A stretch of DNA of 63,716 bases, the filler included. It is 15 parts of 15 records of this genome, joined end to end, with 100 filler letters (N's around TTAATTAATTAA, not from the genome) between each part and the next. Parts side by side here need not be neighbours in the genome. Positions count along the whole stretch, not along the records: positions 34,548 to 38,549 come from SRR7504441_61941; 14 more parts are not named here. The stretch is one strand, 5' to 3'. The notes below the pieces were generated by a model, which saw only the letters and a list, made by a program, of their open reading frames with translations, did no database searches and was not told the origin of the DNA. The position numbers were made by a program, and so were the translations under genes. Every line of letters starts with the position of its first letter. The first letter of the stretch is position 1. Below are positions 1-63,716 of this stretch, piece after piece.

Positions 1-966
1 ACCTGGAGCGGGTGGGAGAGCTGGGAGTGCCTGTCGCACACGGGTGTTGATCCGGCCAGAGGGGCCACCAACGACATCGCATTGGCCGAACTCGGCTTAT
101 TCGATTGTGTGTTCAGCGGGCACGCACACTTCACCCCGCGGAGGATGCAGATGCTAACGGCCAACGGAGGGGCGACTCTCGTGCACCCGGGGGTGCACAA
201 CGGGCAGGCGGTGGTCTGGGCGCGGTTTCAGATGGAGCGGTCTGCAGCCGGCGCAGTGTGCACTGGTAGGGAGGGTGGGGCGGATCTGATCGACGAGCGA
301 TACCCGGAGGATCCCGAGATGGCCAGCTGGCTCCAGGGTTACGCAGAGCAGTTCGAGGCGATTCTGGACACAGAAGTGGGCACCTGCGTTGGCTTCCGCA
401 AGTACAATTCCAAAACCGCGCCGCCGATCAATTACGGCTACCACTCCTCGTTGGCCAATGCGCTGCGGTCTTCGTTTGCTGAGCACGGGGCGCAATTCTC
501 CGCGATAAACAGCGCGGGGGTGCGGGCAGAGATGCCGGCGGGGCCAATCCAGTACCGGCACGTGGAGGCGTGCTGGCCATGGAAGAACAACGTGCACCAG
601 TGCTCTTGCACGGGTCAGCTCGTAATGGATCTGTTGCAGGCCAACGCACTCCAGATTGCCAGGCTGCAGGACGACGGGATGTTCCTGCACTTCTCGGGGC
701 TCGAGTACCAGGTGCGCGACGGCCAGCCAGTTGACGTACGGGTCGGGGGAGCGCCGATCCAGCTGGCTGACTGGTATGGGTTTGTGGCCGATGGGTATCT
801 TGTGACCTCAGCGTTGCTAGACTACCCGGCCGCGGCGGCGGGGCTGCGCGATGTGCGGGATTGTGGGATTACCACACAGGACTGCATACTGAACCACATT
901 AAGGCTTTGCATGCTCAAAACCGCACGCTCGGAAGTGATGCGAACAAACGATTGAAGTCGAAATAA
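1..966 (+). CDS. 5'-nucleotidase/UshA-like metallophosphoesterase, 5'-partial
   Basis: Frame open from base 1. Contains LSHTG and FSGHAH metallophosphatase motifs, then a C-terminal domain INSAGVRAEMPAGPI..WPWKN and LHFSGLEY typical of 5'-nucleotidases. Confidence 0.85.
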   Translation, partial: TWSGWESWECLSHTGVDPARGATNDIALAELGLFDCVFSGHAHFTPRRMQMLTANGGATLVHPGVHNGQAVVWARFQMERSAAGAVCTGREGGADLIDERYPEDPEMASWLQGYAEQFEAILDTEVGTCVGFRKYNSKTAPPINYGYHSSLANALRSSFAEHGAQFSAINSAGVRAEMPAGPIQYRHVEACWPWKNNVHQCSCTGQLVMDLLQANALQIARLQDDGMFLHFSGLEYQVRDGQPVDVRVGGAPIQLADWYGFVADGYLVTSALLDYPAAAAGLRDVRDCGITTQDCILNHIKALHAQNRTLGSDANKRLKSK

Positions 967-1098
967 TTTAATATACCGCGCCTGAGGCCCTAAGCCAGGC
1001 GCATAAGAACTTCTTTCTAAATGCATAAAACGCGATCTGCACACGGTCGTTGACTACAGCTAGTCGCGTCTACAGTCGTTCGACTAGTCGTTCGGTGA

Positions 1099-2763
1099 CT
1101 AAGGTAGAGCCAGTACGGTCGCCACGAGCTTCTTGTAGTTTGGTGTGCCGACGCCGGTCACCGCGTCCCAGCCGGCGGCGGCAGGCCACCCCCCGCTGGC
1201 GTCGCAGCCCTCGCTCGAACCTTGAGTGATGTCATTCCACTGCTCCGCCTCCTTGTAGATTAGAGGATTCAAGAAACCGAGCGTGCTCTTCCCAGCGAGC
1301 AGCCGAGCATCATTGAGCAGTGCGATCACGCCGGCGGCGGTGGGCGAAGCGCACGAGGTGCCGGCCACTCCGGGTTCCGGGATCCTGTTGGAAACCACAG
1401 TGAACCCTTGCGCTTGAGCCGAGATGTCCGGGTACGCTCGACCACTCGTGTTGTAGCCGCGCGAGGCCTTCGGAAGGCCCTTGGCTGTGGTCAGGTACTT
1501 GTGCACGGCCGCAGTCTGGTAGTCCGGCATCGGCCACCGGCTGGAGAAGCCTCCAGAGCTCAGCCCGATCCCGAACTCACTCGAGCTGCCTCCGGTGCCC
1601 CCAACAGCGGTGACCCACGGCGAGGACCCCGGCGTCTCGGAAACAAACTTGTCGTCCTTGCAGTTGGCTCCTTCGTCGCCGGCGGCACAGAGGAGCGATA
1701 TCCCGCGGGCGCCGGCCTTTTGGAACTCGACGTTCATCCTGGTGGCGGCCGGCAGCGACCAGGAGGCTTCATCCTCGCCGTAGCTCGTGGAAAACACCTT
1801 GGGCACCTCCGCGTCGGAGGTGTTGCTCAACATGGCGAGCCAGGTGAGAAACGGCTCGTTCTGGCTGCCCTGGGCGTGGCCTTTGTACCCCCAGAACTCG
1901 GCGGTGATGTTGCCAGCGATTCCAGTGATGGTCTCAATATCGAGCATGGCTTCCACTCCACTGAGTAGCCCGGTGGTCGCGTCGCCCTTGAGCCCCGGGT
2001 CGCCCTTGCCGCAGTGGATCCCACCGCAGAACAGCCCCCAAAACTCGTGCAAGTCAGCCTTGCTGTAATGCTGCCCAATAAAGGCCGTGACAGCCATCCT
2101 GTTGGACTCTGCCGAGCCCTCCACCTCGCCCACGCTGTAGAGCTCGCGGAGGTGCTTGGGCGAGTTCCCGAGCAGCGGCTCCACCAGCCGCTCGGCCGGC
2201 CGCCTGGCCGGCGGGAGGTGCACGGTGGGCGCCACTAAGTCCAGCATCTCGCCCACCGCCGGGGGCACCGAGTAGCTGGCCACCCTGTGAACGGCGGTCC
2301 CGGTGGGCGCGTGCTCGTACAAATGGTACTCGGCCTCAAGCAGCCGCTCGGCCTGCGCCACCGTCGCTCGCACCCGCAGCCAATCGCCGTTGGGGGTCAG
2401 CGGCTCCGGGCTCAGTCCGTGCGTCTCCAGCCAGCCGGTGATCGCCTGCAGGTGGGCCGGGGCCGGGGCGAGCAAGTCTTGAACCTGCTGGTTGGTCATG
2501 TGCTTGCCGTACGATCGGCTCTCCGGGTCGGAGCTGGCCAACAGCCGGCGCTCGAGCTCAGGCCGGTTGCGCTGCCGGACCGCCAGGAGGAGCTCGATCG
2601 GCTGGCCGGCCGGGGAGCGAGCGGACCGGGACCAGCCGTCCGGCAGCTCGGGCCGGGCCGCCTCGAGGGCCACCCGGTCGGCGGTCGTTAGGGCCACCCG
2701 GTCGGCGGCAACGACCGCCATCAGCGTGAGGAGCACCAACAAGGATGATGAGCGCATGGCCAT
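1099..2763 (-). CDS. Sedolisin/tripeptidyl-peptidase I-like S53 serine protease, secreted, intronless
   Basis: Signal peptide; prodomain SDPESRSYGKHMT; catalytic EAMLD, GDEG and GTSCASP; C-terminal Ca-site GWDAVTGVGTP. Confidence 0.95.
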   Translation of the reverse strand: MAMRSSSLLVLLTLMAVVAADRVALTTADRVALEAARPELPDGWSRSARSPAGQPIELLLAVRQRNRPELERRLLASSDPESRSYGKHMTNQQVQDLLAPAPAHLQAITGWLETHGLSPEPLTPNGDWLRVRATVAQAERLLEAEYHLYEHAPTGTAVHRVASYSVPPAVGEMLDLVAPTVHLPPARRPAERLVEPLLGNSPKHLRELYSVGEVEGSAESNRMAVTAFIGQHYSKADLHEFWGLFCGGIHCGKGDPGLKGDATTGLLSGVEAMLDIETITGIAGNITAEFWGYKGHAQGSQNEPFLTWLAMLSNTSDAEVPKVFSTSYGEDEASWSLPAATRMNVEFQKAGARGISLLCAAGDEGANCKDDKFVSETPGSSPWVTAVGGTGGSSSEFGIGLSSGGFSSRWPMPDYQTAAVHKYLTTAKGLPKASRGYNTSGRAYPDISAQAQGFTVVSNRIPEPGVAGTSCASPTAAGVIALLNDARLLAGKSTLGFLNPLIYKEAEQWNDITQGSSEGCDASGGWPAAAGWDAVTGVGTPNYKKLVATVLALP

Positions 2764-3209
2764 TGTTGTTGTTGTTCAAGAGGTCGGCAGCCAAGTTTTT
2801 TTAGGCCCATGTGCCGTCGCAGCCGCGTGAGCAGCGCAACCTCGACGGAGGCCTTGTCCAGGCACCGGAGGCTGCAGCTGAGGAGCCCGTGGAGCGCATC
2901 GGCCATCTGGTGGTCCGCCTCGCTTACTAGGTCCATCTGCTCTTTTGTTCCCTTAAAAGGTTTGATTCTAGTTTGTGTCTGACGAAAACAGTGTGCAACC
3001 ACCTGCTTGTTGGAGGTCACAGCCCGCCCAGCCATTTTGCCCTGACTACTTGCATGCCCCGTGGTGATGCTGAGATTTGAGAACTCACCAGGTTTGGGGA
3101 CAGGGTTGCAGCATCCGAGGCACACTGCCACACTTTGGCAGTCGAAGACTGTTGCCAGTTGGATGCAAGCCTTAGCCGTCTATTTTCACCCTATTTCAAC
3201 ACGGTAGAT

Positions 3210-3309
3210 NNNNNNNNNNNNNNNNNNNNNNNNNNNNNNNNNNNNNNNNNNNNTTAATTAATTAANNNNNNNNNNNNNNNNNNNNNNNNNNNNNNNNNNN
3301 NNNNNNNNN
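3210..3309. other. Artificial contig-joining spacer (first of 14)
   Basis: N44-TTAATTAATTAA-N44 puts stops in all six frames. Identical spacers at 7712-7811, 11504-11603, 16997-17096, 20480-20579, 25846-25945, 30316-30415, 34448-34547, 38550-38649, 42294-42393, 46186-46285, 50983-51082, 54653-54752 and 58331-58430. Confidence 0.98.
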
Positions 3310-4743
3310 CGACTGTCGCTGGTGCTCGAGAATGCTATTCCGTTACTGGTCTCGGTAGCGTGCACTGGATTCCTAACCAACGGTATCCCGCCCGGCCTCT
3401 CTGCCGCGTCTGCCCCTTGAGATCCCTGGCCGGACCGAGTGTCGGGGTCAGGCACGCTGGTGCCGGCGGTCAGCTGGTTTGCGGTGCAGAGCCTCGGGTA
3501 CAAGCTCAGGTAGCAGCTGCCGTTGGCGTCCGTTACGCTAGGCTCAGGTTCATCCCGGCGATGGTTTTGGTCTATTTGCTCACCAAATCGAGCAAGTTTC
3601 TCACAAACCTGGCCAACATGGGCGCCACGCACGACGCCGCCGCCGCGCTCAAGGCCGGACACAGCAGTTCTGTAATTAGAAACTCAGTTAAGTTTTCCGA
3701 GCTTCACAGCCTCAGCGCTGAATGTGGGAGTCTCGTGCTTCTGCCTTGGGGCGGCTCCGCTGTGGTATCCGACTGTGTATACGTACAAGATTTTCTTGAT
3801 TATCACAGACCGGTGTATTCAATTCTACAAGAGCAACAACGTTCTGTTCCTGCTAGACCTGTGCTATGTAATTGATATCGCAATGCTCGTATATATCTGG
3901 TATGCTAGCCTCTGCAGTGCATATCTAGCTCAGTGTGCAGGTACTGCCCCCGGGACCACCAAGTGTTTGAGTGTCTCTTCCTGATGGTCAACGGGCCACT
4001 CGCCTTTGCAGCCGTCATTCTCAACAACGGGATGGTGCTCCACTCCAAGGAGAAAATGGCCTCATGCTTCGTCCACCTCTCGCCTGCAATGCTCTCCTTC
4101 GCGCTCCGCTGGCACGCCACCAAGGCCAGCAGATTTGCGGTTTGTGACTGGCAGCACCCTCTGGGCTGCGACTCTTTCGAACCGTTTGTGGCGTGGCAAC
4201 GGGCGATTGCGCGGTTTTATGGGCCGTGGGTGGTGATTTATTACGTCGTTGTGATGGTGGTCCTGTCCCAACTCCTGCCCTCTTACAACAACCTGGTGAG
4301 ATCCATCTAATCGACCGATTGATTGTTACGTGTGTGCACAGTATGAGTATACAGTGGCTCAACCTGGGAACCAGGCACTGCCTCGACTGGCAGTAAGTTG
4401 ATTGATAACCCTGCAGATGCTCTCCAAGATACACCGGAACACGCTCGTCAACAAACTGGCCTGTTACCTTCCAAATAAGGAAATAACAGTTAACATCAGG
4501 TGTACTGCCTCGGGCACTTTATCATGGGCTCTCTAGTGCTCGGGATCGCTACCCTCCTCTGGGGCTCCTACGAGGCCCACCTGTGCTTCCTGCTCATCCT
4601 CTGCGCCCAGGCAATTGGCATCTTAATTGACACGTTAGTACCAAAATGAGCCGCTGTGTGTAAAGGTGGCGTGGAATGGGAGCGTTGTGTACTTTTACGA
4701 GTTTGCCCCGCGTTACGAGGAGGATCTGCGGCTCCGACTCGGG
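3310..4743 (+). other. GPC1/DUF2838-like glycerophosphocholine acyltransferase domain
   Basis: Spliced peptide has FLLDLCY, NGPLAFAAVILNNGMVLHSKEKMASCFVHLSP, LWGSYEAH and WNG, which match my recollection of the GPC1 family; several hydrophobic segments. Confidence 0.8.
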
Positions 4744-7538
4744 GTCCCGCCTTCTAACTAGCAACCGGCCCTCAGACTTGTCAACAGGTCGGGCTCAAAG
4801 CAGCCAACGAGTCGCTTGAGCCTGACCCGGCGGTGGTTCGGATGATCAAATCAAAGCTGGTGTCATACCCCATAGCAGGCCGCCGACTCAATACAGGTGG
4901 CGCTCCTGCAAAGCCAGCAACTCGACTCGCCCGAAATGATCGACGACCAAGCGCGGATCGAAACTGAGCTCGGTGCCTGGCTTGCTTGAATCGCAGCGGA
5001 ATGACGGTTGGCGCAGGGCTTGACTCGATTAAAGTCAAAATGCTCACCTCGTGGCTTGACACCCAATACGGTGCGTTACTTTCCTCATAAGGAAATCACC
5101 GTCACACAGGTGCCACCCAGCTCGAGCCTCAGGACTGGGCCACCCCAATCGCCGCTGCCCTGGCAGTCGAGCGCACCCGCCGCAGCCCGGCCAGCACAGC
5201 GATGCAAGCGCCGGCCAAGTGGTGTAGTGAGACTTCGCGGCCTCCTGCGGAGCTCTCACGAACACCGATCGACTGGCACAGCTCTCACACGCCGGCCAAC
5301 TGCCCGTCGGTTCCGATGGCCTTCCTGGAGACGGCAGCACGGATGGGCGGGGCTGTGTGCATGGCGGACGACACTGCAGGTGCGCTGACTTACGAGCGAG
5401 CGGCTGTGGCTGCGGTGCTGCTAGCAGACTATCTTGCGGAGAACGAGCATCTATGCCCTGAGAGCGGTCGGATTGGAGTCATGCTGCCTGCAGGTGTTGC
5501 TAGAAGCGGTTGAGATGCTAATGTTTGATGCAGCGGCGGGTGCAACGCTGATGATGCACGGATGCATGCTGGCCAAGAAGACCCCGGTCAACTGCCCGGA
5601 GGAGATTAATTGATTGCGAGCAGGTGATGATTAACTGGACGGTTGGGGCAACGAACATGCGCCATGTGATCAAGAACTCGGGCGTGACGACCATCTTGTC
5701 GTCCGAGGCCTTCTGGCAGCAAGTTGTGGAGAAAGACGACGTCAAGGTGATCAAGGAGATCGTCGAGCCAATGCTGGTGCGCATTCCCTAATTAGACAGT
5801 TCTACGTCCGGTATATTCCCTAATTAGGAAGGTGTTGACAGCTATTCTTTGAGCGGATCAAGGACTCGTTCTTCCTTCTCGACTCTCTCCAGGTGTTGGT
5901 CAGGTTCAAGCTGAATCCGATCTTCAGCTTCCCTCGATACGCTGCCCATCGGTTTGGTCTGGCGGCTGTCCGGCCCGAGGACGACGCTGTCGTGCTCTAC
6001 ACATCAGGTTCGACCGCGGCCCCCAAGGGAGTTCCACTGACGCACGCCAACATCGTGGCGAATGTCGACGGCGTGATGCAGCTGGCTGGGCTCAAAAGCT
6101 CTGACACGCTCTTTGCATGCCTCCCACCGTTCCACTCCTTTGGGTTCACAGTTACCTCAATGCTTCCGACCATCACTGGTGTGCGGGTGCCTGCGATGCG
6201 CCTGGTGTGCTCCTGATTGATGGATTTAGGTGTGCTACTTCCCGGACCCTCTCGCGTATCCTGCAATCGTGCGCTCGATCGTCAAAATGAAGCCGACAAT
6301 CTATCTGGGCACGCCCACATTCCTCAAAGGAGTACTTGAAGCCTCAAGAGGGTCGCCCGAGAGCACCAAGGCTGGGCACTCAGATGCGCTCCGGTCGCTC
6401 CGGCTGTGCGTTACGGGCGCTGAAAAGCTTCCCGAGGCGGTGCGCAACGAGTTCACCCGGCGGCACAACAACGATGGCGTGGTTGAGGGCTACGGAATTA
6501 CTGAGTGCGGGCCGGTGGTCACTGCGGGTGTGCCCGGGGCGATTGCAGTCGGAGTCGGGATTGCGATGCCCAACAACACCAGGTGCAACTAATCGCATAC
6601 ACTAGTAATACTCGTAGTATTACTTTGTGCAATAGTGGTTGATGATTTACACCAGGCTCAAAATTGTGGACATCGACCAGCTCACCCGCTACTCTGTGAT
6701 CCAAGAGTGCCCCGAGGGCCAGCAGGGTGTGATTCTTGTCAACGGGCCCGGAGTCTTCCCCGGATACCTGCACAACCCCGAGGCCACCGCCAGCGCATTC
6801 GTTTGCGACGACAGCGGCGACCGATGGTGATGCGCGTAGCTGGCTGTTCGAGGTTGAGGTAGGTATGACACGGGCGATCTCGGATACCTAACCTCGCAGC
6901 ACACCGACGTCACGGAGCTCAACCCGACCGGGTGACACATTGTGACACGTTGTTTGTGACATTAGTGTGACAGAATGTCGCTCAAGCTCACCGGCCGGCT
7001 CAAGCGCTTTGTCAAGATAGCCGGAGAGATGATTTCGCTCCCCGCAATTGAGGACTCGCTCCGGAAGAAATGGGTTCACGACCCCGGTAATTTGTGGCTC
7101 AGATCAGGCCTAGCCCTCAAATCTGTGGCTGAGAGCGCTCGGTGCAGAGGCCAAGACCGGGCTGCTGGTGGAGGCGCTTGAAACCGACACCGGCGCGTTC
7201 ATTGCCGTGTTTTGCACCTCTGAGATCAATACTGTCGAACCTGAGAGTCCGGAGCCGGTGCTGAGAGCTCGCCCGTCCGCTGAACAGATCGCGCAGTATC
7301 TGCGATCCGAGGGCTTTTCTGCGCTGCAGGTGGCTTGTGGCTGTTATGGCCTGGGATCTATGGCTGAGAGTGCCCGGTGCAGTGCCCGCGAAGAGTGATT
7401 GGGGTAGCGGCGATTCCGGTGCTCAGGACAGCTATTCACTGATTCTAAAAGAGGTGACAGGTGCTCGGGACCGGAAAATTTGACTACAAGCCGCTCAAGA
7501 AGAAGCTGGTCGCGATGCACGAGCAAGGCGAGCTCTAG
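3310..7538 (+). CDS. Predicted multi-exon fusion: GPC1-like membrane acyltransferase + acyl-carrier domain + Aas-type acyl-ACP synthetase; 5'-partial
   Basis: Four GT-AG introns (4744-4787, 4860-4896, 4973-5016, 5071-5109) keep one frame from WNGSVVYFYEFAPRYEEDL through ETELGLDSIKVKMLTSWLD into the ORF starting at 5202. Stop TAG at 7536-7538. Confidence 0.75.
4897..5170 (+). other. Acyl-carrier (phosphopantetheine-attachment) domain split over three exons
   Basis: VALLQSQQLDSPEMIDDQARIETELGLDSIKVKMLTSWLDTQYGATQLEPQDWATP; the Ser of LGLDS is the codon at 5025-5027. Confidence 0.75.
5202..7538 (+). other. AMP-binding adenylation domain resembling the bacterial Aas acyl-ACP synthetase C-terminal module
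   Basis: YTSGSTAAPKGV, LPPFHSFG, GTPTFL, GAEKL, EGYGITECGP, WYDTGDLG, GRLKRFVKIAGEMISL and GTGKFDY. Confidence 0.9.
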
Positions 7539-7540
7539 GG

Positions 7541-7603
7541 CTCCAAGCGTCCAAGCTCCAACCAAGCTCTAGCCAAGCTCTAGCCAAGCTCTATCTAGCC
7601 AAG
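7541..7603. repeat. Short tandem repeat in 3' flank
   Basis: Several ccaagc / ccaagctctag units immediately after the stop codon. Confidence 0.8.
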
Positions 7604-7811
7604 CAATTAGCTCTATTAATTGCGTCACCAACATGCGTGTTCGTGGTACCCCTGTGAGAGATGAAGTCGTGTATTGATTTCATAATCATCTGAGTAGAAA
7701 ACCCTTCATCANNNNNNNNNNNNNNNNNNNNNNNNNNNNNNNNNNNNNNNNNNNNTTAATTAATTAANNNNNNNNNNNNNNNNNNNNNNNNNNNNNNNNN
7801 NNNNNNNNNNN

Positions 7812-8225
7812 CGGGCAGCCGTTCTCGTCCGGCTCGCCGTTGCAGCCGGATGGCGGCTCGCATACCGGTTTGCGGCAGCAGGTGGAAATCCCGCAGGGGT
7901 ACTTGGGGCAGCCCTTCTCGTTCTTCTCAAAGTTGGGTGTGCGCGCGCACTTGACCGGTCCGCATACCGGTTCGGGGCAGCAGGCGGAAATCCCGCTGGG
8001 TGCAGTGTCAAACCAGTACCACCCCTCACCCCTGGGGCATTCGACCTTACTGACGCACTTGCCGCGGCGGTGTTCTTCCCGAAGGCCCGCTTCAGCTACG
8101 GTGCACAACTTGCGGCCCGAGCTACGGTGCAAGCACTCCTCGTTTGTCGAGCACTCGAGCTCTTGGGCTGAAACATGGGCCCCCGCGGCGAGCACCCAAA
8201 GCGCCAGCAAGCGCAAACGCGCCAT
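7812..8225 (-). CDS. Secreted cysteine-rich repeat protein, 3'-partial
   Basis: Signal peptide MARLRLLALWVLAAGAHVSA; repeating units GISxCCxxPVC...E[KN]GCP, loosely antistasin-like. Confidence 0.7.
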
Positions 8226-8545
8226 TGAAAAAAGCTTGAAGAAAGTCGCAACGTGCTTAATTAATTATTATTATTTTCATGATTTGCGTTCGGGCTGATC
8301 AATGCTTGGCGTTTGATGGTGCTCGTACTTGTACAAACTGATCGTCAGTCTACTTCCTCAAATGATGCAAAGTCCCACGCCATTGAAGAAAGTCGCAACG
8401 CGAAACAACATTATTTTTAATTTGCATTTATTTTATTTTCTCATTTTCCTTGCATGCCTTGCTTGTTTCGGGCTGATGCAAGTACACCTAGCCATTTAAA
8501 TGATGCTCGTACATGTACAAAACTCTTTTCATGATGCAAAGTCCC
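8220..8545. repeat. Diverged tandem duplication (two ~160-bp units) of the upstream region
   Basis: Units start at 8220 and 8378 and share cgccattgaa, gaagaaagtcgcaacg, ttcgggctgat, tgctcgtacNtgtacaaa and atgatgcaaagtccc in the same order. Confidence 0.8.
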
Positions 8546-8597
8546 GTCATCAACGCAAGCACCGCCTGCGAAATCATCTCCTCACCAGTTGAAGCGA

Positions 8598-10028
8598 TCA
8601 ATACGCCAGCGCCCAGCTCTCGGCGGAGCACGTGACCCCGGCGGCCGCGCTGAAGACGGTTGAGGTGCGCTGATCCGCGCTGCCATCAGCTTCGGTCGGC
8701 GCAATCAGTGGTGTGATGACCTTGCCCCCGAGGAACGCCTCAATCACCCCGCCATCCACAAACACTGTGAGAGCCATGCTGGCGCCCAACTGGCTGCTCG
8801 GCAGCGGAGCTCTCTGCACGATAGAGTTCGCACTGGCTGAGCAACAGAGCGAGTGATCAACGTAGAAAGCGCCCGCAGCAAAATCGTACCCGATTTCCGT
8901 GAACTGTTTCTGGTCCGGGCTGGCCAGCGTCCTGAGCCCGGCCTTGCCACTGGTCGGCCACTGGCTGGCGGTGCAGTTCACACGGACTTCAACCTGTGAC
9001 CCACCGGCCAGCGATCCGCCTGCAGATGTGCTGGCCGCCAGCATAGTCGAGTTGCGGAGCACCGCCGTCTCGGGAATCGGTTCTGTCATGAGCTGGCTGC
9101 CCGACACGGAGAGCTCCCGCGGGATGATCAGCGCCCGCCCGCAGCCGGCCGGCATGGTTGGCTCCGACCAGCCCGTGAATCCAAACACCAGACGGCGGGT
9201 GCTTCCACTCTGGATCCACTCAGTTCCTGTCTTGGCTGCGTACCCGTTGCCGTAGTCGAGGATACCCACTTGCTCTGGGGTGAAGCGGGGCGGGTCGCCG
9301 CTGAGGGTGCCCACCCACCACTGGTTGGTCTTGTATAGCGAGCCGATTAGGATCCATTTGTCACCGAGGGGGAAGAGATCGGGGCACTCCATCATGTTGG
9401 CCGACGTATTTTGGGGCTGCCAGACGATGTTCCGGTCCACTTGGCCATACGTGACGTTGGTGGTGTACAGCGAGCCCCGGTCAGTGAAATTGGCCAGCGT
9501 GTCGTCGGCAGCTTCGAACAAGCAGAACTGAGCCCCAACTTCCTTGGAGCCGCAGCCCACCCCGACCCACCACTTGTTGTTGAACTCGAACGCACGCACC
9601 GGGTCCCGGTACCCGGCGTTGATCCGGGCCGGCATCGGGATGGTCGGTCCCCGGTGTTGCCACCGCGTCAACCCGGCGTCCTCCACGGCCGCCGACCCGA
9701 TCGCGCCCTTGCCGGGCCCGCCCATGATTGGCCAGAAGGCGTAGACTCCCGAGGCTGTCGGGCTGACCGAGCCAGTGTCCCCGCCGAAGCCGGTCGATTT
9801 GGTGAAGTCGCCAGCCCAGTGGATAAGGTCCGTTGAGGTCCAGTGGCTCCAGCCGCCCGCGTCTTCCCAGGTGTGCCAGGTGCCGGTCTTGTCGTGAATC
9901 GGCCCCGAAGGGTCGTACACCCCGGGCGAGCGGATCGGGTGATATTTGGGGCAGAAGCTTGAGCTGTCCGCGTGCGCGGCTACGGCCAGCGCAAGGGCGG
10001 CCACGGCGGTCGTCATCAGTGCAGACAT
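8598..10028 (-). CDS. Glycoside hydrolase family 32 (beta-fructofuranosidase/levanase-like), secreted, intronless
   Basis: YDPSG (variant of NDPNG), YRDP and MECPD catalytic motifs; C-terminal VFVDGGVIEAF; signal peptide from the ATG at 10028. Confidence 0.93.
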   Translation of the reverse strand: MSALMTTAVAALALAVAAHADSSSFCPKYHPIRSPGVYDPSGPIHDKTGTWHTWEDAGGWSHWTSTDLIHWAGDFTKSTGFGGDTGSVSPTASGVYAFWPIMGGPGKGAIGSAAVEDAGLTRWQHRGPTIPMPARINAGYRDPVRAFEFNNKWWVGVGCGSKEVGAQFCLFEAADDTLANFTDRGSLYTTNVTYGQVDRNIVWQPQNTSANMMECPDLFPLGDKWILIGSLYKTNQWWVGTLSGDPPRFTPEQVGILDYGNGYAAKTGTEWIQSGSTRRLVFGFTGWSEPTMPAGCGRALIIPRELSVSGSQLMTEPIPETAVLRNSTMLAASTSAGGSLAGGSQVEVRVNCTASQWPTSGKAGLRTLASPDQKQFTEIGYDFAAGAFYVDHSLCCSASANSIVQRAPLPSSQLGASMALTVFVDGGVIEAFLGGKVITPLIAPTEADGSADQRTSTVFSAAAGVTCSAESWALAY

Positions 10029-10233
10029 GGCGAAGAGGTCCAGTGCATAACGGCAACAGTACAAATTGTGAGGCGACGCTTGCGTGGTGTATCGCTTCGT
10101 TGCTTGGCTAATATTACTTGGCTAAGCAAAGCTGGTCAGCTCGCAATACAACATGGCTCTAAAATCTTCCCACGATTTTATTAATGCTCGCGCTTACATG
10201 ATCGAGCGATCTTAGTTACGTAATCTTAACGTA

Positions 10234-11503
10234 TTATGGTCGAGCTCGTAACCGCCGGTTGGAGCCCCGACTTGACTCCATTCCGGCCGTTTTTCTATTT
10301 AGTGGCACCGCCAGAGACTGGGCCAGTGCCGTTATCCCGGCCGGCAGCGCGCGGCTCGGGTCGGCAAAACTGAGCAGCAACGCAAACCCATCGCGCAGCC
10401 TGTTATTGTCGGTGATCGCCGCCTGGTGACTCGGGTGCAACGCAGCCAGCCTCCGCTCGACTCGCTCCAGGCAGCCAACCAGCTCCTGCCGCTCCGCCTC
10501 CCACGCGGCCCTGCTCTGCTGCTCAGGCCGTCGCATCGTCTCCTCCATTGCCGTTGCGGTCAGTCGCTGCAGGCTCCGGCCGCTCTCAGCCAGTCGCGAG
10601 TTTGTCAGGTCCAGCTCGGCCTGCAGCCTGGCCACCTCACCCTCCGACGCCTCGAGCAGCCACTCGACCTGCCGCTCCCGGTCTGTTGGCCGGTCCGGCG
10701 CGCCGCTCCGTCCGGCTCCGACCGGGCTGGGGGGGGCTGGGCTGGGCTCGGGACCAGGCTGCGGACCTCCCAACTGGGAGAGCAGCTGCCCTAGGTTTTG
10801 AGGCTCCCGTGGCCGAGCAGCTGGCGGCGTCGGCGAATAGCCAGAGATTTGCGGGCTGTACGCACTGAGATCTGGTCGGTCGATCGATCTCGAAAGACCA
10901 GTCCTTATGGCATCTTGCGTGTGCCCGCTCAATGCCCCATTTATCTGCTTCCTCACCAGCCCGGCCTTGATCGCCTGCTGTCCCGCTCTCCGCAGCCGCG
11001 AGTTCCCTCCATCTTCGCCAGCCTTACTCTCCGGGCTTGCCGAACCCTCCAACTGCGCCCTGTCCAGCCGGCTGCCTGCATGCTCCAACGGCCCGATCCG
11101 TTCGGGCGAGCCTTGCCGCCGCTCCTGCCTCTTTGACTCGATCCGCTCGTCCAGCTTCCGCCGCTCGGGCGATAGGCTCGCCAGTCTCCGCTCCTGCTTC
11201 TTAGACTCACGGTGCTGTGCGATTTCAGTTTGGAGCTTGCTCTTAGCCTCGCGCCTAACCTCGTGGGAATCCTGCTTCGGCGACCGCAGCAGCCGAGCCC
11301 GGCCGCCCTGCCGAGCCTCCGGAGTCTCCCGGCCCACCGACCGGCCCCGCTCTGGGGTGTGTGGCTCGATTTCTGCACGAGACAGCGCTCCTGCCGCCGG
11401 CTTCCTGACCGGCTTAGCCCGCTGCGTGACGCTGTCGAGCGTGGTGGCCTGCGCATGGTCGGCCTCGGCCTCGTTTACTGCCTCCGCCGCCCTGATCACC
11501 GCT
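10234..11503 (-). CDS. Hypothetical low-complexity/coiled-coil protein, 5'-partial
   Basis: ORF of at least 421 aa running to the contig edge; Arg/Glu-rich with SP motifs and a C-terminal heptad region. Confidence 0.6.
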
Positions 11504-11603
11504 NNNNNNNNNNNNNNNNNNNNNNNNNNNNNNNNNNNNNNNNNNNNTTAATTAATTAANNNNNNNNNNNNNNNNNNNNNNNNNNNNNNNNNNNNNNNNN
11601 NNN

Positions 11604-11959
11604 TACTCGCCTTTGGGTACGGCTGGCAGCAGAGCACCCGAGCTGGGTTCTGGTGGGGGTATATTGTGTTACAAGTGCTGGCACTTGGCTGGAGCTCGCT
11701 CGATCATTGGAAATCACCTGAGGAGTCGAGTCAACACAAGGCGCTTGGGCTGCTCCAGCTGAGCCTGCTGCTCTGCTCGGGCTATGCCCAGTTCGTGGTG
11801 GGGGATCTGCTGATGATGCGGCTGCTCTGCTGGCTGTGGGGGATGGCCCGGATCGGGAACGGTTGTGCCCAGCTTGAGGATTATGTGGCCGGAGTGCTAG
11901 GAGAGCCGGGAGTGGAGATTGTGCACGGGGCGCTGCTGCTCTGCATGGCCGCCGCATAA
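11604..11959 (+). CDS. 3' end of a hypothetical membrane protein
   Basis: Frame open from the contig edge (LAFGYGWQQSTRAGFWWGYIVLQVLAL...) with hydrophobic stretches; ends at TAA 11959. Confidence 0.45.
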
Positions 11960-12255
11960 TCTGTGCCTGAACCGCTAACAAAGCTAAAAACAGTTGCATC
12001 GTTGCCTTCAAGGCTGGTTGCACACCCGAGAAGACCGATTACGTAGATACATGGTGAACTAACGAACCATGTTGAACGTTCATAATAAAAGTCTAATCTA
12101 GAAAATCAATGGCGCGTGGACCGACCCTCCTGCTCCGGTCCTCGGGGTGCACGCGCCAGCGGTCCCGACGCGCCCCACTACGGTAGCATCCCGGCCCTGG
12201 CCAGCTTCCGATCCCTGCTAGATCCCTGCCCTCAAGACGTTGGGGGTTGCCTAGA

Positions 12256-13404
12256 ATGCAGAGCGGCGTAGTCCGGCCGGGGCAGGTGGCCGCGACCAAG
12301 GCCCTTGTGCAGCTCGCTTCTCGGCGGACCGAGCTGGAGGAGGCCACCGAGGCGCAGGCCAAGGCTGTGGCCGCCCGGAACCGAGTGGCCCTGAGCGAGC
12401 GTCACGCGGACGGCCTGGAAACCCTGGTGCGCCGACTGGAGGCCCGAGTTGCCGCCTTGCCCGGAGAGCCGGCCGCACCGCAGCCGGATGAGTCGTTGCT
12501 CGCGGCGGTCCGACGGGCGGCCGAGGACGAGCGGGACGAGATTCGGCGGCGGCTGGCGGTGTGCGGGTGGGGCTGGGCCGGCCTGAGAGGGTCGGTCCGA
12601 GCGCCGGATCAGCTGGAACCGCTCGACGAGATCCGCATGCGCGTACACCGGCTGCTCAGCATGCCCGACCGGCCGAGCCCGGAGCATGCGGTCCGGGCGG
12701 CGGTGCTTGCCGAGGAGTTTGCCTGCGCGGACGGGTCGGCGCGTCTTCAGCAGGGCCGGGAGAAGCATGCGAGCACGACCAGACAGATCAAGGAAGCGTT
12801 AAGTCAGGTGAGCAGGCCAGCTCGGGAGGCGCAGCTAGCCCGGGAGGCGCGCGAGCGGGCCCGGGCGGACAAGATCAAGGCCCGAGCGGAGGCCAAGGCC
12901 CAACGGGAGACGGCCCGCAAGCGCAGAGAAGAGCAGGCCAGGGAACAAGTGGCCGAGATGGGCGACAGCCGGCTGCAGATCGGGCTTCAGGCGGCGAGGC
13001 TGAAGGACGCGCTGCGTGAGATACGGGCGGCGAGGGAGCAGTCAGACCAGGCTGCAGCGCAGATCGAGGAGCAGCTGGATCGGCTGAGGCGAGAGCTGAG
13101 TGGGAAGCAAGAGGCCCGGGACAACCTGGAGGCCGAGGTGGCGCGATGGGGCCAAAAGAAGGTGGACGATCAGGCCGGGCTGACCAAACTGCAGCTCAAG
13201 TATGACAAGCTCGAACAAGGCTACAGCACAGTGCTTGAGGCTGTGCGTGAGGCTGCATCCACCACGGGTGAGAGCGAGCAGTTGTCGCCTATGGAGATAC
13301 TGCAGCGGATCACAGGGAAGCTGGATGAGAATAGAAAGGCGATCGAGAAGCACAAGGAGCAAATGACCAATCTCTTGATGGATGACGTCATTGGTGATAT
13401 CTGA
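12256..13404 (+). CDS. Hypothetical coiled-coil protein (start uncertain)
   Basis: About 380-aa ORF, E/R/A/Q-rich heptads, followed by AT-rich 3' flank. Confidence 0.7.
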   Translation: MQSGVVRPGQVAATKALVQLASRRTELEEATEAQAKAVAARNRVALSERHADGLETLVRRLEARVAALPGEPAAPQPDESLLAAVRRAAEDERDEIRRRLAVCGWGWAGLRGSVRAPDQLEPLDEIRMRVHRLLSMPDRPSPEHAVRAAVLAEEFACADGSARLQQGREKHASTTRQIKEALSQVSRPAREAQLAREARERARADKIKARAEAKAQRETARKRREEQAREQVAEMGDSRLQIGLQAARLKDALREIRAAREQSDQAAAQIEEQLDRLRRELSGKQEARDNLEAEVARWGQKKVDDQAGLTKLQLKYDKLEQGYSTVLEAVREAASTTGESEQLSPMEILQRITGKLDENRKAIEKHKEQMTNLLMDDVIGDI

Positions 13405-13751
13405 TCTCGAGTCCTCAAACTAATTACATTTCAAACGGTATACGTATATCCCTCATCAAATACACATGAAAGTCTAATCAAAGGCAAACAAACACACGTT
13501 TGTAAAACAAATGTACATGACCTGTGTTTGCACGCATGTGTGATTAAAAATAGTGGTCCACTTACGGTCCGCCTATCTCCTGCCTATCAAGTGCCAACGG
13601 CTTAATATCCCGAGCTCTAAATTAATACATGTAGTCTAGCACTTGTGCCCTGGGGCGGAGCCGAATGGTCTCTAGCTAGGCTACTTTTAAGCTCTCATAG
13701 GGCGCAACAAAGATATCGATTGATTGATTGATCTCAAGCTCTAGGTCTTCT

Positions 13752-16700
13752 TTATTTACGGTAATCAAAGGTTAAGTGATCGACAACGACCTCTAATTGC
13801 TGTAGACTTGGCGTCACGGGCGGGCTCTCACATTCGCACCAAATTTCAGTTTTACTCTCCCTAGCTTCTGACTGGTGGTCCCTGCCGTAGATCCCCATTC
13901 GGCCCACCTTTGCTGCTGGGGCTATGCCCTTCTCCCCAAGCACGTCAGTCAATGCTACGACGGCGACCTGTGAGGCTTGAATCCAATCAGACCATGCGGT
14001 GTCACTGGCATCAAGCCGTGGAGGTGGATCTGACGCAGCTCGGCGTTGGACCTCCTTGGCCTTGAGCTGTTTTACAATCTTGGTCAAACTGTCTGTGTGC
14101 TTCCTGGCGGCCTCCGCTTCGGCGGTAGCCAGGTTGTAGACCACGATGCCCAAAAGAGAGATGCAGCTGATCCAGACAAAATAGGCAATCGTATCTGTGC
14201 TGTGGATATTAGTGATGGAGCAAACGTTAGAGACACTTCGATACTTAGCTGCGTTCCACAGTTCGGTCGGGCTATTGGCTGATAAATTATCGGGATTGGG
14301 CAGAAGTGCTGTGTCAAAAAAGAGCTCGAGCGAATACTTTTCGCTGAGATACTTCCGACTGTCGATCTTCAGAAGGTATGCGCCTGAGGGAATGGCACCA
14401 CCTGAGGCGTAGCAGCAGTCCAGAAGTGTCTGCTGATAGGGTGTTATAACTACCTGCACATTATACGTGACACCATAATATTGTTCTAAATTGGAGGTTA
14501 GAAGTTCGAGGAGCCAAATGATTGCAGTGGCAATGCCGATCTTCAGTGCGAGCCAGCGATGTCTTCTATGATGCCAACTATCAAAGTCATTCCAAGATAT
14601 GCGACGGTCAAGGCGCAGGATGACCACCATATAAATACCCAGCAATAGTTTCCAACCTGCATAAATGACTGCAAGGACCTTGTTGCAATCTGCACCGTCG
14701 TCTGGAAATACCCAACTGACTGCAGTAGATTGCATGTCGATTGTGTCTCCTGATAATAGGATGGAGAGCTCTGCTGCACCCGCATAGCCATAATAGAAGC
14801 CAAGCAGATAAAACACGCGGCGACAATTGCCCAGAGGAGGGTCCAGACGTGAGCAAAACCCTCCAAACTCCTGCGAAGTAAGCAGCTTCTGGAATAGGAC
14901 AAGCAAAGAAAGGGACATGACAAAAAACAGCGCACAGGAAACATAACCCACAGCGTTCTCAGCAGTGTCCCAGGCAGAAAATGGACCATGAAACAGGCTA
15001 TCTTGGGTTGGCGTTTGCATTTCTTTGAGTAGCATGAGGTACACGCAGCTGGCTGCAAAGATCCCGACGATCCGGCTCTCCGTGACCCGATCAGCTAGAG
15101 CAAAGATGAGTAGGGGCAGCAGAAATCCAAAGTAAATCACCCGGGGTAAGAGGACAAACGCATAAATATACCATTCCATCCGAACTCCATGTGACTCGAC
15201 ACTCTCCATCAAATATTCCGAGTGCGCTAGCCAACTAACCAATACCGTAAATGTAGGCAGCCCATCGAGTGTCACCACCCAGCACCCAGCTACTGCAGCC
15301 AGCCAGAGCTTTTGGCGCACGACTCCCCACGTGCCGCGGCGCTTTTTTAGGAGAGGAGGAGAAAGGCACATTGTATGATTAAAAAGACCGAGAAGAGGCC
15401 AAATGTTGACCACATTGAGTTCCATTCCAGGCCGCCAGATGTCGATCGCATCGTAACCACCCGTGACACTGAGCGCAAATTCCCTCATGTACTTAAACAA
15501 TCCCATATAGATGACGTCATAGACTTGCCTGAAGCCACTTTTTGACAGGGTTATGAGCACAAGCGAATCCCTGAAATCGATCTTATGAACACTTACTGCC
15601 TGCTCAGCGACATCTTGAATAGCCTCCGTTGCTTCCTTCTTCAACAAGTCACTCGCATCGGAATCAATGATGCACGCCAGCATCTTTCCGAGTCTTTTGG
15701 GCGCAGCTAAGGAAGAACGCAGTTGCCAGAGAGGACTTTTAGCAGCCGTGAATAAGTAGAGCCAAGTAACCTCTTCTTTGCGGGAAACTCGGGATGCCAC
15801 CTCGACTTCCCCCACAATAAGCGAAGCTCGCAGCAGACTACTGCCAAATTCAACCCCTTCATCAGGACAAGTGACCTTGGCTTTGCACGTCTCTTGGTCT
15901 CGGATGGCGGCGATTGCTCGTCGAAGCTGGTCTTCGTCTAAATCTGCTTTCGAACGCCGAAGCAGATGCTCGTCTATATTCTCTAGTAGGTAGTAAGCCC
16001 AGTTCACCTCTGAAGTGAAGTGCTGTTCTAAAATTTGTGCGACCGCCAGGCCATCTAAGCGAAGCTGCAGCGCACTGACAGTACATATAAGCTCTTCATG
16101 CCGTGCCATTCGTGCCTCGACCGAGGGCACTGTCATACACAGACCATCGACTGCGCCATTCCAGCCAATCAAGCGGACAGTAGGTCCTGAATTCATCTCA
16201 TGCGTCGCAGAATAATTATCTAGAGTTTTTGAACTAGGGATCTGTAGTTTCAGGCGGACACACTGCTCATTTTCATCTGATCGTGACCGCACGTCGAGCC
16301 CTTCGCTCTTCGTGGGACTGTCTACCATCTGGAGGAACGCTCGGTACATTTTCTTGATGAACAGTTCGAATAGCTCGAGATTGCACTGAAGCTCGAACGA
16401 GCGGCAGCTGACGGAGGAGTCGATCCCTACAAAGTGAGCAACAGGTGACATCACACGAATGACCATCATCTTTTGGTCCAACATTTCGGAGCTGCAATTC
16501 TCCTCTCTGAGATCTTGGAGCCCCTTGGGCGAATGCACCAGCAAATCACAACCGAAGTGACCATGAAATGCGATCTCAAGAACGTCAGTGGCGTTGCTAG
16601 CTGGAACGAGCCACTCACGGCAGAGCTGCCCAACCAGTATCGCCTTGGAAAGCTGATGAATTTGCTTGATGGTGAACTGTCCTACCTTCTTGTGATCTTT

Positions 16701-16996
16701 CAGACCATCGTCGATATCCTCCCCAATTCCTTTGGCCAGGCTCAGAACTGTTTCCACATGAGCTGATGCTAGATCAACTATAATCTTCTCATCCGGGACC
16801 AGCTCGCCCTGATCGGTTGAGGCAAACAAATCGAAAGAGATGCGCTTCAGATTCCAGGGTAGCAACCTGAGCGTGCCTTCCGTGCACTGCAGCGTGATGA
16901 CTCCAACGATCCGACCAGGAATAGATAGAAAGGGTATTTCCCCGTGTGCAGCACTCTCGAGGTGGCATCGGAGTCCTTCAGAAATAATCTTGATGC
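13752..16996 (-). CDS. Large uncharacterised multi-pass membrane protein, 5'-partial, no introns needed
   Basis: Frame stays open to the contig edge (more than 1080 aa); soluble N-half and many hydrophobic segments in the C-half; no motif recognised. Confidence 0.8.
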
Positions 16997-17515
16997 NNNN
17001 NNNNNNNNNNNNNNNNNNNNNNNNNNNNNNNNNNNNNNNNTTAATTAATTAANNNNNNNNNNNNNNNNNNNNNNNNNNNNNNNNNNNNNNNNNNNNGACC
17101 GCGGGTCCCAACCGCCTGCACCTCCAAGACTTTTTCGACGGTGCAGACTCTGTGTGCTTGATTGATCACATTTACGACTATTATATGCTTGCAGTGCTAG
17201 CCAGTAGCCACCAGAAGCGCCGCATCGGTCTCGCCGCAGATCACAAAATCGGCTCTCGCTCGAGGCTCGAGCTGTAAGCTCGAACTCCCCGCTCCCGTCA
17301 ACGTCTCATCGGCCTTGAGCATCGCCGCATCGCATGCATACGTGCATGCCTCATGGGCCTCATCCTGTTTATGAACTCGTCTATACTGCCATCCCAGCCG
17401 CTATGGGGTACCACTCACGTGCACGGTGTTCCAAGTGCTCGGTGCGTCGGTGAAGATCAGGCTGCCGTTGTTTCATATTTGGCCACTGTCGGGGTGTGCG
17501 GGCACCAAACGAAGC

Positions 17516-19094
17516 ATGACTGAGGAGCTTCCCTCAGTGGACACGCCGGAGCTGCCCGAGCCGTCGACCGCCCAGCCCACCGAGGCTAGCGCCGAGGCAG
17601 CCAGCCGCAGCAACGCCCTGGCACATCGAGGGGTGCAGGAGGCGAACGCTGTGACAGAGGAGGCTTCGCAGTCACAGCAACAGGACGAGCCCGGCTCGGG
17701 CGTGCGGTTCATGGTCGGCGTTGACGGCTCTGACCTCGCCCTAAAGGTCCTCAGTGCCCCGCGTATCATGTGTACACGGCTTGTGCTGTCGGGGCCCCCT
17801 GTTGACCCTGATGGGTGCACAGGCGTTCCAAGAGGCGGCGGCCTGGCTGAGGCCAGAGGATACCCTGATTGTCTACCACTGCTCCAACCCGGCCAGGTCA
17901 GCGCCACAGCCTCACCGCGCCATTTCGGGTGCAGATACCCAGAAATGGCACCGAGCTATCACCCAGACGCAATAGTAGCCTCGTTCGAGGCGGAGGCTAT
18001 CAGACTGGGCATAGCCCCCGATCAACTTGCTGGACCTCGCGCCAGGCTGCAGTTCGTTGTGGAGCAGAAACAGGCATCAGCCGCCCTTTGGGCATCGCAT
18101 GACTGAGCGATGCAGGGTCTTTCGGACAAGATCCGGAAAAAGATCAGCAGCTACGCCTCTCAACATGAGGTGGATGTTCTGTTCCTCGGGACCTCCGGTG
18201 CAAAGGGTCATGATAAGATGGGCCACCAGTCAGCTGAAGGCTGTGAGAGGCTTGGCTCAGCAGCCCACGAGTGTATCGAGGCGGCGGCCTGCTCAGTAGT
18301 AGTGATAAAGAATTCCACGCCTCAAAGCAGCGCCGACAAGCCCAAGAGGTGCGGGCATAAGTAGTGACACAAATGACGGTGAGGCGAGGTTTCTTGTGGG
18401 GGTTGATGGGTCTGACATTGCGCACAAGGTGCTGTGCCTGGCTTGGTCCGAAGTAACTTAGAACTCTCCCAGGGCTTCCTTGTGGCGTGCGGCCTTGCCC
18501 ATGAGAATGACGCCATTTTGACAATGACCATCGGAGAATCAAAGCCTCAACGGCGATTCAAGGCACGGCCTTATTGGCTTGGTTGCGCCAATGAGCAGGT
18601 GCAGAAACTGCCAATCTGCTTCCGTCCAGAAAATATTGTCGAAAGATACAACGAGCTGCTCACCGAGATGCATCGAGGCGAGGCGTTTGCAGAGGTAATC
18701 TAGCCTAGGACTTCCACCATGTCAGTCGAACTGCACTCTCGCCGCTAGTGCGGAGCATCTCTAAGTGCTTTGCTAGGTGCCTCAGGGGGTTGGGCTCGGA
18801 CGGCATTTTGTTCAGGTTAGTATCTCTAACTACGCAAGGGACTCTCTATATTAACTTGCTGCATGATAGGCGTCAGAGAGAGAAGAGATGAATGCCAGCT
18901 ACCTAGTCTTCGGCTCCAAAGGCTTGTCTGGCAAGAAGGCAGCCCTTGGTACATTCATCCTTGTTGCAATGTCATATGCATTCGCCTGACTAGACGCTGG
19001 ACCTGTAGGTTCCGTGGCGAATTATTGTGTGCGCCATGCGCGGGTTGGAGTTCTAGTAGTGAAAGAGTCTTCGCGGGTGCCGTTACGGAAGTGA
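17516..19094 (+). CDS. Tandem universal stress protein (USP) domain protein, multi-exon
   Basis: RFMVGVDGSDLA..., DVLFLGTSG, LGSAAHECIEAAACSVVVIK, then a second RFLVGVDGSDIA... ending LGSVANYCVRHARVGVLVVK. Confidence 0.85.
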
Positions 19095-19234
19095 CGGAGC
19101 TCAATGAGATACGTACATCGTTTATACAATCATCGTTTACTTACATGCTTATTACAAGTTACGGTAACAGAAGGCGCGTCGATCTCTAATAGATCTCTAA
19201 TAGATCTCTAATTCTATACTATACAAGTAATCAC

Positions 19235-20420
19235 TTATCTGTAGACACCTAGTTGTCGTTGAGCCAAGGGTGGTCGTACTCCTCGAAATGTTTCGGATTC
19301 TTACGGTAGCAACTGCCCCCAACCCCCATCACGCCCCGCTTAGCGCGACCGGGTCGCTACCTGCGCCCATACATGCACACGGGCTTGGCTGGAGCTGGCG
19401 CCGGGGCTGGAGCTGGGCTCTCAGCATCCGCATCGGAGTCAAAATCCTCCGAATCGTCCCTGGCCCAGCCATCAGCCTACCAGGTTGCTTGAGTCCAACC
19501 CGCCGTCATCCACATAGCTCTCCTCGGACCAGTCATCAGGACCATCGTCCTCATCCTCGGATGGCTTGGACTTTTTCGGACTCGGACCCTTTGCTGCAGC
19601 TGCCTTGCGCTTGGCACCCGCTGTGACAGCCAGTGAGCCCGCCCTGTTCCAGCATCGCCACCGGACTCGCGCCGGTCGTCGGGGTGCGAATACTCGGCGG
19701 TGTGCGCAGGGTTATTCTGGCGGTAGCACCTGCACCACGGCTCACGCCCAGCCCTGCCACAGTCTGGCACTTAGCGCCGAACGGACAGGCTGGCTTAGCA
19801 TCTGCCGACTGGTCTAACTCCGGCTGGTCGAGGTGGTTGAGTCCGGCAGGATACTGGTTCTCGAGAGAAACGAACATGGCCTCTGCTGTCGGGAAGCTGG
19901 CCAGTATTTGGTCCACCTTCCCGCTGTCGGCTGGCGCCCTCGGGAGAGCACACCTCGGGCACCCTGGCCGAGTCGACGATCTGAAGATACTCAATCAGCT
20001 TCTCCCTGTGTACATGGGTAGGGTCCTCCGCCTCGTCTAGTGCAGCGCTGGATGGCCGAGCCTCCGCGGACGCCTGCACCGCTCTCAGACACAACCGTTC
20101 TCAGGCTTTCACAGCCACATCGGCAGGCCCCCCGACCACCTCCAGCTCCGTATCCGAGCTCGCTACCTGAACCAGCCATTGTGAGCCACAATCGGCTCGG
20201 CTGAAAGTCGCCTCGGTCTCGTCTCCAGAGTCCGCGGGAGCCGGCGGGGCAGCCGCGGTCTGGTTCCGGCCGCCAAGGCAGGCTGGCAGCTTGCGGTTGG
20301 CCGGGGCGAAGCTGAGCTTGGTCTGCGGGAGGTCGGCGGGCACAGAGGGCGCTGACCTGGACAGGACCGGGCGGGCGGCTGGCGTTGAGCTTGGCTTCTA
20401 TTTGCTCCTGCGTCTGCTAG
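19235..20420 (-). CDS. Protein with two PBZ (poly-ADP-ribose-binding, APLF-type CCHH) zinc fingers; 5' end uncertain
   Basis: Spliced KPACPFGAKCYRQNNPAHTAEYSHP and KPVCMYGRSCYRKNPKHFEEYDHP; each finger is interrupted by a short intron. Confidence 0.75.
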
Positions 20421-20749
20421 CACTCAGAGTATAGTACTACAGCAGTACAGCAGTATAGCACTCTAGCGGTATAATAGTANNNNNNNNNNNNNNNNNNNNN
20501 NNNNNNNNNNNNNNNNNNNNNNNTTAATTAATTAANNNNNNNNNNNNNNNNNNNNNNNNNNNNNNNNNNNNNNNNNNNNACAAGTCGTTTAATTGGATTC
20601 TAACTTAGTCTTAGTACAGGTACAGTTACTGATTACTGAACTTAGACCGAGCTCGAGCTGGCAACGTTTGCCGCCATTTTATTTTGCATGACTGGGGACA
20701 ACGTCGAGTGTGCCGCCATCTGAGGGCAAAGCTATCAAACGAATATCAT

Positions 20750-22150
20750 GAAGTATTCGTAAGATGAAACGGACGGAAGACAGGTTGACTCAATAGGACG
20801 CAATCTTTCTTCCGCTGACTATAAGTAGTGGCCTTGCAGCTTGCGGCAGCCGGCGGCTTCTCTGCTCCATCGGCTACGCTGCTGTGAGGATATATAGAAG
20901 AGTAACGAGAGAAGGAGCCACAATCGGGAACAACGAGCTACATGAGTGAACGTATGAGGCTTGAGCTGTCAGGAGCATCGATTGAGCTGTCTGGGTGCAG
21001 CTGTCAATGGTCTAGCAAGCCAGAGCCAGCATCGTTTGCTTCAAGCGAGAGAAATGCGGGATCGGTCTGGTCTTCCCAGAGCAACGCGTTTGAACTTTCC
21101 TAGCCAGCAGACGAAACTCACACACTGGAGGGCTGAGCTGCATGAAAGTGACCTTAGCACGCCTGGGGGATCTCAGACCTGCACCTCAGTATAAATTACT
21201 CATCCAACGCTGCAGGTCAACCTTCAATGGATCCAGATGATTCCAGGTTATCAATTTTATCCTTGACGACTGAGATGGATGTCTCCTGTCCAAGCAGTTG
21301 CTGTAATGATCACGGTCAAGCAAAGGAGATGAGAACCATATCTTTAATCTGCTTGATCGTCGCCCGTTTCTCTTTGACGGCGTCGAAGACAGCTCGAGAG
21401 ACAGTTTCATCTACATTCAGCAGGCTGGTTGCCAGGCTCTTCTGGAAAAGCTGATCAGAGTGCGCTGTGGCCGGCTCCAATAGCATATATATTTACGATG
21501 CGAATGCAAGAGAACCTGGACAGCGTCGACGAACTGAGCCTCGGTGTCCACGAAAGACTTCCGCCAGAAGCTCTGCGCGTCTTTCATGTTCTGCGCTTCG
21601 TTCTTGGCGCGGGCTGCCAGTTGCGGGCTGACCTGATCGAATCGGTCCTGATCCTCGAGTTCGGCGGTGAGCTGCTCACTGGCCAGAGCACAGGGGGTGA
21701 GCCGCAAAACAAGACGCGATAGTATGAGCTCACATCGAGTGCTGCATCAGCTCTTTCTTTTGGGCAGCGCTGGCCAAGTCTTGCTCGAGCTTGAGGCAGG
21801 CCTGTTGCTGCACCACGCTCGGTTCAGCATACGCAGTCGCCCACTCCAGACCAGCTTTTCAACCTCGCTTTGCACTTCTGAAAGTGAGCCCTCCATAGCC
21901 GCTAGCTGCTCTTTTTTCAGCGCGGTAAGCTGGCGTGCGGACTGCAGCTCGGTCTCAGCCTCGTACTTGTCGCACTCGAGGTCGGTCAAAGCGTGTAACA
22001 CGCCGCGGTGGTGAAGATCTGCCAGCCCACGGTCGAATGAGGCGAGGAGTGGCAGGCTCAATCATCAGTGGGCGGGACATGTGGTCCCGATCAACGCCGT
22101 CCTACAGGTTCGGAAGGAGGGCGGGGCGAACCTTTATTGCCGGCCAGCAT
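20750..22150 (-). CDS. Hypothetical multi-exon coiled-coil protein (boundaries approximate)
   Basis: Exon-like heptad-rich segments (KYEAETELQSARQLTALKKEQ; LFQKSLATSLLNVDETVSRAVFDAVKEK) separated by short GT-AG intervals. Confidence 0.4.
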
Positions 22151-22296
22151 GTTGCTCTGTCCGGACAAATCCGTTGGACTCCGAAGAGCCCGGCCGAGGC
22201 CACGGCGTTGAGCACGGGTGGGCTGCTGGAGCCACAGCTTCGGGCAACTCGGGGCGAGCAGCTTGCCCAGCCACGCAGCAGGGAGAGTGACGATCC

Positions 22297-25200
22297 ATGA
22301 CCGACTCGTTGTTCCGGCTGCAGCATGCCGAGGTGGACCTGCACAAGGTGGACCTGCCGAACGAGCGGCTGGCGGTGACCCCGGACTGTGCCGTGCCGCT
22401 CACCGGTGACAGGCGGTGGCCTCGCTTCACGTGGTGCCGACGAAGCGGTGCACCGAGATTCGGCTGCACACGGGCGAGGGCGGCAGCAAGGGCGGGCCTG
22501 GCTGGCACATTGATAGAGTTGTGGTGGGGGGCACTGTCCTGGCCGGCAAGCAGTATGAGTTCACCAAACAACGATCCAGCTGGGGCACCGTACCATTCTC
22601 CGCTGACTCTGACGAAGCAGCAGTCGGGCGCTTTGAGAAGGAGATCAGCGCCAGTGACCAGGGCAACCTCAAAATTGAGCTGCCGGAGAGCGTCTGGCAC
22701 ATTGAGCAGCAGCCCGAGGGTTCAGAATCTGACCAGGTGTGGCCTCGCACCCGGAGCGTGATGTGCGCTGAGCGTCTCCTTTGGTTCTCAGGCGACATAC
22801 AAGCCATTTTCAATCGAAATAAGCTACAGCGTGCAATGCCCTGCACCTGGTGTCAACTTCAACCACACACCGGGCCGTGAACGTGAGATTAGTCTAGCGC
22901 AGTGCCCTCTGCGCCTGTTGATGCGGCGCTGGACAGATATGTGGATCGAGTTTGCACCAGCCACAGCTCGTCAGTGGCTACCATGCCTAGACGTACCCAA
23001 AGAGGTGTGACTGCCACTGCTCCGCATCACCTGAACTGCCCAACTCGTGCAGACATTTACACTGGACCTGCATATTCGAGTTCCGTCGGGCCTAGTTGCT
23101 GTAGCCTGTGGCGATTTCGAGGACCAGGCCCGAGATCTTCACCATTCGCAGACAATCTTCCATTACCATCTCAGGTCACCAGCACCAGCAATGAGCATGA
23201 TCTTTGCTATCGGCCCATTCGAAATCATCCCTGACAAGTTCTCCGCACGCATCACATACTTTGGCCTGCCGGGCACCCGGACTTCGGATCTAAGCATCTC
23301 AGTGGAGCAGGTCTTCCAGATGATGGCTTGCTCTGAGGAATATCTTGGGGTACGATACCCTCACGAGCACTACAAGATAGTTTTCCTGCCGTTGGAGACG
23401 CAGGACGAATCAGTTCGGTATCTGAGGGGCTTTGGAGCGGGCATTGCCGTACTTCCGGCATCATTACAGCATGGAAGTGACAGTGAGTTTCTCTCCCTTC
23501 CTATGATTTTAGCCTGGGCAAACTTCTTCAGGGCTCTGCCTTAAATCTGCCCCTTTTGTCCTCCCTGCCATTTGTACCCCAAGACTACCCCCAACATATC
23601 TTGGAATTATATGGCTGTAATGCTGCTTTGTGTACAGATATTGACCAAACTATCAATACTCGCAGTGTGCTGGCACTTGCTTTCGCATTTTCATGGGTTT
23701 GTTCCTCTGTAACAATCAAGCGCTGGAAAGATCTGTGGGTCCTTACGGGACTTGCTGGATTCTTGCAGGAGATGTACCTTAGGGCCACCCTCGGGCACAA
23801 CTGCCATCTGCACCGAATGCACAAAACCCGACTTTGGGTACGCCAGCACGACTCCAACGCCATCCCGCTTACTAGTGAAGGTAAGGGCGATGAATTTTCA
23901 CATCCTTCTGAGCTCTTCAATCAAGTGGCATTCGCAAAAGCAGGTCTTGTGTTTTACATGCTTGAGCGAAGAGCTGGACCGTCGCAGTTTCAGAGCTTTG
24001 CACAGGCATTCTTATCAGACAAGAAGCGGGACAGTTTAAAAACGGATAATGTGATTAAAATGTTCAAAAAGGCAGTTGGTAGTGAGAGCCATGCCAACAG
24101 CATTGAGACCTTCTTTGATCTGTGGGTCTTTGGAGGTGGAAGCCCTACTTACCGTGTTGGCTTCACTTTCAACAAGAGCACATTCCTGATTGATATAGCA
24201 CTGGAACAGCATTCCAAACTGTGGTCTCCTCCGTTCGAGAAGCTCGAGGAGGACCCTAGCTTGAAGATACGCGTTCATGAAGAAGCTGGAGTTTATGATC
24301 ATGTGGTACCAATACCGGTGAAGACGCAAGCAGATGCAATTAAACCAATCAGCGTAGCATGTCACTCTCGTAAGAAAAGTGCCAGGCGCCAGCGAATGGA
24401 AAAGAGTGGAGAACGAGCAATAGTTGATGAGGGTGAGCCCCCTATCAATTGGCTTCGAGTGGATCCTGAAATGGAATGGATATGTGAGGTTGATTTTGTC
24501 CAGCCGTTACGAATGTGGGTAGAACAGCTACAGAAGGATGAGGATGTTACTGCACAAATAGAGGCCGCACGAAACATATGGCACTTGCAACCAGATGCAG
24601 CGATTCCCGTGCTTGCTAGTACCCTGGAAAACGAGAAATTGTTCTATGTAGTCAGAGCTGAAGCAGCTTTATCTTTGGGGAAGATTCCAACGGACAAGTC
24701 TGATGCCGAAGGGCTTCACGTTTTGATCCGATATTTCAAAAAGAAGTTCTACAGCCCCAATACAGGCCAGCCTAAACCCAACGATTTTACAAATCTGATA
24801 GATTACAACGTGAAAAAGGCGATGGTGACTGCTGTTGGTCTTGCATGCGACACTTTTGGAGCCTCCGCCCGTTTGGCAATTCAATTCTTGTTCGAATTGA
24901 TCGACCAAAATGACAACTCAGATAATGACTATGACGGAAGCCATTACCTGGTCATTTTGATCCGTGCCATTGGCAATCTTTGTCCTGAACGGCAAGAAGA
25001 TGCGGCTCGGATGGCCCATCAGATTCATTGCCACCTTAGGAAAGACACTCTGATCCCTAGTTATCAGCGAATCGTTTCAGCCGAGTGCTTGGAGGCTCTG
25101 TGTGATATGATGCTCAATAAGTTTGCGGGTACCAGCTCCCAAGTGTTCAAAGACTACATTGCTTCCAATTTCTATCCTCTAAAGCAGGCTGCTTGGCGTT

Positions 25201-25845
25201 CCTTGCTGCGATTAAGTCATCAAGACTCCTCACTGATTGGTTTCATTTTTGACCAGGCTGTTGTCACTACCCCACCAGACATTCAGTTGCTGGCATGGCT
25301 AGCTGGTGCAAATGCCGAGGTAAAGTTGCAGGACAATTTCCGGCACTCTGAAGAGGGTGACAGACGGATGCAAAAGTTGTGGAAAGTCATGACAGATCAC
25401 ATGTGTACTCCAATGACTAGGCTGTGGGCAATCTCATTGTACAACCAAATTCTGCAAGTGCACAGACCCATGTCTGTGGATCAGATTCAAAATCGCCTCA
25501 GCTTTCAAAGTAAAGATGCAGCCAAGAAGAACCCCCCAAAGCTAGAATTGAGCTTTGCGCGCAAAATAGAGATCAAAGCTCCCAGTTCGTATTCCATAAA
25601 AAAGCGCGAACTTGTGACTAGCCCCACCAAAGACGTACCTCCAGCAAAGAAGTCAAAACATTCACCTACTCCTTCCACCAATAGCATCGTCCGAAGCTCA
25701 AATGGTACAGGATCTGGCAGCAATCAGCACGTGCAGATGCAGATTGAACCAGTCTTCGTGCCGCGCCCCCTGTTGAAGGCGCGTGCAAAACGAATGATCT
25801 TGCTCAAGAGGCAAAAGGAGGTGTGGGGAGTTACTTTGAACGAGT
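22297..25845 (+). CDS. TAF2: Transcription initiation factor TFIID subunit 2, 3'-partial
   Basis: M1-aminopeptidase-like fold without HEXXH; GLVAVACGD, FAIGPFE, YLGVRYP, WLRVDPEMEW, EQLQKDEDVTAQIEAA, LFYVVRAEAA, PKPNDF, NDNSDNDYDGSHY and IPSYQRIV. Confidence 0.92.
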
Positions 25846-25945
25846 NNNNNNNNNNNNNNNNNNNNNNNNNNNNNNNNNNNNNNNNNNNNTTAATTAATTA
25901 ANNNNNNNNNNNNNNNNNNNNNNNNNNNNNNNNNNNNNNNNNNNN

Positions 25946-26939
25946 GGGCGGCCCTGCGCAGCGCGCGCGAGCTGTGCAGCGGGCTGGAGTCGGACCTGGC
26001 GCAGGCGCAGGCCGAGCTGGCCGGGCTGGAGCGGAGCATCGGGCTGCAGGTCCACCGAGGCCGAGCGGACTGAGCCGGTTGGCCAGATGGACCCGGCCGA
26101 GGCGCCGGAGGGGCTGCCGGCGGAGCTGCGGGCCAAGCAACACGAGCTGGAGGATCAGCATATCTTCCGACAAGTGATGGACGTGGTGATCCGACAGCTC
26201 CAGCAGGACACTGCCAGGGCGCAGCAGACCACCCGCAGAGCCAGGCGCCAGCTGCGGGCCCAGCAGGCCGCCCGCCCACCGGTTCCGCGGCACGGCCCGC
26301 CGAGCTCGCCAGAGCCTAGCGAGGGCGACCCGGAGGTACCGCAACGGACTGGGCCGTGCTCAAGCCGGGCGGTGCAGGCCGTGGGGCTGCAGCGGGCGGC
26401 GCGGGCGGCTAGGGCGAGGGTGGGGCAGTTGGAGCGGGGCGCCGGGTGGCCAGGCAGTGGACAATGCTTACCCGGCTGTCAGGTCACTGGCGCTGCAGGC
26501 CTCCTCAGTGCAGCAGCGGATAGCCGAATGCGAGGCGCAGCGCCAGCTCTTGGCCGACAGGAGCGAGCAGGGCCCCGGCGACAGGTGCAATGTCGTGTCC
26601 GCCGGGGTGAGAGTGCGGGGCAGCTTGCCTGAGATACTCGAGCAGCTCGAGCTGTCGTCCAGCCAGAGGCGGCAGCTGGAGCAAGAGCTAAGCCGGGCCG
26701 AGGCGGCGCTCTCTCGCAGCCTGCGGGTCGAGATGGACGGGATGGGCAAGGCGACCAGCAAGCAGCGGGAGCTAGACAGCCTGAGGGCCGAGAATACTCG
26801 GATGGCACAGGCGCTCGAGACGATCACGGTGGAGAACTCGGAGAAGGAGCGGGCGCTCCGGGAGCTGGCCGGTCCGGAGCGGGCGCATTTGCCGCTCGAG
26901 GATCTAATCAGTGAGATGGAAAGCCGCCCACGGAGCTAG
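25946..26939 (+). CDS. 3' part of a hypothetical coiled-coil protein
   Basis: Heptad-rich exons across short introns; ends at TAG 26939 before AT-rich flank. Confidence 0.55.
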
Positions 26940-27351
26940 GAAGTTTAATTAATCAAGCACTTGTAAGTACTTACAATACTTGCTCGGGTGAAATGATGAA
27001 AGTAGCGTACTCGTATATTAAATCGCTTCACCCGAATTTTCGGGCCATCTTGCAGACGACACCTATCGGGATTTGAATAGGTCACCGGTCGGGACAATAG
27101 CTGATGTGAGAGAAGGCCCTACGTAGGCCCGCTATTGCCCGCATTGTCATCGGCAGGTCTGACCATCTGAGCTCACACATCGCTAACGGTTGACTGAGGC
27201 ACCATTCAGCAGGTCGGGCCATCCCCGGACAGCAGGACTCGCCCACCACACAGCACGTCTACCCATTGCTGCAAAGCACTCGAATGGCTCAGTCTGGCTG
27301 ACCTCAGGCCGGAGCCTGCTCACGGCGCACGGGCCATCGCGGCTTGCCGAC

Positions 27352-27879
27352 TCAGCAGCCCTCGTCGGTCTGGTGGAGTTGGGCTCGGCTCACACTCCAC
27401 TGCCAGTCGTACTCCGCCTCTGGATAGTCTGGCGGTTGCTCCACCCCGAGCCCGCGGGCTATCTGGGCCAACACCGTGTGCTCCCAGCAGATGAGCGCCA
27501 CCGCCGTGGCCGGCAGCGTGCCCAGGTGCTGGACAAGAGCCCCCACCTCATCCCGGCCGAACCTGGTATCGATTGGGAGCCCCAGCTTCTGGGAGACCGG
27601 CGTGAGCGTCTCGACCGACCGGTTTGACGGGTGGTCGGTGTACGCGAACAGATGGGTCAGGTTGGCGTGCGCATAGCGCCCGGGCAGGCAGCGGGCCCGC
27701 TCCCAGCCGCGCGGGCTGAGATCGTCGCCGATCGGCGGCTTCTCGCCGTGCCGGATGAGCACGACCGTCTGGGCCAGGCCCGGGCTGCTCCTCCGGCGGC
27801 GCGACCCTTCCGCCGGGCCCAAGAACATCAGCATCGCCACCGTGATGAGCAGCAAACGAGGCTGCAGCAAACGAGGCAT
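27352..27879 (-). CDS. Secreted histidine phosphatase (phosphoglycerate mutase-like superfamily)
   Basis: Signal peptide; LIRHGEKP, RGWERA, RSVET and CWEH motifs; alternative in-frame ATG at 27912. Confidence 0.85.
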   Translation of the reverse strand: MPRLLQPRLLLITVAMLMFLGPAEGSRRRRSSPGLAQTVVLIRHGEKPPIGDDLSPRGWERARCLPGRYAHANLTHLFAYTDHPSNRSVETLTPVSQKLGLPIDTRFGRDEVGALVQHLGTLPATAVALICWEHTVLAQIARGLGVEQPPDYPEAEYDWQWSVSRAQLHQTDEGC

Positions 27880-27992
27880 TCTTGCTCGACTACGAAGCGT
27901 GGCGTGAGGCATTCTTGCTCGACTGGTGCCACCTCATATTGCATTTCCGTTATATTTCACAACGGGCTCTCAGCTGAGCCACAATCGGAGAC

Positions 27993-29556
27993 ATGGTACT
28001 CCTGCCTCTTCTGCTCCTCTGCGGCCTCGCTCACGCCAATGAGAACGGACTGGCCCGGTTGCCGCCGCTCGGGTGGCGCTCCTGGAACCTGTACGGTGCC
28101 AACGTCAACCAGGTGCGCCGGGCCGAGACGGCTCGGGCGAGCGGGTGGCGGCAGAGCCTGATCGAAGGCATCATGACCGGGATGCAGAGCAAGGCCCGGT
28201 CGGTGGACGGCAAGCCGACCTCGCTCTGCGACCTAGGCTACTGCGACGTCGGGCTCGATGACAACTGGCAGGAGTGCGGCCATTACGGCCCGAACAACGT
28301 GCCTGGCCGGGCGGGGGCGGGCCGAGCTGGCTGGCAGCTGACTTACCACGACGACGAGGGCAACCCAGTGATCAACACCCAACGGTTCCCGGACATGAAG
28401 AAGATGACCGACCACGCTCACTCGCTCAAGCTGACCGCCGGCTGGTACGGGAACAACTGGTGCCACCCCCGGCCCCCGGCTGGAGGCTAGCCGGCGGCCA
28501 GCATTTGCTCTGATCACAAGATCGGGGACAAGAAGTTCTACGAGGGCGACGTCAAGGCGCTCCGCAAGTTCGGGTTTGATTCTTGGAAACTGGACGGATG
28601 TGGCGCTCAGACAGACATGCAGATGTGGGATGACGTGATCAAGGCGTCTGGCGGCCCCGTGCTGGTCCGGCCGGCCGGCGGGTCAGGCCGACGGGCTGGC
28701 CAGGTGGAGAATTGCCACTGGGGGAGCAAAGTGCCGTACAAGCCGACCGCCACGTGGTGCCCCTGGAACCTTTACAGGACATCCGGCGACGTGCGAGCTA
28801 GCTACTCGAGTGTGATCGGTAATCTCCAGACCGCGATCAACTACGGCGCACAGAACCTGTCCTACCCGGGCTGCTGGGCCTACCCGGACATGCTGGAGGT
28901 CGGCTGCCAGCACGGGCCGGGCGGCGCATCAGACAAGGGGCTCTCGCCACAGGAGACTCGGTCTCACTTCGCCTCATGGGCGATTGTGTCCTCGCCACTC
29001 ACGCTGTCACACGATGTGAACAACGACCAGATCATGGACGCGATCTGGCCGGTGATCTCGAACAAGGAGGCGCTCGCAGTCAACCAGGCCTACTATGGGT
29101 TCTCGGGCGGTGTGTTCAAAAACTCCGACAATCAGGTGCAGCTGGACACGGTGAGTTGCCCGGGCTGCGATCAGGCTCACGGGTCCCGATTTAGGTGAAT
29201 TGGGCCGCCTACGACAGCAAGAGCATGACGATGGAAGATCTCGCAGCAAACGGACCGCTCGTTGTGCCGGATGCACAGGTGCAACAGCCTGACGCTGCCG
29301 AGGGACTGACCGGCCAGCACAGTACCTTTACAAGCCTATGAATTCGGATCACACCGAGGCGGCCGTGCTGCTGATGAACCATGCGGACGCGACTGCTTCT
29401 CTTGCCATGAAGTTTTCAGAAGTGCCCGGGCTCAAGTGCACCAGCTGCAAGGTCAGGGATATCTGGAATCACAAGGACCTTGGCACCTTCAGCAACACCT
29501 TCAGCCAGAGCGTGGAATCGCACGATGCTGCCTTCCTGATGATCACGCCTGCCTGA
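27993..29556 (+). CDS. Alpha-galactosidase, GH27, secreted, multi-exon
   Basis: NENGLARLPPLGWRSWN, LDDNWQ, WKLDGC, YRTSGD, WAYPDMLEVG and KVRDIWNHKDLG. Confidence 0.95.
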
Positions 29557-30730
29557 GAGCACTAGCTGGCCCCTTTGGCACGAACAAGTGCTTGCGTACT
29601 TTCGAGAAGCACTTGTCGGCACGTGCACAGCTATCGAATTACCAGTATTGATCTACAGTAGACAAGTCATTTGAATGCACCTGATGAATTGATGCATCGT
29701 AGTATTGATAAATGATCGTACATGATGACTGGCACCGTCCGCACCGTCGGCGCGTAATTGAGCGTAGATCTAATTGAGCCAACCCCGTGCAGGAAGCCAA
29801 GGAACCCTCAGTCGCCAAATCCGGTAGCTTCGCAATTCCGTTCTGGGTGGTCGGATGGCTGCCAGGACGAGAAGCGAACAGAGCCGTGATCTAAACCACC
29901 GGTGCAGCGCCCTTGGTAGCACATCGTGTGATGACTCTCAGGGACACATGACGGGTCATCGTCGCTGTGGTGATCACATATTCTTTCCCTCGACTGGGCT
30001 ACATGGCAGTCCTCATCGGTCGAGCAGGCATAGCCTACTGTTTCAACCGCACTGAGCAGGGCGAGTAACGAGTTGAGCTGTCCAGGGCCCTGACCGGCGA
30101 TCCGTAATTAATTACGCTCACAGCTGGCACTTCAAGACGAATGCCTGAGTCTATAATGTCACCTTGGGCATTGTAGCACAAGGCAAATACAACGTCTGGT
30201 GACAGCGCCGATGTGTCGACAGTGAAGGTTTCCTCTAAATAGCCACAGTAGTCTGCAGCTCACCTATGGCGGTGCCCTGGTTATGACTTTGGCCACAGAA
30301 ACTGCCATCGGTGCTNNNNNNNNNNNNNNNNNNNNNNNNNNNNNNNNNNNNNNNNNNNNTTAATTAATTAANNNNNNNNNNNNNNNNNNNNNNNNNNNNN
30401 NNNNNNNNNNNNNNNTCTGACCCAGACGAGCAACGAGACGTCCATCCTGTCAAGGCACCAGCTCCCTTCGAAATCGCAACTGCGAGAGATGGGAGCGCCC
30501 AGCACCCGCTCCAGGCCCTCATATGACACCGTGAAACAGTTGTCTGAGAGCCAGGCCAGCGAATCAGACACCGGATCACCAACGGGCATCTCTGCAGGAT
30601 CGCAATCCGCACGACACGGCAGGTAGGCCTTGCACTTGGTGTCACACAAATAGACGAACAACAACGTTGCTCCCAAGTCCCATTGAACAAGAATCGGGCC
30701 GGGGTTGCAGAGAGAAAAGCCGTTGAAGCA

Positions 30731-33065
30731 ATGGCCGGTGGGAAGCGAGGCTCCTCTAGGAGTAGGCAGGGCTCCACCAGGTCTGGTCCGGATCGGTCAG
30801 CGGCCGGGCCGGACAACACAGTGGCGCTGGTGCTGGCGCTGGTTGGGTTGCTGCTCGGGCTGCTGCTCGGACTGCACCTGCAGAGCCAGACCAATCTGCT
30901 GCCCAGGGCTGGCCCCCCGCCAGTGCGGGAGCACACCCCGACAGCCAACCTGGACCCGATCAAACCGGCCAGTCGGCCCAGCGATGCGGCAAAGGGGTGG
31001 GGGCGCCCAGATAGGATGCCGGCCCCTCCGGCCAAAGACGACGAGAGGGCCACAGCTATGGGCCGCGCCGAGATTGAGGCCGCAGCTCGAGGCGGCGGGG
31101 CGAGCTCTGCTGAGCAGCAGGAGCCTGAGTCGGAGGAGGCGCAGCAATTTAACCTGCTGGTGGAGCAGGGTTTCCGTAAGCTCGGAAAGGACGAGTTTGC
31201 GGACGCGAGCACTGCATTCGGCGAGGCGGTAAAGCTCCAGCCCGACTCGGGACAAGTGCAGTTCAACCTCGGAACAGCACTGTTTGAGCTGTCCAAGCAA
31301 GAACAGTCGGAAGAAAAGAAGGACGAGCTCTCAGATAAGGCGCTGCTGGCCTTTGAGGCAGCAGCCAACCACATCGCCCCTGAAGAGGGAGGCGAGCAGT
31401 TCCAAATCTCTAAAGTTTCCGCACTGTACAATGCTGGTACGCGCGGGCTGTAGCAGTAGCCGGGTGACACTTGTCTGCAGGGTTGCTGGCTGCCATGATG
31501 GAGCAATATGAGCGCGCCAAGGGGACATTTCAGCGCGCAAACCGGCTTGACCCCACGCATGCCGGTCCTGCCATACAGGGTGTCCTGTTGTGACAGTGCA
31601 TGCAGGTGTAAAGGAGCTTCTCCATCAAGTGAAAGAGTCTATGGGACAACTTGACAAAGACCAAAAGGAAGAGCAGGAGGCATACAAGAGAATGTCTGAT
31701 AATGCAGGACCAAAGAGATTCAAGGAGGGTGCGACTGTGTACGCTCGGCTGCAGCACGGGTGGGAACCGGCTACGGTGATCGAGAACGACCTTGAAACGC
31801 ATGCATACCGGATGAAATTACAGGATGGGCAGGAGATATATGCGCCCTACGATCTAGACAAGTATGTGAGAAAGAGCATGCCGACCCAGGCCGAGGAGGC
31901 TCAGATGTTCCGAGAGGCAGCTCAGGAGCGGGAGGAACGGAAGCAAAAGGAGCGGGAGGAGCAGAAGGAAGTCCCCAAGAATCAACTGAATCCGGAAACA
32001 GATTCAAAGATGGAGGCTGCGTCACTTGGTCTTGAGCCTGGTGTGGAATGCGATACAGATGAACATGGCGGTCAGTGGTGCTGGAAGAATGCTGATTACA
32101 AAGCGCAGACTCCTGAGGGTGTTGTATGCACTGAGATGTTTGATTTGAACTCAAGCGACACCTGGCTGGAAACGATGACAGCTATCGTTGAGCAGATATT
32201 TGTCTGTGGGTTTGTGTATATCGCCCCTGGGCTGGTCTCAGATTCCTGGATCAGAGAGGCTAACCAGTACGTTAGCCAGGCCTGGAGAGATGAAGAATTT
32301 CTGGCCGAAAACGCTCGTCCAATTCACAATGGAGGCCGCCGTGTTGACATTTTCATGCCGCTTGACTCAGGCCCGTTCAATCGCACTATGTTCAATTCAT
32401 TTGACACAAAGCTGTTTGAAATCTTGGACGCCGGACCAACAGGAGGAGGTGAAATATCGATGGTGGTGGTAATCAATGCCATGCCAAGCGTTGATGGTAA
32501 GGCAGAGCAGGCGGACAGGCTGCTTCCGAGCGCTCACTGGAGAAAAGAAATCCCCCAAACCTTTAGGGAGTGGCAAGTTGGGGAGGAACAGATCTGGCAC
32601 GATGATAGCATGCCCGGGTTCAAGGAGAAGCAGCTGTTTATCGTTGTCGCTCTGCATGACACCGAGAGTGGGTTCATTGGTGTCCAGCCTGGGTGTTTCC
32701 CCGATAAATTTCATGGTGTCAACTATGTTGATAACCCTACTGGCTCAGATGACAAGATGAATGACAAAATAGAAGACGAAAAGCCATGTTTCAACTGGGC
32801 AGGGTATGTTCCACGGAAGGTTAAGGCAGGTACGGTCATGATTCACCAGGCAAGACTGCGCCACCGAGGGTTTCCCCAGATTGTGCATGACACCCGCTTC
32901 ATGCTGAGCATGGATGTTGCGCCAAATTTGGACCAACACATGCCACACTTTGAGAAAACATGGCACGGGGTTGGGAAAAATGGAATGTTAAATGCAGAAC
33001 GACGGAAGCTATTTGCCGAAAGGCTCGAGAATGCTCGACAAGAAATCATAGCAAAGCTAGACTAG
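30731..33065 (+). CDS. Type II membrane protein with TPR repeats, a small beta-barrel-like domain and a PhyH-like 2OG-Fe(II) dioxygenase domain
   Basis: N-terminal hydrophobic anchor; TPR AVKLQPDSGQVQFNLGTAL; two short introns near 31438-31606; QIWHDD...GTVMIHQARLRHRG...RFML (HxD...H). Confidence 0.7.
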
Positions 33066-33214
33066 CTCGCCAACATTGTTATTTGTTTAAACGCTAGCCC
33101 ACGTTGAAGGCGTAGACCGCCGGCCTGCCGGCCTGCATGCCTCGAGCTCTCAGCCGTTGCCGGGACCCAACCGATCATCATGGCGCTCATCATGGCGCTG
33201 TGAAGTTGATCATC

Positions 33215-34351
33215 ATGAAGTCTCATCATGGCGCTCTCTGCGCCTGTGCCACTCTGCTCGCGCTGGCTGCGGCCGTCAGCCCGACAGTGCGGCTGAACGA
33301 CGGCACGCTGATGCCACGGATCGCTGCAGGCACCTGGCAGTACACGCCCGACCAGGCGGAGGCTGCGGTGGCCGCGGCGCTGCAGGCAGGATACAGGCAC
33401 ATCGATACCGCGTTCAACTACCACGATCAGCCTGGGATCGCCAAGGCGCTCCAGGCGGCCAAGATCAGCCGGGGCGAGCTGTACCTGACCACCAAGGTGC
33501 CGGGTTGCGGGTTGTCTGGCATCGGGTTCGAGTCGTGCGCGGAAGACTCCGTGGCGGCCCACAAGCAGAACCTGGCCCAGCTGGGGGTGGCGTACACAGA
33601 CTTGCTGCTGGTGCACTTCCCACCAAAGGGCGGCTGCGGCTCAGTCAACTGCGCGGCCATGCGCAAGCAATGGACCGCGCTGAGCGATGAGGTGCTCCGG
33701 GCAAACCTCACCCGGACGTTGGGAGTATCAAACTTCTGCATAGCGTGCCTCAAGTGCCTGAGCCAGCTGGCGGGGGCAGTCACCCCGGCAGTCAACCAGA
33801 TCCAGTACCACGTTGGCATGGGGGCAGACCCCGGCGGGCTGCTCAGTTACTCTGCAAGCCAGGGCATTGCTGTCGAGGCCTACAGCCCACTGGGCACCAA
33901 CACCACCGAGCTGATTCATGGCAACCTGACCACTGAGATCGGCAAGGCGCATAACAAAAGCTCGGCGGAGGTGGCCCTGCGCTGGGTGCTTGAGCACGTG
34001 CCTTCTGTTACCACAAAGTCCTCCAGTCCGGAGCACTTGGCTCAGGACTTGCAAGTGCTGCACTGGGGACTCTCACAGCAAGAGCTCAGCAAGCTGGATG
34101 CGGCCACCAGCCCGCCGGGGACACCCTCGTTCATGTGCACCGATCCTCCGGTCAGCCAGAAAAGCGACTCCTGGTGGCCGCATCACTGGTGGGTAGTTGC
34201 GGTGTCAGCGGCTGGGGCGGTGGTGGTGCTGATTTGCGCCTACTTTTGGTGCTGCCGCAAGTCGCGTTGGACGGAGGAGCACGAGAGGCGGCTCACCCAA
34301 GCCGAGGAGCTCGAACGAGGCCTGAGCCAGCCCCTGAAAGACGACAAATAA
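33215..34351 (+). CDS. Aldo/keto reductase with signal peptide and C-terminal transmembrane helix
   Basis: GYRHIDTAFNY, LTTKV, LLVHFP (D-Y-K-H tetrad), GVSNF, NQIQYH and AYSPLG; C-terminal WWVVAVSAAGAVVVLICAYFWCCRK. Confidence 0.92.
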   Translation: MKSHHGALCACATLLALAAAVSPTVRLNDGTLMPRIAAGTWQYTPDQAEAAVAAALQAGYRHIDTAFNYHDQPGIAKALQAAKISRGELYLTTKVPGCGLSGIGFESCAEDSVAAHKQNLAQLGVAYTDLLLVHFPPKGGCGSVNCAAMRKQWTALSDEVLRANLTRTLGVSNFCIACLKCLSQLAGAVTPAVNQIQYHVGMGADPGGLLSYSASQGIAVEAYSPLGTNTTELIHGNLTTEIGKAHNKSSAEVALRWVLEHVPSVTTKSSSPEHLAQDLQVLHWGLSQQELSKLDAATSPPGTPSFMCTDPPVSQKSDSWWPHHWWVVAVSAAGAVVVLICAYFWCCRKSRWTEEHERRLTQAEELERGLSQPLKDDK

Positions 34352-35298
34352 TAATTACTTGATAGTACTAAGTAATTGCCTTTGTTGGCGTTAGTCCGTT
34401 AGCTGTTCCATAAATATATGTGTAGCTAGGCCACCTCCTACTCTCGGNNNNNNNNNNNNNNNNNNNNNNNNNNNNNNNNNNNNNNNNNNNNTTAATTAAT
34501 TAANNNNNNNNNNNNNNNNNNNNNNNNNNNNNNNNNNNNNNNNNNNNACATGAGGTGATGCATCCGTGGACACACACGGATATTTGACATGATTGTACTG
34601 ACAATCATCAATTGATTGAAACTAACGCTACGCACCCATCAGTTCAACCAACGGCACTATTTAGTGGAAAAAAATCAACTGTAATAGTACTACGATTACA
34701 ATGTATGTTGAATTCCTTATATTTGAATCTAGACTGAATTACTCGCATGATAAATAATTTACTTTTTTAAGGGTTAACACACAATCGATGGGTGATGGGT
34801 TCACATACTACCTATTGTGTCACGCATATGTGCACTATGGTACACACTATAGCATGTCCTGTGGCATGCCTGCAGCATTGTACTACAAGTACACAACTAT
34901 CCCCACCCCAGTGCATGAAAACACCACACGGTGGCATGCGATACCACACGATGCGAGACCACATGTAGCCACGTATGCTGCAATGCATGTGCAGTGCATG
35001 TACAGTGCATGTACAGTGCGTGTGCACTGTGCTGTATCACTTGTGGCCGTGCTGCGGGTGGCATTCGACTCACTTGGACCACACGCAGTACCCACTAGTT
35101 ATTTATTTGTACAGTACCGTACTACATAGTGGTGGTGCTGTAGTAACAGATGAGTGCTGTACCAGTACTGACAAGTCACAATCAGTAGTACTGTACACCC
35201 TTCTTACTGCGCGTGTAAAAGGCTCCGACAGTAACTTTTCTATACAGAATGATCCGAGACCTTGCTGCTTCGACACGAGTTTGTCCTTGACATGCACA

Positions 35299-38200
35299 TC
35301 ACCGGCTGACTATGCGTTTCCGCTTCTGTCTGTCGCCGAGAGCAAGTTGTCGACTTACGCTCAATGGGGTTAGCCGACCCTCACCTACCTCTATCGGCGG
35401 GTTTGTCGGGATCTGCTTATAGATGTGTGAAAATCGCCCAGCCTCGCCCTCTTGAACTGCTGCCCGTCTCTGCGCCTGTCGCTCGGCACTCTCGACGAAT
35501 GCAGCACTCTTGAATCCGGCTGCATGTGCGCTTTCCAGAGTTCTATACTGTCTGCCGCACGGTGCGCGATACACCTTGAAGCCCTTAGCTGCTAAAAATG
35601 TATCCGCTACGTCCAACACTGACCAGCCTGGGGACTGGATGTCGTACAAATAACTTATGTCGCCCCCGCCCTTGAAGGCTGATACCACTATCTCCCCCTC
35701 TGCGACGTACCTAGCGACAAAGGACATGGTGGGCTTACGGCTGACGACCCATCGATCACTACCCTCGCGATAGGATCCGTAACGTGGGTGTGCAGTGACA
35801 CACTTGTACTCCCAGAACCCCTCTGTTCCGTCTAGCATTGTGCACGACATCCTTGTCCACAATTCCCCGCACGCCTCACTCAAGGCGGGGCCTACCCCTA
35901 CCCCTTGGCACTCCGGTAGCACGCACACGCGATGCTCTCGCCGGATGCGGCAGGAACTAGATTGAGATTGACATGCTACAGTTGAAGTAAACGCCACCAA
36001 CTCTTGCGTGCCCTCCATCCTGAGCACGTCAACTATAGCCGCCTTCTGTAAACCTCCGTCTGCAGCGTCATTCTTCAGGTAATGGTGCTCGCTGAACACA
36101 GACAACCACAGGTTGGCTGGATGCTTCCCACTGCCTGGGTAATCCATACATGTGCGCAGCTCCAAGCCTATCACAGGTATCTTGTATAAGTCGATTTTAA
36201 CGACCGCAGGCTGATGCTCGTTAGCAGTGGCTGAGTGCCAAATGGGTGATACCACCACTGACCCAGGCATCACCACCACGATGTCGGGTTGCAACGTGTT
36301 GACGACTCTATGACTACATGTTGCCACGAGTAGCTGGCTACCCCCATGCCCTGTACTCGCAATCAACACACCCAATGAGGAACACAACCGAGAAGCTGTG
36401 TCTGTGTCTAACAATGACGCAAACTCATCGATACACACTGTTTGACCTTGATACGACGATGCTATTGCGTTTGCTATTGCAGCTACGTGCTGCTTACCTA
36501 AGCTGTGCGTGCACTCGGAATACGCGCAGCCCACCACGTCATAACAGAACGTGTCCACAGCTACCCGGTCGGCTGGTAACCACGGTCGAGTGGGAGCTGC
36601 CTCCGAATACTGACCTTCTACTGCGGATAGTATGGTGCTCTTGCCACTCCCAGATGGCCCCACGATAGCAGCCACTGACCACGACCCACCTGAGCCCAAG
36701 AGCCCCCCTGGGATCTTGATATGGCGCATGCTGGTTACACGCCTAGTGCCCATACCTAAACCCATTGAGCTACATGCCACGTGCGACACCTCGCTCGTTT
36801 CGACGGTGCTTGACGCTGTCACGATGTAACTATCTGCGTGCTCTGGCTGCTCGATCACGCTGCCTGCGTTCAGCCACTTGAACTGTGCGCCTTGGTGAAG
36901 CTCCGTGCACTCATACGCTTGTAAGTATGTGATATCCAACTGAGGGCGTGGACAGCTCTCGCTCGGTCTGCGATACACCTGGCACCCTTCCCCCGACAGG
37001 GCTGCTACCCAATCCGGCTGCAAGTAGTTACACACCTTTGGGTCGTGTGTGGCAATCACTATGTTGTCCATGCACCTGTACTTTACCAATCGCTGAACCC
37101 CACGTGCTATATACTGCCGCACTCTATCCCCCACGTATGACCCGAAGTCATCTATGAAGCTGCCGGTGCTGACGCTACGTGCTAGCATGCACCTCTCCTT
37201 CTGACCGCTGCTCAGTGTACCGTACGATTGTAGCCAGGCAGGCACCGTATTCATGCCTACCTTGTTCAATGTGTTTATCACTGTTGGCAGCCTGGTCCTG
37301 TCCCCATCGACCAACACCTCCAATATACACTGGTCCGCGGGCCATGACACGTCCTCCACCAGCCTCCCTAGCCCCCCTGCCTGCAGCTGGCTCAACAGGG
37401 TCGTCTTGCCTGATGCTGTGCTGCCCACTATCAACCCTACACCCCATGTCACCCCAACCGTGTTGATGATCTGATCAGCAGCTGCTCGAGCGCTAATGAC
37501 GTGCCCCTCGGTACACATCCCCAGCACCTCGGCCGGATGAGCAGCTGTATGAGTGACATGTGCCCTACCCTCCGGAGCTGCTGGGTCTTCCTGCTTGTCC
37601 GTGAGGCCATGTGGACCCACTTCAGATTCGCATTGGAGCCACTCTCTTGCATTGGTCTGCTCAAACAGTGCGGTGGGCCCCGGCGGCGATAACTCTGCTA
37701 CGGTACACATCTCTAGCACCTCGCCCAGCTGTACAGCTGTGTGTGGAGCGCGAGCCCTGCCCTCTGGAACTGCTGGCTCTTCAAACTCATCCGTGAAACC
37801 GTACGGATCTGCTTCTGATTCATCCTGAGGGCTCCCGCTGACATCAGTCTGCTCGACCACTGCGGTAGGTTCCGGCAACGGCGCGCTCGGTGGCACTGAC
37901 AACTCGGCCTCTGGAGCCCCTGTGATACTCGGCGTAGCGACATGCACACCCTCAGCCTCTGCCCCCCCATACACACCCTCAGCCTCTGCCCCCTCCTCGG
38001 ATACGCCTCTCCTTTGACGAGCGCGCTGCTCCTTAGCCCACAGTCGAGCAGCCTCCCGCTGGGTGCTGCTCTCGCGGCGCTGTCTGGCTCGGCGCTGGTT
38101 GTCCGACTCTCCATTACGCCCCCCCCTGTCGCGGTCTCGAGCTGATCTGTCTCTCGTCTGCTGCTGTGCCTTGCGCCTGATCAACATCAGGGCTGCACGC

Positions 38201-38481
38201 TGTGAATGCTCAATCTGCCACTGCGCCAGCTCGCAGTTGAACTGCTCATCGCTATGACAGCGCTCCCTATTGGGCTTCCTCCCCAATGCTGCAGGTCGGG
38301 GTGGTATTGCCGGCAGCAGAGCGAGCGGAGCTGCTGCTACTGCTGTCTCCACCTCCCCGCCATGCACCTGCAGCAGCCGGCCTGTGCGCCCCATCGACCC
38401 TCCTGGCTGCACGGTGTGCGCCTCTGCCTGCTGCTGTGACGGGGCGTCTGCTGCTGCGAGAGGACGCTGGTGGGCGTACAT
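35299..38481 (-). CDS. Tandem ABC-type ATPase + GNAT acetyltransferase protein with a C-terminal MBD-like motif
   Basis: GSTASGKT/LSSGQ/FIDD/IATHD; GPSGSGKS/CIDEF/VATCS; HHYL...REHRVCVLPECQGVGVG...TAHP; PGWSV...VYRAPCGRQYRT; no transmembrane segments; intronless. Confidence 0.85.
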   Translation of the reverse strand: MYAHQRPLAAADAPSQQQAEAHTVQPGGSMGRTGRLLQVHGGEVETAVAAAPLALLPAIPPRPAALGRKPNRERCHSDEQFNCELAQWQIEHSQRAALMLIRRKAQQQTRDRSARDRDRGGRNGESDNQRRARQRRESSTQREAARLWAKEQRARQRRGVSEEGAEAEGVYGGAEAEGVHVATPSITGAPEAELSVPPSAPLPEPTAVVEQTDVSGSPQDESEADPYGFTDEFEEPAVPEGRARAPHTAVQLGEVLEMCTVAELSPPGPTALFEQTNAREWLQCESEVGPHGLTDKQEDPAAPEGRAHVTHTAAHPAEVLGMCTEGHVISARAAADQIINTVGVTWGVGLIVGSTASGKTTLLSQLQAGGLGRLVEDVSWPADQCILEVLVDGDRTRLPTVINTLNKVGMNTVPAWLQSYGTLSSGQKERCMLARSVSTGSFIDDFGSYVGDRVRQYIARGVQRLVKYRCMDNIVIATHDPKVCNYLQPDWVAALSGEGCQVYRRPSESCPRPQLDITYLQAYECTELHQGAQFKWLNAGSVIEQPEHADSYIVTASSTVETSEVSHVACSSMGLGMGTRRVTSMRHIKIPGGLLGSGGSWSVAAIVGPSGSGKSTILSAVEGQYSEAAPTRPWLPADRVAVDTFCYDVVGCAYSECTHSLGKQHVAAIANAIASSYQGQTVCIDEFASLLDTDTASRLCSSLGVLIASTGHGGSQLLVATCSHRVVNTLQPDIVVVMPGSVVVSPIWHSATANEHQPAVVKIDLYKIPVIGLELRTCMDYPGSGKHPANLWLSVFSEHHYLKNDAADGGLQKAAIVDVLRMEGTQELVAFTSTVACQSQSSSCRIRREHRVCVLPECQGVGVGPALSEACGELWTRMSCTMLDGTEGFWEYKCVTAHPRYGSYREGSDRWVVSRKPTMSFVARYVAEGEIVVSAFKGGGDISYLYDIQSPGWSVLDVADTFLAAKGFKVYRAPCGRQYRTLESAHAAGFKSAAFVESAERQAQRRAAVQEGEAGRFSHIYKQIPTNPPIEVGEGRLTPLSVSRQLALGDRQKRKRIVSR
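37510..37869 (-). repeat. In-frame internal duplication (period 192 nt) within the ATPase-GNAT ORF
   Basis: PTAVVEQT...PEGRARAPHTAVQLGEVLEMCT versus PTALFEQT...PEGRAHVTHTAAHPAEVLGMCT. Confidence 0.9.
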
Positions 38482-38649
38482 CTACTCTGGAATAGTTGTC
38501 CGCCCACCAATTTTTATGCCGTTGCGGCCTTGAAATAGTTGTCCGCCCANNNNNNNNNNNNNNNNNNNNNNNNNNNNNNNNNNNNNNNNNNNNTTAATTA
38601 ATTAANNNNNNNNNNNNNNNNNNNNNNNNNNNNNNNNNNNNNNNNNNNN

Positions 38650-40319
38650 TGCCCTCCAACAGGTAGCGTCGCCCTAACAGGCTCATTGTCCGCCTCCACC
38701 GGAGCGCCCCAGGAGCTCTCCATCTCCGTCAGCTGCTGCTGCAAACGCTCGCTCTCGTCTTGCTTGCCCAGCTGTTGATCTAAACTCGAACGGGACCATT
38801 GCACTCCGCTGTCCAGCTCCTGCATCGCCCTGCGCACCTCTCGCGATTCACCGAGTGCGGCCAATTGATGGGCTAGCTCCGCCATCGTATCCAGCTTGTT
38901 GGCATACTCTCGTGGCGCCTGCTGTCTCTTGACCGATGGATCCAGCATCACCCGCTCCTGGGCTGCCAGCAGCAGTCGCTGGATCCGGGCCACGTCTCGC
39001 CTACAAAACACCGCGCCGGACTCCAGCCGGGCCGCGCGCATACTCCCGGCCAGCCAGCTGGTCAGTACTCGCCACAGCTGCTCCCTCTTTAGCCGGCTGT
39101 GCAGTGCGGACACCTGAGCCAGCATCACTGGGCCAGGCCGGGCTGGCAACACACCACCAGCCCATTCTGCCGGTGCACCCCTGTGAAATCAAACGAGGCG
39201 TCCGGCATGTCCGCATATTGCATCGGCCTGGCTGCCGCGGCCCACCCGCTCCGCCAGCGTCTATAGCACCGCCAGAGCCGGCTTAACTCCTGCCTGACCA
39301 CCTGCATGGGCTGAGCCTGCCGGCCAGTATGGCGGGACCTGGAGCAGCCTCGCGCTCACAAGCGACTGGAGTGCGGCCGAAGTCCGACTGGCTTCCATCG
39401 CAGTCTCAAGCTCTCGAACTAGCAGGGCAGCCTCCCCACACTGATCGGTCAGCTCCAGTCCCTGCCCACGGCCCAGCCGAGCCCGCTGCCGCCACTCCAG
39501 CAGTGCGCGCATCGCCCCGTCCCTCCCCACTCGCGCCGCGACGTGCACAAAGGCTCCAAGCACAGCGCTGCCGCCAACCGCTCGGCCAAGCCTCAGCTGC
39601 CAGCACCGTGTGGCCGCCTTGTGCGCACCGACTGCGTGCAGCGCATCCAGTCGGGCCAGGCTCCTGAGCTCCTCCTGGCCAGGCTCGCCGTTACCCAGCA
39701 CACAGCCGGGCACCTCCCGGGCGTCTGAGAGCTGAGACTGGAGCGCCGCAGCGAGCGAGTGTCGCTGCCCGCACAACCGGTTGGCCCGCCACCGCTCAAT
39801 TGCCAGCCGGATAGCAGGCTCGAGCCCCAGGCGGCCACGCGCCAGCCCGGTGAGTGCGGTCCGTCGCAGGCCGGGCAGGCGGGCCGCCCGGTGCCACCGA
39901 ACCACGCAGCTGAGCGTGGCCAGCCGGCGGTTCTGAGCGGCCGACCGAAGGATGAGCCGGATGGCCAGGTGCCCTAGCAGCTGGGCAGTCTGGAGCTCCT
40001 GATGGTTCTGGTTCTCGATCGCCGCCTCGTACTGACCGGCCAGCAGTTGAGAGAGCAGCAAGCACTTCCAGCCCGAGTAGGCCCAGGCCAGCCGCCGAAA
40101 GTACAGCTGGCGCATCGACTCCCCTATGAAGAGCAGCACGGTCTGCCGGCGGGCGTTCACCATCGCCTGCCGGAGACCGGTCACCGCCCCGTCCAACTTT
40201 TGGGCCCGGCAGGTGGCCCGGTCCCGGCTGGCCTCGAGAGCAGTCAGCCGCCACCCTTGCATCGCCCGAGCCAGCCAGGCGGTGGCCAGCCCGTCCGCCA
40301 GCAGCGCCTCCCGCATCAT
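38650..40319 (-). CDS. Hypothetical helical protein with periodic W/R motifs, multi-exon, 3'-partial
   Basis: Long ORFs 39261-40319 and 38650-39152 on the same strand; repeated xxWR/WK/WH motifs; start uncertain. Confidence 0.5.
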
Positions 40320-40461
40320 CTCAACTAGACAGGCCTTGTGGTGGTCGGCGGTCCGGTCCGCGAGTCTGCGGCCTGCACGACGCTGCTGCAGGGCCGGATG
40401 CCCATCTCACGATTTGTCTCAAAAAATCCAGCCAAAAAACTGACTCGATCATCATCAGTCG

Positions 40462-41753
40462 ATGCAGCCGCTCCTGCCAGGTGGGCTTGTCGGCGTCCTT
40501 GGGGGGTGACACCGCTTGGCAGGAGCCCCAGCGCACCAGAAATGGGAGCGGCACAGCCGAGGGATCGGCAGCCGGATCATGCGCCGGATGGGATGGGCCC
40601 CCGGCCACGGACTGGGCGCCAACCAGACTGGCCGTCTCGATCCGATCGAAGCCGCCGCCCCACCCGCCTCGGCCGGCCCAGCCGGCCCGGACGCCCAGAG
40701 CCAGCAGATATGGGCAGCGGTGCGGGCCGAGAGCACCCAGGCCAGCGCGACCGGCCTGCCCGGGGCGCCAGCGCCGGTGGGTGGCGTGGCGAGCAGTGCC
40801 GGCAGCGGGCGGGGAGTGGGGATTCGGCCGGACTACGGGGGTTGGCTGGTGGTTCGGCCGGGGCAGTCGCTCAAGATCCGGGTGCCGGCGGATAAGCTCG
40901 GGCTGCTGGTGGGCAAGAGAGGCGCGGTGATCTCAGCCATCCAGGCCCGGCACGGAGTCAGGCTGGTGCTGCCGGCCGAGCGGGGCAGCGAGGGCGAGGC
41001 GAGCGGCCGGGCCGGTGCCGGGGCGAGCTGGCCGGCCAGGTATTTGTGCACGGCAAGGATACAAAGGGCGCGCTGGACGCTATTGCGGATAAACTAGGAA
41101 GTGGGATAAAGCAGCACGTTAGCCTGCTCGAGCAAAGGTTGGCCGACTCGCCAGACCCGGCCTGACCGTCCCGGCAGCGAGGAGGAGGCCTCGGCCGGGC
41201 CGGAGGATGAGCAACCGGAAGAGGATGCCCAGATGGCTTCGTTCACGATTCCGGCTGTGCTGTGTGCAGTCATTATAGGCAGCAGAGTGTGGCCTGGCCG
41301 GGCATGACCGTGTGGGCAGGCAAGAAGGGCGCGCGGCTGCAGCAGCTGCAGACTGACTACGGGGTGGAGATCCGGCTGCCCGGCCGGCAGTTCCAGGGCA
41401 CCAAGGCGCTGGTTGTGATCAAAGGTGCTGGGTCGGCGGGCGCAGTTAGGGCCATCAAACTGTTGAAGGACATGGCGGGGCTCTCACTAGCCGGAAGAAT
41501 GGAAGACATCAAACTACAAAGAGCCAACAACAAACCGGCCAGGAGCAGTCTGAATGTGAAAGCCCCGCCGTTCAAACCCGGGAAACGGGCAGACAAGCAG
41601 CCCCTGGCCGAACAGCCGGCCAAGAAGCAGGCGGTTCGTGAGGCAGCGATGGCTTCGCTCAAGGCGAGGATAGAGCAGCTAGAAGCGCAAAAGCGCGAGC
41701 GTGAGGGCCGCCAACCCGAGCAGCCCGAGACCAAGCGGTCCAAACTGGAATGA
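40462..41753 (+). CDS. G-patch and two KH-domain RNA-binding protein, multi-exon
   Basis: WERHSRGIGSRIMRRMGWAPGHGLG (G-patch); VPADKLGLLVGKRGAVI and IPAVLCAVIIGKKGARL (KH GxxG loops). Confidence 0.85.
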
Positions 41754-42393
41754 TGATACTAGTGCTTGAATCATTTATACTGAACTTTACAAAGTTTATT
41801 GCGTACGGTAGCGTACGCCTACGGGGATTAAGTATAGATTAAGTACTTACCAGTAGTAGCGATGCCCCAGTGGTAGCGTACGCCTACGGGGTGGCACATA
41901 AATGGAAGGGGCACACCCGCGGGTGTCGCACGGTGCTGGCAGCCGAGCCGTGCATAGCACGCACCTGGCCCAATGCTTACCGCGCCCGGCTCCTAACTTG
42001 GCGGTCCACCTGGAAGAAGCGCATTGAGGGTGCCGCCAACAACCACAACCATTTGGCCTACCGGAGGTAGACAGGCATGCTCGGGCGCATGTTTGGCAGG
42101 TTGGACAGGTAGGAGCTGGCAAATTGGCTCCCTCCTCCAGTTCTCGGGCAGCTGTCTTCAGTGCTTGAGCTTCTTCTCAGGGCCAGCGCAAGGAGGATAG
42201 CGGTACGAGAAGCCATGTGCTGTCTTGTTGCGCAGCAAAAAACAGCGGAGTGGAGAGCGACCGTGCGTGGATCCGTTGTACGTCACTACTACTNNNNNNN
42301 NNNNNNNNNNNNNNNNNNNNNNNNNNNNNNNNNNNNNTTAATTAATTAANNNNNNNNNNNNNNNNNNNNNNNNNNNNNNNNNNNNNNNNNNNN

Positions 42394-43525
42394 TCATTCG
42401 TGCAAGCGTGCATTCTTCAATGTCCAGGTCGCAATCGCGGAAGCGATGTCCAAACAGCCAGATCTTACCGAGGTGCTCTCCCCGATCCTGGGGCAGGCGA
42501 CTATGGCCCTGGGCTCATTCTATGCGCTCAAGATGCACAAGGAGCTAGCCTATGGGACTTACCAGGAGGTGCCTGAAGTATTCCAGATGCAGGACTTTCT
42601 TGCCGACCGGCTCGGATGGACAAATCACTCGCAGATCGAGCTGCAGAATCTCTGCAATACTGATTGCTACGAAGCGCCCTCAAATGCCATAGCGATGATC
42701 CTCTCGAACGCGGTGAGCAACGCGCTGGAGCACGGAGGGCCCGGACAAATCAAGTGCACTGTGTCGTTTGAGGGAGGGCTGCTATGGTTCACCGTTTGCA
42801 GCCAGGCCGGCAGGAACCATAAGGATATGCTCGCACTACAAAAGGAGCACGGCACTAGATTTCTGCTCACGGGTACTGTCTCTGTACAGCCGGAGTTGCA
42901 GCCTCTGGGGACAAGAAACAGCACGTTCCGAGGTATGGATGAGATCTTCCAGGTTTGCAAGGCTGTGTCGGCCGAGCCGGAGATGCTTTTTGAGTCCGAC
43001 TGCGCGACGTTTAAAGTTCGATTTCGAGCCAAGATAGGCGAAGTGCCCAAGGAAGTCCAGAGCCTGAAGCTTCCGGAAGGCCTGGTGTTTGTGGTTGCAG
43101 ATGATGACAAGATAGTACGTGTATATTCCAAAAAGCTGCTGCAAGAAGCAAAGGCTCACAAGGATTCAATAATTATAGGAGAGACGTGGCAAGAGATTGC
43201 AGAGTGTGAAGATACAATTGTGAGGTTAGGGCACAAGCACGGGGACCGAAATGTTGTGGTGATACTGGACCAGTTTTTGGACAACTATAACGACGGTCCG
43301 TCTTTTCTGGGAACTAATATCTCAATCAAGTTGCGAGCAAGAGGTTTTTTAGGATTCATAGTTATTAGGAGTGCCAATGACGAGTTGGCCACGACAGTCG
43401 CCCAAGGTGGAGCGCTGGGCGTGAGCACAAATATGTTCGTCGGGAAAGACATACAAAAGTGGTCTAACAAAGCCATCTGCCAGAAGGTGGCGTGTGGACT
43501 AGCTAGCTATGGTAAACTAGCGTGA
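42394..43525 (+). CDS. C-terminal part of a hybrid histidine kinase-like protein (HATPase + receiver), 5'-partial
   Basis: N-box ILSNAVSNALEHG; receiver VVADDD...VILDQ...RSAND...GK. Confidence 0.75.
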
Positions 43526-43758
43526 ACAGTATAGATAATTATAGAGACTAAAGATGATTACTGTAATCAAACTGATACGTGTACCATCTTAGTACCATCT
43601 CAATCATGCAGATGAATGACATCATGTTGAATCATGACTGGCTCATCAGTAGAAGCCACGTGCATTGCTTGATAATCGTCGATTGGCAGAGTGTTTCTAG
43701 ACCGCCAACATCACCAGCATGAGCGTCACCACATTGGACGGTCAATATCCACAGATAA

Positions 43759-45895
43759 TCAGAGCTGGACGTCAGACAAGCCGCCATAATCAGACGAGCC
43801 CGTGCCCAGCACCGTCTTACCAAACGAGCTGTAGTCGGCTTGCTGCCCCTTGACTTCGGAGAGCAGGATCATGCTCTGCTCGCACTCCTCGGCGATCACG
43901 TCGTACTGCGCCTCGACCATCCGCGCCCTGCGTACTGACTCCTCCGCCTGGGCTGCCCAGTTGGTCCTGTCACACCGTCAGACCTGCGCCCAGCCACCGC
44001 CTTACCGCGAGAGCACGATGAATAGAATTAGAGCGTGCACAGCCTCCCCAATGCACAGGCTCCACCTGCGGCCAGAGTGAGTCGAGCGCATAGCATTGAG
44101 GCACCAGAGCGCGTGGACTCGGTAATGCATAGCAAATATGAGGATGGCCATTCCAGCAATCCCGATGCCCCAGCTCCCGAGGATTGTCCCGGCGATCACC
44201 ACTTGGATCCGGTACTGGCCCTCGAGCACGCCTTGGAATGTGAACGTTATTCCCGAGAGCAAGTAGTGAAAGGCGGCGATTGGGGTGAGGCTTACGAACA
44301 TATCGATCACGTCAGGGTCTTCCGTGTATATTTGCGCGAGCAGGTGCCGGAGCAGGACTATCAGCACGGACACCACCAGCCCCGCCGAGAGCGCTATGAG
44401 CAGTCCCGTGGCGAAGGACCTCTGGGCACCGATGGGGTTGCTGTTACACAAGTACCTGTCGACTCTAGATTGGAGAGACATGTACAGGCTGATGAACAGA
44501 GGCTGGAAGAACACGACCATATTGACCAGCGTCCCCACAGCGGCCGCCTGGACGGTGCCCAGGGTGCCGCCCAGGATGATCACGATTTCGAATACCCAGT
44601 CCGATAACACCTCGGTCAACCCGAACGGCAAACCCTCCATCATGAAGTCGCACCCACGCTGCCACGAGAGCGCGCGAGAGGACCAGCCGTGCCAGGTCCG
44701 CGCCACCTGCGGCGGGACGCTGACCTGGAGCCCCCCCCAGACGTACATGACCAACACGCCCAATTGAATGATCCGTGAGACGGCAGTTGCTATGGGCGAG
44801 CCGGTAAACCCGAGACCGCCTAGCGGGCCGAGGCCGTAGATGAAGATGTAGTCGAGCACGATGTTGACCCCCACGAACACCATCGCGATGATGCTCTGCG
44901 GAGCGACAACCTCGATAGATTCGAGGTAGATCGAAATCATCGTGAAGATCGAGTAGGGCCACAGCCACAGGATGCTCAGTCGAGCGAACAGAGTGCACTT
45001 ATCACACACAGCCGGCTCTGGCGCCGCCTTGTCAGCGCACAGCCGGGCAGGCGGGTACCGCACGCCCCGAAGCTGTGCAAAATGTCGCCAGTGAAGCCCC
45101 AGATGAGGGCGGTTGGGGGCAGGAGGACGAGGGAGATCCACACAAGAGCCACCTGTCGACAGGTCAGCGGGTGCGGGGCAGCAGGGCGGTCACCTGGAGC
45201 CAGAGCCCGACCCGACTGTAGGCGTACTCCGCCTTGCTTTTGGACCCGTCCTTGACAAAGTCTTTCGCAACCTCGTATGCCTGCTCCGCCACTGGCACCA
45301 CAGCAGCCCGGCAGCGCGCACCTGCGTGGACAACCCCGCCAGCGCGTTGCACACCCCCGTGACGAACACCAGCGATCCTGCCGGCCGGTCCAAAGGCTGG
45401 CTCAGGCCGGGCCACACCGAACATGACTACATTAGCCAGATTCATCGCGGCCAGGTCCTCCGTGTTCAGATGCCCGATAAACGCCAAGTCTACTAAGAGC
45501 ACCGCGTTCGCGCACACATACCTGCACCCCCGCTCGGCTGCCGACCCCTTCGGCCGGGCCCAGGCCACGCACCCGGTGGCTGTCCTGGCCATCCCTCGGA
45601 GCAGTCGATACGCCTCTCGTTGTCCGGCCGATCCGCGCGTCAGGCTGCGCCAAACCCCGGGGGTGAGCTTCCCCCGCGGCCAGCCTAGCCACCTGCAGAT
45701 GGTCGGGGGCTCGTCCAGCTCGGCGGCGTCCGCCTCCTCCATCTCCTCCGTGTCCTCATCGTCCTCGGACGTGGTCATCAGGCTGTCGATATCACTGAGC
45801 GCCTTCTCCCAGGCGTCCGGCTCGGCTCGCTGCTCCGGGGCTCGCATATACCCGATGTGCACGGAGCTCGCCGGCGGCAGCTCGAGCTCCGCCAT
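43759..45895 (-). CDS. MATE family efflux transporter, multi-exon
   Basis: VDLAFIGHL...LAAMNLAN, LGGLGFTGSPIATAVS, EWVFE-like DWVFE, FQGVLEGQ and C-terminal RTNWAAQAEE. Confidence 0.9.
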
Positions 45896-46645
45896 CCCCG
45901 CTCAGCAGCAGGTGGAGCGGCCTCTGAGCGGCTTGGCGAGTGCTTGGAGCCGTTGGCCGCTCAAAATCAAAGCAAGGGGCCACCCACGCGACTCGACCGG
46001 TTGAACCAGTGGGGGCCGCCGGTCCTCGGGGAGGATGGACCAACTACTGGGCGAGCCGGTGGGGGTCGCCGAGCCGTTCGTCAAGCTGGAGGCCGACGCG
46101 GTGCTGCTGCTCCCCGAGCCCGAGCCGAGCGTAGAGCCGAGCGTAGAGCCGGTTTCTCCGACCTTGCCGGCTACCGACCACTGCCNNNNNNNNNNNNNNN
46201 NNNNNNNNNNNNNNNNNNNNNNNNNNNNNTTAATTAATTAANNNNNNNNNNNNNNNNNNNNNNNNNNNNNNNNNNNNNNNNNNNNTAGTTACAAGCCATT
46301 CAGTCAAGCTGCATGATATGATTATACATCAGTCATGAATACATCACTCATCAAGTCTTTTATTTATACAAAGTCTGGATCATACTCAGAGCAATACATT
46401 ATAATTAGTTTTGAGTACTTTGCACACCCAACCGGTACGTATTTCATAGGTGTTTCAAATAACTTTTGTAAATTAGTACAAGCATTAGTAATTTAATCAT
46501 GGTCAATATTGCTACAATCTTACAATCATATATAGACCAATCTAGACCAATCTGCCGAGACGCCGAGACTGCTTGATCAAGAGTAATCTAGAGTTCCGGT
46601 CATCGTACGGCCATCGGGTGATACTCGATGGATACTCGAGGCTGC

Positions 46646-49020
46646 TTACGGATCCACTAGCTCTTGGGTTGGATCATCTTGTTCGGCTTTGCGCTTCTTC
46701 TGCCCGTTGACGCTCTGAGCTGCTGTTGAGGCTGTAGCCGGGTGGATAGTGGTGTTGGCTGGCATAAGGATCGACATCAGTCAGGTCTAGCTTTGGTGGG
46801 CTGGCTACCGGTACGGCTTTGCTGGATCAGTGCCGCGTCAGCAATCGTGATTGCTGTCATGGCCTAGCCCAACTGGGTTAGGCTACCACCCAGGCTGAGC
46901 ACAATTTGGGGCCAGATACCTCCACAATCGGGGGCACTCGTGGCAGCACGCAGGGGTCATGCCGACCACGGGCCTCGAGCACCTGGATCATTACGATTCC
47001 AGTCAGAGACATCACGGGCCATCACCGATTCCGAGCCATCAAACTTGACTGTGTGCTGTGCTTGGCCGATGGTGGAGACAGGCTTGATTGCCACCCTAAA
47101 CACAATATCTTGTCCATGGCTGATCCCACCTATGTGCCCAGACTATGACAAGCATTGGGCTAGCTTCAGCACCCAGTGTGCCGCCGGCATTATTGCTTGC
47201 CGTGCCTAGCAGCTGGCAGCCGTCTTTGAGCTCGCCAGCAGTGAACATGTCATTGTGACTGGAGCCTCGCAGCGCGGTGCCCCTGCATTAGATTCGATTT
47301 CCCGGTAGCCTAGGCGCGACCTGAAGCCGGAGCCAATCTCAAAGCCCTTGGTCGCCGGAAGCGAGAGCATTGCATGAGCCAGCTTTGCCTCCTGTGGAGC
47401 GATTCAGTAATCAGTCATTGGAATTGAGCTAGTCTGACCAGCTTGTCGAAGCATGGCTCCCCGAGCCCAGGCGGCACTCCACTCACTACGCAGGTCACCA
47501 CCTGCCATGGCGGTTGGGCGGCCATACATGTGTGCCAGAATCACCCCGCCGATCGAGTCCTTCTCGGCTTTGACCTTGCGTATGCACGTAGCCATTTTGG
47601 CAGCGGTTGCCGGGTGAGGGCACCGGACCTGGCCGAGCTAACACGGGCCTCAGCCAGCATGCGTACGGCCACACATGCGGAGCTGAGCTGAGTCGCCACC
47701 TGCACCCATCACATCTATCTGACTACCACTGTGGCTGCTACTATCGGATGGCTGTCTATCCGCACCTGGTCCTTTGTAGTCGCCAGCTTGTTGCCCTGAC
47801 GATCGTACACCGCTCCATCGCTGCACGCTCTCAGGCGGCCGCGCTTGATCCGGCAGGTACCGGTCAATGTACGCCGGACTCGCATCCGTGTCATCAGCTG
47901 CAAGGAATTGCTCCTCAGCTTCGGCCTGCACACCGTTCAACCCTTTCTGCCCAGTTGGGTCAGCAGACCTGGTCTGTGCAGCCTGCTGGATTGACCAGCT
48001 GCAGCCAGCCGGCCCTATCCACCTCCTGCGGCACAGCTTGGTCGGATCCAACCCTCCGGCCGCACACCTCGCGGCTGAACGAGTTGGGCAGATCGGCTGG
48101 GGCCTCGATTTGGCCGATCGAGCTGACATAGCACACGATCCGAACCCCATAGGCCTGAAACAAGCTCGAGTGGAGTTGCAGCAGGCCAGCACCTCAGTGA
48201 GCCACTTCTCTGCTACAGCTCCAGCCGCCACCTGTGGCGGATTAGCCAGGCCGAGCGGCAGCAATCGGCCACCCTCCCAATCGTTTCGCGGGCCGAGGAG
48301 CGCCCGCCGCCGCTGCAGGCTCGGGTGCCGTACTGGCCCCCGTGTCACCGGGTGAGTGGTTGTGAGGCCACCTTGAGTTGATACGTGTACTCTGCATGCC
48401 CAGGTCTCGGGGTGTCTGCCATCTCCTGTCCGGGCGATCACACCACTCCCACCCCGAGCCTGCCTTGTAGTCGCCCGGCCGTACGTTACTGTTCGGCACA
48501 AACAGAGCAATCGGCGTGCCTGGACCCCGGCCTCAGCCGGCCCGGCGGTGTAGCCGCACCCAGCGTCGCCCCGCGCTCGGTGCCCGACATGATCTGGACC
48601 CTGACGCCCGGCCAGGCTCGGCCCTGCCCGGCAGCCGCTTCACTGACTTGTCTGCCTCGTCGCGCGGGGTGGTCAGCACGCTTTGACCGGGCCTGCCTCA
48701 CGGCCATCACACACCGCCGTGGCAGCAGGTAGGCACCGGCGCCGGGTGAGCTGCGGCTGGATGTCAGCTTCTGTGAGGGCTAGCCCGGGAGGGCATCCGT
48801 CCACGATGCACCTGCCGGGATCTGAGCCGGCGCCGTCGGTCGCGTACCCGACTCCGGGGCAGTGCGACTCGCCAAAGGTGGAGACCCTGAAGAGCGTTCC
48901 GAACGACGACCTGCACCACAGCCACCGCCGATTACGAGTCGGCCACCCATATGCGGCGGCCGGCCCGGGGCTACTACGGGGCGGCTCTCGCCAGGGTATT
49001 CACGGGCAGGCGGCACACAT
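46646..49020 (-). CDS. aroC: Chorismate synthase, intron-rich
   Basis: [68 protein letters not shown] split by the intron 48911-49018. Confidence 0.95.
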
Positions 49021-49159
49021 TGTTGCTCGGCTTTGACTTCCGAGTTGCAGTTCGCGATTCAGCCGTTGGCCGAACGTTCGCTCGAGAAGCACAGGTACTC
49101 GAAGCATGTCAGGATTCGGCGGATTCTTTGGGCCCGGCTGGCCGGCGAACGCGACAGTG
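49021..49159. promoter_or_regulatory. Putative 139-bp bidirectional promoter between chorismate synthase and the aminopropyltransferase
   Basis: Only sequence between two divergent start codons; inferred from position. Confidence 0.55.
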
Positions 49160-50764
49160 ATGGACCACTCGTACCAGCCGCCCGCCCCGGCCTGCCCAGC
49201 TCCGGCCCCGGCCCCGGCTCCGGCCGTCGCGCCAGCCACAGGCGAGCAGCCTGCCCAGGTGCGTGCGCCCCGCGCGAGCGCCGGCGGAGCGGCGGGCAGG
49301 TCAACCAGACGGCCGACTTCTTCTTCGAGGAGGGTGGCAACGGCAGGCCGGCGGCTGCTGACCGGCCGGCAGCGATTGACGAGACGTACGCCATCAAGAC
49401 CCAGCTCAAGAACATCCTTTTCTCGGGCAGTTCTGACTTCCAGAAAGTGCAGGCGCTCGCCCGTCCGGAGCTCGGGGCCAGCGCGCGGCCAGGTGATAGA
49501 GACTGGCGCATTCGGCCGGACGCTGGTGATGGATAGCAAGACTCAATCGGCCGAGAAGGACGAGAAGGCTCGACCGTCGATTTGCACGGCTGAGCGGCGG
49601 CGGCAGGTCTACCACGAGAGTCTGGTACACCCGGCCATGCTGATGCACGGTGCCCCCCTCCCGGTGGGCCTGGGTGACGCTGGTGGCAGGCGAGCCCAAG
49701 TCTGTTTTTATTGGCGGCGGCGGCGAGTTTGCAACTGCGCGTGAGGTCAGGCTCGAGCTGGGAGAGGTTGAGCCCGTTTTCAGGCGCTGCGGCACCGGAG
49801 TGTGGAGAGCGTGGTGATGGTGGACATCGATCAAGTGGCCTGTGACATGTGCCGGGAGCATCTGCCAGAGTGGAACGACGGCGCGTTCGAGGACCCTCGA
49901 TTCGAGGCATCCCAGCAGCATCCGCCGAGCTCACCGGGCCTGAAGGTGTATTACGAGGACGCTAAAGGCTGGATCGAGCAGTGCGGCCGCAAGTTTGATG
50001 TGCGCTCGGGCCTGGGCGGGTCGGTTTATGCGGCGTTACAGGTTATAATTATGGACATTTGTGACCCAATAGAGGCCGGGCCTGGTGAACGGCCTGCGGG
50101 GCTGGCTGCAGCCGGCCGGCAGGGATAGCGCTGTACTTCCAGGAGTTTTACCAGTTCTGCAGAGAGCACGTTCTCACTCCCGGCGGCGTGCTGGTGTGAG
50201 CTGGTGGCACCGGTGCTGGAGCAGAGGCAGGTCACTCAGTCGGGCTGCTGTGGGCTCACAAACTACGACGAGTGCTTCACCACCATCCACTCGACTCTCC
50301 GGTGCTTTACAGTGGCAACTGGCCTGAGCCGGCTGCAGCTCTAGCTTTGGGGCTGTGGCGGGGTACAGTTCGCCCATTCCCTCCTTTGGCTGCCCTTGGG
50401 GGTTCAATCTCGCTTACGAGCCTCAAGCCTCTAAGCCGAGCCCCGCCGACTGGTGAGACATCGCTCTTGTGTGGCTCAGCTGGGTGCTGCAGGACAGTGG
50501 CTCAGGTGGACCAGGCGATTGATCGGAGCATTACTAGCCTGGACACCAAGCCTCTTCAGTTCCTGGACGGCCGCAGGTGAGCTCAGCAAGCAAACGGCCA
50601 GCTGGCTGATGCTCCGGGCAGCTGGCAGGGCGTTTTTGGACTGCCCAAGCAGGTCCGTCAAGGCATGTCAGCTGAGACCAGGTGGGGCTCAGAGCTGCTC
50701 GTGCTGAGCCTTGCAAATAATGTGCAGGATCATGACGAAGGATACTCCAGTGTTCATGTACTAA
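49160..50764 (+). CDS. Polyamine aminopropyltransferase (spermidine synthase family, ACL5/thermospermine synthase-like), 14 introns
   Basis: SDFQKVQVIETGAFGRTLVMD, YHESLVHPAM, IGGGGEFATARE, MVDID, IMDICDPIEAGPG, IPSFGCPWGF and ETRIMTKDTPVFMY*. Confidence 0.92.
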
Positions 50765-51082
50765 GCTTTGGGATAGCTTTAGGACACGTGTGCTGCGATT
50801 GGTGATTTGACTCATCAGCGAGAGATGCTGGAGAGATGTGGATTTTCATAACAACAATTCATTGATACGGGCCTCTAGATTAGCGTGTGAGTCGTGGCCT
50901 CGTCTCGTAGCGTGTGATCACAGTTAAATTATATACCAGTATTGAGTTAACTGTTTAGTAGCCTATGTCTTGTTTAAGTAACNNNNNNNNNNNNNNNNNN
51001 NNNNNNNNNNNNNNNNNNNNNNNNNNTTAATTAATTAANNNNNNNNNNNNNNNNNNNNNNNNNNNNNNNNNNNNNNNNNNNN

Positions 51083-51209
51083 CAGGGTCGAAGTCGTAGA
51101 ACGAGAGCAGCGGCGGGGTGGCCCGCTGGGGCCCCTGCTTGGCATCGCCGGCAGCGGCGGCACGTCCCACCAGAGAGAGGAGCAGCAGCAGCAGCGGCAG
51201 CAAAGACAT
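51083..51209 (-). CDS. 5' end of a secreted protein (3'-partial)
   Basis: MSLLPLLLLLLSLVGRAAAA signal peptide; frame open to the contig edge. Confidence 0.55.
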
Positions 51210-51243
51210 GGTGCGATTCCGTTAGACTCAACAGACAAGCAAA

Positions 51244-54200
51244 ATGCCCCGAGGAATGCAAGCCTGTGCTCTCGTGTCTCTCTGCTGGCTGGCGCTGCTC
51301 CCGGTCGGCCGGGCGGCCCTTCGGCTGCAAGGCGCCGGCTTGAGCTTCACCACCGTGGACATCGACCCGTCGAGCACCACCCTCACCTTCAGCCACGCCT
51401 GCGCCAGTGCCCCGGACGATAAGTGCCGCCTGATCGCCGTCCCGGCCGGCTCGGCCCCGGGGTCCGGCCCGGCGAGGGTGGGCGAGCTGGTGGACGTGTA
51501 CGGCGAGGAGGGCTGCAACCCGGCGGACTTCTTCGTGGTTGCCACGGAGACCAAGGGCCCGCAGCGCGCGGCCGGGTTCTCGGCTTGTGCGATCAACCTG
51601 CCGTCGGGCGGCATCGCCAACGGCACCCGGCTGGCCAAAGGCAATTGCAGGCCTGTGGCCACCCGGGTGGAGTATTCACTCAATGCTGGCTGGCGGTTCG
51701 CCCTGGAGTCGACCCAAGGCGGCGACTGCGCGGACGGCGGGCAATTCCCCACCAACGTGACAGGCCAGCAGTGTCTGGGACTCAACCAGCAGCTCCAGGT
51801 GGCAGACGAGCTCAGCTGCCAGAAGACGTGCTGCAGCGACACCGGCTGCACCACCTGGCAGTGGCTCCCGTCCAGCGCCCAATGCTGGACTGGCCAGAGC
51901 ACTGGCTGCAGCCCGTCAGGCGCGGGCTGGCTTGGCGGTGTCCGACCCGCGGCCCCGCCACCGCCACCCGCCCCTGCAACGGGCAGCCAATGCAGCAGTG
52001 CTCTGTTCGAGGGCCGATGCACCGTTGGTTACAACGACTCTAGCTGGAGGCAGGTGAGCTCTCCACACGACTTTGTTCTTGAAGGCAACTTTTCGCAATA
52101 TGCCCAAAAGTCGCATGGCTACCTGCCTCTCGGTACCGGCTGGTACCGCAAGGCTTTCGTGGCGCCGTCAGTGGTGGAGGGCGTTGCAACGGTGGCGACG
52201 CTGCGGTTTGAGGGCACAATGGGTGTGACCGACGTGTGGCTCAATGGAGAATGCCTTGGTAGACACTCGTCAGGGTACTTCTGTCACGGCTTGGACGGTT
52301 TCTAACAAGGGCTTGGCAGGTATACGCCGCACGAGTACACGTTCACAGCGACGGCCAACTCGACACTGGCTTGGGGGAGCACCAACACGATTGCAATACG
52401 AGTCGACAGCACCGTGCTTGACAGTTGGTGGTATGACGGGGGCGGGCTCTATCGAGACGTGACCCTGACGACCACCTCCTCGACCTATTTGCCATCGTAC
52501 AGTGTGTATGCCCCGTCGGCGGTCGTCAGCCCGATTGTGAACGGTACGGCCGATGCAGTGGTTGCCGTCCAGGCGCAGATCAATAACCTGGCCAGCAAGG
52601 ACTCGCAAGTGCGTACAGCTATCCGAGTGCTCTCAATGCAGGGCGAGATTGTAGCCGAGGCGCCGCTCCGTGTCGCAACAATCCAGGCCGGCGACGCATT
52701 CCTGGCCACAGCCAATCTTACGATCAAGAGCGCCAAGCTGTGGTCCCCTGAATCGCCTGCTCGGTACCTGGTCCGAGTGAGCCTAGAGACAGCCGCCGAT
52801 TCCTTGCCGGTCGATGCGGTTGATACCGTGATTGGGATCCGAAAGACCGAGTGGAGTGCAGCCACAGGGCTGAGTCTCAACGGCAAACCGATCAAGATCC
52901 TGGGTGCCGCAAACCACCAGGACTTTGGGGGTGTGGGCGTAGCCGTTCCTCGCGAGCTGCAGAAGCACCGGATTGGGAAGCTCAAGCAGCTCGGACTGAA
53001 TGCGTGGCGAACCGCTCACAATGCGCCCGACCCGGCGCTGCTCGACGCTGCGGACGAGCTCGGGTTTATGGTGTGGGATGAGAACCACCACAATGGGCAG
53101 GACGAGGAGATGCGGCTGCTTGTGCTGCGTGACAGGAACCACCCGAGTATCATCATCTGGAGTCTGTGCAATGAAGTCCTCTGTGAGACGGCGGACACTG
53201 TAGGAGACGCGAAGCGGCTCAAGGCCATTGCCAAGCAACTGGATCCGTTGGGTGGCAGACCGGTGGCTGCAAACAACAATGGCTTGAATGGCAACGATAC
53301 AGTTCTGGACCTTCAGGGTTTTGACTATGCTACCCAGAATTATGACTCTTGGCACGCAAGGGCGCCTTCAATCCCTGCAATCTCCAGTGAGACGAGCTCT
53401 GCTGTATCCGATCGAGGCGAATACGCCAGCAACGCCACTACTGGGCATGTCAGTGGATACGATAGCAATGCTCCGTCATGGGGTGAGACAGCAGAGGTTG
53501 CTTGGGCTGGGATCCTGGAGCGGCCTTTCATCGCTGGTGGGTTCACTTGGACTGGTTGGGATTATAAGGGCGAGCCAACACCATACGCTTGGCCAGACAT
53601 CAACTCGCACTTTGGGATTCTGGATGTAGCTGGCTTCATGAAAGACAGGGCGTATTGGTACCGCGCCACCTTCATTCAAGACGAACCTCAGCTGCACTTG
53701 TTGCCGCACTGGAACTGGAATGCGCAGAATTGTAACGGCCAGGGCTGTACCACTGACCCTGCAACTCAGCAGATGACTGTACGTGTCTGGGCTTACACCA
53801 ATTGTGAGCAAGTGGTGCTGGTCCTCCCGAACGGCACACAGCTCGCACCGGTCAATGTCAGCATGTATTCGCATGCAGAGTGGCTCGTTGCTTACACCCC
53901 AGGCAATCTGACCGCTTTGGGGTTCAGAGGTGGCGCTGCCGTGACCCGGAGCACTGTGCGCACTGTTGGTACTGCAACAGCGCTCAAGGCGACCATTAAG
54001 GACGGCGTCGGGAGCAGGCTGAGTGCCAGTGTGCGTGATGTGGCTCTGGTGCAGGTCGAAGTGGTCGATGAGATTGGACAACGGGTAGTGGGCGCTGCCC
54101 ATCCAATCACGCTCGACGTCAGTGGCCCTGGCCGGCTACTTGGCACTGCCAACGGCAATCCTGCTTCGCTGGTTCCTGACCGATCGGCTAAGAGAGAGGC

Positions 54201-54351
54201 TTACCACGGGCTGATGCTTGGGGTTGTCCAACCTGCAGCCGATGATCAAACATCTGGCGGGGTCATCAAGGTAAGCGTAAGCTCGCCTGGGCTGACATCT
54301 TCTGCTTTGGAGATAGATTCTAGTTACGATTGCGCCGAAATGAGCTTGTGA
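51244..54351 (+). CDS. Glycoside hydrolase family 2 beta-galactosidase-like, secreted, one intron (52275-52319)
   Basis: GWYRK, WWYDGGGLYRDV, NHQDFGGVG, WRTAHN, RDRNHPSIIIWSLCNE, SSET and WTGWDYKGEP; Cys-rich PAN/apple-like insert in the N-terminal part. Confidence 0.95.
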
Positions 54352-54832
54352 TCCATCTCTAGCAAGTGACTTGAAGCAATCAATCGGACGAGTCGGATAG
54401 TTGCGAGTACGCTACTCGTTTATAATAAGTACATTTCCTCGTGAAGTCGAGCCCAGGCCACATAACCGGAATTAAACGGCGGAGAGCCATGCCTAGACTT
54501 GCAGCTATTCAAAAGTGTAATACGAGTACTTGTAAATACTCAGTTGGGTATGGATATTGGATAAGCATATAAAGTCTGTCCGTTAAATCGACCGGTGTGG
54601 GACGCACAGCAGTCCACCGATCAATGCTATGAGCGCGGGCTACGACGCTCAGNNNNNNNNNNNNNNNNNNNNNNNNNNNNNNNNNNNNNNNNNNNNTTAA
54701 TTAATTAANNNNNNNNNNNNNNNNNNNNNNNNNNNNNNNNNNNNNNNNNNNNACGACACGCCTATACCACTATTAGGTGTGTTGTATTAGGGCCGTTAGA
54801 AACGGCATAATCATTTACTTGTAGTATTTTAG

Positions 54833-56063
54833 CTACACTGAATGGATATCCATGTATCGTTCCATGTCCTTGGTGATCTTGACCCTCTCGACCTGGATGC
54901 CAGCGATGATCGTCTTCTTATGTGCATTCCACTCGTCATCAGTCATGTCATGAGGGTCTTTGCTGGACGCCCCAATTTGGCTCGGTGTCATCTCAACCTC
55001 AGCGTTTTCAAAAGCCTCATCGACCCCAACACTAGCTTGCCTCTCGAGCTCTTCGCCCTTTCGCGCCGCACTGTTCGCGCGATTGAGTGAAGCCCTCGTT
55101 GAGCGGACTTCTTCGAGTGTTTCGTTGACCAGCTCCTCCTGCGCCTGTCGACCGCCAAAAGCAGTAGAGCAGAACAGGATTGCTTTGAATGGGTTGGGAT
55201 ACTTGAAACTTTGTACCATGTCTGCTGTGATGTTCCGGTCGCCACTGTCCAAGGCCTCGGTCAAATGTTCAATTGCCAAGTCCTGCAGGTGGCTCAGAAG
55301 GGCTTCCGGCCACCAGGGAGGATCTCACATTGGTCGTGTTAAAGAGAGTCCACTGGTGGGCACCCCAGCCGATCGCTGTCAACATCATTGACATAGTGAG
55401 CAGAGCCCAGATGTTGTAAATTTCATTCAGATCGAGCTCCCCGCCCTGCATGCAAGCACGAGCGTCAGCACCAGACACCAACCAACGGGGTGACCATGTG
55501 TGTCAGTTTGTTTGTGAGAGCCCAGAACGAGCTAACCACTCCGAGCAGATTCCCCTTGAAAAACTGGGCTGTGCCATCCTGAACAATGATCCCGTACACA
55601 AGGAGGTAGTAGCCGTATCACGGGGGATGTCCCGTATCAACGTAACAACCACGTCCTTGGCACTGTCGACCTGCAGGAACGGAAGGTCGTATGCTTTGGT
55701 GTTCACGGTGAAGTCAGGCCTGCCCGGATTCGAGGTCTGAGCCGGCCGGGCCGTCACAGGGAATCCGCGTTCGCGCAGATGCCGTTGGTAACGCACTCGT
55801 CGCCGTTATAGGTCATCAGCAGCCGGTGCTCCACTTTCTGAGCCCCCGGGATCACACCGGAGCGAGGCAAGGCCGCACGAAGTACATGGTGATAGCAGGA
55901 TCGTCAATAGTATCCACGATCGCGCCACGGGAAGCCAGATAGAGCGTGAGGGCGTGGGCTCTGGGCAGTGCGCAAATGAGCAGCACAAGAGATGCCAGCA
56001 TGAACTGCCCCCCGCTCGCCCGACCCGGATGCGGCCAGCCGGCACCGATGCGCTCGACTTCAT
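54833..56063 (-). CDS. Hypothetical secreted/membrane protein, multi-exon
   Basis: Signal-like FMLASLVLLICALPRAHA after a short intron; internal hydrophobic helix IWALLTMSMMLTAIGWG; charged C-terminal exon. Confidence 0.5.
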
Positions 56064-56345
56064 GCCGTCGTGTTGACGAACGACTCCACAATGTTGGCTT
56101 GACCCAGCGTAACGGCTGCCAAAAAATAGTTAGTAACGGCTTGACCCAGCGTAACGGCTTGCCGCGGACCCGAAGTGATTAGTTACTAGCTTTTTTATTC
56201 CGGAGGTCCCCCGGCACCTCAAAGGCCTAGATACTATAGGGCGTCTCACAAGACCACGGGCGTTCATACCAGGGTTACAAGACCACGGGCATCTATGAGA
56301 GTCTAGATCACCGACTGTGTCAGTGGGATGCTGTCAATTGAGGTA

Positions 56346-58254
56346 CTATGGTTTGCCCCAGAGCATCACAAGCCCGTCGCCGCCGCCGGACACCAGACGG
56401 CCGCCTCGCACCACAGCAAGTGCCTGCACATCCGCTCAGAGTCGATCTAAGACTAGCCTCACGTTCACGTCGTCCTTGTGTCCAGTGAGCGTCTTGACCG
56501 GTTGGCCGGTAGCCGAGTCCCAGAGCACGATGCTTCCGTCGAACGATCCCGAGGCCAGCGTGGATCCGTCGGGCAGCACCGCCAGTGAGCAGACCGCCCG
56601 CTTGCTGCTCCGTTCCATGCTCCGCACCAGCCTCCCAGTGCTGCGCCCTGCTCAGCCAGCCGGCGCCACACCGCACCGCGAGTCCCAAAGCAGAACCGAA
56701 GAGCCGGCCGCCAGCGCCAGGACGTGCCCGTTGGAGAGCGGAGCAATTGCGACTACCGCGGCCTCGGCTGCACCGGAGTGAGAGCCCACCGGTGCGGATG
56801 ACACCGGAGAAGCAGTGGAGCTGCTCGCAGGAGTGCCCGTCCCACAGGATGATCAGCTCGTCCGCGCCCGCCGAGCACACAAGCTTGCCCGACCCGAGGC
56901 TGCCCCAGCCGCAGGCTTGTTGCTGTGCCAGGCTGCACTCGGACACCTGGCCAGCGCGAGCACAAAACTCCGGTGCCCAGTGAACGTGCAACTCACCTGA
57001 GAGACCGTCGGGCCCAGCCGGCCGCCCGCCACCTGGCCGGATTGTGTGTCCCAGCACCGGACGATGCTCTCGTCCATGCAGCCGGAGACCAGCCGGGACG
57101 GCCCACTCGCCGCCACAGCTGCCACGGCCCCGCTCATCGCGGTGACTTGGACAAGCGAGACACGCTCGACGCCCTCGACCCCCTTGAGCCGCCGGACCAG
57201 CAGCCCGAGCTCGATGTCCCAGAGCACGATGCTGCCCCGCCCTCCCGCCGGGTGCCAGCACGGTGGGCACCTGCCATCAGCCGAGCCGCTCGCCAGTGTC
57301 TGGTCGTCGCTGAGCACAGCCAGGCAGCCGACCGCCTCCGAGTGCCCGCTCAGCGTCCGCACTGGAGCCCCGGCCTCCGAGTCCCAGAACTGGATGCTGC
57401 CAGAGCCCGAGCCGACTGCCACCGTCTTGCCTGCGATCACAGCTCGCGCCACCCGACCCGAGCGGCACCGTCCGGGAGCGCGGCCAGGCAGCGGACGCCG
57501 CCCTTGTCCTTGAGCTGCAGCCGGGGACGGTCGGCCGACACCCGGGCCAGGTCCTGATCCAACGGGCTGGCCGGCGGGAGCTTGACGCTGCACCCTGGGC
57601 TGAGCGCTCCGCAGCCGCTGGCGCACCGGTCGAGGTCGCCCGCCAGCGCCTGCGCCATCGCGCCCTCGCCGCCCTCGGCCAGCCGCCGGGCCAGATCCCG
57701 CCCGCTAGCCGCTGTGGCCGCCTTGGCCTCTGCCGCCGGCTCAGCCTCGGCCCGCAAGCCGCCCACCCGCAAGCCTCGCGTCGAGCTCCGCCAGCCGGCC
57801 AGCCGCCTCGGCCAGCTCCTCGGCCACCTACCCCGTTTGCCCGGCCGGCCAGCCGCGAGCACCTCCGGCGCGTCAAGCTGCTCGGCCTGCAGTTCGCGTA
57901 CCGCCGCCTCCAGCCCAGGCCGCCCGCGCCCGATGGCCGCCTCCAGCGCCGCCCGAGCCCCCCGCCACCGACTGCCCGGCGCTCAGCCCGACAGGCCGGC
58001 TCGGGTGCCTGATGACGTCCCCGGCTTCCTTTTCGAGCTGTTTGGCCGCCCGGTCGAGCTGCCCGAGTGCCTCGGCCATCTCTTGCTCCAGCCGGGCCCG
58101 TCGAGCGGCCGAGCGCGCCGTCGCGAGCTCCTACCCACAGGATCAGCGCCATCCGCTGCCCGGGCGGTGCCTGCTCCAGCCCCGCCACCCGCTGCACCAG
58201 CGCTGCCGCACCAGGCTCGCCGCCCCCGCACCAGGCTCGCTACACACCGTCCAT
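56346..58254 (-). CDS. Coiled-coil + WD40 repeat protein, multi-exon
   Basis: [18 protein letters not shown] after splicing; repeats such as [25 protein letters not shown] and [14 protein letters not shown]. Confidence 0.85.
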
Positions 58255-58430
58255 GCCGATGCCCGTTGGGGATCATCGAGTTCCGCCCGGAAGGTGGTGA
58301 GGGCGTGGGAGCCGGTGCATGGCTCGCTCGNNNNNNNNNNNNNNNNNNNNNNNNNNNNNNNNNNNNNNNNNNNNTTAATTAATTAANNNNNNNNNNNNNN
58401 NNNNNNNNNNNNNNNNNNNNNNNNNNNNNN

Positions 58431-60232
58431 TCAAACTCATTGAACACCTCAACCAGCCTCTTCCGACGCTCGTGCATAGTACGCTCCTCCCTGCGCTCTT
58501 GAGGAGATTGTCGCTCTGTGCGCAATGGTGATTCAGCAATTTGCACGTCCGTCAGCCCACGTGCCCGGCCTTCATCCTCAGCCACCCGGACGTCCCACAG
58601 CCGCGCAGTGCAGTCATGCGACACCGAGGCCAGCACCGGGCCGGCCGGCGAGAAAGCACACCCAAACACTGATAGCGTGTGTCCCCCAAGTGCCCCAACG
58701 CACATGTACTTGTGTCCCTGCCCAGACGAGCGCCAAAGTCGGACCGCCAAGTCGTCCCCAGAAGATGCAAGCAGCTGCCCGTCGCTCGAAAAGCAGACTG
58801 AGAGCACCTGGCCCCGGTGGGCGCGCAGCGTCGCCACCGGAGTGCGCATAAACCCGCCCCTGGCCAGCCCAAATAGCCGCACTCCACTGTCGTGCGCGCC
58901 CGAGGCGAGCAGCTTGGAGTTGGGGCTGAATGCGCAGCTCATCACGGTGGTGTTGTGCTCCAGTACAGCAGCACAACTCCAGTCTGAACATCGCCATATT
59001 CGCAGCTCGCCGTCGTCGCCACATGAAGACAGCCACCGGCCGTCTCCACTGAAGCTGCAGTCCCAGAGCCGCGCTGAATGGCCCTTAAGGATGTGCACCG
59101 TCTTGCCGTTGCGAGGGTCCCACATCCTGACTGTGCCGTCATAACTAGCCGTGACGCAGATCTTGCCGTCGGGCGAAAAACCACAGCCGCGCACGGCGTC
59201 CGTGTGCCCCCAGAGCACTTGGACGCACTTCCAACACGTGGTGTCCCAGATCCTAACAGTCTCATCATGAGATCCCGTGGCCAGCAAGCTTCCGTCCGGG
59301 GAGAAAGCGCACGCATAAACCGAATCGCTGTGCCCCTTGAGTACAGACACGCAGCGGCCCGTCCGACGGTCCCACAGCCGGGTCTGTCGGTCATGTCCCG
59401 TCGAGACCACCGTCTGCCCGTCTGGGTGCCAGCAGCACGATATCGCCCAGCCCTGGTGCCCTGCAAGCAGTCCCAGCTCGGCCTGCAGCTCTAGTCAGCA
59501 CCGCACCCGCCAAGGCAGAGCACCTGCGTCTGCGAGACAGGCGAGAGCGTCGGGTCCCATCCGGAGCTCAAATCGTCCACGCTCAAAGCCAATTCCGTAG
59601 GAGAGAGCACTTTTGCACAGCTCGATCCATCAGCTGCGCTACCACGGCTGCTCTTGCCCTCATTAGCTGCGCTGCTACAGCTGCTTTTGGCCCCGTCAGC
59701 AGCCATCGACGCTGCGTTTGCCCTGGCTCTTTCTTCTCTAGCTTTCCACTTGGCCTCATCAGCTGCACTGGTGCTCACGCCGCCCTCCATCCGCCCGATC
59801 CACTTGGCTTCTTCATCGGTCGATGCGCCGAATCTAACACACGACAGGCTCAGGGGGCGCCCTAGCTACGACAGACGCGACTGACTGGCAAGTGGAGGCC
59901 TCAGAGTCACCATTCGACACACTTGTTGTGCGACCAAGCACATTCAGCAGCGCGGGTGTAAATTAGTCATCACAGGCCCAGACCCGACCCGACCCTGACT
60001 CATCGCCCACCTCCGGCTACTCCGCTCGGACCGACGATCCAGCCGACCGCCAAGCTCCGATCCGCGAGAGCATCTGTCGCCCGAGTCTGCCTGCTGGGGC
60101 GGCACTGGGCCACCGGGACTCGGCGCCCCCGGGGCTGGCCTTGCCGGGCCTGCTCTCTACCGGGCCGGCGCGCCACTGTCGTCTCAACGGTCGCTCGACC
60201 GAGGCCGGCGGCTGGTCGTCCCAGCGGGCCAT
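58431..60232 (-). CDS. WD40 repeat protein, 3'-partial, start uncertain
   Basis: At least seven clear GH...WD repeats in 58600-59480; upstream low-complexity SAA repeats. Confidence 0.85.
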
Positions 60233-60385
60233 TTCAGCTCAGGCCCGCGGTCGACCACACCGGTGCCACATTGCGCCACCAGACAGTCGGCCGTTCAGCT
60301 CGACCGTTCGTGCCGTTGCAACGGACAACAGTACTGTGGTCCAGCACCCGGGACAGGCCCGCCCGGCGCGCTCAGGCCGTTCGGG

Positions 60386-60929
60386 ATGGTGGTGTATAGC
60401 CTGTTCATCAACAACAAGGCCGGTGGGCTGGTCTTCCACCAGGCGCCTCCCCCCCCGGGCGCAGGCCTCACCTCGGCCGGCAGGACTTTGTCGAAATGGA
60501 GCGGCTGCCCTCCAACGAGTACCTGCGGCTAGCCGGTGTGTTCGACTCCATGTGCCCCTCATGCCGCCCCCCCCCGCGCGACCCGCCCCGTCAGGTACGC
60601 CATAGCGCGCCGGACCTCGCCGACACCGCACACCGGCGATCCTGCGTGTAAGCGGCCGGGCCGGCTCACCGGCCGAGCCGCCGGGGGCAGGCGGGGGGAT
60701 CACGCAGCTGGATGCCGACAGCTTTAGTCTGCACTGCCTGCGCACGCTGACTGGGGTCAAGTTCTATATTCTGACAGACCCGCACTCGCTAGGGGCCCAG
60801 GCACTGCTGCAGGCGGCGTACGAGCTGTACGCCGACTATGTGCTCAAGAACCCGTTCTACGAGCTCGAGATGCCCATCCGGTGTGAACTGTTCAACACCG
60901 CCCTTCAGAAGCTGTTGACGAACAGCTAA
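60386..60929 (+). CDS. TRAPPC4: TRAPP complex subunit 4 (Trs23/synbindin), three introns
   Basis: [35 protein letters not shown] and [25 protein letters not shown]. Confidence 0.95.
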
Positions 60930-61199
60930 CTCACGGCGTGAATCGAGGAGCCGAGGAGTGGCACGGATTAATCATTAAAACTAACTCGTTTAACCACGTA
61001 GAAACCAAGTCAATGGTTTCGTAATGGTTTCGAACGTCGGAACTCAGATCTGCCTGCCTATACAGACGCTGATCATTCATCAGTGCTTGATTCCAGCTAC
61101 CGGCTTCCCCTTTAAATACGGCTAGTCGGCTACACCGCGTACCGCGATAAGATAACGGAAGCTGGACTGTGCTGACGGGGGGCGGCGTGTCCGTGGACG

Positions 61200-63115
61200 A
61201 TGGCAGGCCAGCCCGTGGCGATTGCGGTGGTGACTGCGCGGGGTGGGTCGAAGGGCCTGCCCAAAAAGAACATCCTGCCGCTGCTAGGCAAACCGCTGAT
61301 CGCCTGGACCATAGAGGCCTCGCTGGCTGCCCGCACCGTCCACCGCACCTTCGTCTCGACCGACTGCCCCGAGATCGCCGAGATATCGGTCCGATACGGC
61401 GCTGAGGTCCCCTGCCTGCGACCGGCCGAGCTGGCCCAGGACAACTCGCCGCATATCGACGCCGTGACCCACGCGATCCGGTGCTTTGCGGCCGAACTGG
61501 CCCCGGAGTTGGTGGTGCTGCTCCAACCGACCAGCCCGCTCCGAACCGCCGAGGACATCGATGCCGCGGTCGAGCTGGCTGTCAGCACCGGCTGTGCGTC
61601 GGTGGTGAGTGTGCGCGAAGCAGGGCAGCACCCGTTCAAGATGTTTTGCTTGGACGAGCAAGGCAGCATGGAGCTGCTGGCGATCAGCAATATGACAAAG
61701 GCCAGTGGCCGGTAGTTACTGCAGCCTGAGCTGGCTGGGACAGACTGTTGAGTACCCCCGACGACAGGATCTCCCGCCTGCATACCAGGAGAACGGTGCA
61801 ATATACATTCACCGATGCAGCGACCTCCTGCAGGCTGGTAAATACCGCAGGTTGGGTGTGTGTGAGCACCACTCCAGGAGGCAAAGACTTGCCATTCAGA
61901 CGACACTGCTCGGGTGAGCTCTGTCCGGATAAGAGCTGCAAGCCCTATGTGATGCCAAAGGACCGCAGTGCTGATGTAGACACGATTGATGATCTGAGGC
62001 TGTGTGAAGCCATGATGCGTCAGATGTGTCGAGCCACGACACAGTCTGCGACCCGCTCTTTGCTCGGGTGACCATTGCTGCAGGGACGCACAGGTCTTTG
62101 GACGGGCATGTACGCTTATCATAGAAACTGATGACATCCAGCATGCGGTACGATTGGGTAATGCCAATCTTGATACTGCATGTTGACCCTTGCGTGCAGG
62201 TTGCTGCTGTGTGGAGCCTATTCACCGGTACCCCAATACTAAGCTCCTGCTCACTCTCTGTTTTCTGGTTCAGCGGAGATGTAGAGCAATTCCGCAAGTT
62301 TGTATCCGAAGCCCAGTCGCATGGCTTGGTATGTCACCTGGAATTGGTCTCCGCCAATGCTCCGGGTGCAGGCTGTGTGCTCTCGACCCAAGACTTGCAC
62401 CGAAGCTTCTGAATGCGCAGAGCTCGGGGTCGAATTATTTCAGGTGGCCGTAAGAGGGCGCATGCGAGACAGCAGCCATCGAGCGCATGGGGGCTCACGC
62501 AGGTGGGATTGGATCAAGCAGAGCTGCCGGAGTTGCTGAACCGGATGATAGAGCTCAAGATTCCAATCGTGATTGCAGCAGAACCGGTACCACGCAGTCA
62601 GTGCCATCGCTGACAGAATGCAGTGTAATGAGACCAAGGTGCTCAAAATTCTCAACCAGGTGCGCTTGGCTGGGATTGCAGCGATCTGGATGCTTCCAAG
62701 CTCAGAGGTGTGATCACTAAGCTGTCCCAGGCTAACCGAATTGCTATGTCCAGGAAAACGGCTTGTTAGAGGTACTCAAGCATGCGCAAGCTGTACGTCC
62801 AGACGTGCATATCGGATTGAGGTAGCCCTGCACTGCCTGAATCCTGCCCCAACTTTTGTGTGCCAGCGGCTGCTCTGATCCTGCCATCTGTCTCGGTGCT
62901 GTAGCCCTGGGAGCGGCAATCGTTCGAGTTGCACGCAATGCCGGTGCCTGCCTAGTCTTGTCTGCTGAAATCAGATGAGAACTGTGGCAGATGAAAGCTT
63001 GGTCACTATGCTATCACAAGGTTGCAGGTGATTCTTATTTGCTTGACTGATTTTACGTCTCACGCTGGTGAATTGTTCATGTAGGTCTATCTCTGCGGCT
63101 TTAAACAAAGGATAA
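61200..63115 (+). CDS. neuA: Acylneuraminate cytidylyltransferase (CMP-sialic acid synthetase) with a predicted C-terminal degenerate NeuB/KDSA-like barrel
   Basis: ARGGSKGLPKKNI, LLQPTSPLR, RRQDLPPAYQENGAIY and SADVDTIDD; spliced extension ends HIGLSGCSDPAICLGAVALGAAIV...RSISAALNKG*. Confidence 0.8.
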
Positions 63116-63343
63116 GAGACTGACTATTGACTTAATTACAAGTAGTTGATTCTAATAGATTCGTGATTACAGTACGAGCCGGCACATGCAACAACTGAAT
63201 TTCAGCTGATAAAACCTATATATTTCGTTGAACTGCATCTTCAAAATCAAAAATATACAGAGCCCGACTAAGCTATTACAAAGTCATTTATTATTATATA
63301 ATTATTATAAGCATTGATCATCTATATTGATCATCCCAATTAT

Positions 63344-63716
63344 TTAAGTGAAGAGCCATTCGATGGCCTTCTCTGCATCTCCCCCGCTGGCTTCGAGTGC
63401 CTTTGCCCTTAATGCTGCATCCGTAAAGCCCATCTTCTCGAGCTGTCCAACTGTCAGAGCGCACCAGCGCACCAGGCGCACCTCAGCGTGCTGCGCTGAC
63501 CAGTCTTGCCCCTGAGGCCCCACCTGACCCATCTGCGCTGCAGTCATCATCGCAGACTGCTCGGCTCCAGCCGGCGCAACGCCTGCCCACCCGCTGGTAC
63601 CCACCCGCAGTGGAGCCGCACCGCTGCTGGCCCAGTCCTTGAGCCGCTGCTCGGCCGCAGAGAGGCCGCCGCTCGGCCGGGCGGGCGGGCTGGGCTCGGG
63701 CTTTTGCTGCTGGAAG
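63344..63716 (-). CDS. 3' end of a protein with a C-terminal UBA domain
   Basis: QLEKMGFTDAALRAKALEASGGDAEKAIEWL. Confidence 0.85.
   Translation of the reverse strand, partial: FQQQKPEPSPPARPSGGLSAAEQRLKDWASSGAAPLRVGTSGWAGVAPAGAEQSAMMTAAQMGQVGPQGQDWSAQHAEVRLVRWCALTVGQLEKMGFTDAALRAKALEASGGDAEKAIEWLFT

Follow-up and report, generated by a model that had tools for sequence, protein, structure and literature searches.

The window, the whole stretch of DNA analysed here, is 63,716 nucleotides long, filler included, and its positions 3310-7711 are a 4.4-kb contig on which a DUF2838/GPC1 domain and an Aas-type AMP-binding domain share the plus strand, as detected by Pfam. Unspliced ORF pieces match DUF2838 at 3676-3981 (53.8 bits) and 3909-4307 (34.5 bits), and AMP-binding at 5839-6213 (70.3 bits) and 6230-6589 (59.4 bits). 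It is very probable from sequence comparison that the contig holds one eukaryotic gene in which three modules are fused, namely GPC1/DUF2838, a carrier and an Aas-type adenylating enzyme; this order, proposed in a preliminary description of the DNA, agrees with the colinearity of fused relatives and with Pfam and NCBIfam. The gene model (3310-7538) has about 20 short introns and a predicted protein of about 1000-1080 residues, and the spliced model proposed in that description has no stop until TAG 7536-7538 (plus strand), where the C-terminus aligns to the ends of relatives. Spliced alignment shows it to be colinear over ~910 residues with two fused proteins, P0141 at a score of 1234 and P0194 at 1207; when only GT donors are used, colinearity extends to all four guide proteins, with scores of 1060-1107. 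A stop-free GT-AG path alone was not taken as evidence, and a blind search based only on an intron penalty also finds such paths, mostly through wrong frames; support was taken instead from homology and composition. In particular, codon-position GC in the linker exons matches the pattern of the conserved exons (e.g., 0.77/0.28/0.76 vs 0.59/0.43/0.71). Splicing in the source organism is a prediction, with a provisional 5' end and provisional borders for several introns.

Three to four introns of the model require GC donors or very short lengths. The unusual donors needed at several borders, together with the short contig and the fragmented assembly, could be read as signs of an assembly chimera or a decaying pseudogene, in which case the fusion would be apparent and without a product. 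This reading is hardly credible, as a chimera would not reproduce an architecture that recurs independently in other taxa; moreover, no stop interrupts the model anywhere, its catalytic motifs are all intact, and codon-position GC is maintained in every module.

At the 5' end, the start codon is probably off the contig because the reading frame is open up to the contig edge. Candidate exons 3310-3382, 3422-3509 and 3548-3666 can be joined stop-free across the tentative introns 3383-3421, 3510-3547 and 3667-3709 (all on the plus strand). Codon-position GC periodicity moves from one frame to another along 3310-3670, and the N-termini of relatives are too weakly homologous to 3310-3666 to fix the borders. 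An intron at 3672-3692 was tried and rejected as out of frame. The GPC1/DUF2838 membrane acyltransferase module follows at 3710-4743 (plus strand), recognized by Pfam DUF2838 and by phmmer, which returned 621 GPC1-family matches. Its exons run to 3899 and then cover 3941-4295, 4342-4374 (or to 4392), 4417-4458, 4500-4610 (or to 4637) and 4666-4743, with 3693, 3702 or 3710 as alternative borders of the first exon. The conserved Cys codon of DLCY (3862-3864) and two conserved His codons (4041-4043 and 4074-4076) are all kept, and none of the three residues varies across the 87 GPC1 rows aligned.

The GT-AG introns at 3900-3940 (41 nt, phase 2, within DUF2838) and 4296-4341 (46 nt) were each placed by three of four guides and by both guides in another alignment. 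Two other introns have uncertain donors. The first is either GC-AG 4375-4416 (42 nt) or GT-AG 4393-4416 (24 nt), both stop-free, with the GC donor restoring the 17-18 residue spacing of relatives; the second is either GC-AG 4611-4665 (55 nt) or GT-AG 4638-4665 (28 nt), both retaining AWNG, and only 4611-4665 reproduces the 12 residues from the conserved His to the Trp of WNG found in P0141, P0194, P0121 and P0122. The interval 4634-4682, picked by all four guides, was rejected because the conserved WNG would be deleted. A probable GC-AG intron of 41 nt lies at 4459-4499, where the GC donor gives VNKL/VYCLGHF (slash, exon border), comparable to VNKLLYCMMH of P0141; a GT donor at 4463 was rejected, as the next exon falls out of frame. 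This intron shares sequence with the one at 5071-5109, as 4463-4490 and 5075-5102 form a repeat with 82% identity.

At the end of the GPC1 module, the GPC1-like ORF 4639-4761 closes with an in-frame TAG at 4759-4761. Direct reading of the sequence confirms that, as previously claimed, this apparent stop lies inside a 44-nt GT-AG interval, 4744-4787, which is taken as the junction intron. A second in-frame acceptor at 4775 yields a 32-nt alternative, and the guides are divided, three choosing 4744-4775 and one 4744-4787. The three further GT-AG intervals of the preliminary description were also found, at 4860-4896 (37 nt), 4973-5016 (44 nt) and 5071-5109 (39 nt), and the joined frame is stop-free. 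Upon removal of the four introns, the product reads ...YEEDLRLRLG/VGLKAANESLEPDPAVVRMIKSKL/VALLQSQQLDSPEMIDDQARIETEL-G-LDSIKVKMLTSWLDTQYG/ATQLEPQDW..., and its junction aligns with ...YE(K/E)DL.L(K/R)LG... of the fused relatives. The linker exon 4788-4859, supported by alignment to these relatives, encodes the start of carrier helix 1 (VGLKAANESLEPDPAVVRMIKSKL), contains ATG 4842 and has a codon-position GC of 0.67/0.38/0.71.

The same stretch might instead belong to two neighbouring genes or isoforms, that is a GPC1 ending at TAG 4761 with 4744-4787 retained and an ACP-synthetase starting from ATG 4842 or 5202. Indeed, the unspliced tail, ...YEEDLRLRLGVPPSN (...RLGVPPSN) followed by the stop, is as long as the tails of stand-alone GPC1 proteins such as P0121 and P0122, and ATG 4842 shares the frame of the linker exon. 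However, a mere 80 nt separate the stop from the next start, and the part of the linker exon that precedes 4842 can be aligned to the linkers in the fused relatives and shows the GC pattern of coding sequence. Moreover, one ORF or one transcript spans this junction in Pelomyxa, Mastigella, Bigelowiella and P0009, the ORF of P0009 passing uninterrupted from the C-terminal helix of GPC1 across the carrier domain into the synthetase; and the GPC1 part of the gene groups with those of the fused proteins. Two genes are thus distinctly improbable, and a single fused gene is the preferred reading.

Within this single gene, the candidate carrier domain is distributed over short exons. The intron 4860-4896 is supported by guide P0141 and by a gain in carrier-HMM score, and was picked by none of the four guides at a higher intron penalty. 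The exon 4897-4972 (VALLQSQQLDSPEMIDDQARIETEL plus the first base of Gly) raises the score from 10.4 to 25.2 bits; the phase 1 intron 4973-5016, supported by guides P0141 and P0382 and by the carrier HMM, splits ELG/LDS, and the ELGLDSI motif straddles the 4972/5017 junction. The exon 5017-5070 encodes the attachment motif (G)LDSIKVKMLTSWLDTQYG, with the Ser codon at 5025-5027, and scores 11.8 bits alone; the phase 1 intron 5071-5109 was placed by both guides, and by two of four at the higher penalty. All these features are on the plus strand. The HMM, built from 60 bacterial relatives, thus upholds the carrier motif that had been proposed across exons, as the spliced model reaches 25.2 bits, compared with 10.4 for an alternative splice (4897-4968) and 5.3 for the best of 500 shuffled linkers. 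That alternative, a single 72-nt intron omitting one carrier exon, is favoured by three of four guides at the higher intron penalty. On unspliced frames, the HMM finds three colinear pieces (hmm 8-17 at 4827-4856, 24-40 at 4921-4974 and 40-59 at 5016-5075). Taken alone, the two weakest of them score only 1.3 and -3.3 bits, and Pfam gives no match at all, PP-binding included, to the unspliced linker pieces. Pairwise spliced alignments of the junction only are modestly above shuffles (z = 3.6, 2.8, 5.2, 8.7, -0.7 and 5.1), two of six guides failing to beat all 100 shuffles. A profile of five eukaryotic linker segments matches solved acyl carrier proteins with the Ser aligned (best E 4e-7), and all 60 among the matches listed are carrier proteins or carrier-domain holders.

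The range 5110-7535 (plus strand) covers the last part of the carrier, then a tether and then the adenylation module, an Aas-type acyl-ACP synthetase, as indicated by Pfam AMP-binding and NCBIfam. The exons are 5110-5493, 5534-5586, 5624-5776, 5842-6186, 6230-6582, 6656-6826, 6863-6931, 6974-7086, 7148-7329, 7383-7418 and 7461-7535. Introns 5494-5533, 5587-5623, 6187-6229, 6583-6655 and 6827-6862 were placed by all four guides, 5777-5841 by three, and 6932-6973, 7087-7147, 7330-7382 and 7419-7460 by one or two each. The adenylation motifs YTSGSTAAPKG, GYGITE, YDTGDLG, GRLKRFVKIAGEM and GTGK are present. The top NCBIfam matches are all Aas or acyl-ACP ligase models, the four best being PRK08633, PRK06814, PRK06334 and PRK08043 with ~241-395 bits, scores that are far below the equivalog cut-offs; ~175-181 bits is the most that an acyl-CoA ligase model reaches.

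Other protists also have fused proteins with this set and order of modules, colinear with the gene over ~910 residues. Pfam detects DUF2838, PP-binding and AMP-binding in P0141 (Pelomyxa schiedti KAH3761595.1, a record named only 'AMP-binding protein'), P0194 (a metagenome protein) and P0275 (a Mastigella eilhardi transcript). Bigelowiella natans has P0382/P0276, as a JGI model and an MMETSP transcript, P0276 being transcript-derived like P0275. In the GPC1 part, 81-91 of 238-265 aligned residues are identical to the gene (33-34%), and synthetase identity is 39-43%; unlike these relatives, the gene is broken by ~20 introns. In the AlphaFold model of P0141 (mean pLDDT 85.7), a helical carrier domain at 363-435 is flanked by low-confidence tethers at 346-354 and 443-445. 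Judged from these sequences, the architecture is real but not unique to the gene, because colinear fused proteins are found in Pelomyxa, Mastigella, Bigelowiella and a metagenome. The earlier view that it is undescribed agrees with the literature searched, in which no description of a fused DUF2838-PP-binding-AMP-binding architecture was found. None of the fused relatives is characterised, and the architecture is unstudied.

The predicted protein would consist of an N-terminal multi-pass GPC1/GPCAT acyltransferase, a flexible tether, a PP-binding carrier and a C-terminal Aas-type adenylating enzyme. The adenylation module would convert free fatty acid and ATP to acyl-AMP, and the acyl group would then be loaded as a thioester onto the phosphopantetheine arm of the built-in carrier, whose pantetheinylation is predicted. 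The loaded arm would swing to the GPC1 site that faces the cytosol, and the conserved Cys/His pair would probably mediate acyl transfer to an acceptor with a glycerophospho-headgroup, either glycerophosphocholine or a lysophospholipid. The outcome would be re-acylation with no need for free acyl-CoA; the route, the acceptor and the CoA-independence are all proposals. We know of no GPC1 enzyme that takes a carrier-bound acyl group, which counts against the carrier route. A precedent for channelling is E. coli Aas, whose synthetase domain hands acyl-ACP exclusively to the acyltransferase domain of the same protein (available text of PMC6167442), and a Cys/His dyad has been proposed for GPC1 within the ATGY superfamily (available part of bioRxiv 10.1101/2022.07.06.498872). 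Given the fusion, we rate the chance that this route operates as slightly better than even.

In a different account of the fused gene, the carrier would be vestigial or a structural tether, the adenylation module would be an acyl-CoA synthetase or hand over acyl-AMP, and GPC1 would receive locally made acyl-CoA, a CoA-dependent substrate channelling. Characterised GPC1 enzymes use acyl-CoA, according to the accessible text of PMC5122774, which speaks for this account and against the carrier route; moreover, PP-binding is barely over the Pfam cut-off in P0141, P0194 and P0275 (22.2-23.8 vs 20.8 bits), P0276 has no PP-binding match at E<=0.01, and the residue preceding the Ser is N, Q or T in eukaryotic relatives and D in bacteria. 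Yet the gene itself keeps D-S-I, and all six eukaryotic sequences retain the Ser, as do 63 of the 64 relatives aligned, with a gap in the remaining row. In addition, the adenylation module groups with acyl-ACP synthetases rather than acyl-CoA ligases, and chlamydial AasC, of the same family, makes acyl-ACP and not acyl-CoA (PMC6167442, same text). A vestigial carrier is thus possible though unlikely, and the carrier-channelled reading is retained.

Known systems share parts of this design. Aas couples an acyltransferase to an acyl-ACP synthetase that delivers activated fatty acid to lysophospholipid (available text of PMC6167442), and its family models PRK08043 and PRK06334 are among the top NCBIfam matches of the gene; however, it relies on a separate ACP and a PlsC-type acyltransferase, whereas the gene has a built-in carrier and a GPC1-type acyltransferase. 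Yeast and plant Gpc1/GPCAT (glycerophosphocholine acyltransferase, PF10998) share DUF2838, the invariant Cys/His and the multi-pass membrane nature. They are stand-alone, with 'only one defined domain', and in the accessible text of PMC5122774 no prokaryotic homologues of Gpc1 were found; the gene differs by its C-terminal carrier and adenylation extension. By domain description, Myxococcus xanthus ElbD, a multidomain ether-lipid enzyme, combines fatty-acid-activating, ACP and glycerolipid acyltransferase-like domains in one polypeptide, and in vitro work confirmed both its ACP and its activating activity, as stated in the available part of a review (PMC9131029); it differs in being soluble, with an extra FAR1-like reductase domain and an AGPAT-type acyltransferase. 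The TMEM164/AIG1/GPC1/YwaF/YpjA ('ATGY') superfamily, proposed to include GPC1, has a 6-TM core with a nucleophile/His dyad, and the gene keeps the invariant Cys and His residues. TMEM164 differs by taking its acyl group from phosphatidylcholine, and the available part of bioRxiv 10.1101/2022.07.06.498872 reports no member with a fused carrier or adenylation domain.

As for origin, separate trees per module place the carrier and synthetase part among bacteria and the GPC1 part inside eukaryotic GPC1. In the carrier and synthetase tree, the seven eukaryotic rows group as a single clade (SH-aLRT 100 and 99) nested among bacterial tri-domain proteins; in the GPC1 tree, the GPC1 parts of five fused proteins fall in one 7-tip clade (support 95). 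By these trees, the eukaryotic gene is an Aas-like enzyme with GPC1 in place of the PlsC acyltransferase, because its carrier and synthetase nest in the bacterial PlsC-ACP-synthetase family. The preliminary description had envisaged a bacterial ACP-synthetase grafted onto a eukaryotic GPC1, of which bacterial origin and attachment stand. The joining of carrier and synthetase is not new, and the event would be an acyltransferase module swap (PlsC to GPC1), because the closest bacterial relatives, single polypeptides of ~885 aa, are already PlsC-PP-binding-AMP-binding. A bacterial gene of this kind would have entered a eukaryote, where a resident GPC1 replaced its PlsC module. As a whole, the explanation that joins the fused gene, carrier-channelled GPC1 re-acylation without free acyl-CoA and the PlsC to GPC1 origin is moderately probable. 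The bacterial proteins have homologous carrier and synthetase (199 of 512 identical synthetase residues between P0005 and the gene) and the same order of acyltransferase, carrier and synthetase, but their acyltransferase is of the PlsC type (PF01553), unrelated to DUF2838, and they are intronless. No biochemical study of the ~885-aa form was found in the literature. The family occurs in Chlamydiota, Planctomycetota, Lentisphaerota, Bdellovibrionota and others, with at least 593 loci confirmed in species genomes, and some of its proteins add an MFS domain and reach ~1285 aa.

The gene under study was observed on one 4.4-kb contig (3310-7711, plus strand), where a GPC1-type module, a carrier (PP-binding) domain and an Aas-type AMP-binding module are read in this order across about 20 predicted introns. 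The window consists of 15 short contigs and is not a single locus. The contigs are joined by N44–TTAATTAATTAA–N44 spacers at 3210-3309, 7712-7811 and 12 further sites, which hold stops in all frames, and features must not be read through these joins. Other pieces hold genes of eukaryotic type, a TAF2-like ORF among them, which together with the introns show that the assembly is eukaryotic. The long uninterrupted ORFs of the other contigs include sedolisin/kumamolisin-like (1102-2775, minus strand), GH32 (8601-10121, minus), TAF2-like (23487-25898, plus), ABC ATPase-like (35302-38481, minus), MatE (44005-45189, minus) and GH2 (52306-54348, plus) types, while the ORFs at 13755-17048 (minus), 31551-33062 (plus) and 12187-13401 (plus) have no Pfam matches at E ≤ 1e-5.

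The N-terminal module is recognized by Pfam in the stop-to-stop pieces, with DUF2838 (PF10998) scoring 53.8 bits at 3676-3981 and 34.5 bits at 3909-4307 (cut-off 25.2), and the two halves are connected by an intron at 3900-3940. A Cys (D-x-C-Y) and two His are invariant in the family, being present in 87/87 aligned rows including the window model, and the model contains several hydrophobic stretches of at least 19 residues within its first 350, as predicted for a multi-pass membrane protein. In the AlphaFold model of P0141, the Pelomyxa schiedti relative KAH3761595.1, a helical bundle spans residues 72-344, with pLDDT mostly above 80. A Cys/His catalytic dyad is proposed for GPC1, as a member of a wider 6-TM superfamily, in the accessible text of a preprint (bioRxiv 10.1101/2022.07.06.498872), and according to the accessible text of the GPCAT cloning paper, the protein has a single domain and is without homologues in prokaryotes (PMC5122774). 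Whereas DUF2838 is the only defined domain of GPC1/GPCAT, the window gene model adds the carrier and AMP-binding modules.

The C-terminal module is likewise recognized in window exon pieces, where AMP-binding (PF00501) scores 70.3 and 59.4 bits, and the P-loop, GYGITE, TGD, GRxKR and C-terminal GK core motifs are visible in the model. In three full-length fused relatives and in window exon 5842-6186, the best four NCBIfam models are acyl-ACP types (PRK08633, PRK06814, PRK06334, PRK08043), with scores far below the equivalog cut-offs since these models cover other architectures; for exon 6230-6580, PRK06334 is outranked by two models of acyl-CoA ligases, and again all scores lie far below the cut-offs. 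Aas and the bacterial tri-domain proteins carry an N-terminal PF01553 (PlsC-type) acyltransferase, whereas Pfam finds no PF01553 in the window pieces or the fused relatives, which have DUF2838 in its place. Condensation, thioesterase and reductase domains were not found by Pfam in the window pieces, P0141, P0194 (a metagenome protein) or P0275 (from Mastigella eilhardi). NRPS adenylation domains form a tree outgroup. The term 'NRPS-like', used in the preliminary description, holds for the logic only.

The connection between the two ends of the gene depends on splicing. The stop that seems to follow the GPC1-like domain does lie inside a candidate intron, as had been claimed: the ORF at 4639-4761 ends at TAG 4759-4761, within a GT...AG interval at 4744-4787. 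The three further short candidate GT-AG introns of that model are present at 4860-4896, 4973-5016 and 5071-5109, and the spliced frame is indeed free of stops, running via ELG/LDSI into the adenylation domain and up to TAG 7536-7538. The first linker intron, the one that starts at 4744, has a second in-frame acceptor and may end at either 4775 or 4787. A stop-free GT-AG path is cheap, as demonstrated by two blind searches, kept solely as a control, which succeeded easily through mostly wrong frames. An open spliced frame is thus no evidence by itself, and homology and composition were used instead.

By means of a purpose-written protein-to-genome spliced aligner, the contig was found to be colinear with P0141 (score 1234, protein residues 78-989) and P0194 (score 1207); when donors are limited to GT, four guides, that is, proteins of relatives, align to it at scores of 1060-1107. 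Five adenylation-domain introns are picked by all four guides, and those at 3900-3940, 4296-4341 and 5777-5841 by three. The secure introns measure 36-73 nt and mostly start with GTG and end with CAG, and the four linker introns are alike. Those at 4860-4896, 4973-5016 and 5071-5109 are recovered with P0141 as guide at a lower intron penalty, while at a higher penalty three of the four guides take instead a single 72-nt intron (4897-4968) that skips one carrier exon. The two solutions were compared with a local carrier HMM built from 60 bacterial relatives, among which the tested tri-domain proteins P0005, P0018 and P0341 pass PF00550: the 72-nt intron leaves a carrier of 10.4 bits versus 25.2 bits for the four-intron model, which is for this reason preferred, and 500 shuffles give at most 5.3 bits. 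When run on the unspliced frames, the same HMM picks up three colinear segments bounded by the proposed junctions; the unspliced linker pieces have no Pfam match. Taken alone, the junction region is only modestly significant in pairwise alignment (z = 3.6, 2.8, 5.2, 8.7, -0.7 and 5.1), and all 100 shuffles are beaten with four of the six guides. Composition gives independent support to the splice model, as GC content is 0.59 in exons and 0.49 in introns and the linker exons display the high/low/high GC at codon positions 1/2/3 that is the coding pattern of the conserved exons.

The domain thus assembled has the features of a carrier. The (D/N)-S-(L/I) motif predicted to take the phosphopantetheine reads L-D-S-I here; its Ser is encoded at 5025-5027, and 63 of the 64 rows of that alignment column have Ser. 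PF00550 is passed by three of four fused relatives tested, and a profile of the five eukaryotic linker segments matches acyl carrier proteins of solved structure (best E 4e-7), the Ser being in register. The AlphaFold model of P0141 (pLDDT 85.7), which represents a relative and not the window protein, shows a confidently predicted helical carrier domain flanked by two low-confidence tethers.

Within the GPC1 part, three introns may use a different donor. For the introns at 4375-4416, 4459-4499 and 4611-4665, the conserved spacing of the relatives is reproduced only with GC donors and not with GT; 6899-6973 is a possible further case, and the organism may often use GC-AG introns. A GT donor at 4463 takes the downstream reading out of frame, and an intron at 4634-4682, although picked by all four guides, was rejected because it would delete the conserved WNG motif. 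At the 5' side, a candidate intron at 3672-3692 is out of frame; the 5' exons are tentative, with a reading frame open up to the contig edge and an N-terminus that homology does not fix.

The preliminary description had suggested a search for the same architecture in protists, and such proteins exist in Pelomyxa, Mastigella and Bigelowiella. A search with an adenylation exon returned a fragment of a Rhizamoeba saxonica transcript, at 64% identity, followed by many bacterial proteins of about 885 residues with PF01553, PF00550 (PP-binding) and PF00501. With the GPC1 exon (3942-4295), a word-indexed search against longer proteins gave no match, and an exhaustive phmmer search gave 621, most of the 150 listed being 200-460 residues long. 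Pfam was run on ten of these 150 (the eight longest and two among the top-scoring), and two of the ten, P0141 (991 aa) and P0194 (1032 aa), combine DUF2838 with PP-binding and AMP-binding. Another search brought in P0275, of 1015 aa and with the three domains, as well as P0276/P0382. The fused proteins come from Pelomyxa schiedti (KAH3761595.1, an 'AMP-binding protein'), Mastigella eilhardi (a Trinity transcript), Bigelowiella natans (a JGI model and an MMETSP transcript) and a JGI metagenome. Two proteins from the Logan source, for each of which the longest contig listed is 5002 nt, may be halves of one more fused, intron-bearing gene: P0125 (336 aa) covers the GPC1 N-terminal part and runs into junk after VNK, and P0009 (675 aa) is a single ORF that begins in the GPC1 C-terminal helix and extends across carrier and synthetase. 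An ESM Atlas search with P0141 found generic AMP-binding/PP-binding clusters, none with DUF2838; as it covers only clusters of at least 50 members, it says little. The bacterial PlsC–ACP–synthetase family counts at least 593 confirmed loci. Environmental Chlamydiota have its genes particularly often, one example being a Rhabdochlamydiaceae symbiont of Dictyostelium (L040).

The origin of the modules was addressed by two quick carrier and synthetase trees, with SH-aLRT as the only support measure. The seven eukaryotic rows form one clade (100 and 99), in which the window sequence adjoins Rhizamoeba (88 and 96). This clade is nested among the bacterial tri-domain proteins, within a 55-row clade (98) that is rich in Chlamydiota and also includes Bdellovibrionota, Lentisphaerota, Verrucomicrobiota and one Pirellula; its internal order is a polytomy in which no single lineage stands out as donor of the bacterial module. 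The LplT-Aas forms fall outside the tri-domain group, as do the NRPS adenylation domains, which are the outgroup in one tree. The GPC1 parts of five fused proteins lie in one seven-tip clade (95) inside eukaryotic GPC1. The trees agree with the earlier proposal of a bacterial ACP-synthetase module on a eukaryotic GPC1, and the simplest reading of these sequences would be that a PlsC–ACP–synthetase gene was transferred once and that GPC1 later took the place of PlsC.

On the model of Aas, the adenylation module would charge the built-in carrier arm with a free fatty acid, whose acyl group would then be handed by the GPC1 domain to a glycerophospho acceptor. In chemical terms, an acyl-pantetheine thioester and acyl-CoA offer an identical donor group. 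The main rival explanation holds the carrier to be vestigial, with local synthesis of acyl-CoA by the enzyme. As regards transfer on the chain, the accessible text on Aas reports that acyl-ACP made by the synthetase reaches only its own acyltransferase domain (PMC6167442), and a conceptual precedent is offered by ElbD, described in the accessible text as having activating, ACP and acyltransferase-like domains on one chain (PMC9131029). The evidence permits a joint reading that includes direct transfer from the carrier, which we hold tentatively, at slightly less than an even chance for its parts taken together. The fused proteins would form a small, patchy eukaryotic enzyme family spanning Archamoebae, a lineage near Rhizamoeba, Bigelowiella and the window organism; they would re-acylate glycerophosphocholine or lysophospholipids independently of CoA; a GPC1-type Cys/His membrane acyltransferase would draw the acyl group directly from the phosphopantetheine arm of the same polypeptide; and a PVC-dominated bacterial subclade, which includes amoeba-associated chlamydiae, would have supplied a eukaryote with a PlsC–ACP–synthetase gene, whose PlsC was then displaced by a non-homologous eukaryotic acyltransferase.

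In a full-text literature search, we found no paper tying GPCAT, Gpc1 or DUF2838 to AMP-binding, acyl-ACP synthetase or phosphopantetheine; fused forms might stand in the tree of the GPCAT paper or in ATGY alignment figures. As far as this search goes, the architecture is undescribed in papers, but it already exists in public sequence records, which makes the window gene a new, divergent member of an undescribed family. If the mechanism is true, GPC1-family acyltransferases, known only as users of acyl-CoA, could use a carrier-bound thioester, and the fusion would be a natural construct to probe the proposed GPC1 Cys/His mechanism. It would also be a eukaryotic counterpart of bacterial Aas salvage, taking exogenous fatty acid to membrane lipid and bypassing the acyl-CoA pool, and a clear case of horizontal transfer with non-homologous module replacement in which the acyltransferase–carrier–synthetase order is kept. 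As to annotation, the Pelomyxa record and similar ones are labelled merely as AMP-binding proteins, and gene callers that work on ORFs break the gene up or cut it short, as seen with P0125 and P0009.

Some minor features of the introns and of the 3' end were also observed. Retention of 4744-4787 would give a GPC1 ending in ...RLGVPPSN*, about the length of a stand-alone GPC1 tail, and it is pure speculation that it could in principle yield a stand-alone GPC1 isoform. Two pairs of introns in the gene share sequence, 4463-4490 with 5075-5102 (82%) and 7121-7152 with 7356-7387 (84%); each motif occurs in the window at these two sites only, with 0 expected by chance, which suggests that introns were duplicated or that a small introner-like element is involved. 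Directly past the stop codon, at 7551-7593, an 11-nt unit (CCAAGCTCTAG-like) is repeated in tandem, forming three overlapping 21-nt copies, presumably in the 3' UTR.

Follow-up and report, generated by a model that had tools for sequence, protein, structure and literature searches.

The GNAT-fold enzyme Mom of phage Mu modifies DNA at adenine N6, and Com is its regulator. The RNA cytidine acetyltransferases TmcA and NAT10 (Kre33) combine a P-loop ATPase with a GNAT domain, and among ABC proteins the pairing of one degenerate with one consensus ATP site is a common theme. Iyer et al. 2021 (PMC7824862) return to the 'GNAT coupled with an ABC ATPase' system from Iyer et al. 2013 and restate the prediction that this pair modifies a DNA base with an acyl group in a way not yet characterised. 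Literature searches found no experimental study of any member of the ABC-ATPase and GNAT family, whose members are currently mislabelled as 'ABC transporter'.

The protein described here is homologous over both its ABC and GNAT regions to members of phrog_11143 (Burkholderia phage phiE255 gp29, Tenacibaculum phage pT24 and Gordonia phage Axumite gp2). The phrog_11143 profile matched it in two stretches (E=4.4e-52), and the two share the HHY, REHR, QGxGxG and AHP motifs, a W and the closing [YF]SHE[YF]. It is encoded on the minus strand (35299..38481, 1060 aa) of a window of 63,716 nucleotides, by which we mean the whole stretch of DNA analysed, in which about 16 contigs are separated by spacers (N/TTAATTAATTAA). 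A stop codon lies directly 5′ of the ATG and the ORF is real, intronless and, as the first-pass annotation had stated, the only long gene of its 4002-base contig (34548-38549). The domain order is ABC1-ABC2-GNAT, and each of the three was recovered far above chance by its own HMM. The HHYL, TAHP and PGWSV motifs and both Walker A motifs also lie where they had been placed. The layout is as follows.

37492..38481, minus strand: N-terminal region (residues 1-330), of low complexity, with an Arg-rich stretch and two direct repeats
36979..37455, minus strand: ABC cassette 1 (residues 343-501), own HMM 2.2e-42, AF2 pLDDT 86-96
36697..36978, minus strand: inter-cassette linker (residues 502-595), partly the N-terminal beta sub-domain of ABC2
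36268..36696, minus strand: ABC cassette 2 (residues 596-738), Pfam ABC_tran 1.4e-9, own HMM 2.6e-21
35710..36117, minus strand: GNAT core (residues 789-924), own HMM 4.2e-25, AF2 pLDDT 80-94
35434..35709, minus strand: lineage-specific insertion (about residues 920/925-1016, boundaries approximate), in the variable loop before the last GNAT strand
35407..35433, minus strand: terminal GNAT strand (residues 1017-1025, RFSHIYKQI), matching the family closing motif
35299..35406, minus strand: C-terminal tail and stop codon (residues 1026-1060), with the basic end RQKRKRIVSR
34548..35298, no strand: 3′ flank, about 750 bases past the stop, of lower G+C and with no long conserved ORF

The N-terminus had been called basic, and its Arg-rich, low-complexity composition agrees with this. 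It contains a pair of direct repeats of 54 aa each, at residues 207-260 and 271-324, which share 54% identity (E=2e-18). No homologues of residues 1-330 were found, homology beginning at about residue 332, whilst at the opposite end K/R-rich basic tails also terminate close relatives. In the AF2 model the linker forms three strands (model residues 195-201, 233-242, 262-271), and its pLDDT is mixed.

Cassette 1 carries a Walker A motif (GSTASGKT at residue 353, nt 37402-37425) whose Lys is shared by 37 of the 43 tandem proteins compared, and a signature (LSSGQ at residue 423) of the LSGGQ type, LSxG[EQ] being present in 42 of the 43. Its Walker B (IDDF at 443) departs from the consensus, with Asp in place of the catalytic Glu; among the 43 tandem proteins this position pair is D-D in 27, D-N in 5 and D-E in only 9. 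Judged by these motifs, cassette 1 is degenerate and probably binds ATP without hydrolysing it. Cassette 2, which scores 39.1 bits against Pfam ABC_tran (cut-off 25), has its Walker A at residue 608 (GPSGSGKST, nt 36634-36660), with the Lys kept in 43/43, and a consensus Walker B (IDEF at 684) that includes the catalytic Glu, D-E being found in 40/43. Its signature had been described as degenerate, and this is indeed the case: it reads HSLGK, outside the LSGGQ type, against a family pattern of LSxGE. LSxGE/Q occurs in 30/43 tandem proteins, and Lys at the Glu/Gln position is found in the window protein only. In addition, a His adjoins the H-switch column. The alignments thus show one putative composite ATP site, made up of the ABC2 Walker A/B and the ABC1 signature, to be intact, and the predicted reciprocal site to be degenerate on both sides (ABC1 Walker B D-D, ABC2 signature HSLGK). 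Since both the ABC2 signature and the H-switch register are off the family pattern, ATPase activity may be weakened in this particular protein.

A FastTree phylogeny of 154 ABC domains placed 39/39 ABC1 and 39/39 ABC2 domains in one branch along with 3 single-form domains (support 92). Within the tree, 38/39 ABC2 domains form one pure group (support 88), and 35/39 ABC1 domains fall together with 2 from the single form (support 84). The two cassettes therefore look like the products of one old internal duplication. A search of 1.84 billion proteins returned 1008 cluster representatives related to the window protein at E<=1e-3. When the window protein and the best 150 of these relatives were sorted by architecture, 81 were ABC-GNAT, 42 were ABC-ABC-GNAT, 11 more were tandem with the match to one cassette split in two, and 17 were fragments or other forms. 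The short forms match phrog_11143 at 1e-74 to 1e-101. On sequence grounds, then, the window protein is a member of the tandem-ABC branch of a phage and prokaryote ABC-ATPase and GNAT family, of which phrog_11143 is the single-cassette form. Compared with that form, the window protein has two ABC cassettes to one GNAT, one of its ATP sites being degenerate, and it carries a disordered N-terminus of considerable length and a loop insertion of roughly 95 residues; neither a ParB-like nor a small partner domain was detected in it, and its setting is eukaryotic. By Pfam, neither the window protein nor any of four short forms contains a membrane domain.

The eukaryotic setting comes from the relatives. 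All species-named tandem members examined are dinoflagellates (Cladocopium, Symbiodinium, Durusdinium, Polarella, Pelagodinium and Gymnodinium), and on the contigs of the closest unnamed relatives eukaryotic genes adjoin (histone deacetylase, a Cns1/TTC4 domain protein, AIG1). The proposal of a eukaryotic version, with a duplicated ATPase, of a prokaryote and phage ABC-ATPase-acetyltransferase fusion is therefore sustained by these tandem dinoflagellate relatives together with the phrog_11143 match. Could the contig instead be a bacterial or phage contaminant in a eukaryotic bin? It is short, with a single intronless gene, the bin is heterogeneous (ORF GC3 0.48 to 0.85), and some tandem relatives (P0065, P0090) lie on unlabelled metagenome contigs with IMG-style prokaryote names. 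Nevertheless, a 330-residue disordered, repeat-bearing N-terminus and 750 non-coding bases are unlike phage or bacterial gene packing. Moreover, none of the 19 IMG/VR matches spans two cassettes, because each is at most 927 nt, and all 42 prokaryote matches are at most about 1100 nt, with enclosing ORFs of 129-519 aa. With the closest relatives amid eukaryotic genes and the named tandem members all dinoflagellate, we regard contamination as very unlikely.

The claim of a GNAT core was confirmed by the domain HMM, by a confident AF2 model and by fold comparison. The best VIA match was Naa50 (Z 12.6, rmsd 3.2, 141 aligned), and 202 chains had Z>=8; the Foldseek search of the domain against solved structures gave E=4e-4. 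Pfam Acetyltransf_7 scores the window protein at 17.3 bits, under its cut-off of 27, whilst short-form relatives pass the Pfam cut-offs. Alignment of 122 sequences defined the invariant columns of the family, and it shows that the window protein keeps every one of these residues: H800, Y801, R851, P856, Q859 and G860. H898, P899 and W911, kept in 90% or more of the 122, are present too. These lie in or near HHYL (799), REHRV (848), TAHPRYG (896) and motif A, which binds the CoA pyrophosphate and reads QGVGVG at 859-864, its Q and first G being invariant in the 122. After the insertion the fold is completed by a terminal strand, where FSHIY aligns to the family closing motif R-x-x-[YF]-S-H-E-[YF]-V-G. 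AF2 places this strand at model residues 275-279 (mean pLDDT 87 for the 10-residue block around it), and alignments with solved GNAT structures extend as far as model residues 281-290. The nearest solved GNATs form a flat list of protein N-terminal acetyltransferases, RimI and aminoacyl-tRNA-acetylating toxins. Similarity of GNAT fold is no guide to substrate.

The first-pass annotation had expected domain and structure searches to recover ABC, GNAT and a methyl-CpG-binding domain (MBD); the first two were recovered and the third was not. The string on which the MBD proposal was built is present, PGWSV...VYRAPCGRQYRTLE lying within the insertion of roughly 95 residues (PGWSV at 951, VYRAPCG at 970). 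Residues 952-982 read GW-x17-VY-x2-P-x-G-x2-YRT and resemble the MBD pattern, GW ... Y-x-x-P-x-G-x-x-[FY]-R-[ST]. MBDs (Pfam PF01429) have an Arg-rich first strand and a beta hairpin expected after the GW. The window protein has SVLDVADTFLAAKG where MBDs carry the Arg-rich strand, and a closer inspection gave the segment no profile, sequence or structural support. Residues 914-1060 matched 0 Pfam families at E<=10, and MBD was not among the 26 Pfam families listed for the whole protein. A phmmer search of residues 925-1016 against all PDB sequences returned no MBD at E<=10 and a single match, to a hydroxylase (E=0.44). A homologue search of the C-terminal segment found none at E<=0.1, and an Atlas search of the same segment gave no usable match. 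In AF2 the insertion has a pLDDT of 36-63, a confidence low enough to be compatible with any fold, with a helix (211-221) directly after the GW where an MBD has its hairpin and no strands at 192-237. The Pfam and PDB searches and the model lend no support to an MBD. The 'MBD-like' string is part of a lineage-specific insertion, which occupies a hypervariable loop and is missing from the closest relatives, and it is most probably no MBD. The writer-reader protein first proposed, with a C-terminal MBD that would recognise methylated CpG and guide acylation to nearby DNA or chromatin, draws on that resemblance, and in the face of these results we consider it extremely improbable.

Evidence from gene context comes from the prokaryotic and phage single-cassette form, the window contig having one gene. 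In Gordonia phages Jace and Axumite a gene for a ParB-like nuclease domain lies directly upstream of the single-cassette gene. Pfam ParB_N was found in 7/37 prokaryotic upstream neighbours, and in 39/42 prokaryote loci the single-cassette form is preceded by either a ParB-like gene or a small partner domain, which in many cases is the C-terminal part of a ParB-like protein. Among the best 150 relatives the partner domain was found (E<=10) only in P0082, an ABC-GNAT protein to which it is fused N-terminally. The six frames of the window contig gave no match to the ParB-like or small partner domain at E<=10; this contig has one gene, and a partner may lie elsewhere. According to a 2026 PNAS paper, phage ParB-like proteins activate a DNA-base-modifying enzyme. 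In Mu-like elements the preceding gene is Com-like, and a Com-like zinc ribbon was found upstream in 5/37 loci (E=8e-6 to Mu Com). In the Mu-like phage phiE255 the Com-like gene is followed by the ABC-GNAT gene, after the tail-fibre genes, which is the com-mom position in Mu. The presence of Com shows tight control of the gene and is silent on what its product modifies.

Both proteins belong to the GNAT superfamily, but homology to Mom itself did not hold up. Mom has no ATPase, hhalign of the 122-sequence family profile against Mu Mom detected no relation (probability 0.07, E=0.71), and the 50 best matches in BFVD do not include Mom; gene position is all that connects the family with it. A DNA-modifying role, also put forward earlier, is a reasonable reading given the ParB-like and Com-like contexts and the prediction in PMC7824862 noted above. 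Our best explanation of the whole, held with moderate confidence, is that the window protein is a eukaryotic tandem ABC-GNAT of phage or bacterial origin that acts as an ATP-driven DNA-base acyltransferase, a eukaryotic function that we infer. The gene's ancestor would have been a phage or bacterial DNA-modification module. Within the one chain the two cassettes would come together head-to-tail, in the way of soluble ABC proteins such as ABCE1, ABC-F or the UvrA type, and the single competent site, by binding and hydrolysing ATP, would drive clamping or scanning of a nucleic acid, with DNA the likeliest. The GNAT would then move an acyl group from acyl-CoA onto the exocyclic amino group of a base.

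The whole-core structural matches support the twin-cassette fold and also bear on a different target. With the AF2 model (pTM 0.78), the best Foldseek matches were ABCE1, PoxtA, EttA, ABCF1 and UvrA (about 510-580 aligned columns, E 1.8e-9 to 1e-5), with TM-scores of 0.16-0.35 on the query and 10-17% identity. ABCE1/RLI, the ABC-F proteins (EttA, ABCF1, PoxtA) and UvrA share with the window protein twin cassettes in one chain and the lack of a membrane domain; it lacks their FeS domain, P-site tRNA-interaction motif and UvrA zinc modules, and they lack a GNAT. That ribosome factors (ABCE1/RLI and ABC-F) head this list would suit an RNA or translation target, with the twin-ABC docking on the ribosome or tRNA and the GNAT acetylating a base in tRNA or rRNA, an aminoacyl-tRNA or a protein of the ribosome, in the manner of TmcA/NAT10 with an ABC motor replacing the helicase. 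The GNAT matches also include RimI and the AtaT/TacT tRNA-acetylating toxins. Moreover, Formyl_trans_N genes lie downstream of the single-cassette form in 6/35 loci and its neighbour in Axumite is annotated 'tRNA-methyltransferase', so that a tRNA substrate is possible. However, the low TM-scores indicate matches that mirror the common twin-cassette layout, the DNA enzyme UvrA is among them, and the GNAT list is flat and generic. The ParB-like partners, and a Com-like regulator placed as in Mu com-mom, suit DNA better, and we consider an RNA target rather unlikely. The likeness to TmcA/NAT10 is one of logic only, in that an NTPase is paired with a GNAT that uses acetyl-CoA on a base of a nucleic acid. 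The ATPase there is of helicase type and comes with a tRNA-binding domain, whereas the window protein has an ABC cassette pair; the NTPase families that Pfam and NCBIfam list for it are ABC and other P-loop families, with no TmcA or NAT10 family. A chain of the human SSU-processome (7mq8), not named by the search, was at Foldseek rank 42 (810 columns, TM 0.16).

Fusions among the relatives (WWE, UBA-like, Strawberry-notch helicase) are typical of chromatin and ubiquitin signalling. Together with the basic, NLS-like protein ends, and with protein N-terminal and lysine acetyltransferases as the closest solved GNATs, they could point to an acetyltransferase of nuclear or chromatin proteins (e.g. 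histone-like or DVNP-type) in which the ABC pair serves as an ATP-gated clamp or assembly switch. Against this, Pfam searches detected no histone or chromatin reader domain, the prokaryotic ancestors lack chromatin and have ParB-like conserved partners, and the GNAT fold, as noted, is no guide to substrate; we judge a protein target to be distinctly unlikely. The chromatin and DNA chemistry of dinoflagellates and other marine protists is already unusual. Returning to DNA-base acylation, a more specific and tentative suggestion is that in dinoflagellates and other marine protists a phage-derived, ATP-gated acyltransferase may write a new acyl mark (acetyl, glycyl or similar) on nuclear DNA bases, steered by lineage-specific add-ons (the WWE domain, the Strawberry-notch helicase, the window loop insertion).

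If DNA-base acylation is correct, the tandem form would mark a pathway of DNA modification that has gone unrecognised in dinoflagellates and other marine protists, of a new kind for eukaryotes beside 5mC, 6mA, 5hmU and base J, and a clear example of eukaryotes taking over a phage counter-restriction enzyme. Should the substrate be RNA or protein, the family would still be a large uncharacterised enzyme class. The comparisons also give design rules that can be tested, namely a single competent ATP site formed by the Walker motifs of ABC2 and the signature of ABC1, a defined set of GNAT residues that do not vary and, in prokaryotes, an obligatory small partner domain. Lastly, positions 38261-38485 of the window are covered by an RNA-library contig.

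The ORF under study encodes a eukaryote-type tandem (ABC-ABC-GNAT) variant of a known, uncharacterised family of phages and prokaryotes, whose single-cassette form is ABC-GNAT. The window is made up of approximately 16 contigs of 3-5 kb, with spacers of 44 N, TTAATTAATTAA and 44 N between them. The contig and its ORF are as follows:

34548-38549: contig bearing the target ORF, 4002 bases
35299..38481, minus strand: sole ORF on that contig, 1060 aa

A stop codon lies immediately 5′ of the ATG, and the ORF's own stop is followed by approximately 750 bases of lower G+C. The first-pass annotation had read the protein as two ABC cassettes, a GNAT domain and a C-terminal MBD-like reader, and every motif lay where it had been placed:

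Residue 353: Walker A, GSTASGKT
Residue 423: signature, LSSGQ
Residue 443: Walker B, IDDF
Residue 608: Walker A, GPSGSGKST
Residue 684: Walker B, IDEF
Residue 799: HHYL
Residue 848: REHRV
Residue 896: TAHPRYG
Residue 951: PGWSV
Residue 970: VYRAPCG

Pfam returned ABC_tran (1.4e-9, passing the cut-off) and a weak match to Acetyltransf_7 (E=0.0063), with no other specific family, and NCBIfam gave ABC matches only, all far under the curated cut-offs. An exhaustive HMMER search of 1.84 billion cluster representatives with residues 320-1060 found 1008 relatives at E<=1e-3, of which 404 reached E<=1e-10 and 10 reached E<=1e-30. The top relative scored 6e-73 at 37% identity, and homology stops near residue 912-922. 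A word-based protein search with the core found 2 relatives only. The target protein matched phrog_11143, the PHROGs phage family for the single-cassette form ('unknown function', 357 positions), at 4.4e-52, and typical 365-aa relatives did so at 1e-74 to 1e-101. Our own HMMs, made from 55 short relatives, located three domains:

ABC1: residues 343-501, 2.2e-42
ABC2: residues 596-738, 2.6e-21
GNAT: residues 789-919, 4.2e-25

The assignment of both ABC cassettes and the GNAT is above chance; on these HMMs and phrog_11143 that part of the earlier reading held, whereas the MBD part was unsupported (see below). The target and its best 150 relatives comprised 81 ABC-GNAT proteins, 42 ABC-ABC-GNAT proteins, 11 further tandem proteins in which one cassette's match was split in two, and 17 fragments or other arrangements.

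The two cassettes were compared in a quick, unrooted FastTree of 154 ABC domains (76 single-form, 39 ABC1 and 39 ABC2). All 78 tandem-form domains, together with 3 single-form ones, fell on one branch (support 92), within which there was a pure ABC2 group of 38/39 domains (support 88), and 35/39 ABC1 domains clustered with 2 single-form rows (support 84). This topology fits a single internal duplication ancestral to the tandem proteins, a direction that we infer from an unrooted tree. BLASTP of the target protein against itself left the duplication undetected, and only the HMMs and the tree reveal it. An alignment of 43 tandem proteins shows that the cassettes have diverged in a regular manner:

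Motif states of the two cassettes in the tandem proteins (n=43)
Walker B: ABC1 D-D 27, D-N 5, D-E 9; ABC2 D-E 40
Walker A Lys: ABC1 37/43; ABC2 43/43
H-switch His: ABC1 not conserved; ABC2 36/43
Signature: ABC1 LSxG[EQ] 42/43; ABC2 LSxGE/Q 30/43

In a head-to-tail ABC pair, each ATP site combines Walker motifs from one cassette with the signature from its partner. The conserved, competent site is therefore that of the ABC2 Walker motifs and the ABC1 signature, which is intact in the target protein. In the reciprocal site both halves are degenerate (ABC1 IDDF; ABC2 signature HSLGK), and the target is the sole row with Lys at that signature position among the 43 tandem proteins. An AlphaFold2 model from the 43-sequence alignment had a mean pLDDT of 75 (ABC1 86-96) and a pTM of 0.78. 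Its leading Foldseek matches in the PDB were twin-cassette soluble ABC proteins, namely ABCE1/RLI, PoxtA, EttA, ABCF1, DppD, UvrA and the methyl-coenzyme M reductase activation complex A2 component, aligned over approximately 510-580 columns; E ranged from 1.8e-9 to 1e-5, and TM-scores were low.

In the GNAT domain, H800, Y801, R851, P856, Q859 and G860 (target numbering) were invariant across 122 aligned members, and F796, R848, G862, G864, H898, P899 and W911 were kept in at least 90% of them. QGVGVG is the GNAT CoA-binding motif A. A model of residues 745-1060 had a GNAT core pLDDT of 80-94. VIA-align against 48,161 PDB representatives ranked Naa50 first (Z 12.6, rmsd 3.2, 141 aligned), below which the list was flat, with generic GNATs still at Z 10.5 at rank 50. 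Foldseek returned IAA acetyltransferase, AtaT/TacT toxins and the CurA GNAT (E from 4e-4), whilst the top BFVD match was a Leptospira phage protein of 366 aa, with no Mom-named entry in the best 50 BFVD matches. These matches make the fold certain, though not the substrate class.

The closing strand motif [YF]SHE[YF] corresponds to residues 1017-1021 (FSHIY), on which model and alignment concur (mean pLDDT 87 over its 10-residue block). Since FSHIY closes the GNAT, the segment bearing the 'MBD-like' string (residues ~920-1016) is inserted into a variable loop. This loop spans 15-60 residues in other members, and the insertion is missing from the six closest relatives. Pfam gave no family for the C-terminal segment at E<=10, and a word-based search of proteins of 583-1855 aa gave no homologue at E<=0.1. 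A PDB sequence search with the insertion gave one match, a hydroxylase (E=0.44), and no MBD; an ESM Atlas search gave no usable match. The insertion was modelled at pLDDT 36-63, with a helix right behind GW, where an MBD has strands. Taken together, these results leave the MBD reading unsupported, the low-confidence model being too weak for outright exclusion.

The single-cassette form was found in 64 phage records, with hosts including Gordonia, Streptococcus, Aeromonas, Porphyromonas, Leptospira, Burkholderia and Tenacibaculum, in 42 loci from bacterial genomes and one archaeal genome, and on 19 IMG/VR contigs. None of the 19 IMG/VR loci showed the tandem form, the search patterns having come from the GNAT part only and all matches being at most 927 nt. 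Thirty tandem-form clusters were examined for taxonomy, and the species-named members were dinoflagellates without exception: Cladocopium goreaui, Symbiodinium natans, Durusdinium trenchii, Polarella glacialis, Pelagodinium beii and Gymnodinium smaydae, the last with three clusters. The others comprised two MMETSP transcripts, two clusters with EukProt transcripts lacking a species name, and unlabelled metagenome sequences, two clusters of which carry IMG-style 'ABC-type transport' names. Given these unlabelled and IMG-named clusters, prokaryotic or viral tandem forms may exist. Metagenomes were scanned for related loci with a 7-sequence alignment as query. The closest relatives (33-37% identity) lay on G+C-rich, gene-dense contigs beside genes for a histone deacetylase, a Cns1/TTC4 wheel-domain protein, an AIG1 GTPase and a nucleotide-sugar transferase, and had an N-terminal WWE domain (proteins P0005 and P0006, and locus L004:6914-9571). 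Extra modules were also seen in tandem relatives P0027 and P0050: a Strawberry-notch-type helicase (AAA_34, Helicase_C_4, SBNO) in a 2734-aa protein of Pelagodinium beii, and a UBA-like domain in a relative of 1559 aa.

The functional context derives wholly from the single-cassette form. A gene with a ParB-like nuclease domain abuts the ABC-GNAT gene in two Gordonia phages:

Jace (L001), gp85-gp86: ParB-like nuclease-domain gene, then ABC-GNAT gene
Axumite (L002), gp1-gp2: ParB-like nuclease-domain gene, then ABC-GNAT gene, terminase adjoining

Across prokaryotic loci, Pfam placed ParB_N (7/37) and a Mu Com zinc ribbon (5/37) upstream, and Formyl_trans_N (6/35) and further GNATs (3/35) downstream. 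Common to the upstream proteins was a small C-terminal domain of approximately 40 residues, occurring either at the C-terminus of ParB-like (ParB_N) proteins or as a free ORF of 42-59 aa, with a pattern of roughly [YF]-G-[VIL]-[IV]-[IV]-x-C-x-x-E-x-E-Q ... G-[YL]-x-[CV]-[KR]:

L055-L095: small partner domain upstream of ABC-GNAT
L096:5840-6004: small partner domain (phage phiE255)
L097:3876-4004: small partner domain
L001:4486-5034: small partner domain (Jace)
L002:1-606: small partner domain (Axumite)

Instances include the hypothetical protein gp28 of phiE255 and a Porphyromonas phage ORF annotated as 'acr candidate'. An HMM made from 21 examples matched within 700 nt upstream in 39/42 prokaryotic loci and found the domain fused in P0082, an ABC-GNAT protein. 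The domain is probably an obligatory partner. The same HMM had no match at E<=10 in the target contig or the other 149 relatives. The eukaryotic proteins have gained WWE, UBA-like and Strawberry-notch helicase modules and lost any detectable ParB-type partner.

The gene order in the Mu-like phage phiE255 runs tail fibre, tail-fibre assembly, Com-like ORF, gp28, gp29 (ABC-GNAT) and gp30 (formyltransferase), the Com-like ORF being unannotated:

L096:5563-5868, + strand: Com-like ORF between gp27 and gp28, Mu Com-type zinc ribbon (IRCGHCRRKLATGRYIELSIKCPRCGVINHL)

This ORF is closely similar to its Com-like counterpart in prophage locus L071, and in a related prophage the Com-like ORF matched Mu Com at E=8e-6. 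We rejected gp28 itself as Com, as it does not align to Mu Com and is the small partner domain, separate from the Com-like ORF. The com-mom pair of Mu lies after its tail-fibre genes and gin, and the Com-like ORF and ABC-GNAT of phiE255 likewise lie after tail-fibre genes; Mom and the family GNAT are unrelated by profile comparison (probability 0.07). A Formyl_trans_N gene follows ABC-GNAT, overlapping or close, in Mu-like and Porphyromonas phages (L096:7119-7733; L097:5131-5604; 6/35 among L054-L095), and could further process an acyl adduct or reflect a link to tRNA. In the Gordonia phages, the gene immediately behind ABC-GNAT is annotated as an aspartate decarboxylase in Jace (gp87, L001:6140-6565) and as a tRNA-methyltransferase in Axumite (gp3, L002:1805-2452); these two products might provide the group that is transferred, or modify it.

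We give an even chance to a mechanism in which the intramolecular ABC pair, with its single working ATP site, would clamp a nucleic acid that is probably DNA, and an acyl group from acyl-CoA would be moved onto a base by the GNAT. Action on RNA or the ribosome appears unlikely, and a protein target very unlikely. Fold matches of both the GNAT and the twin ABC are generic, and some phage neighbours hint at tRNA. In their passage on predicted DNA-base acylation, Iyer et al. (PMC7824862) name Tenacibaculum phage pT24, which was among the phage matches of the single-cassette form, and cite Iyer et al. 2013 (NAR 41:7635) as source. A 2010 paper (PMC2920897) labels phiE255 gp29 a putative ABC transporter. 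According to a 2026 PNAS article (PMC13229309), phage ParB-like proteins were found by experiment to activate a post-replicative DNA base-modifying enzyme, which provides a precedent for ABC-GNAT genes being paired with ParB. Our literature search, with supplements and Iyer et al. 2013 outside its scope, found no experimental study of the ABC-GNAT family, no dinoflagellate report and no match to the term 'COG2401'.

Lastly, we considered the source of the target contig. The copy-number check proposed in the first-pass annotation gave one copy only, tblastn finding no second copy of the gene within the whole window. Other contigs encode TAF2 (window 23556-25901; closest named relatives land plants, ~30% identity), sedolisin, GH32, GH2 and an aldo-keto reductase. 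GC3 of the bin's long ORFs ranged from 0.48 to 0.85 (target ORF 0.61), and neither codon use nor GC3 tied the target contig to the other contigs of the bin. The bin is uneven in GC3 and may be a mixture of organisms. In a screen of sequencing runs, the best run contained 0.40 of the sampled words. Window 38261-38485 is covered at >=99% identity by one 232-nt contig of a marine metatranscriptome run, a weak hint of transcription that is insufficient to claim expression or habitat. The match takes in the ORF's first 220 nt and ends 4 nt 5′ of the ATG, leaving 7 letters unmatched, too short to separate a spliced leader from noise. Immediately before ABC1, the disordered N-terminal region holds a pair of direct repeats of 54 aa each (54% identical, E=2e-18):

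37702-37863, minus strand: 54-aa direct repeat
37510-37671, minus strand: 54-aa direct repeat
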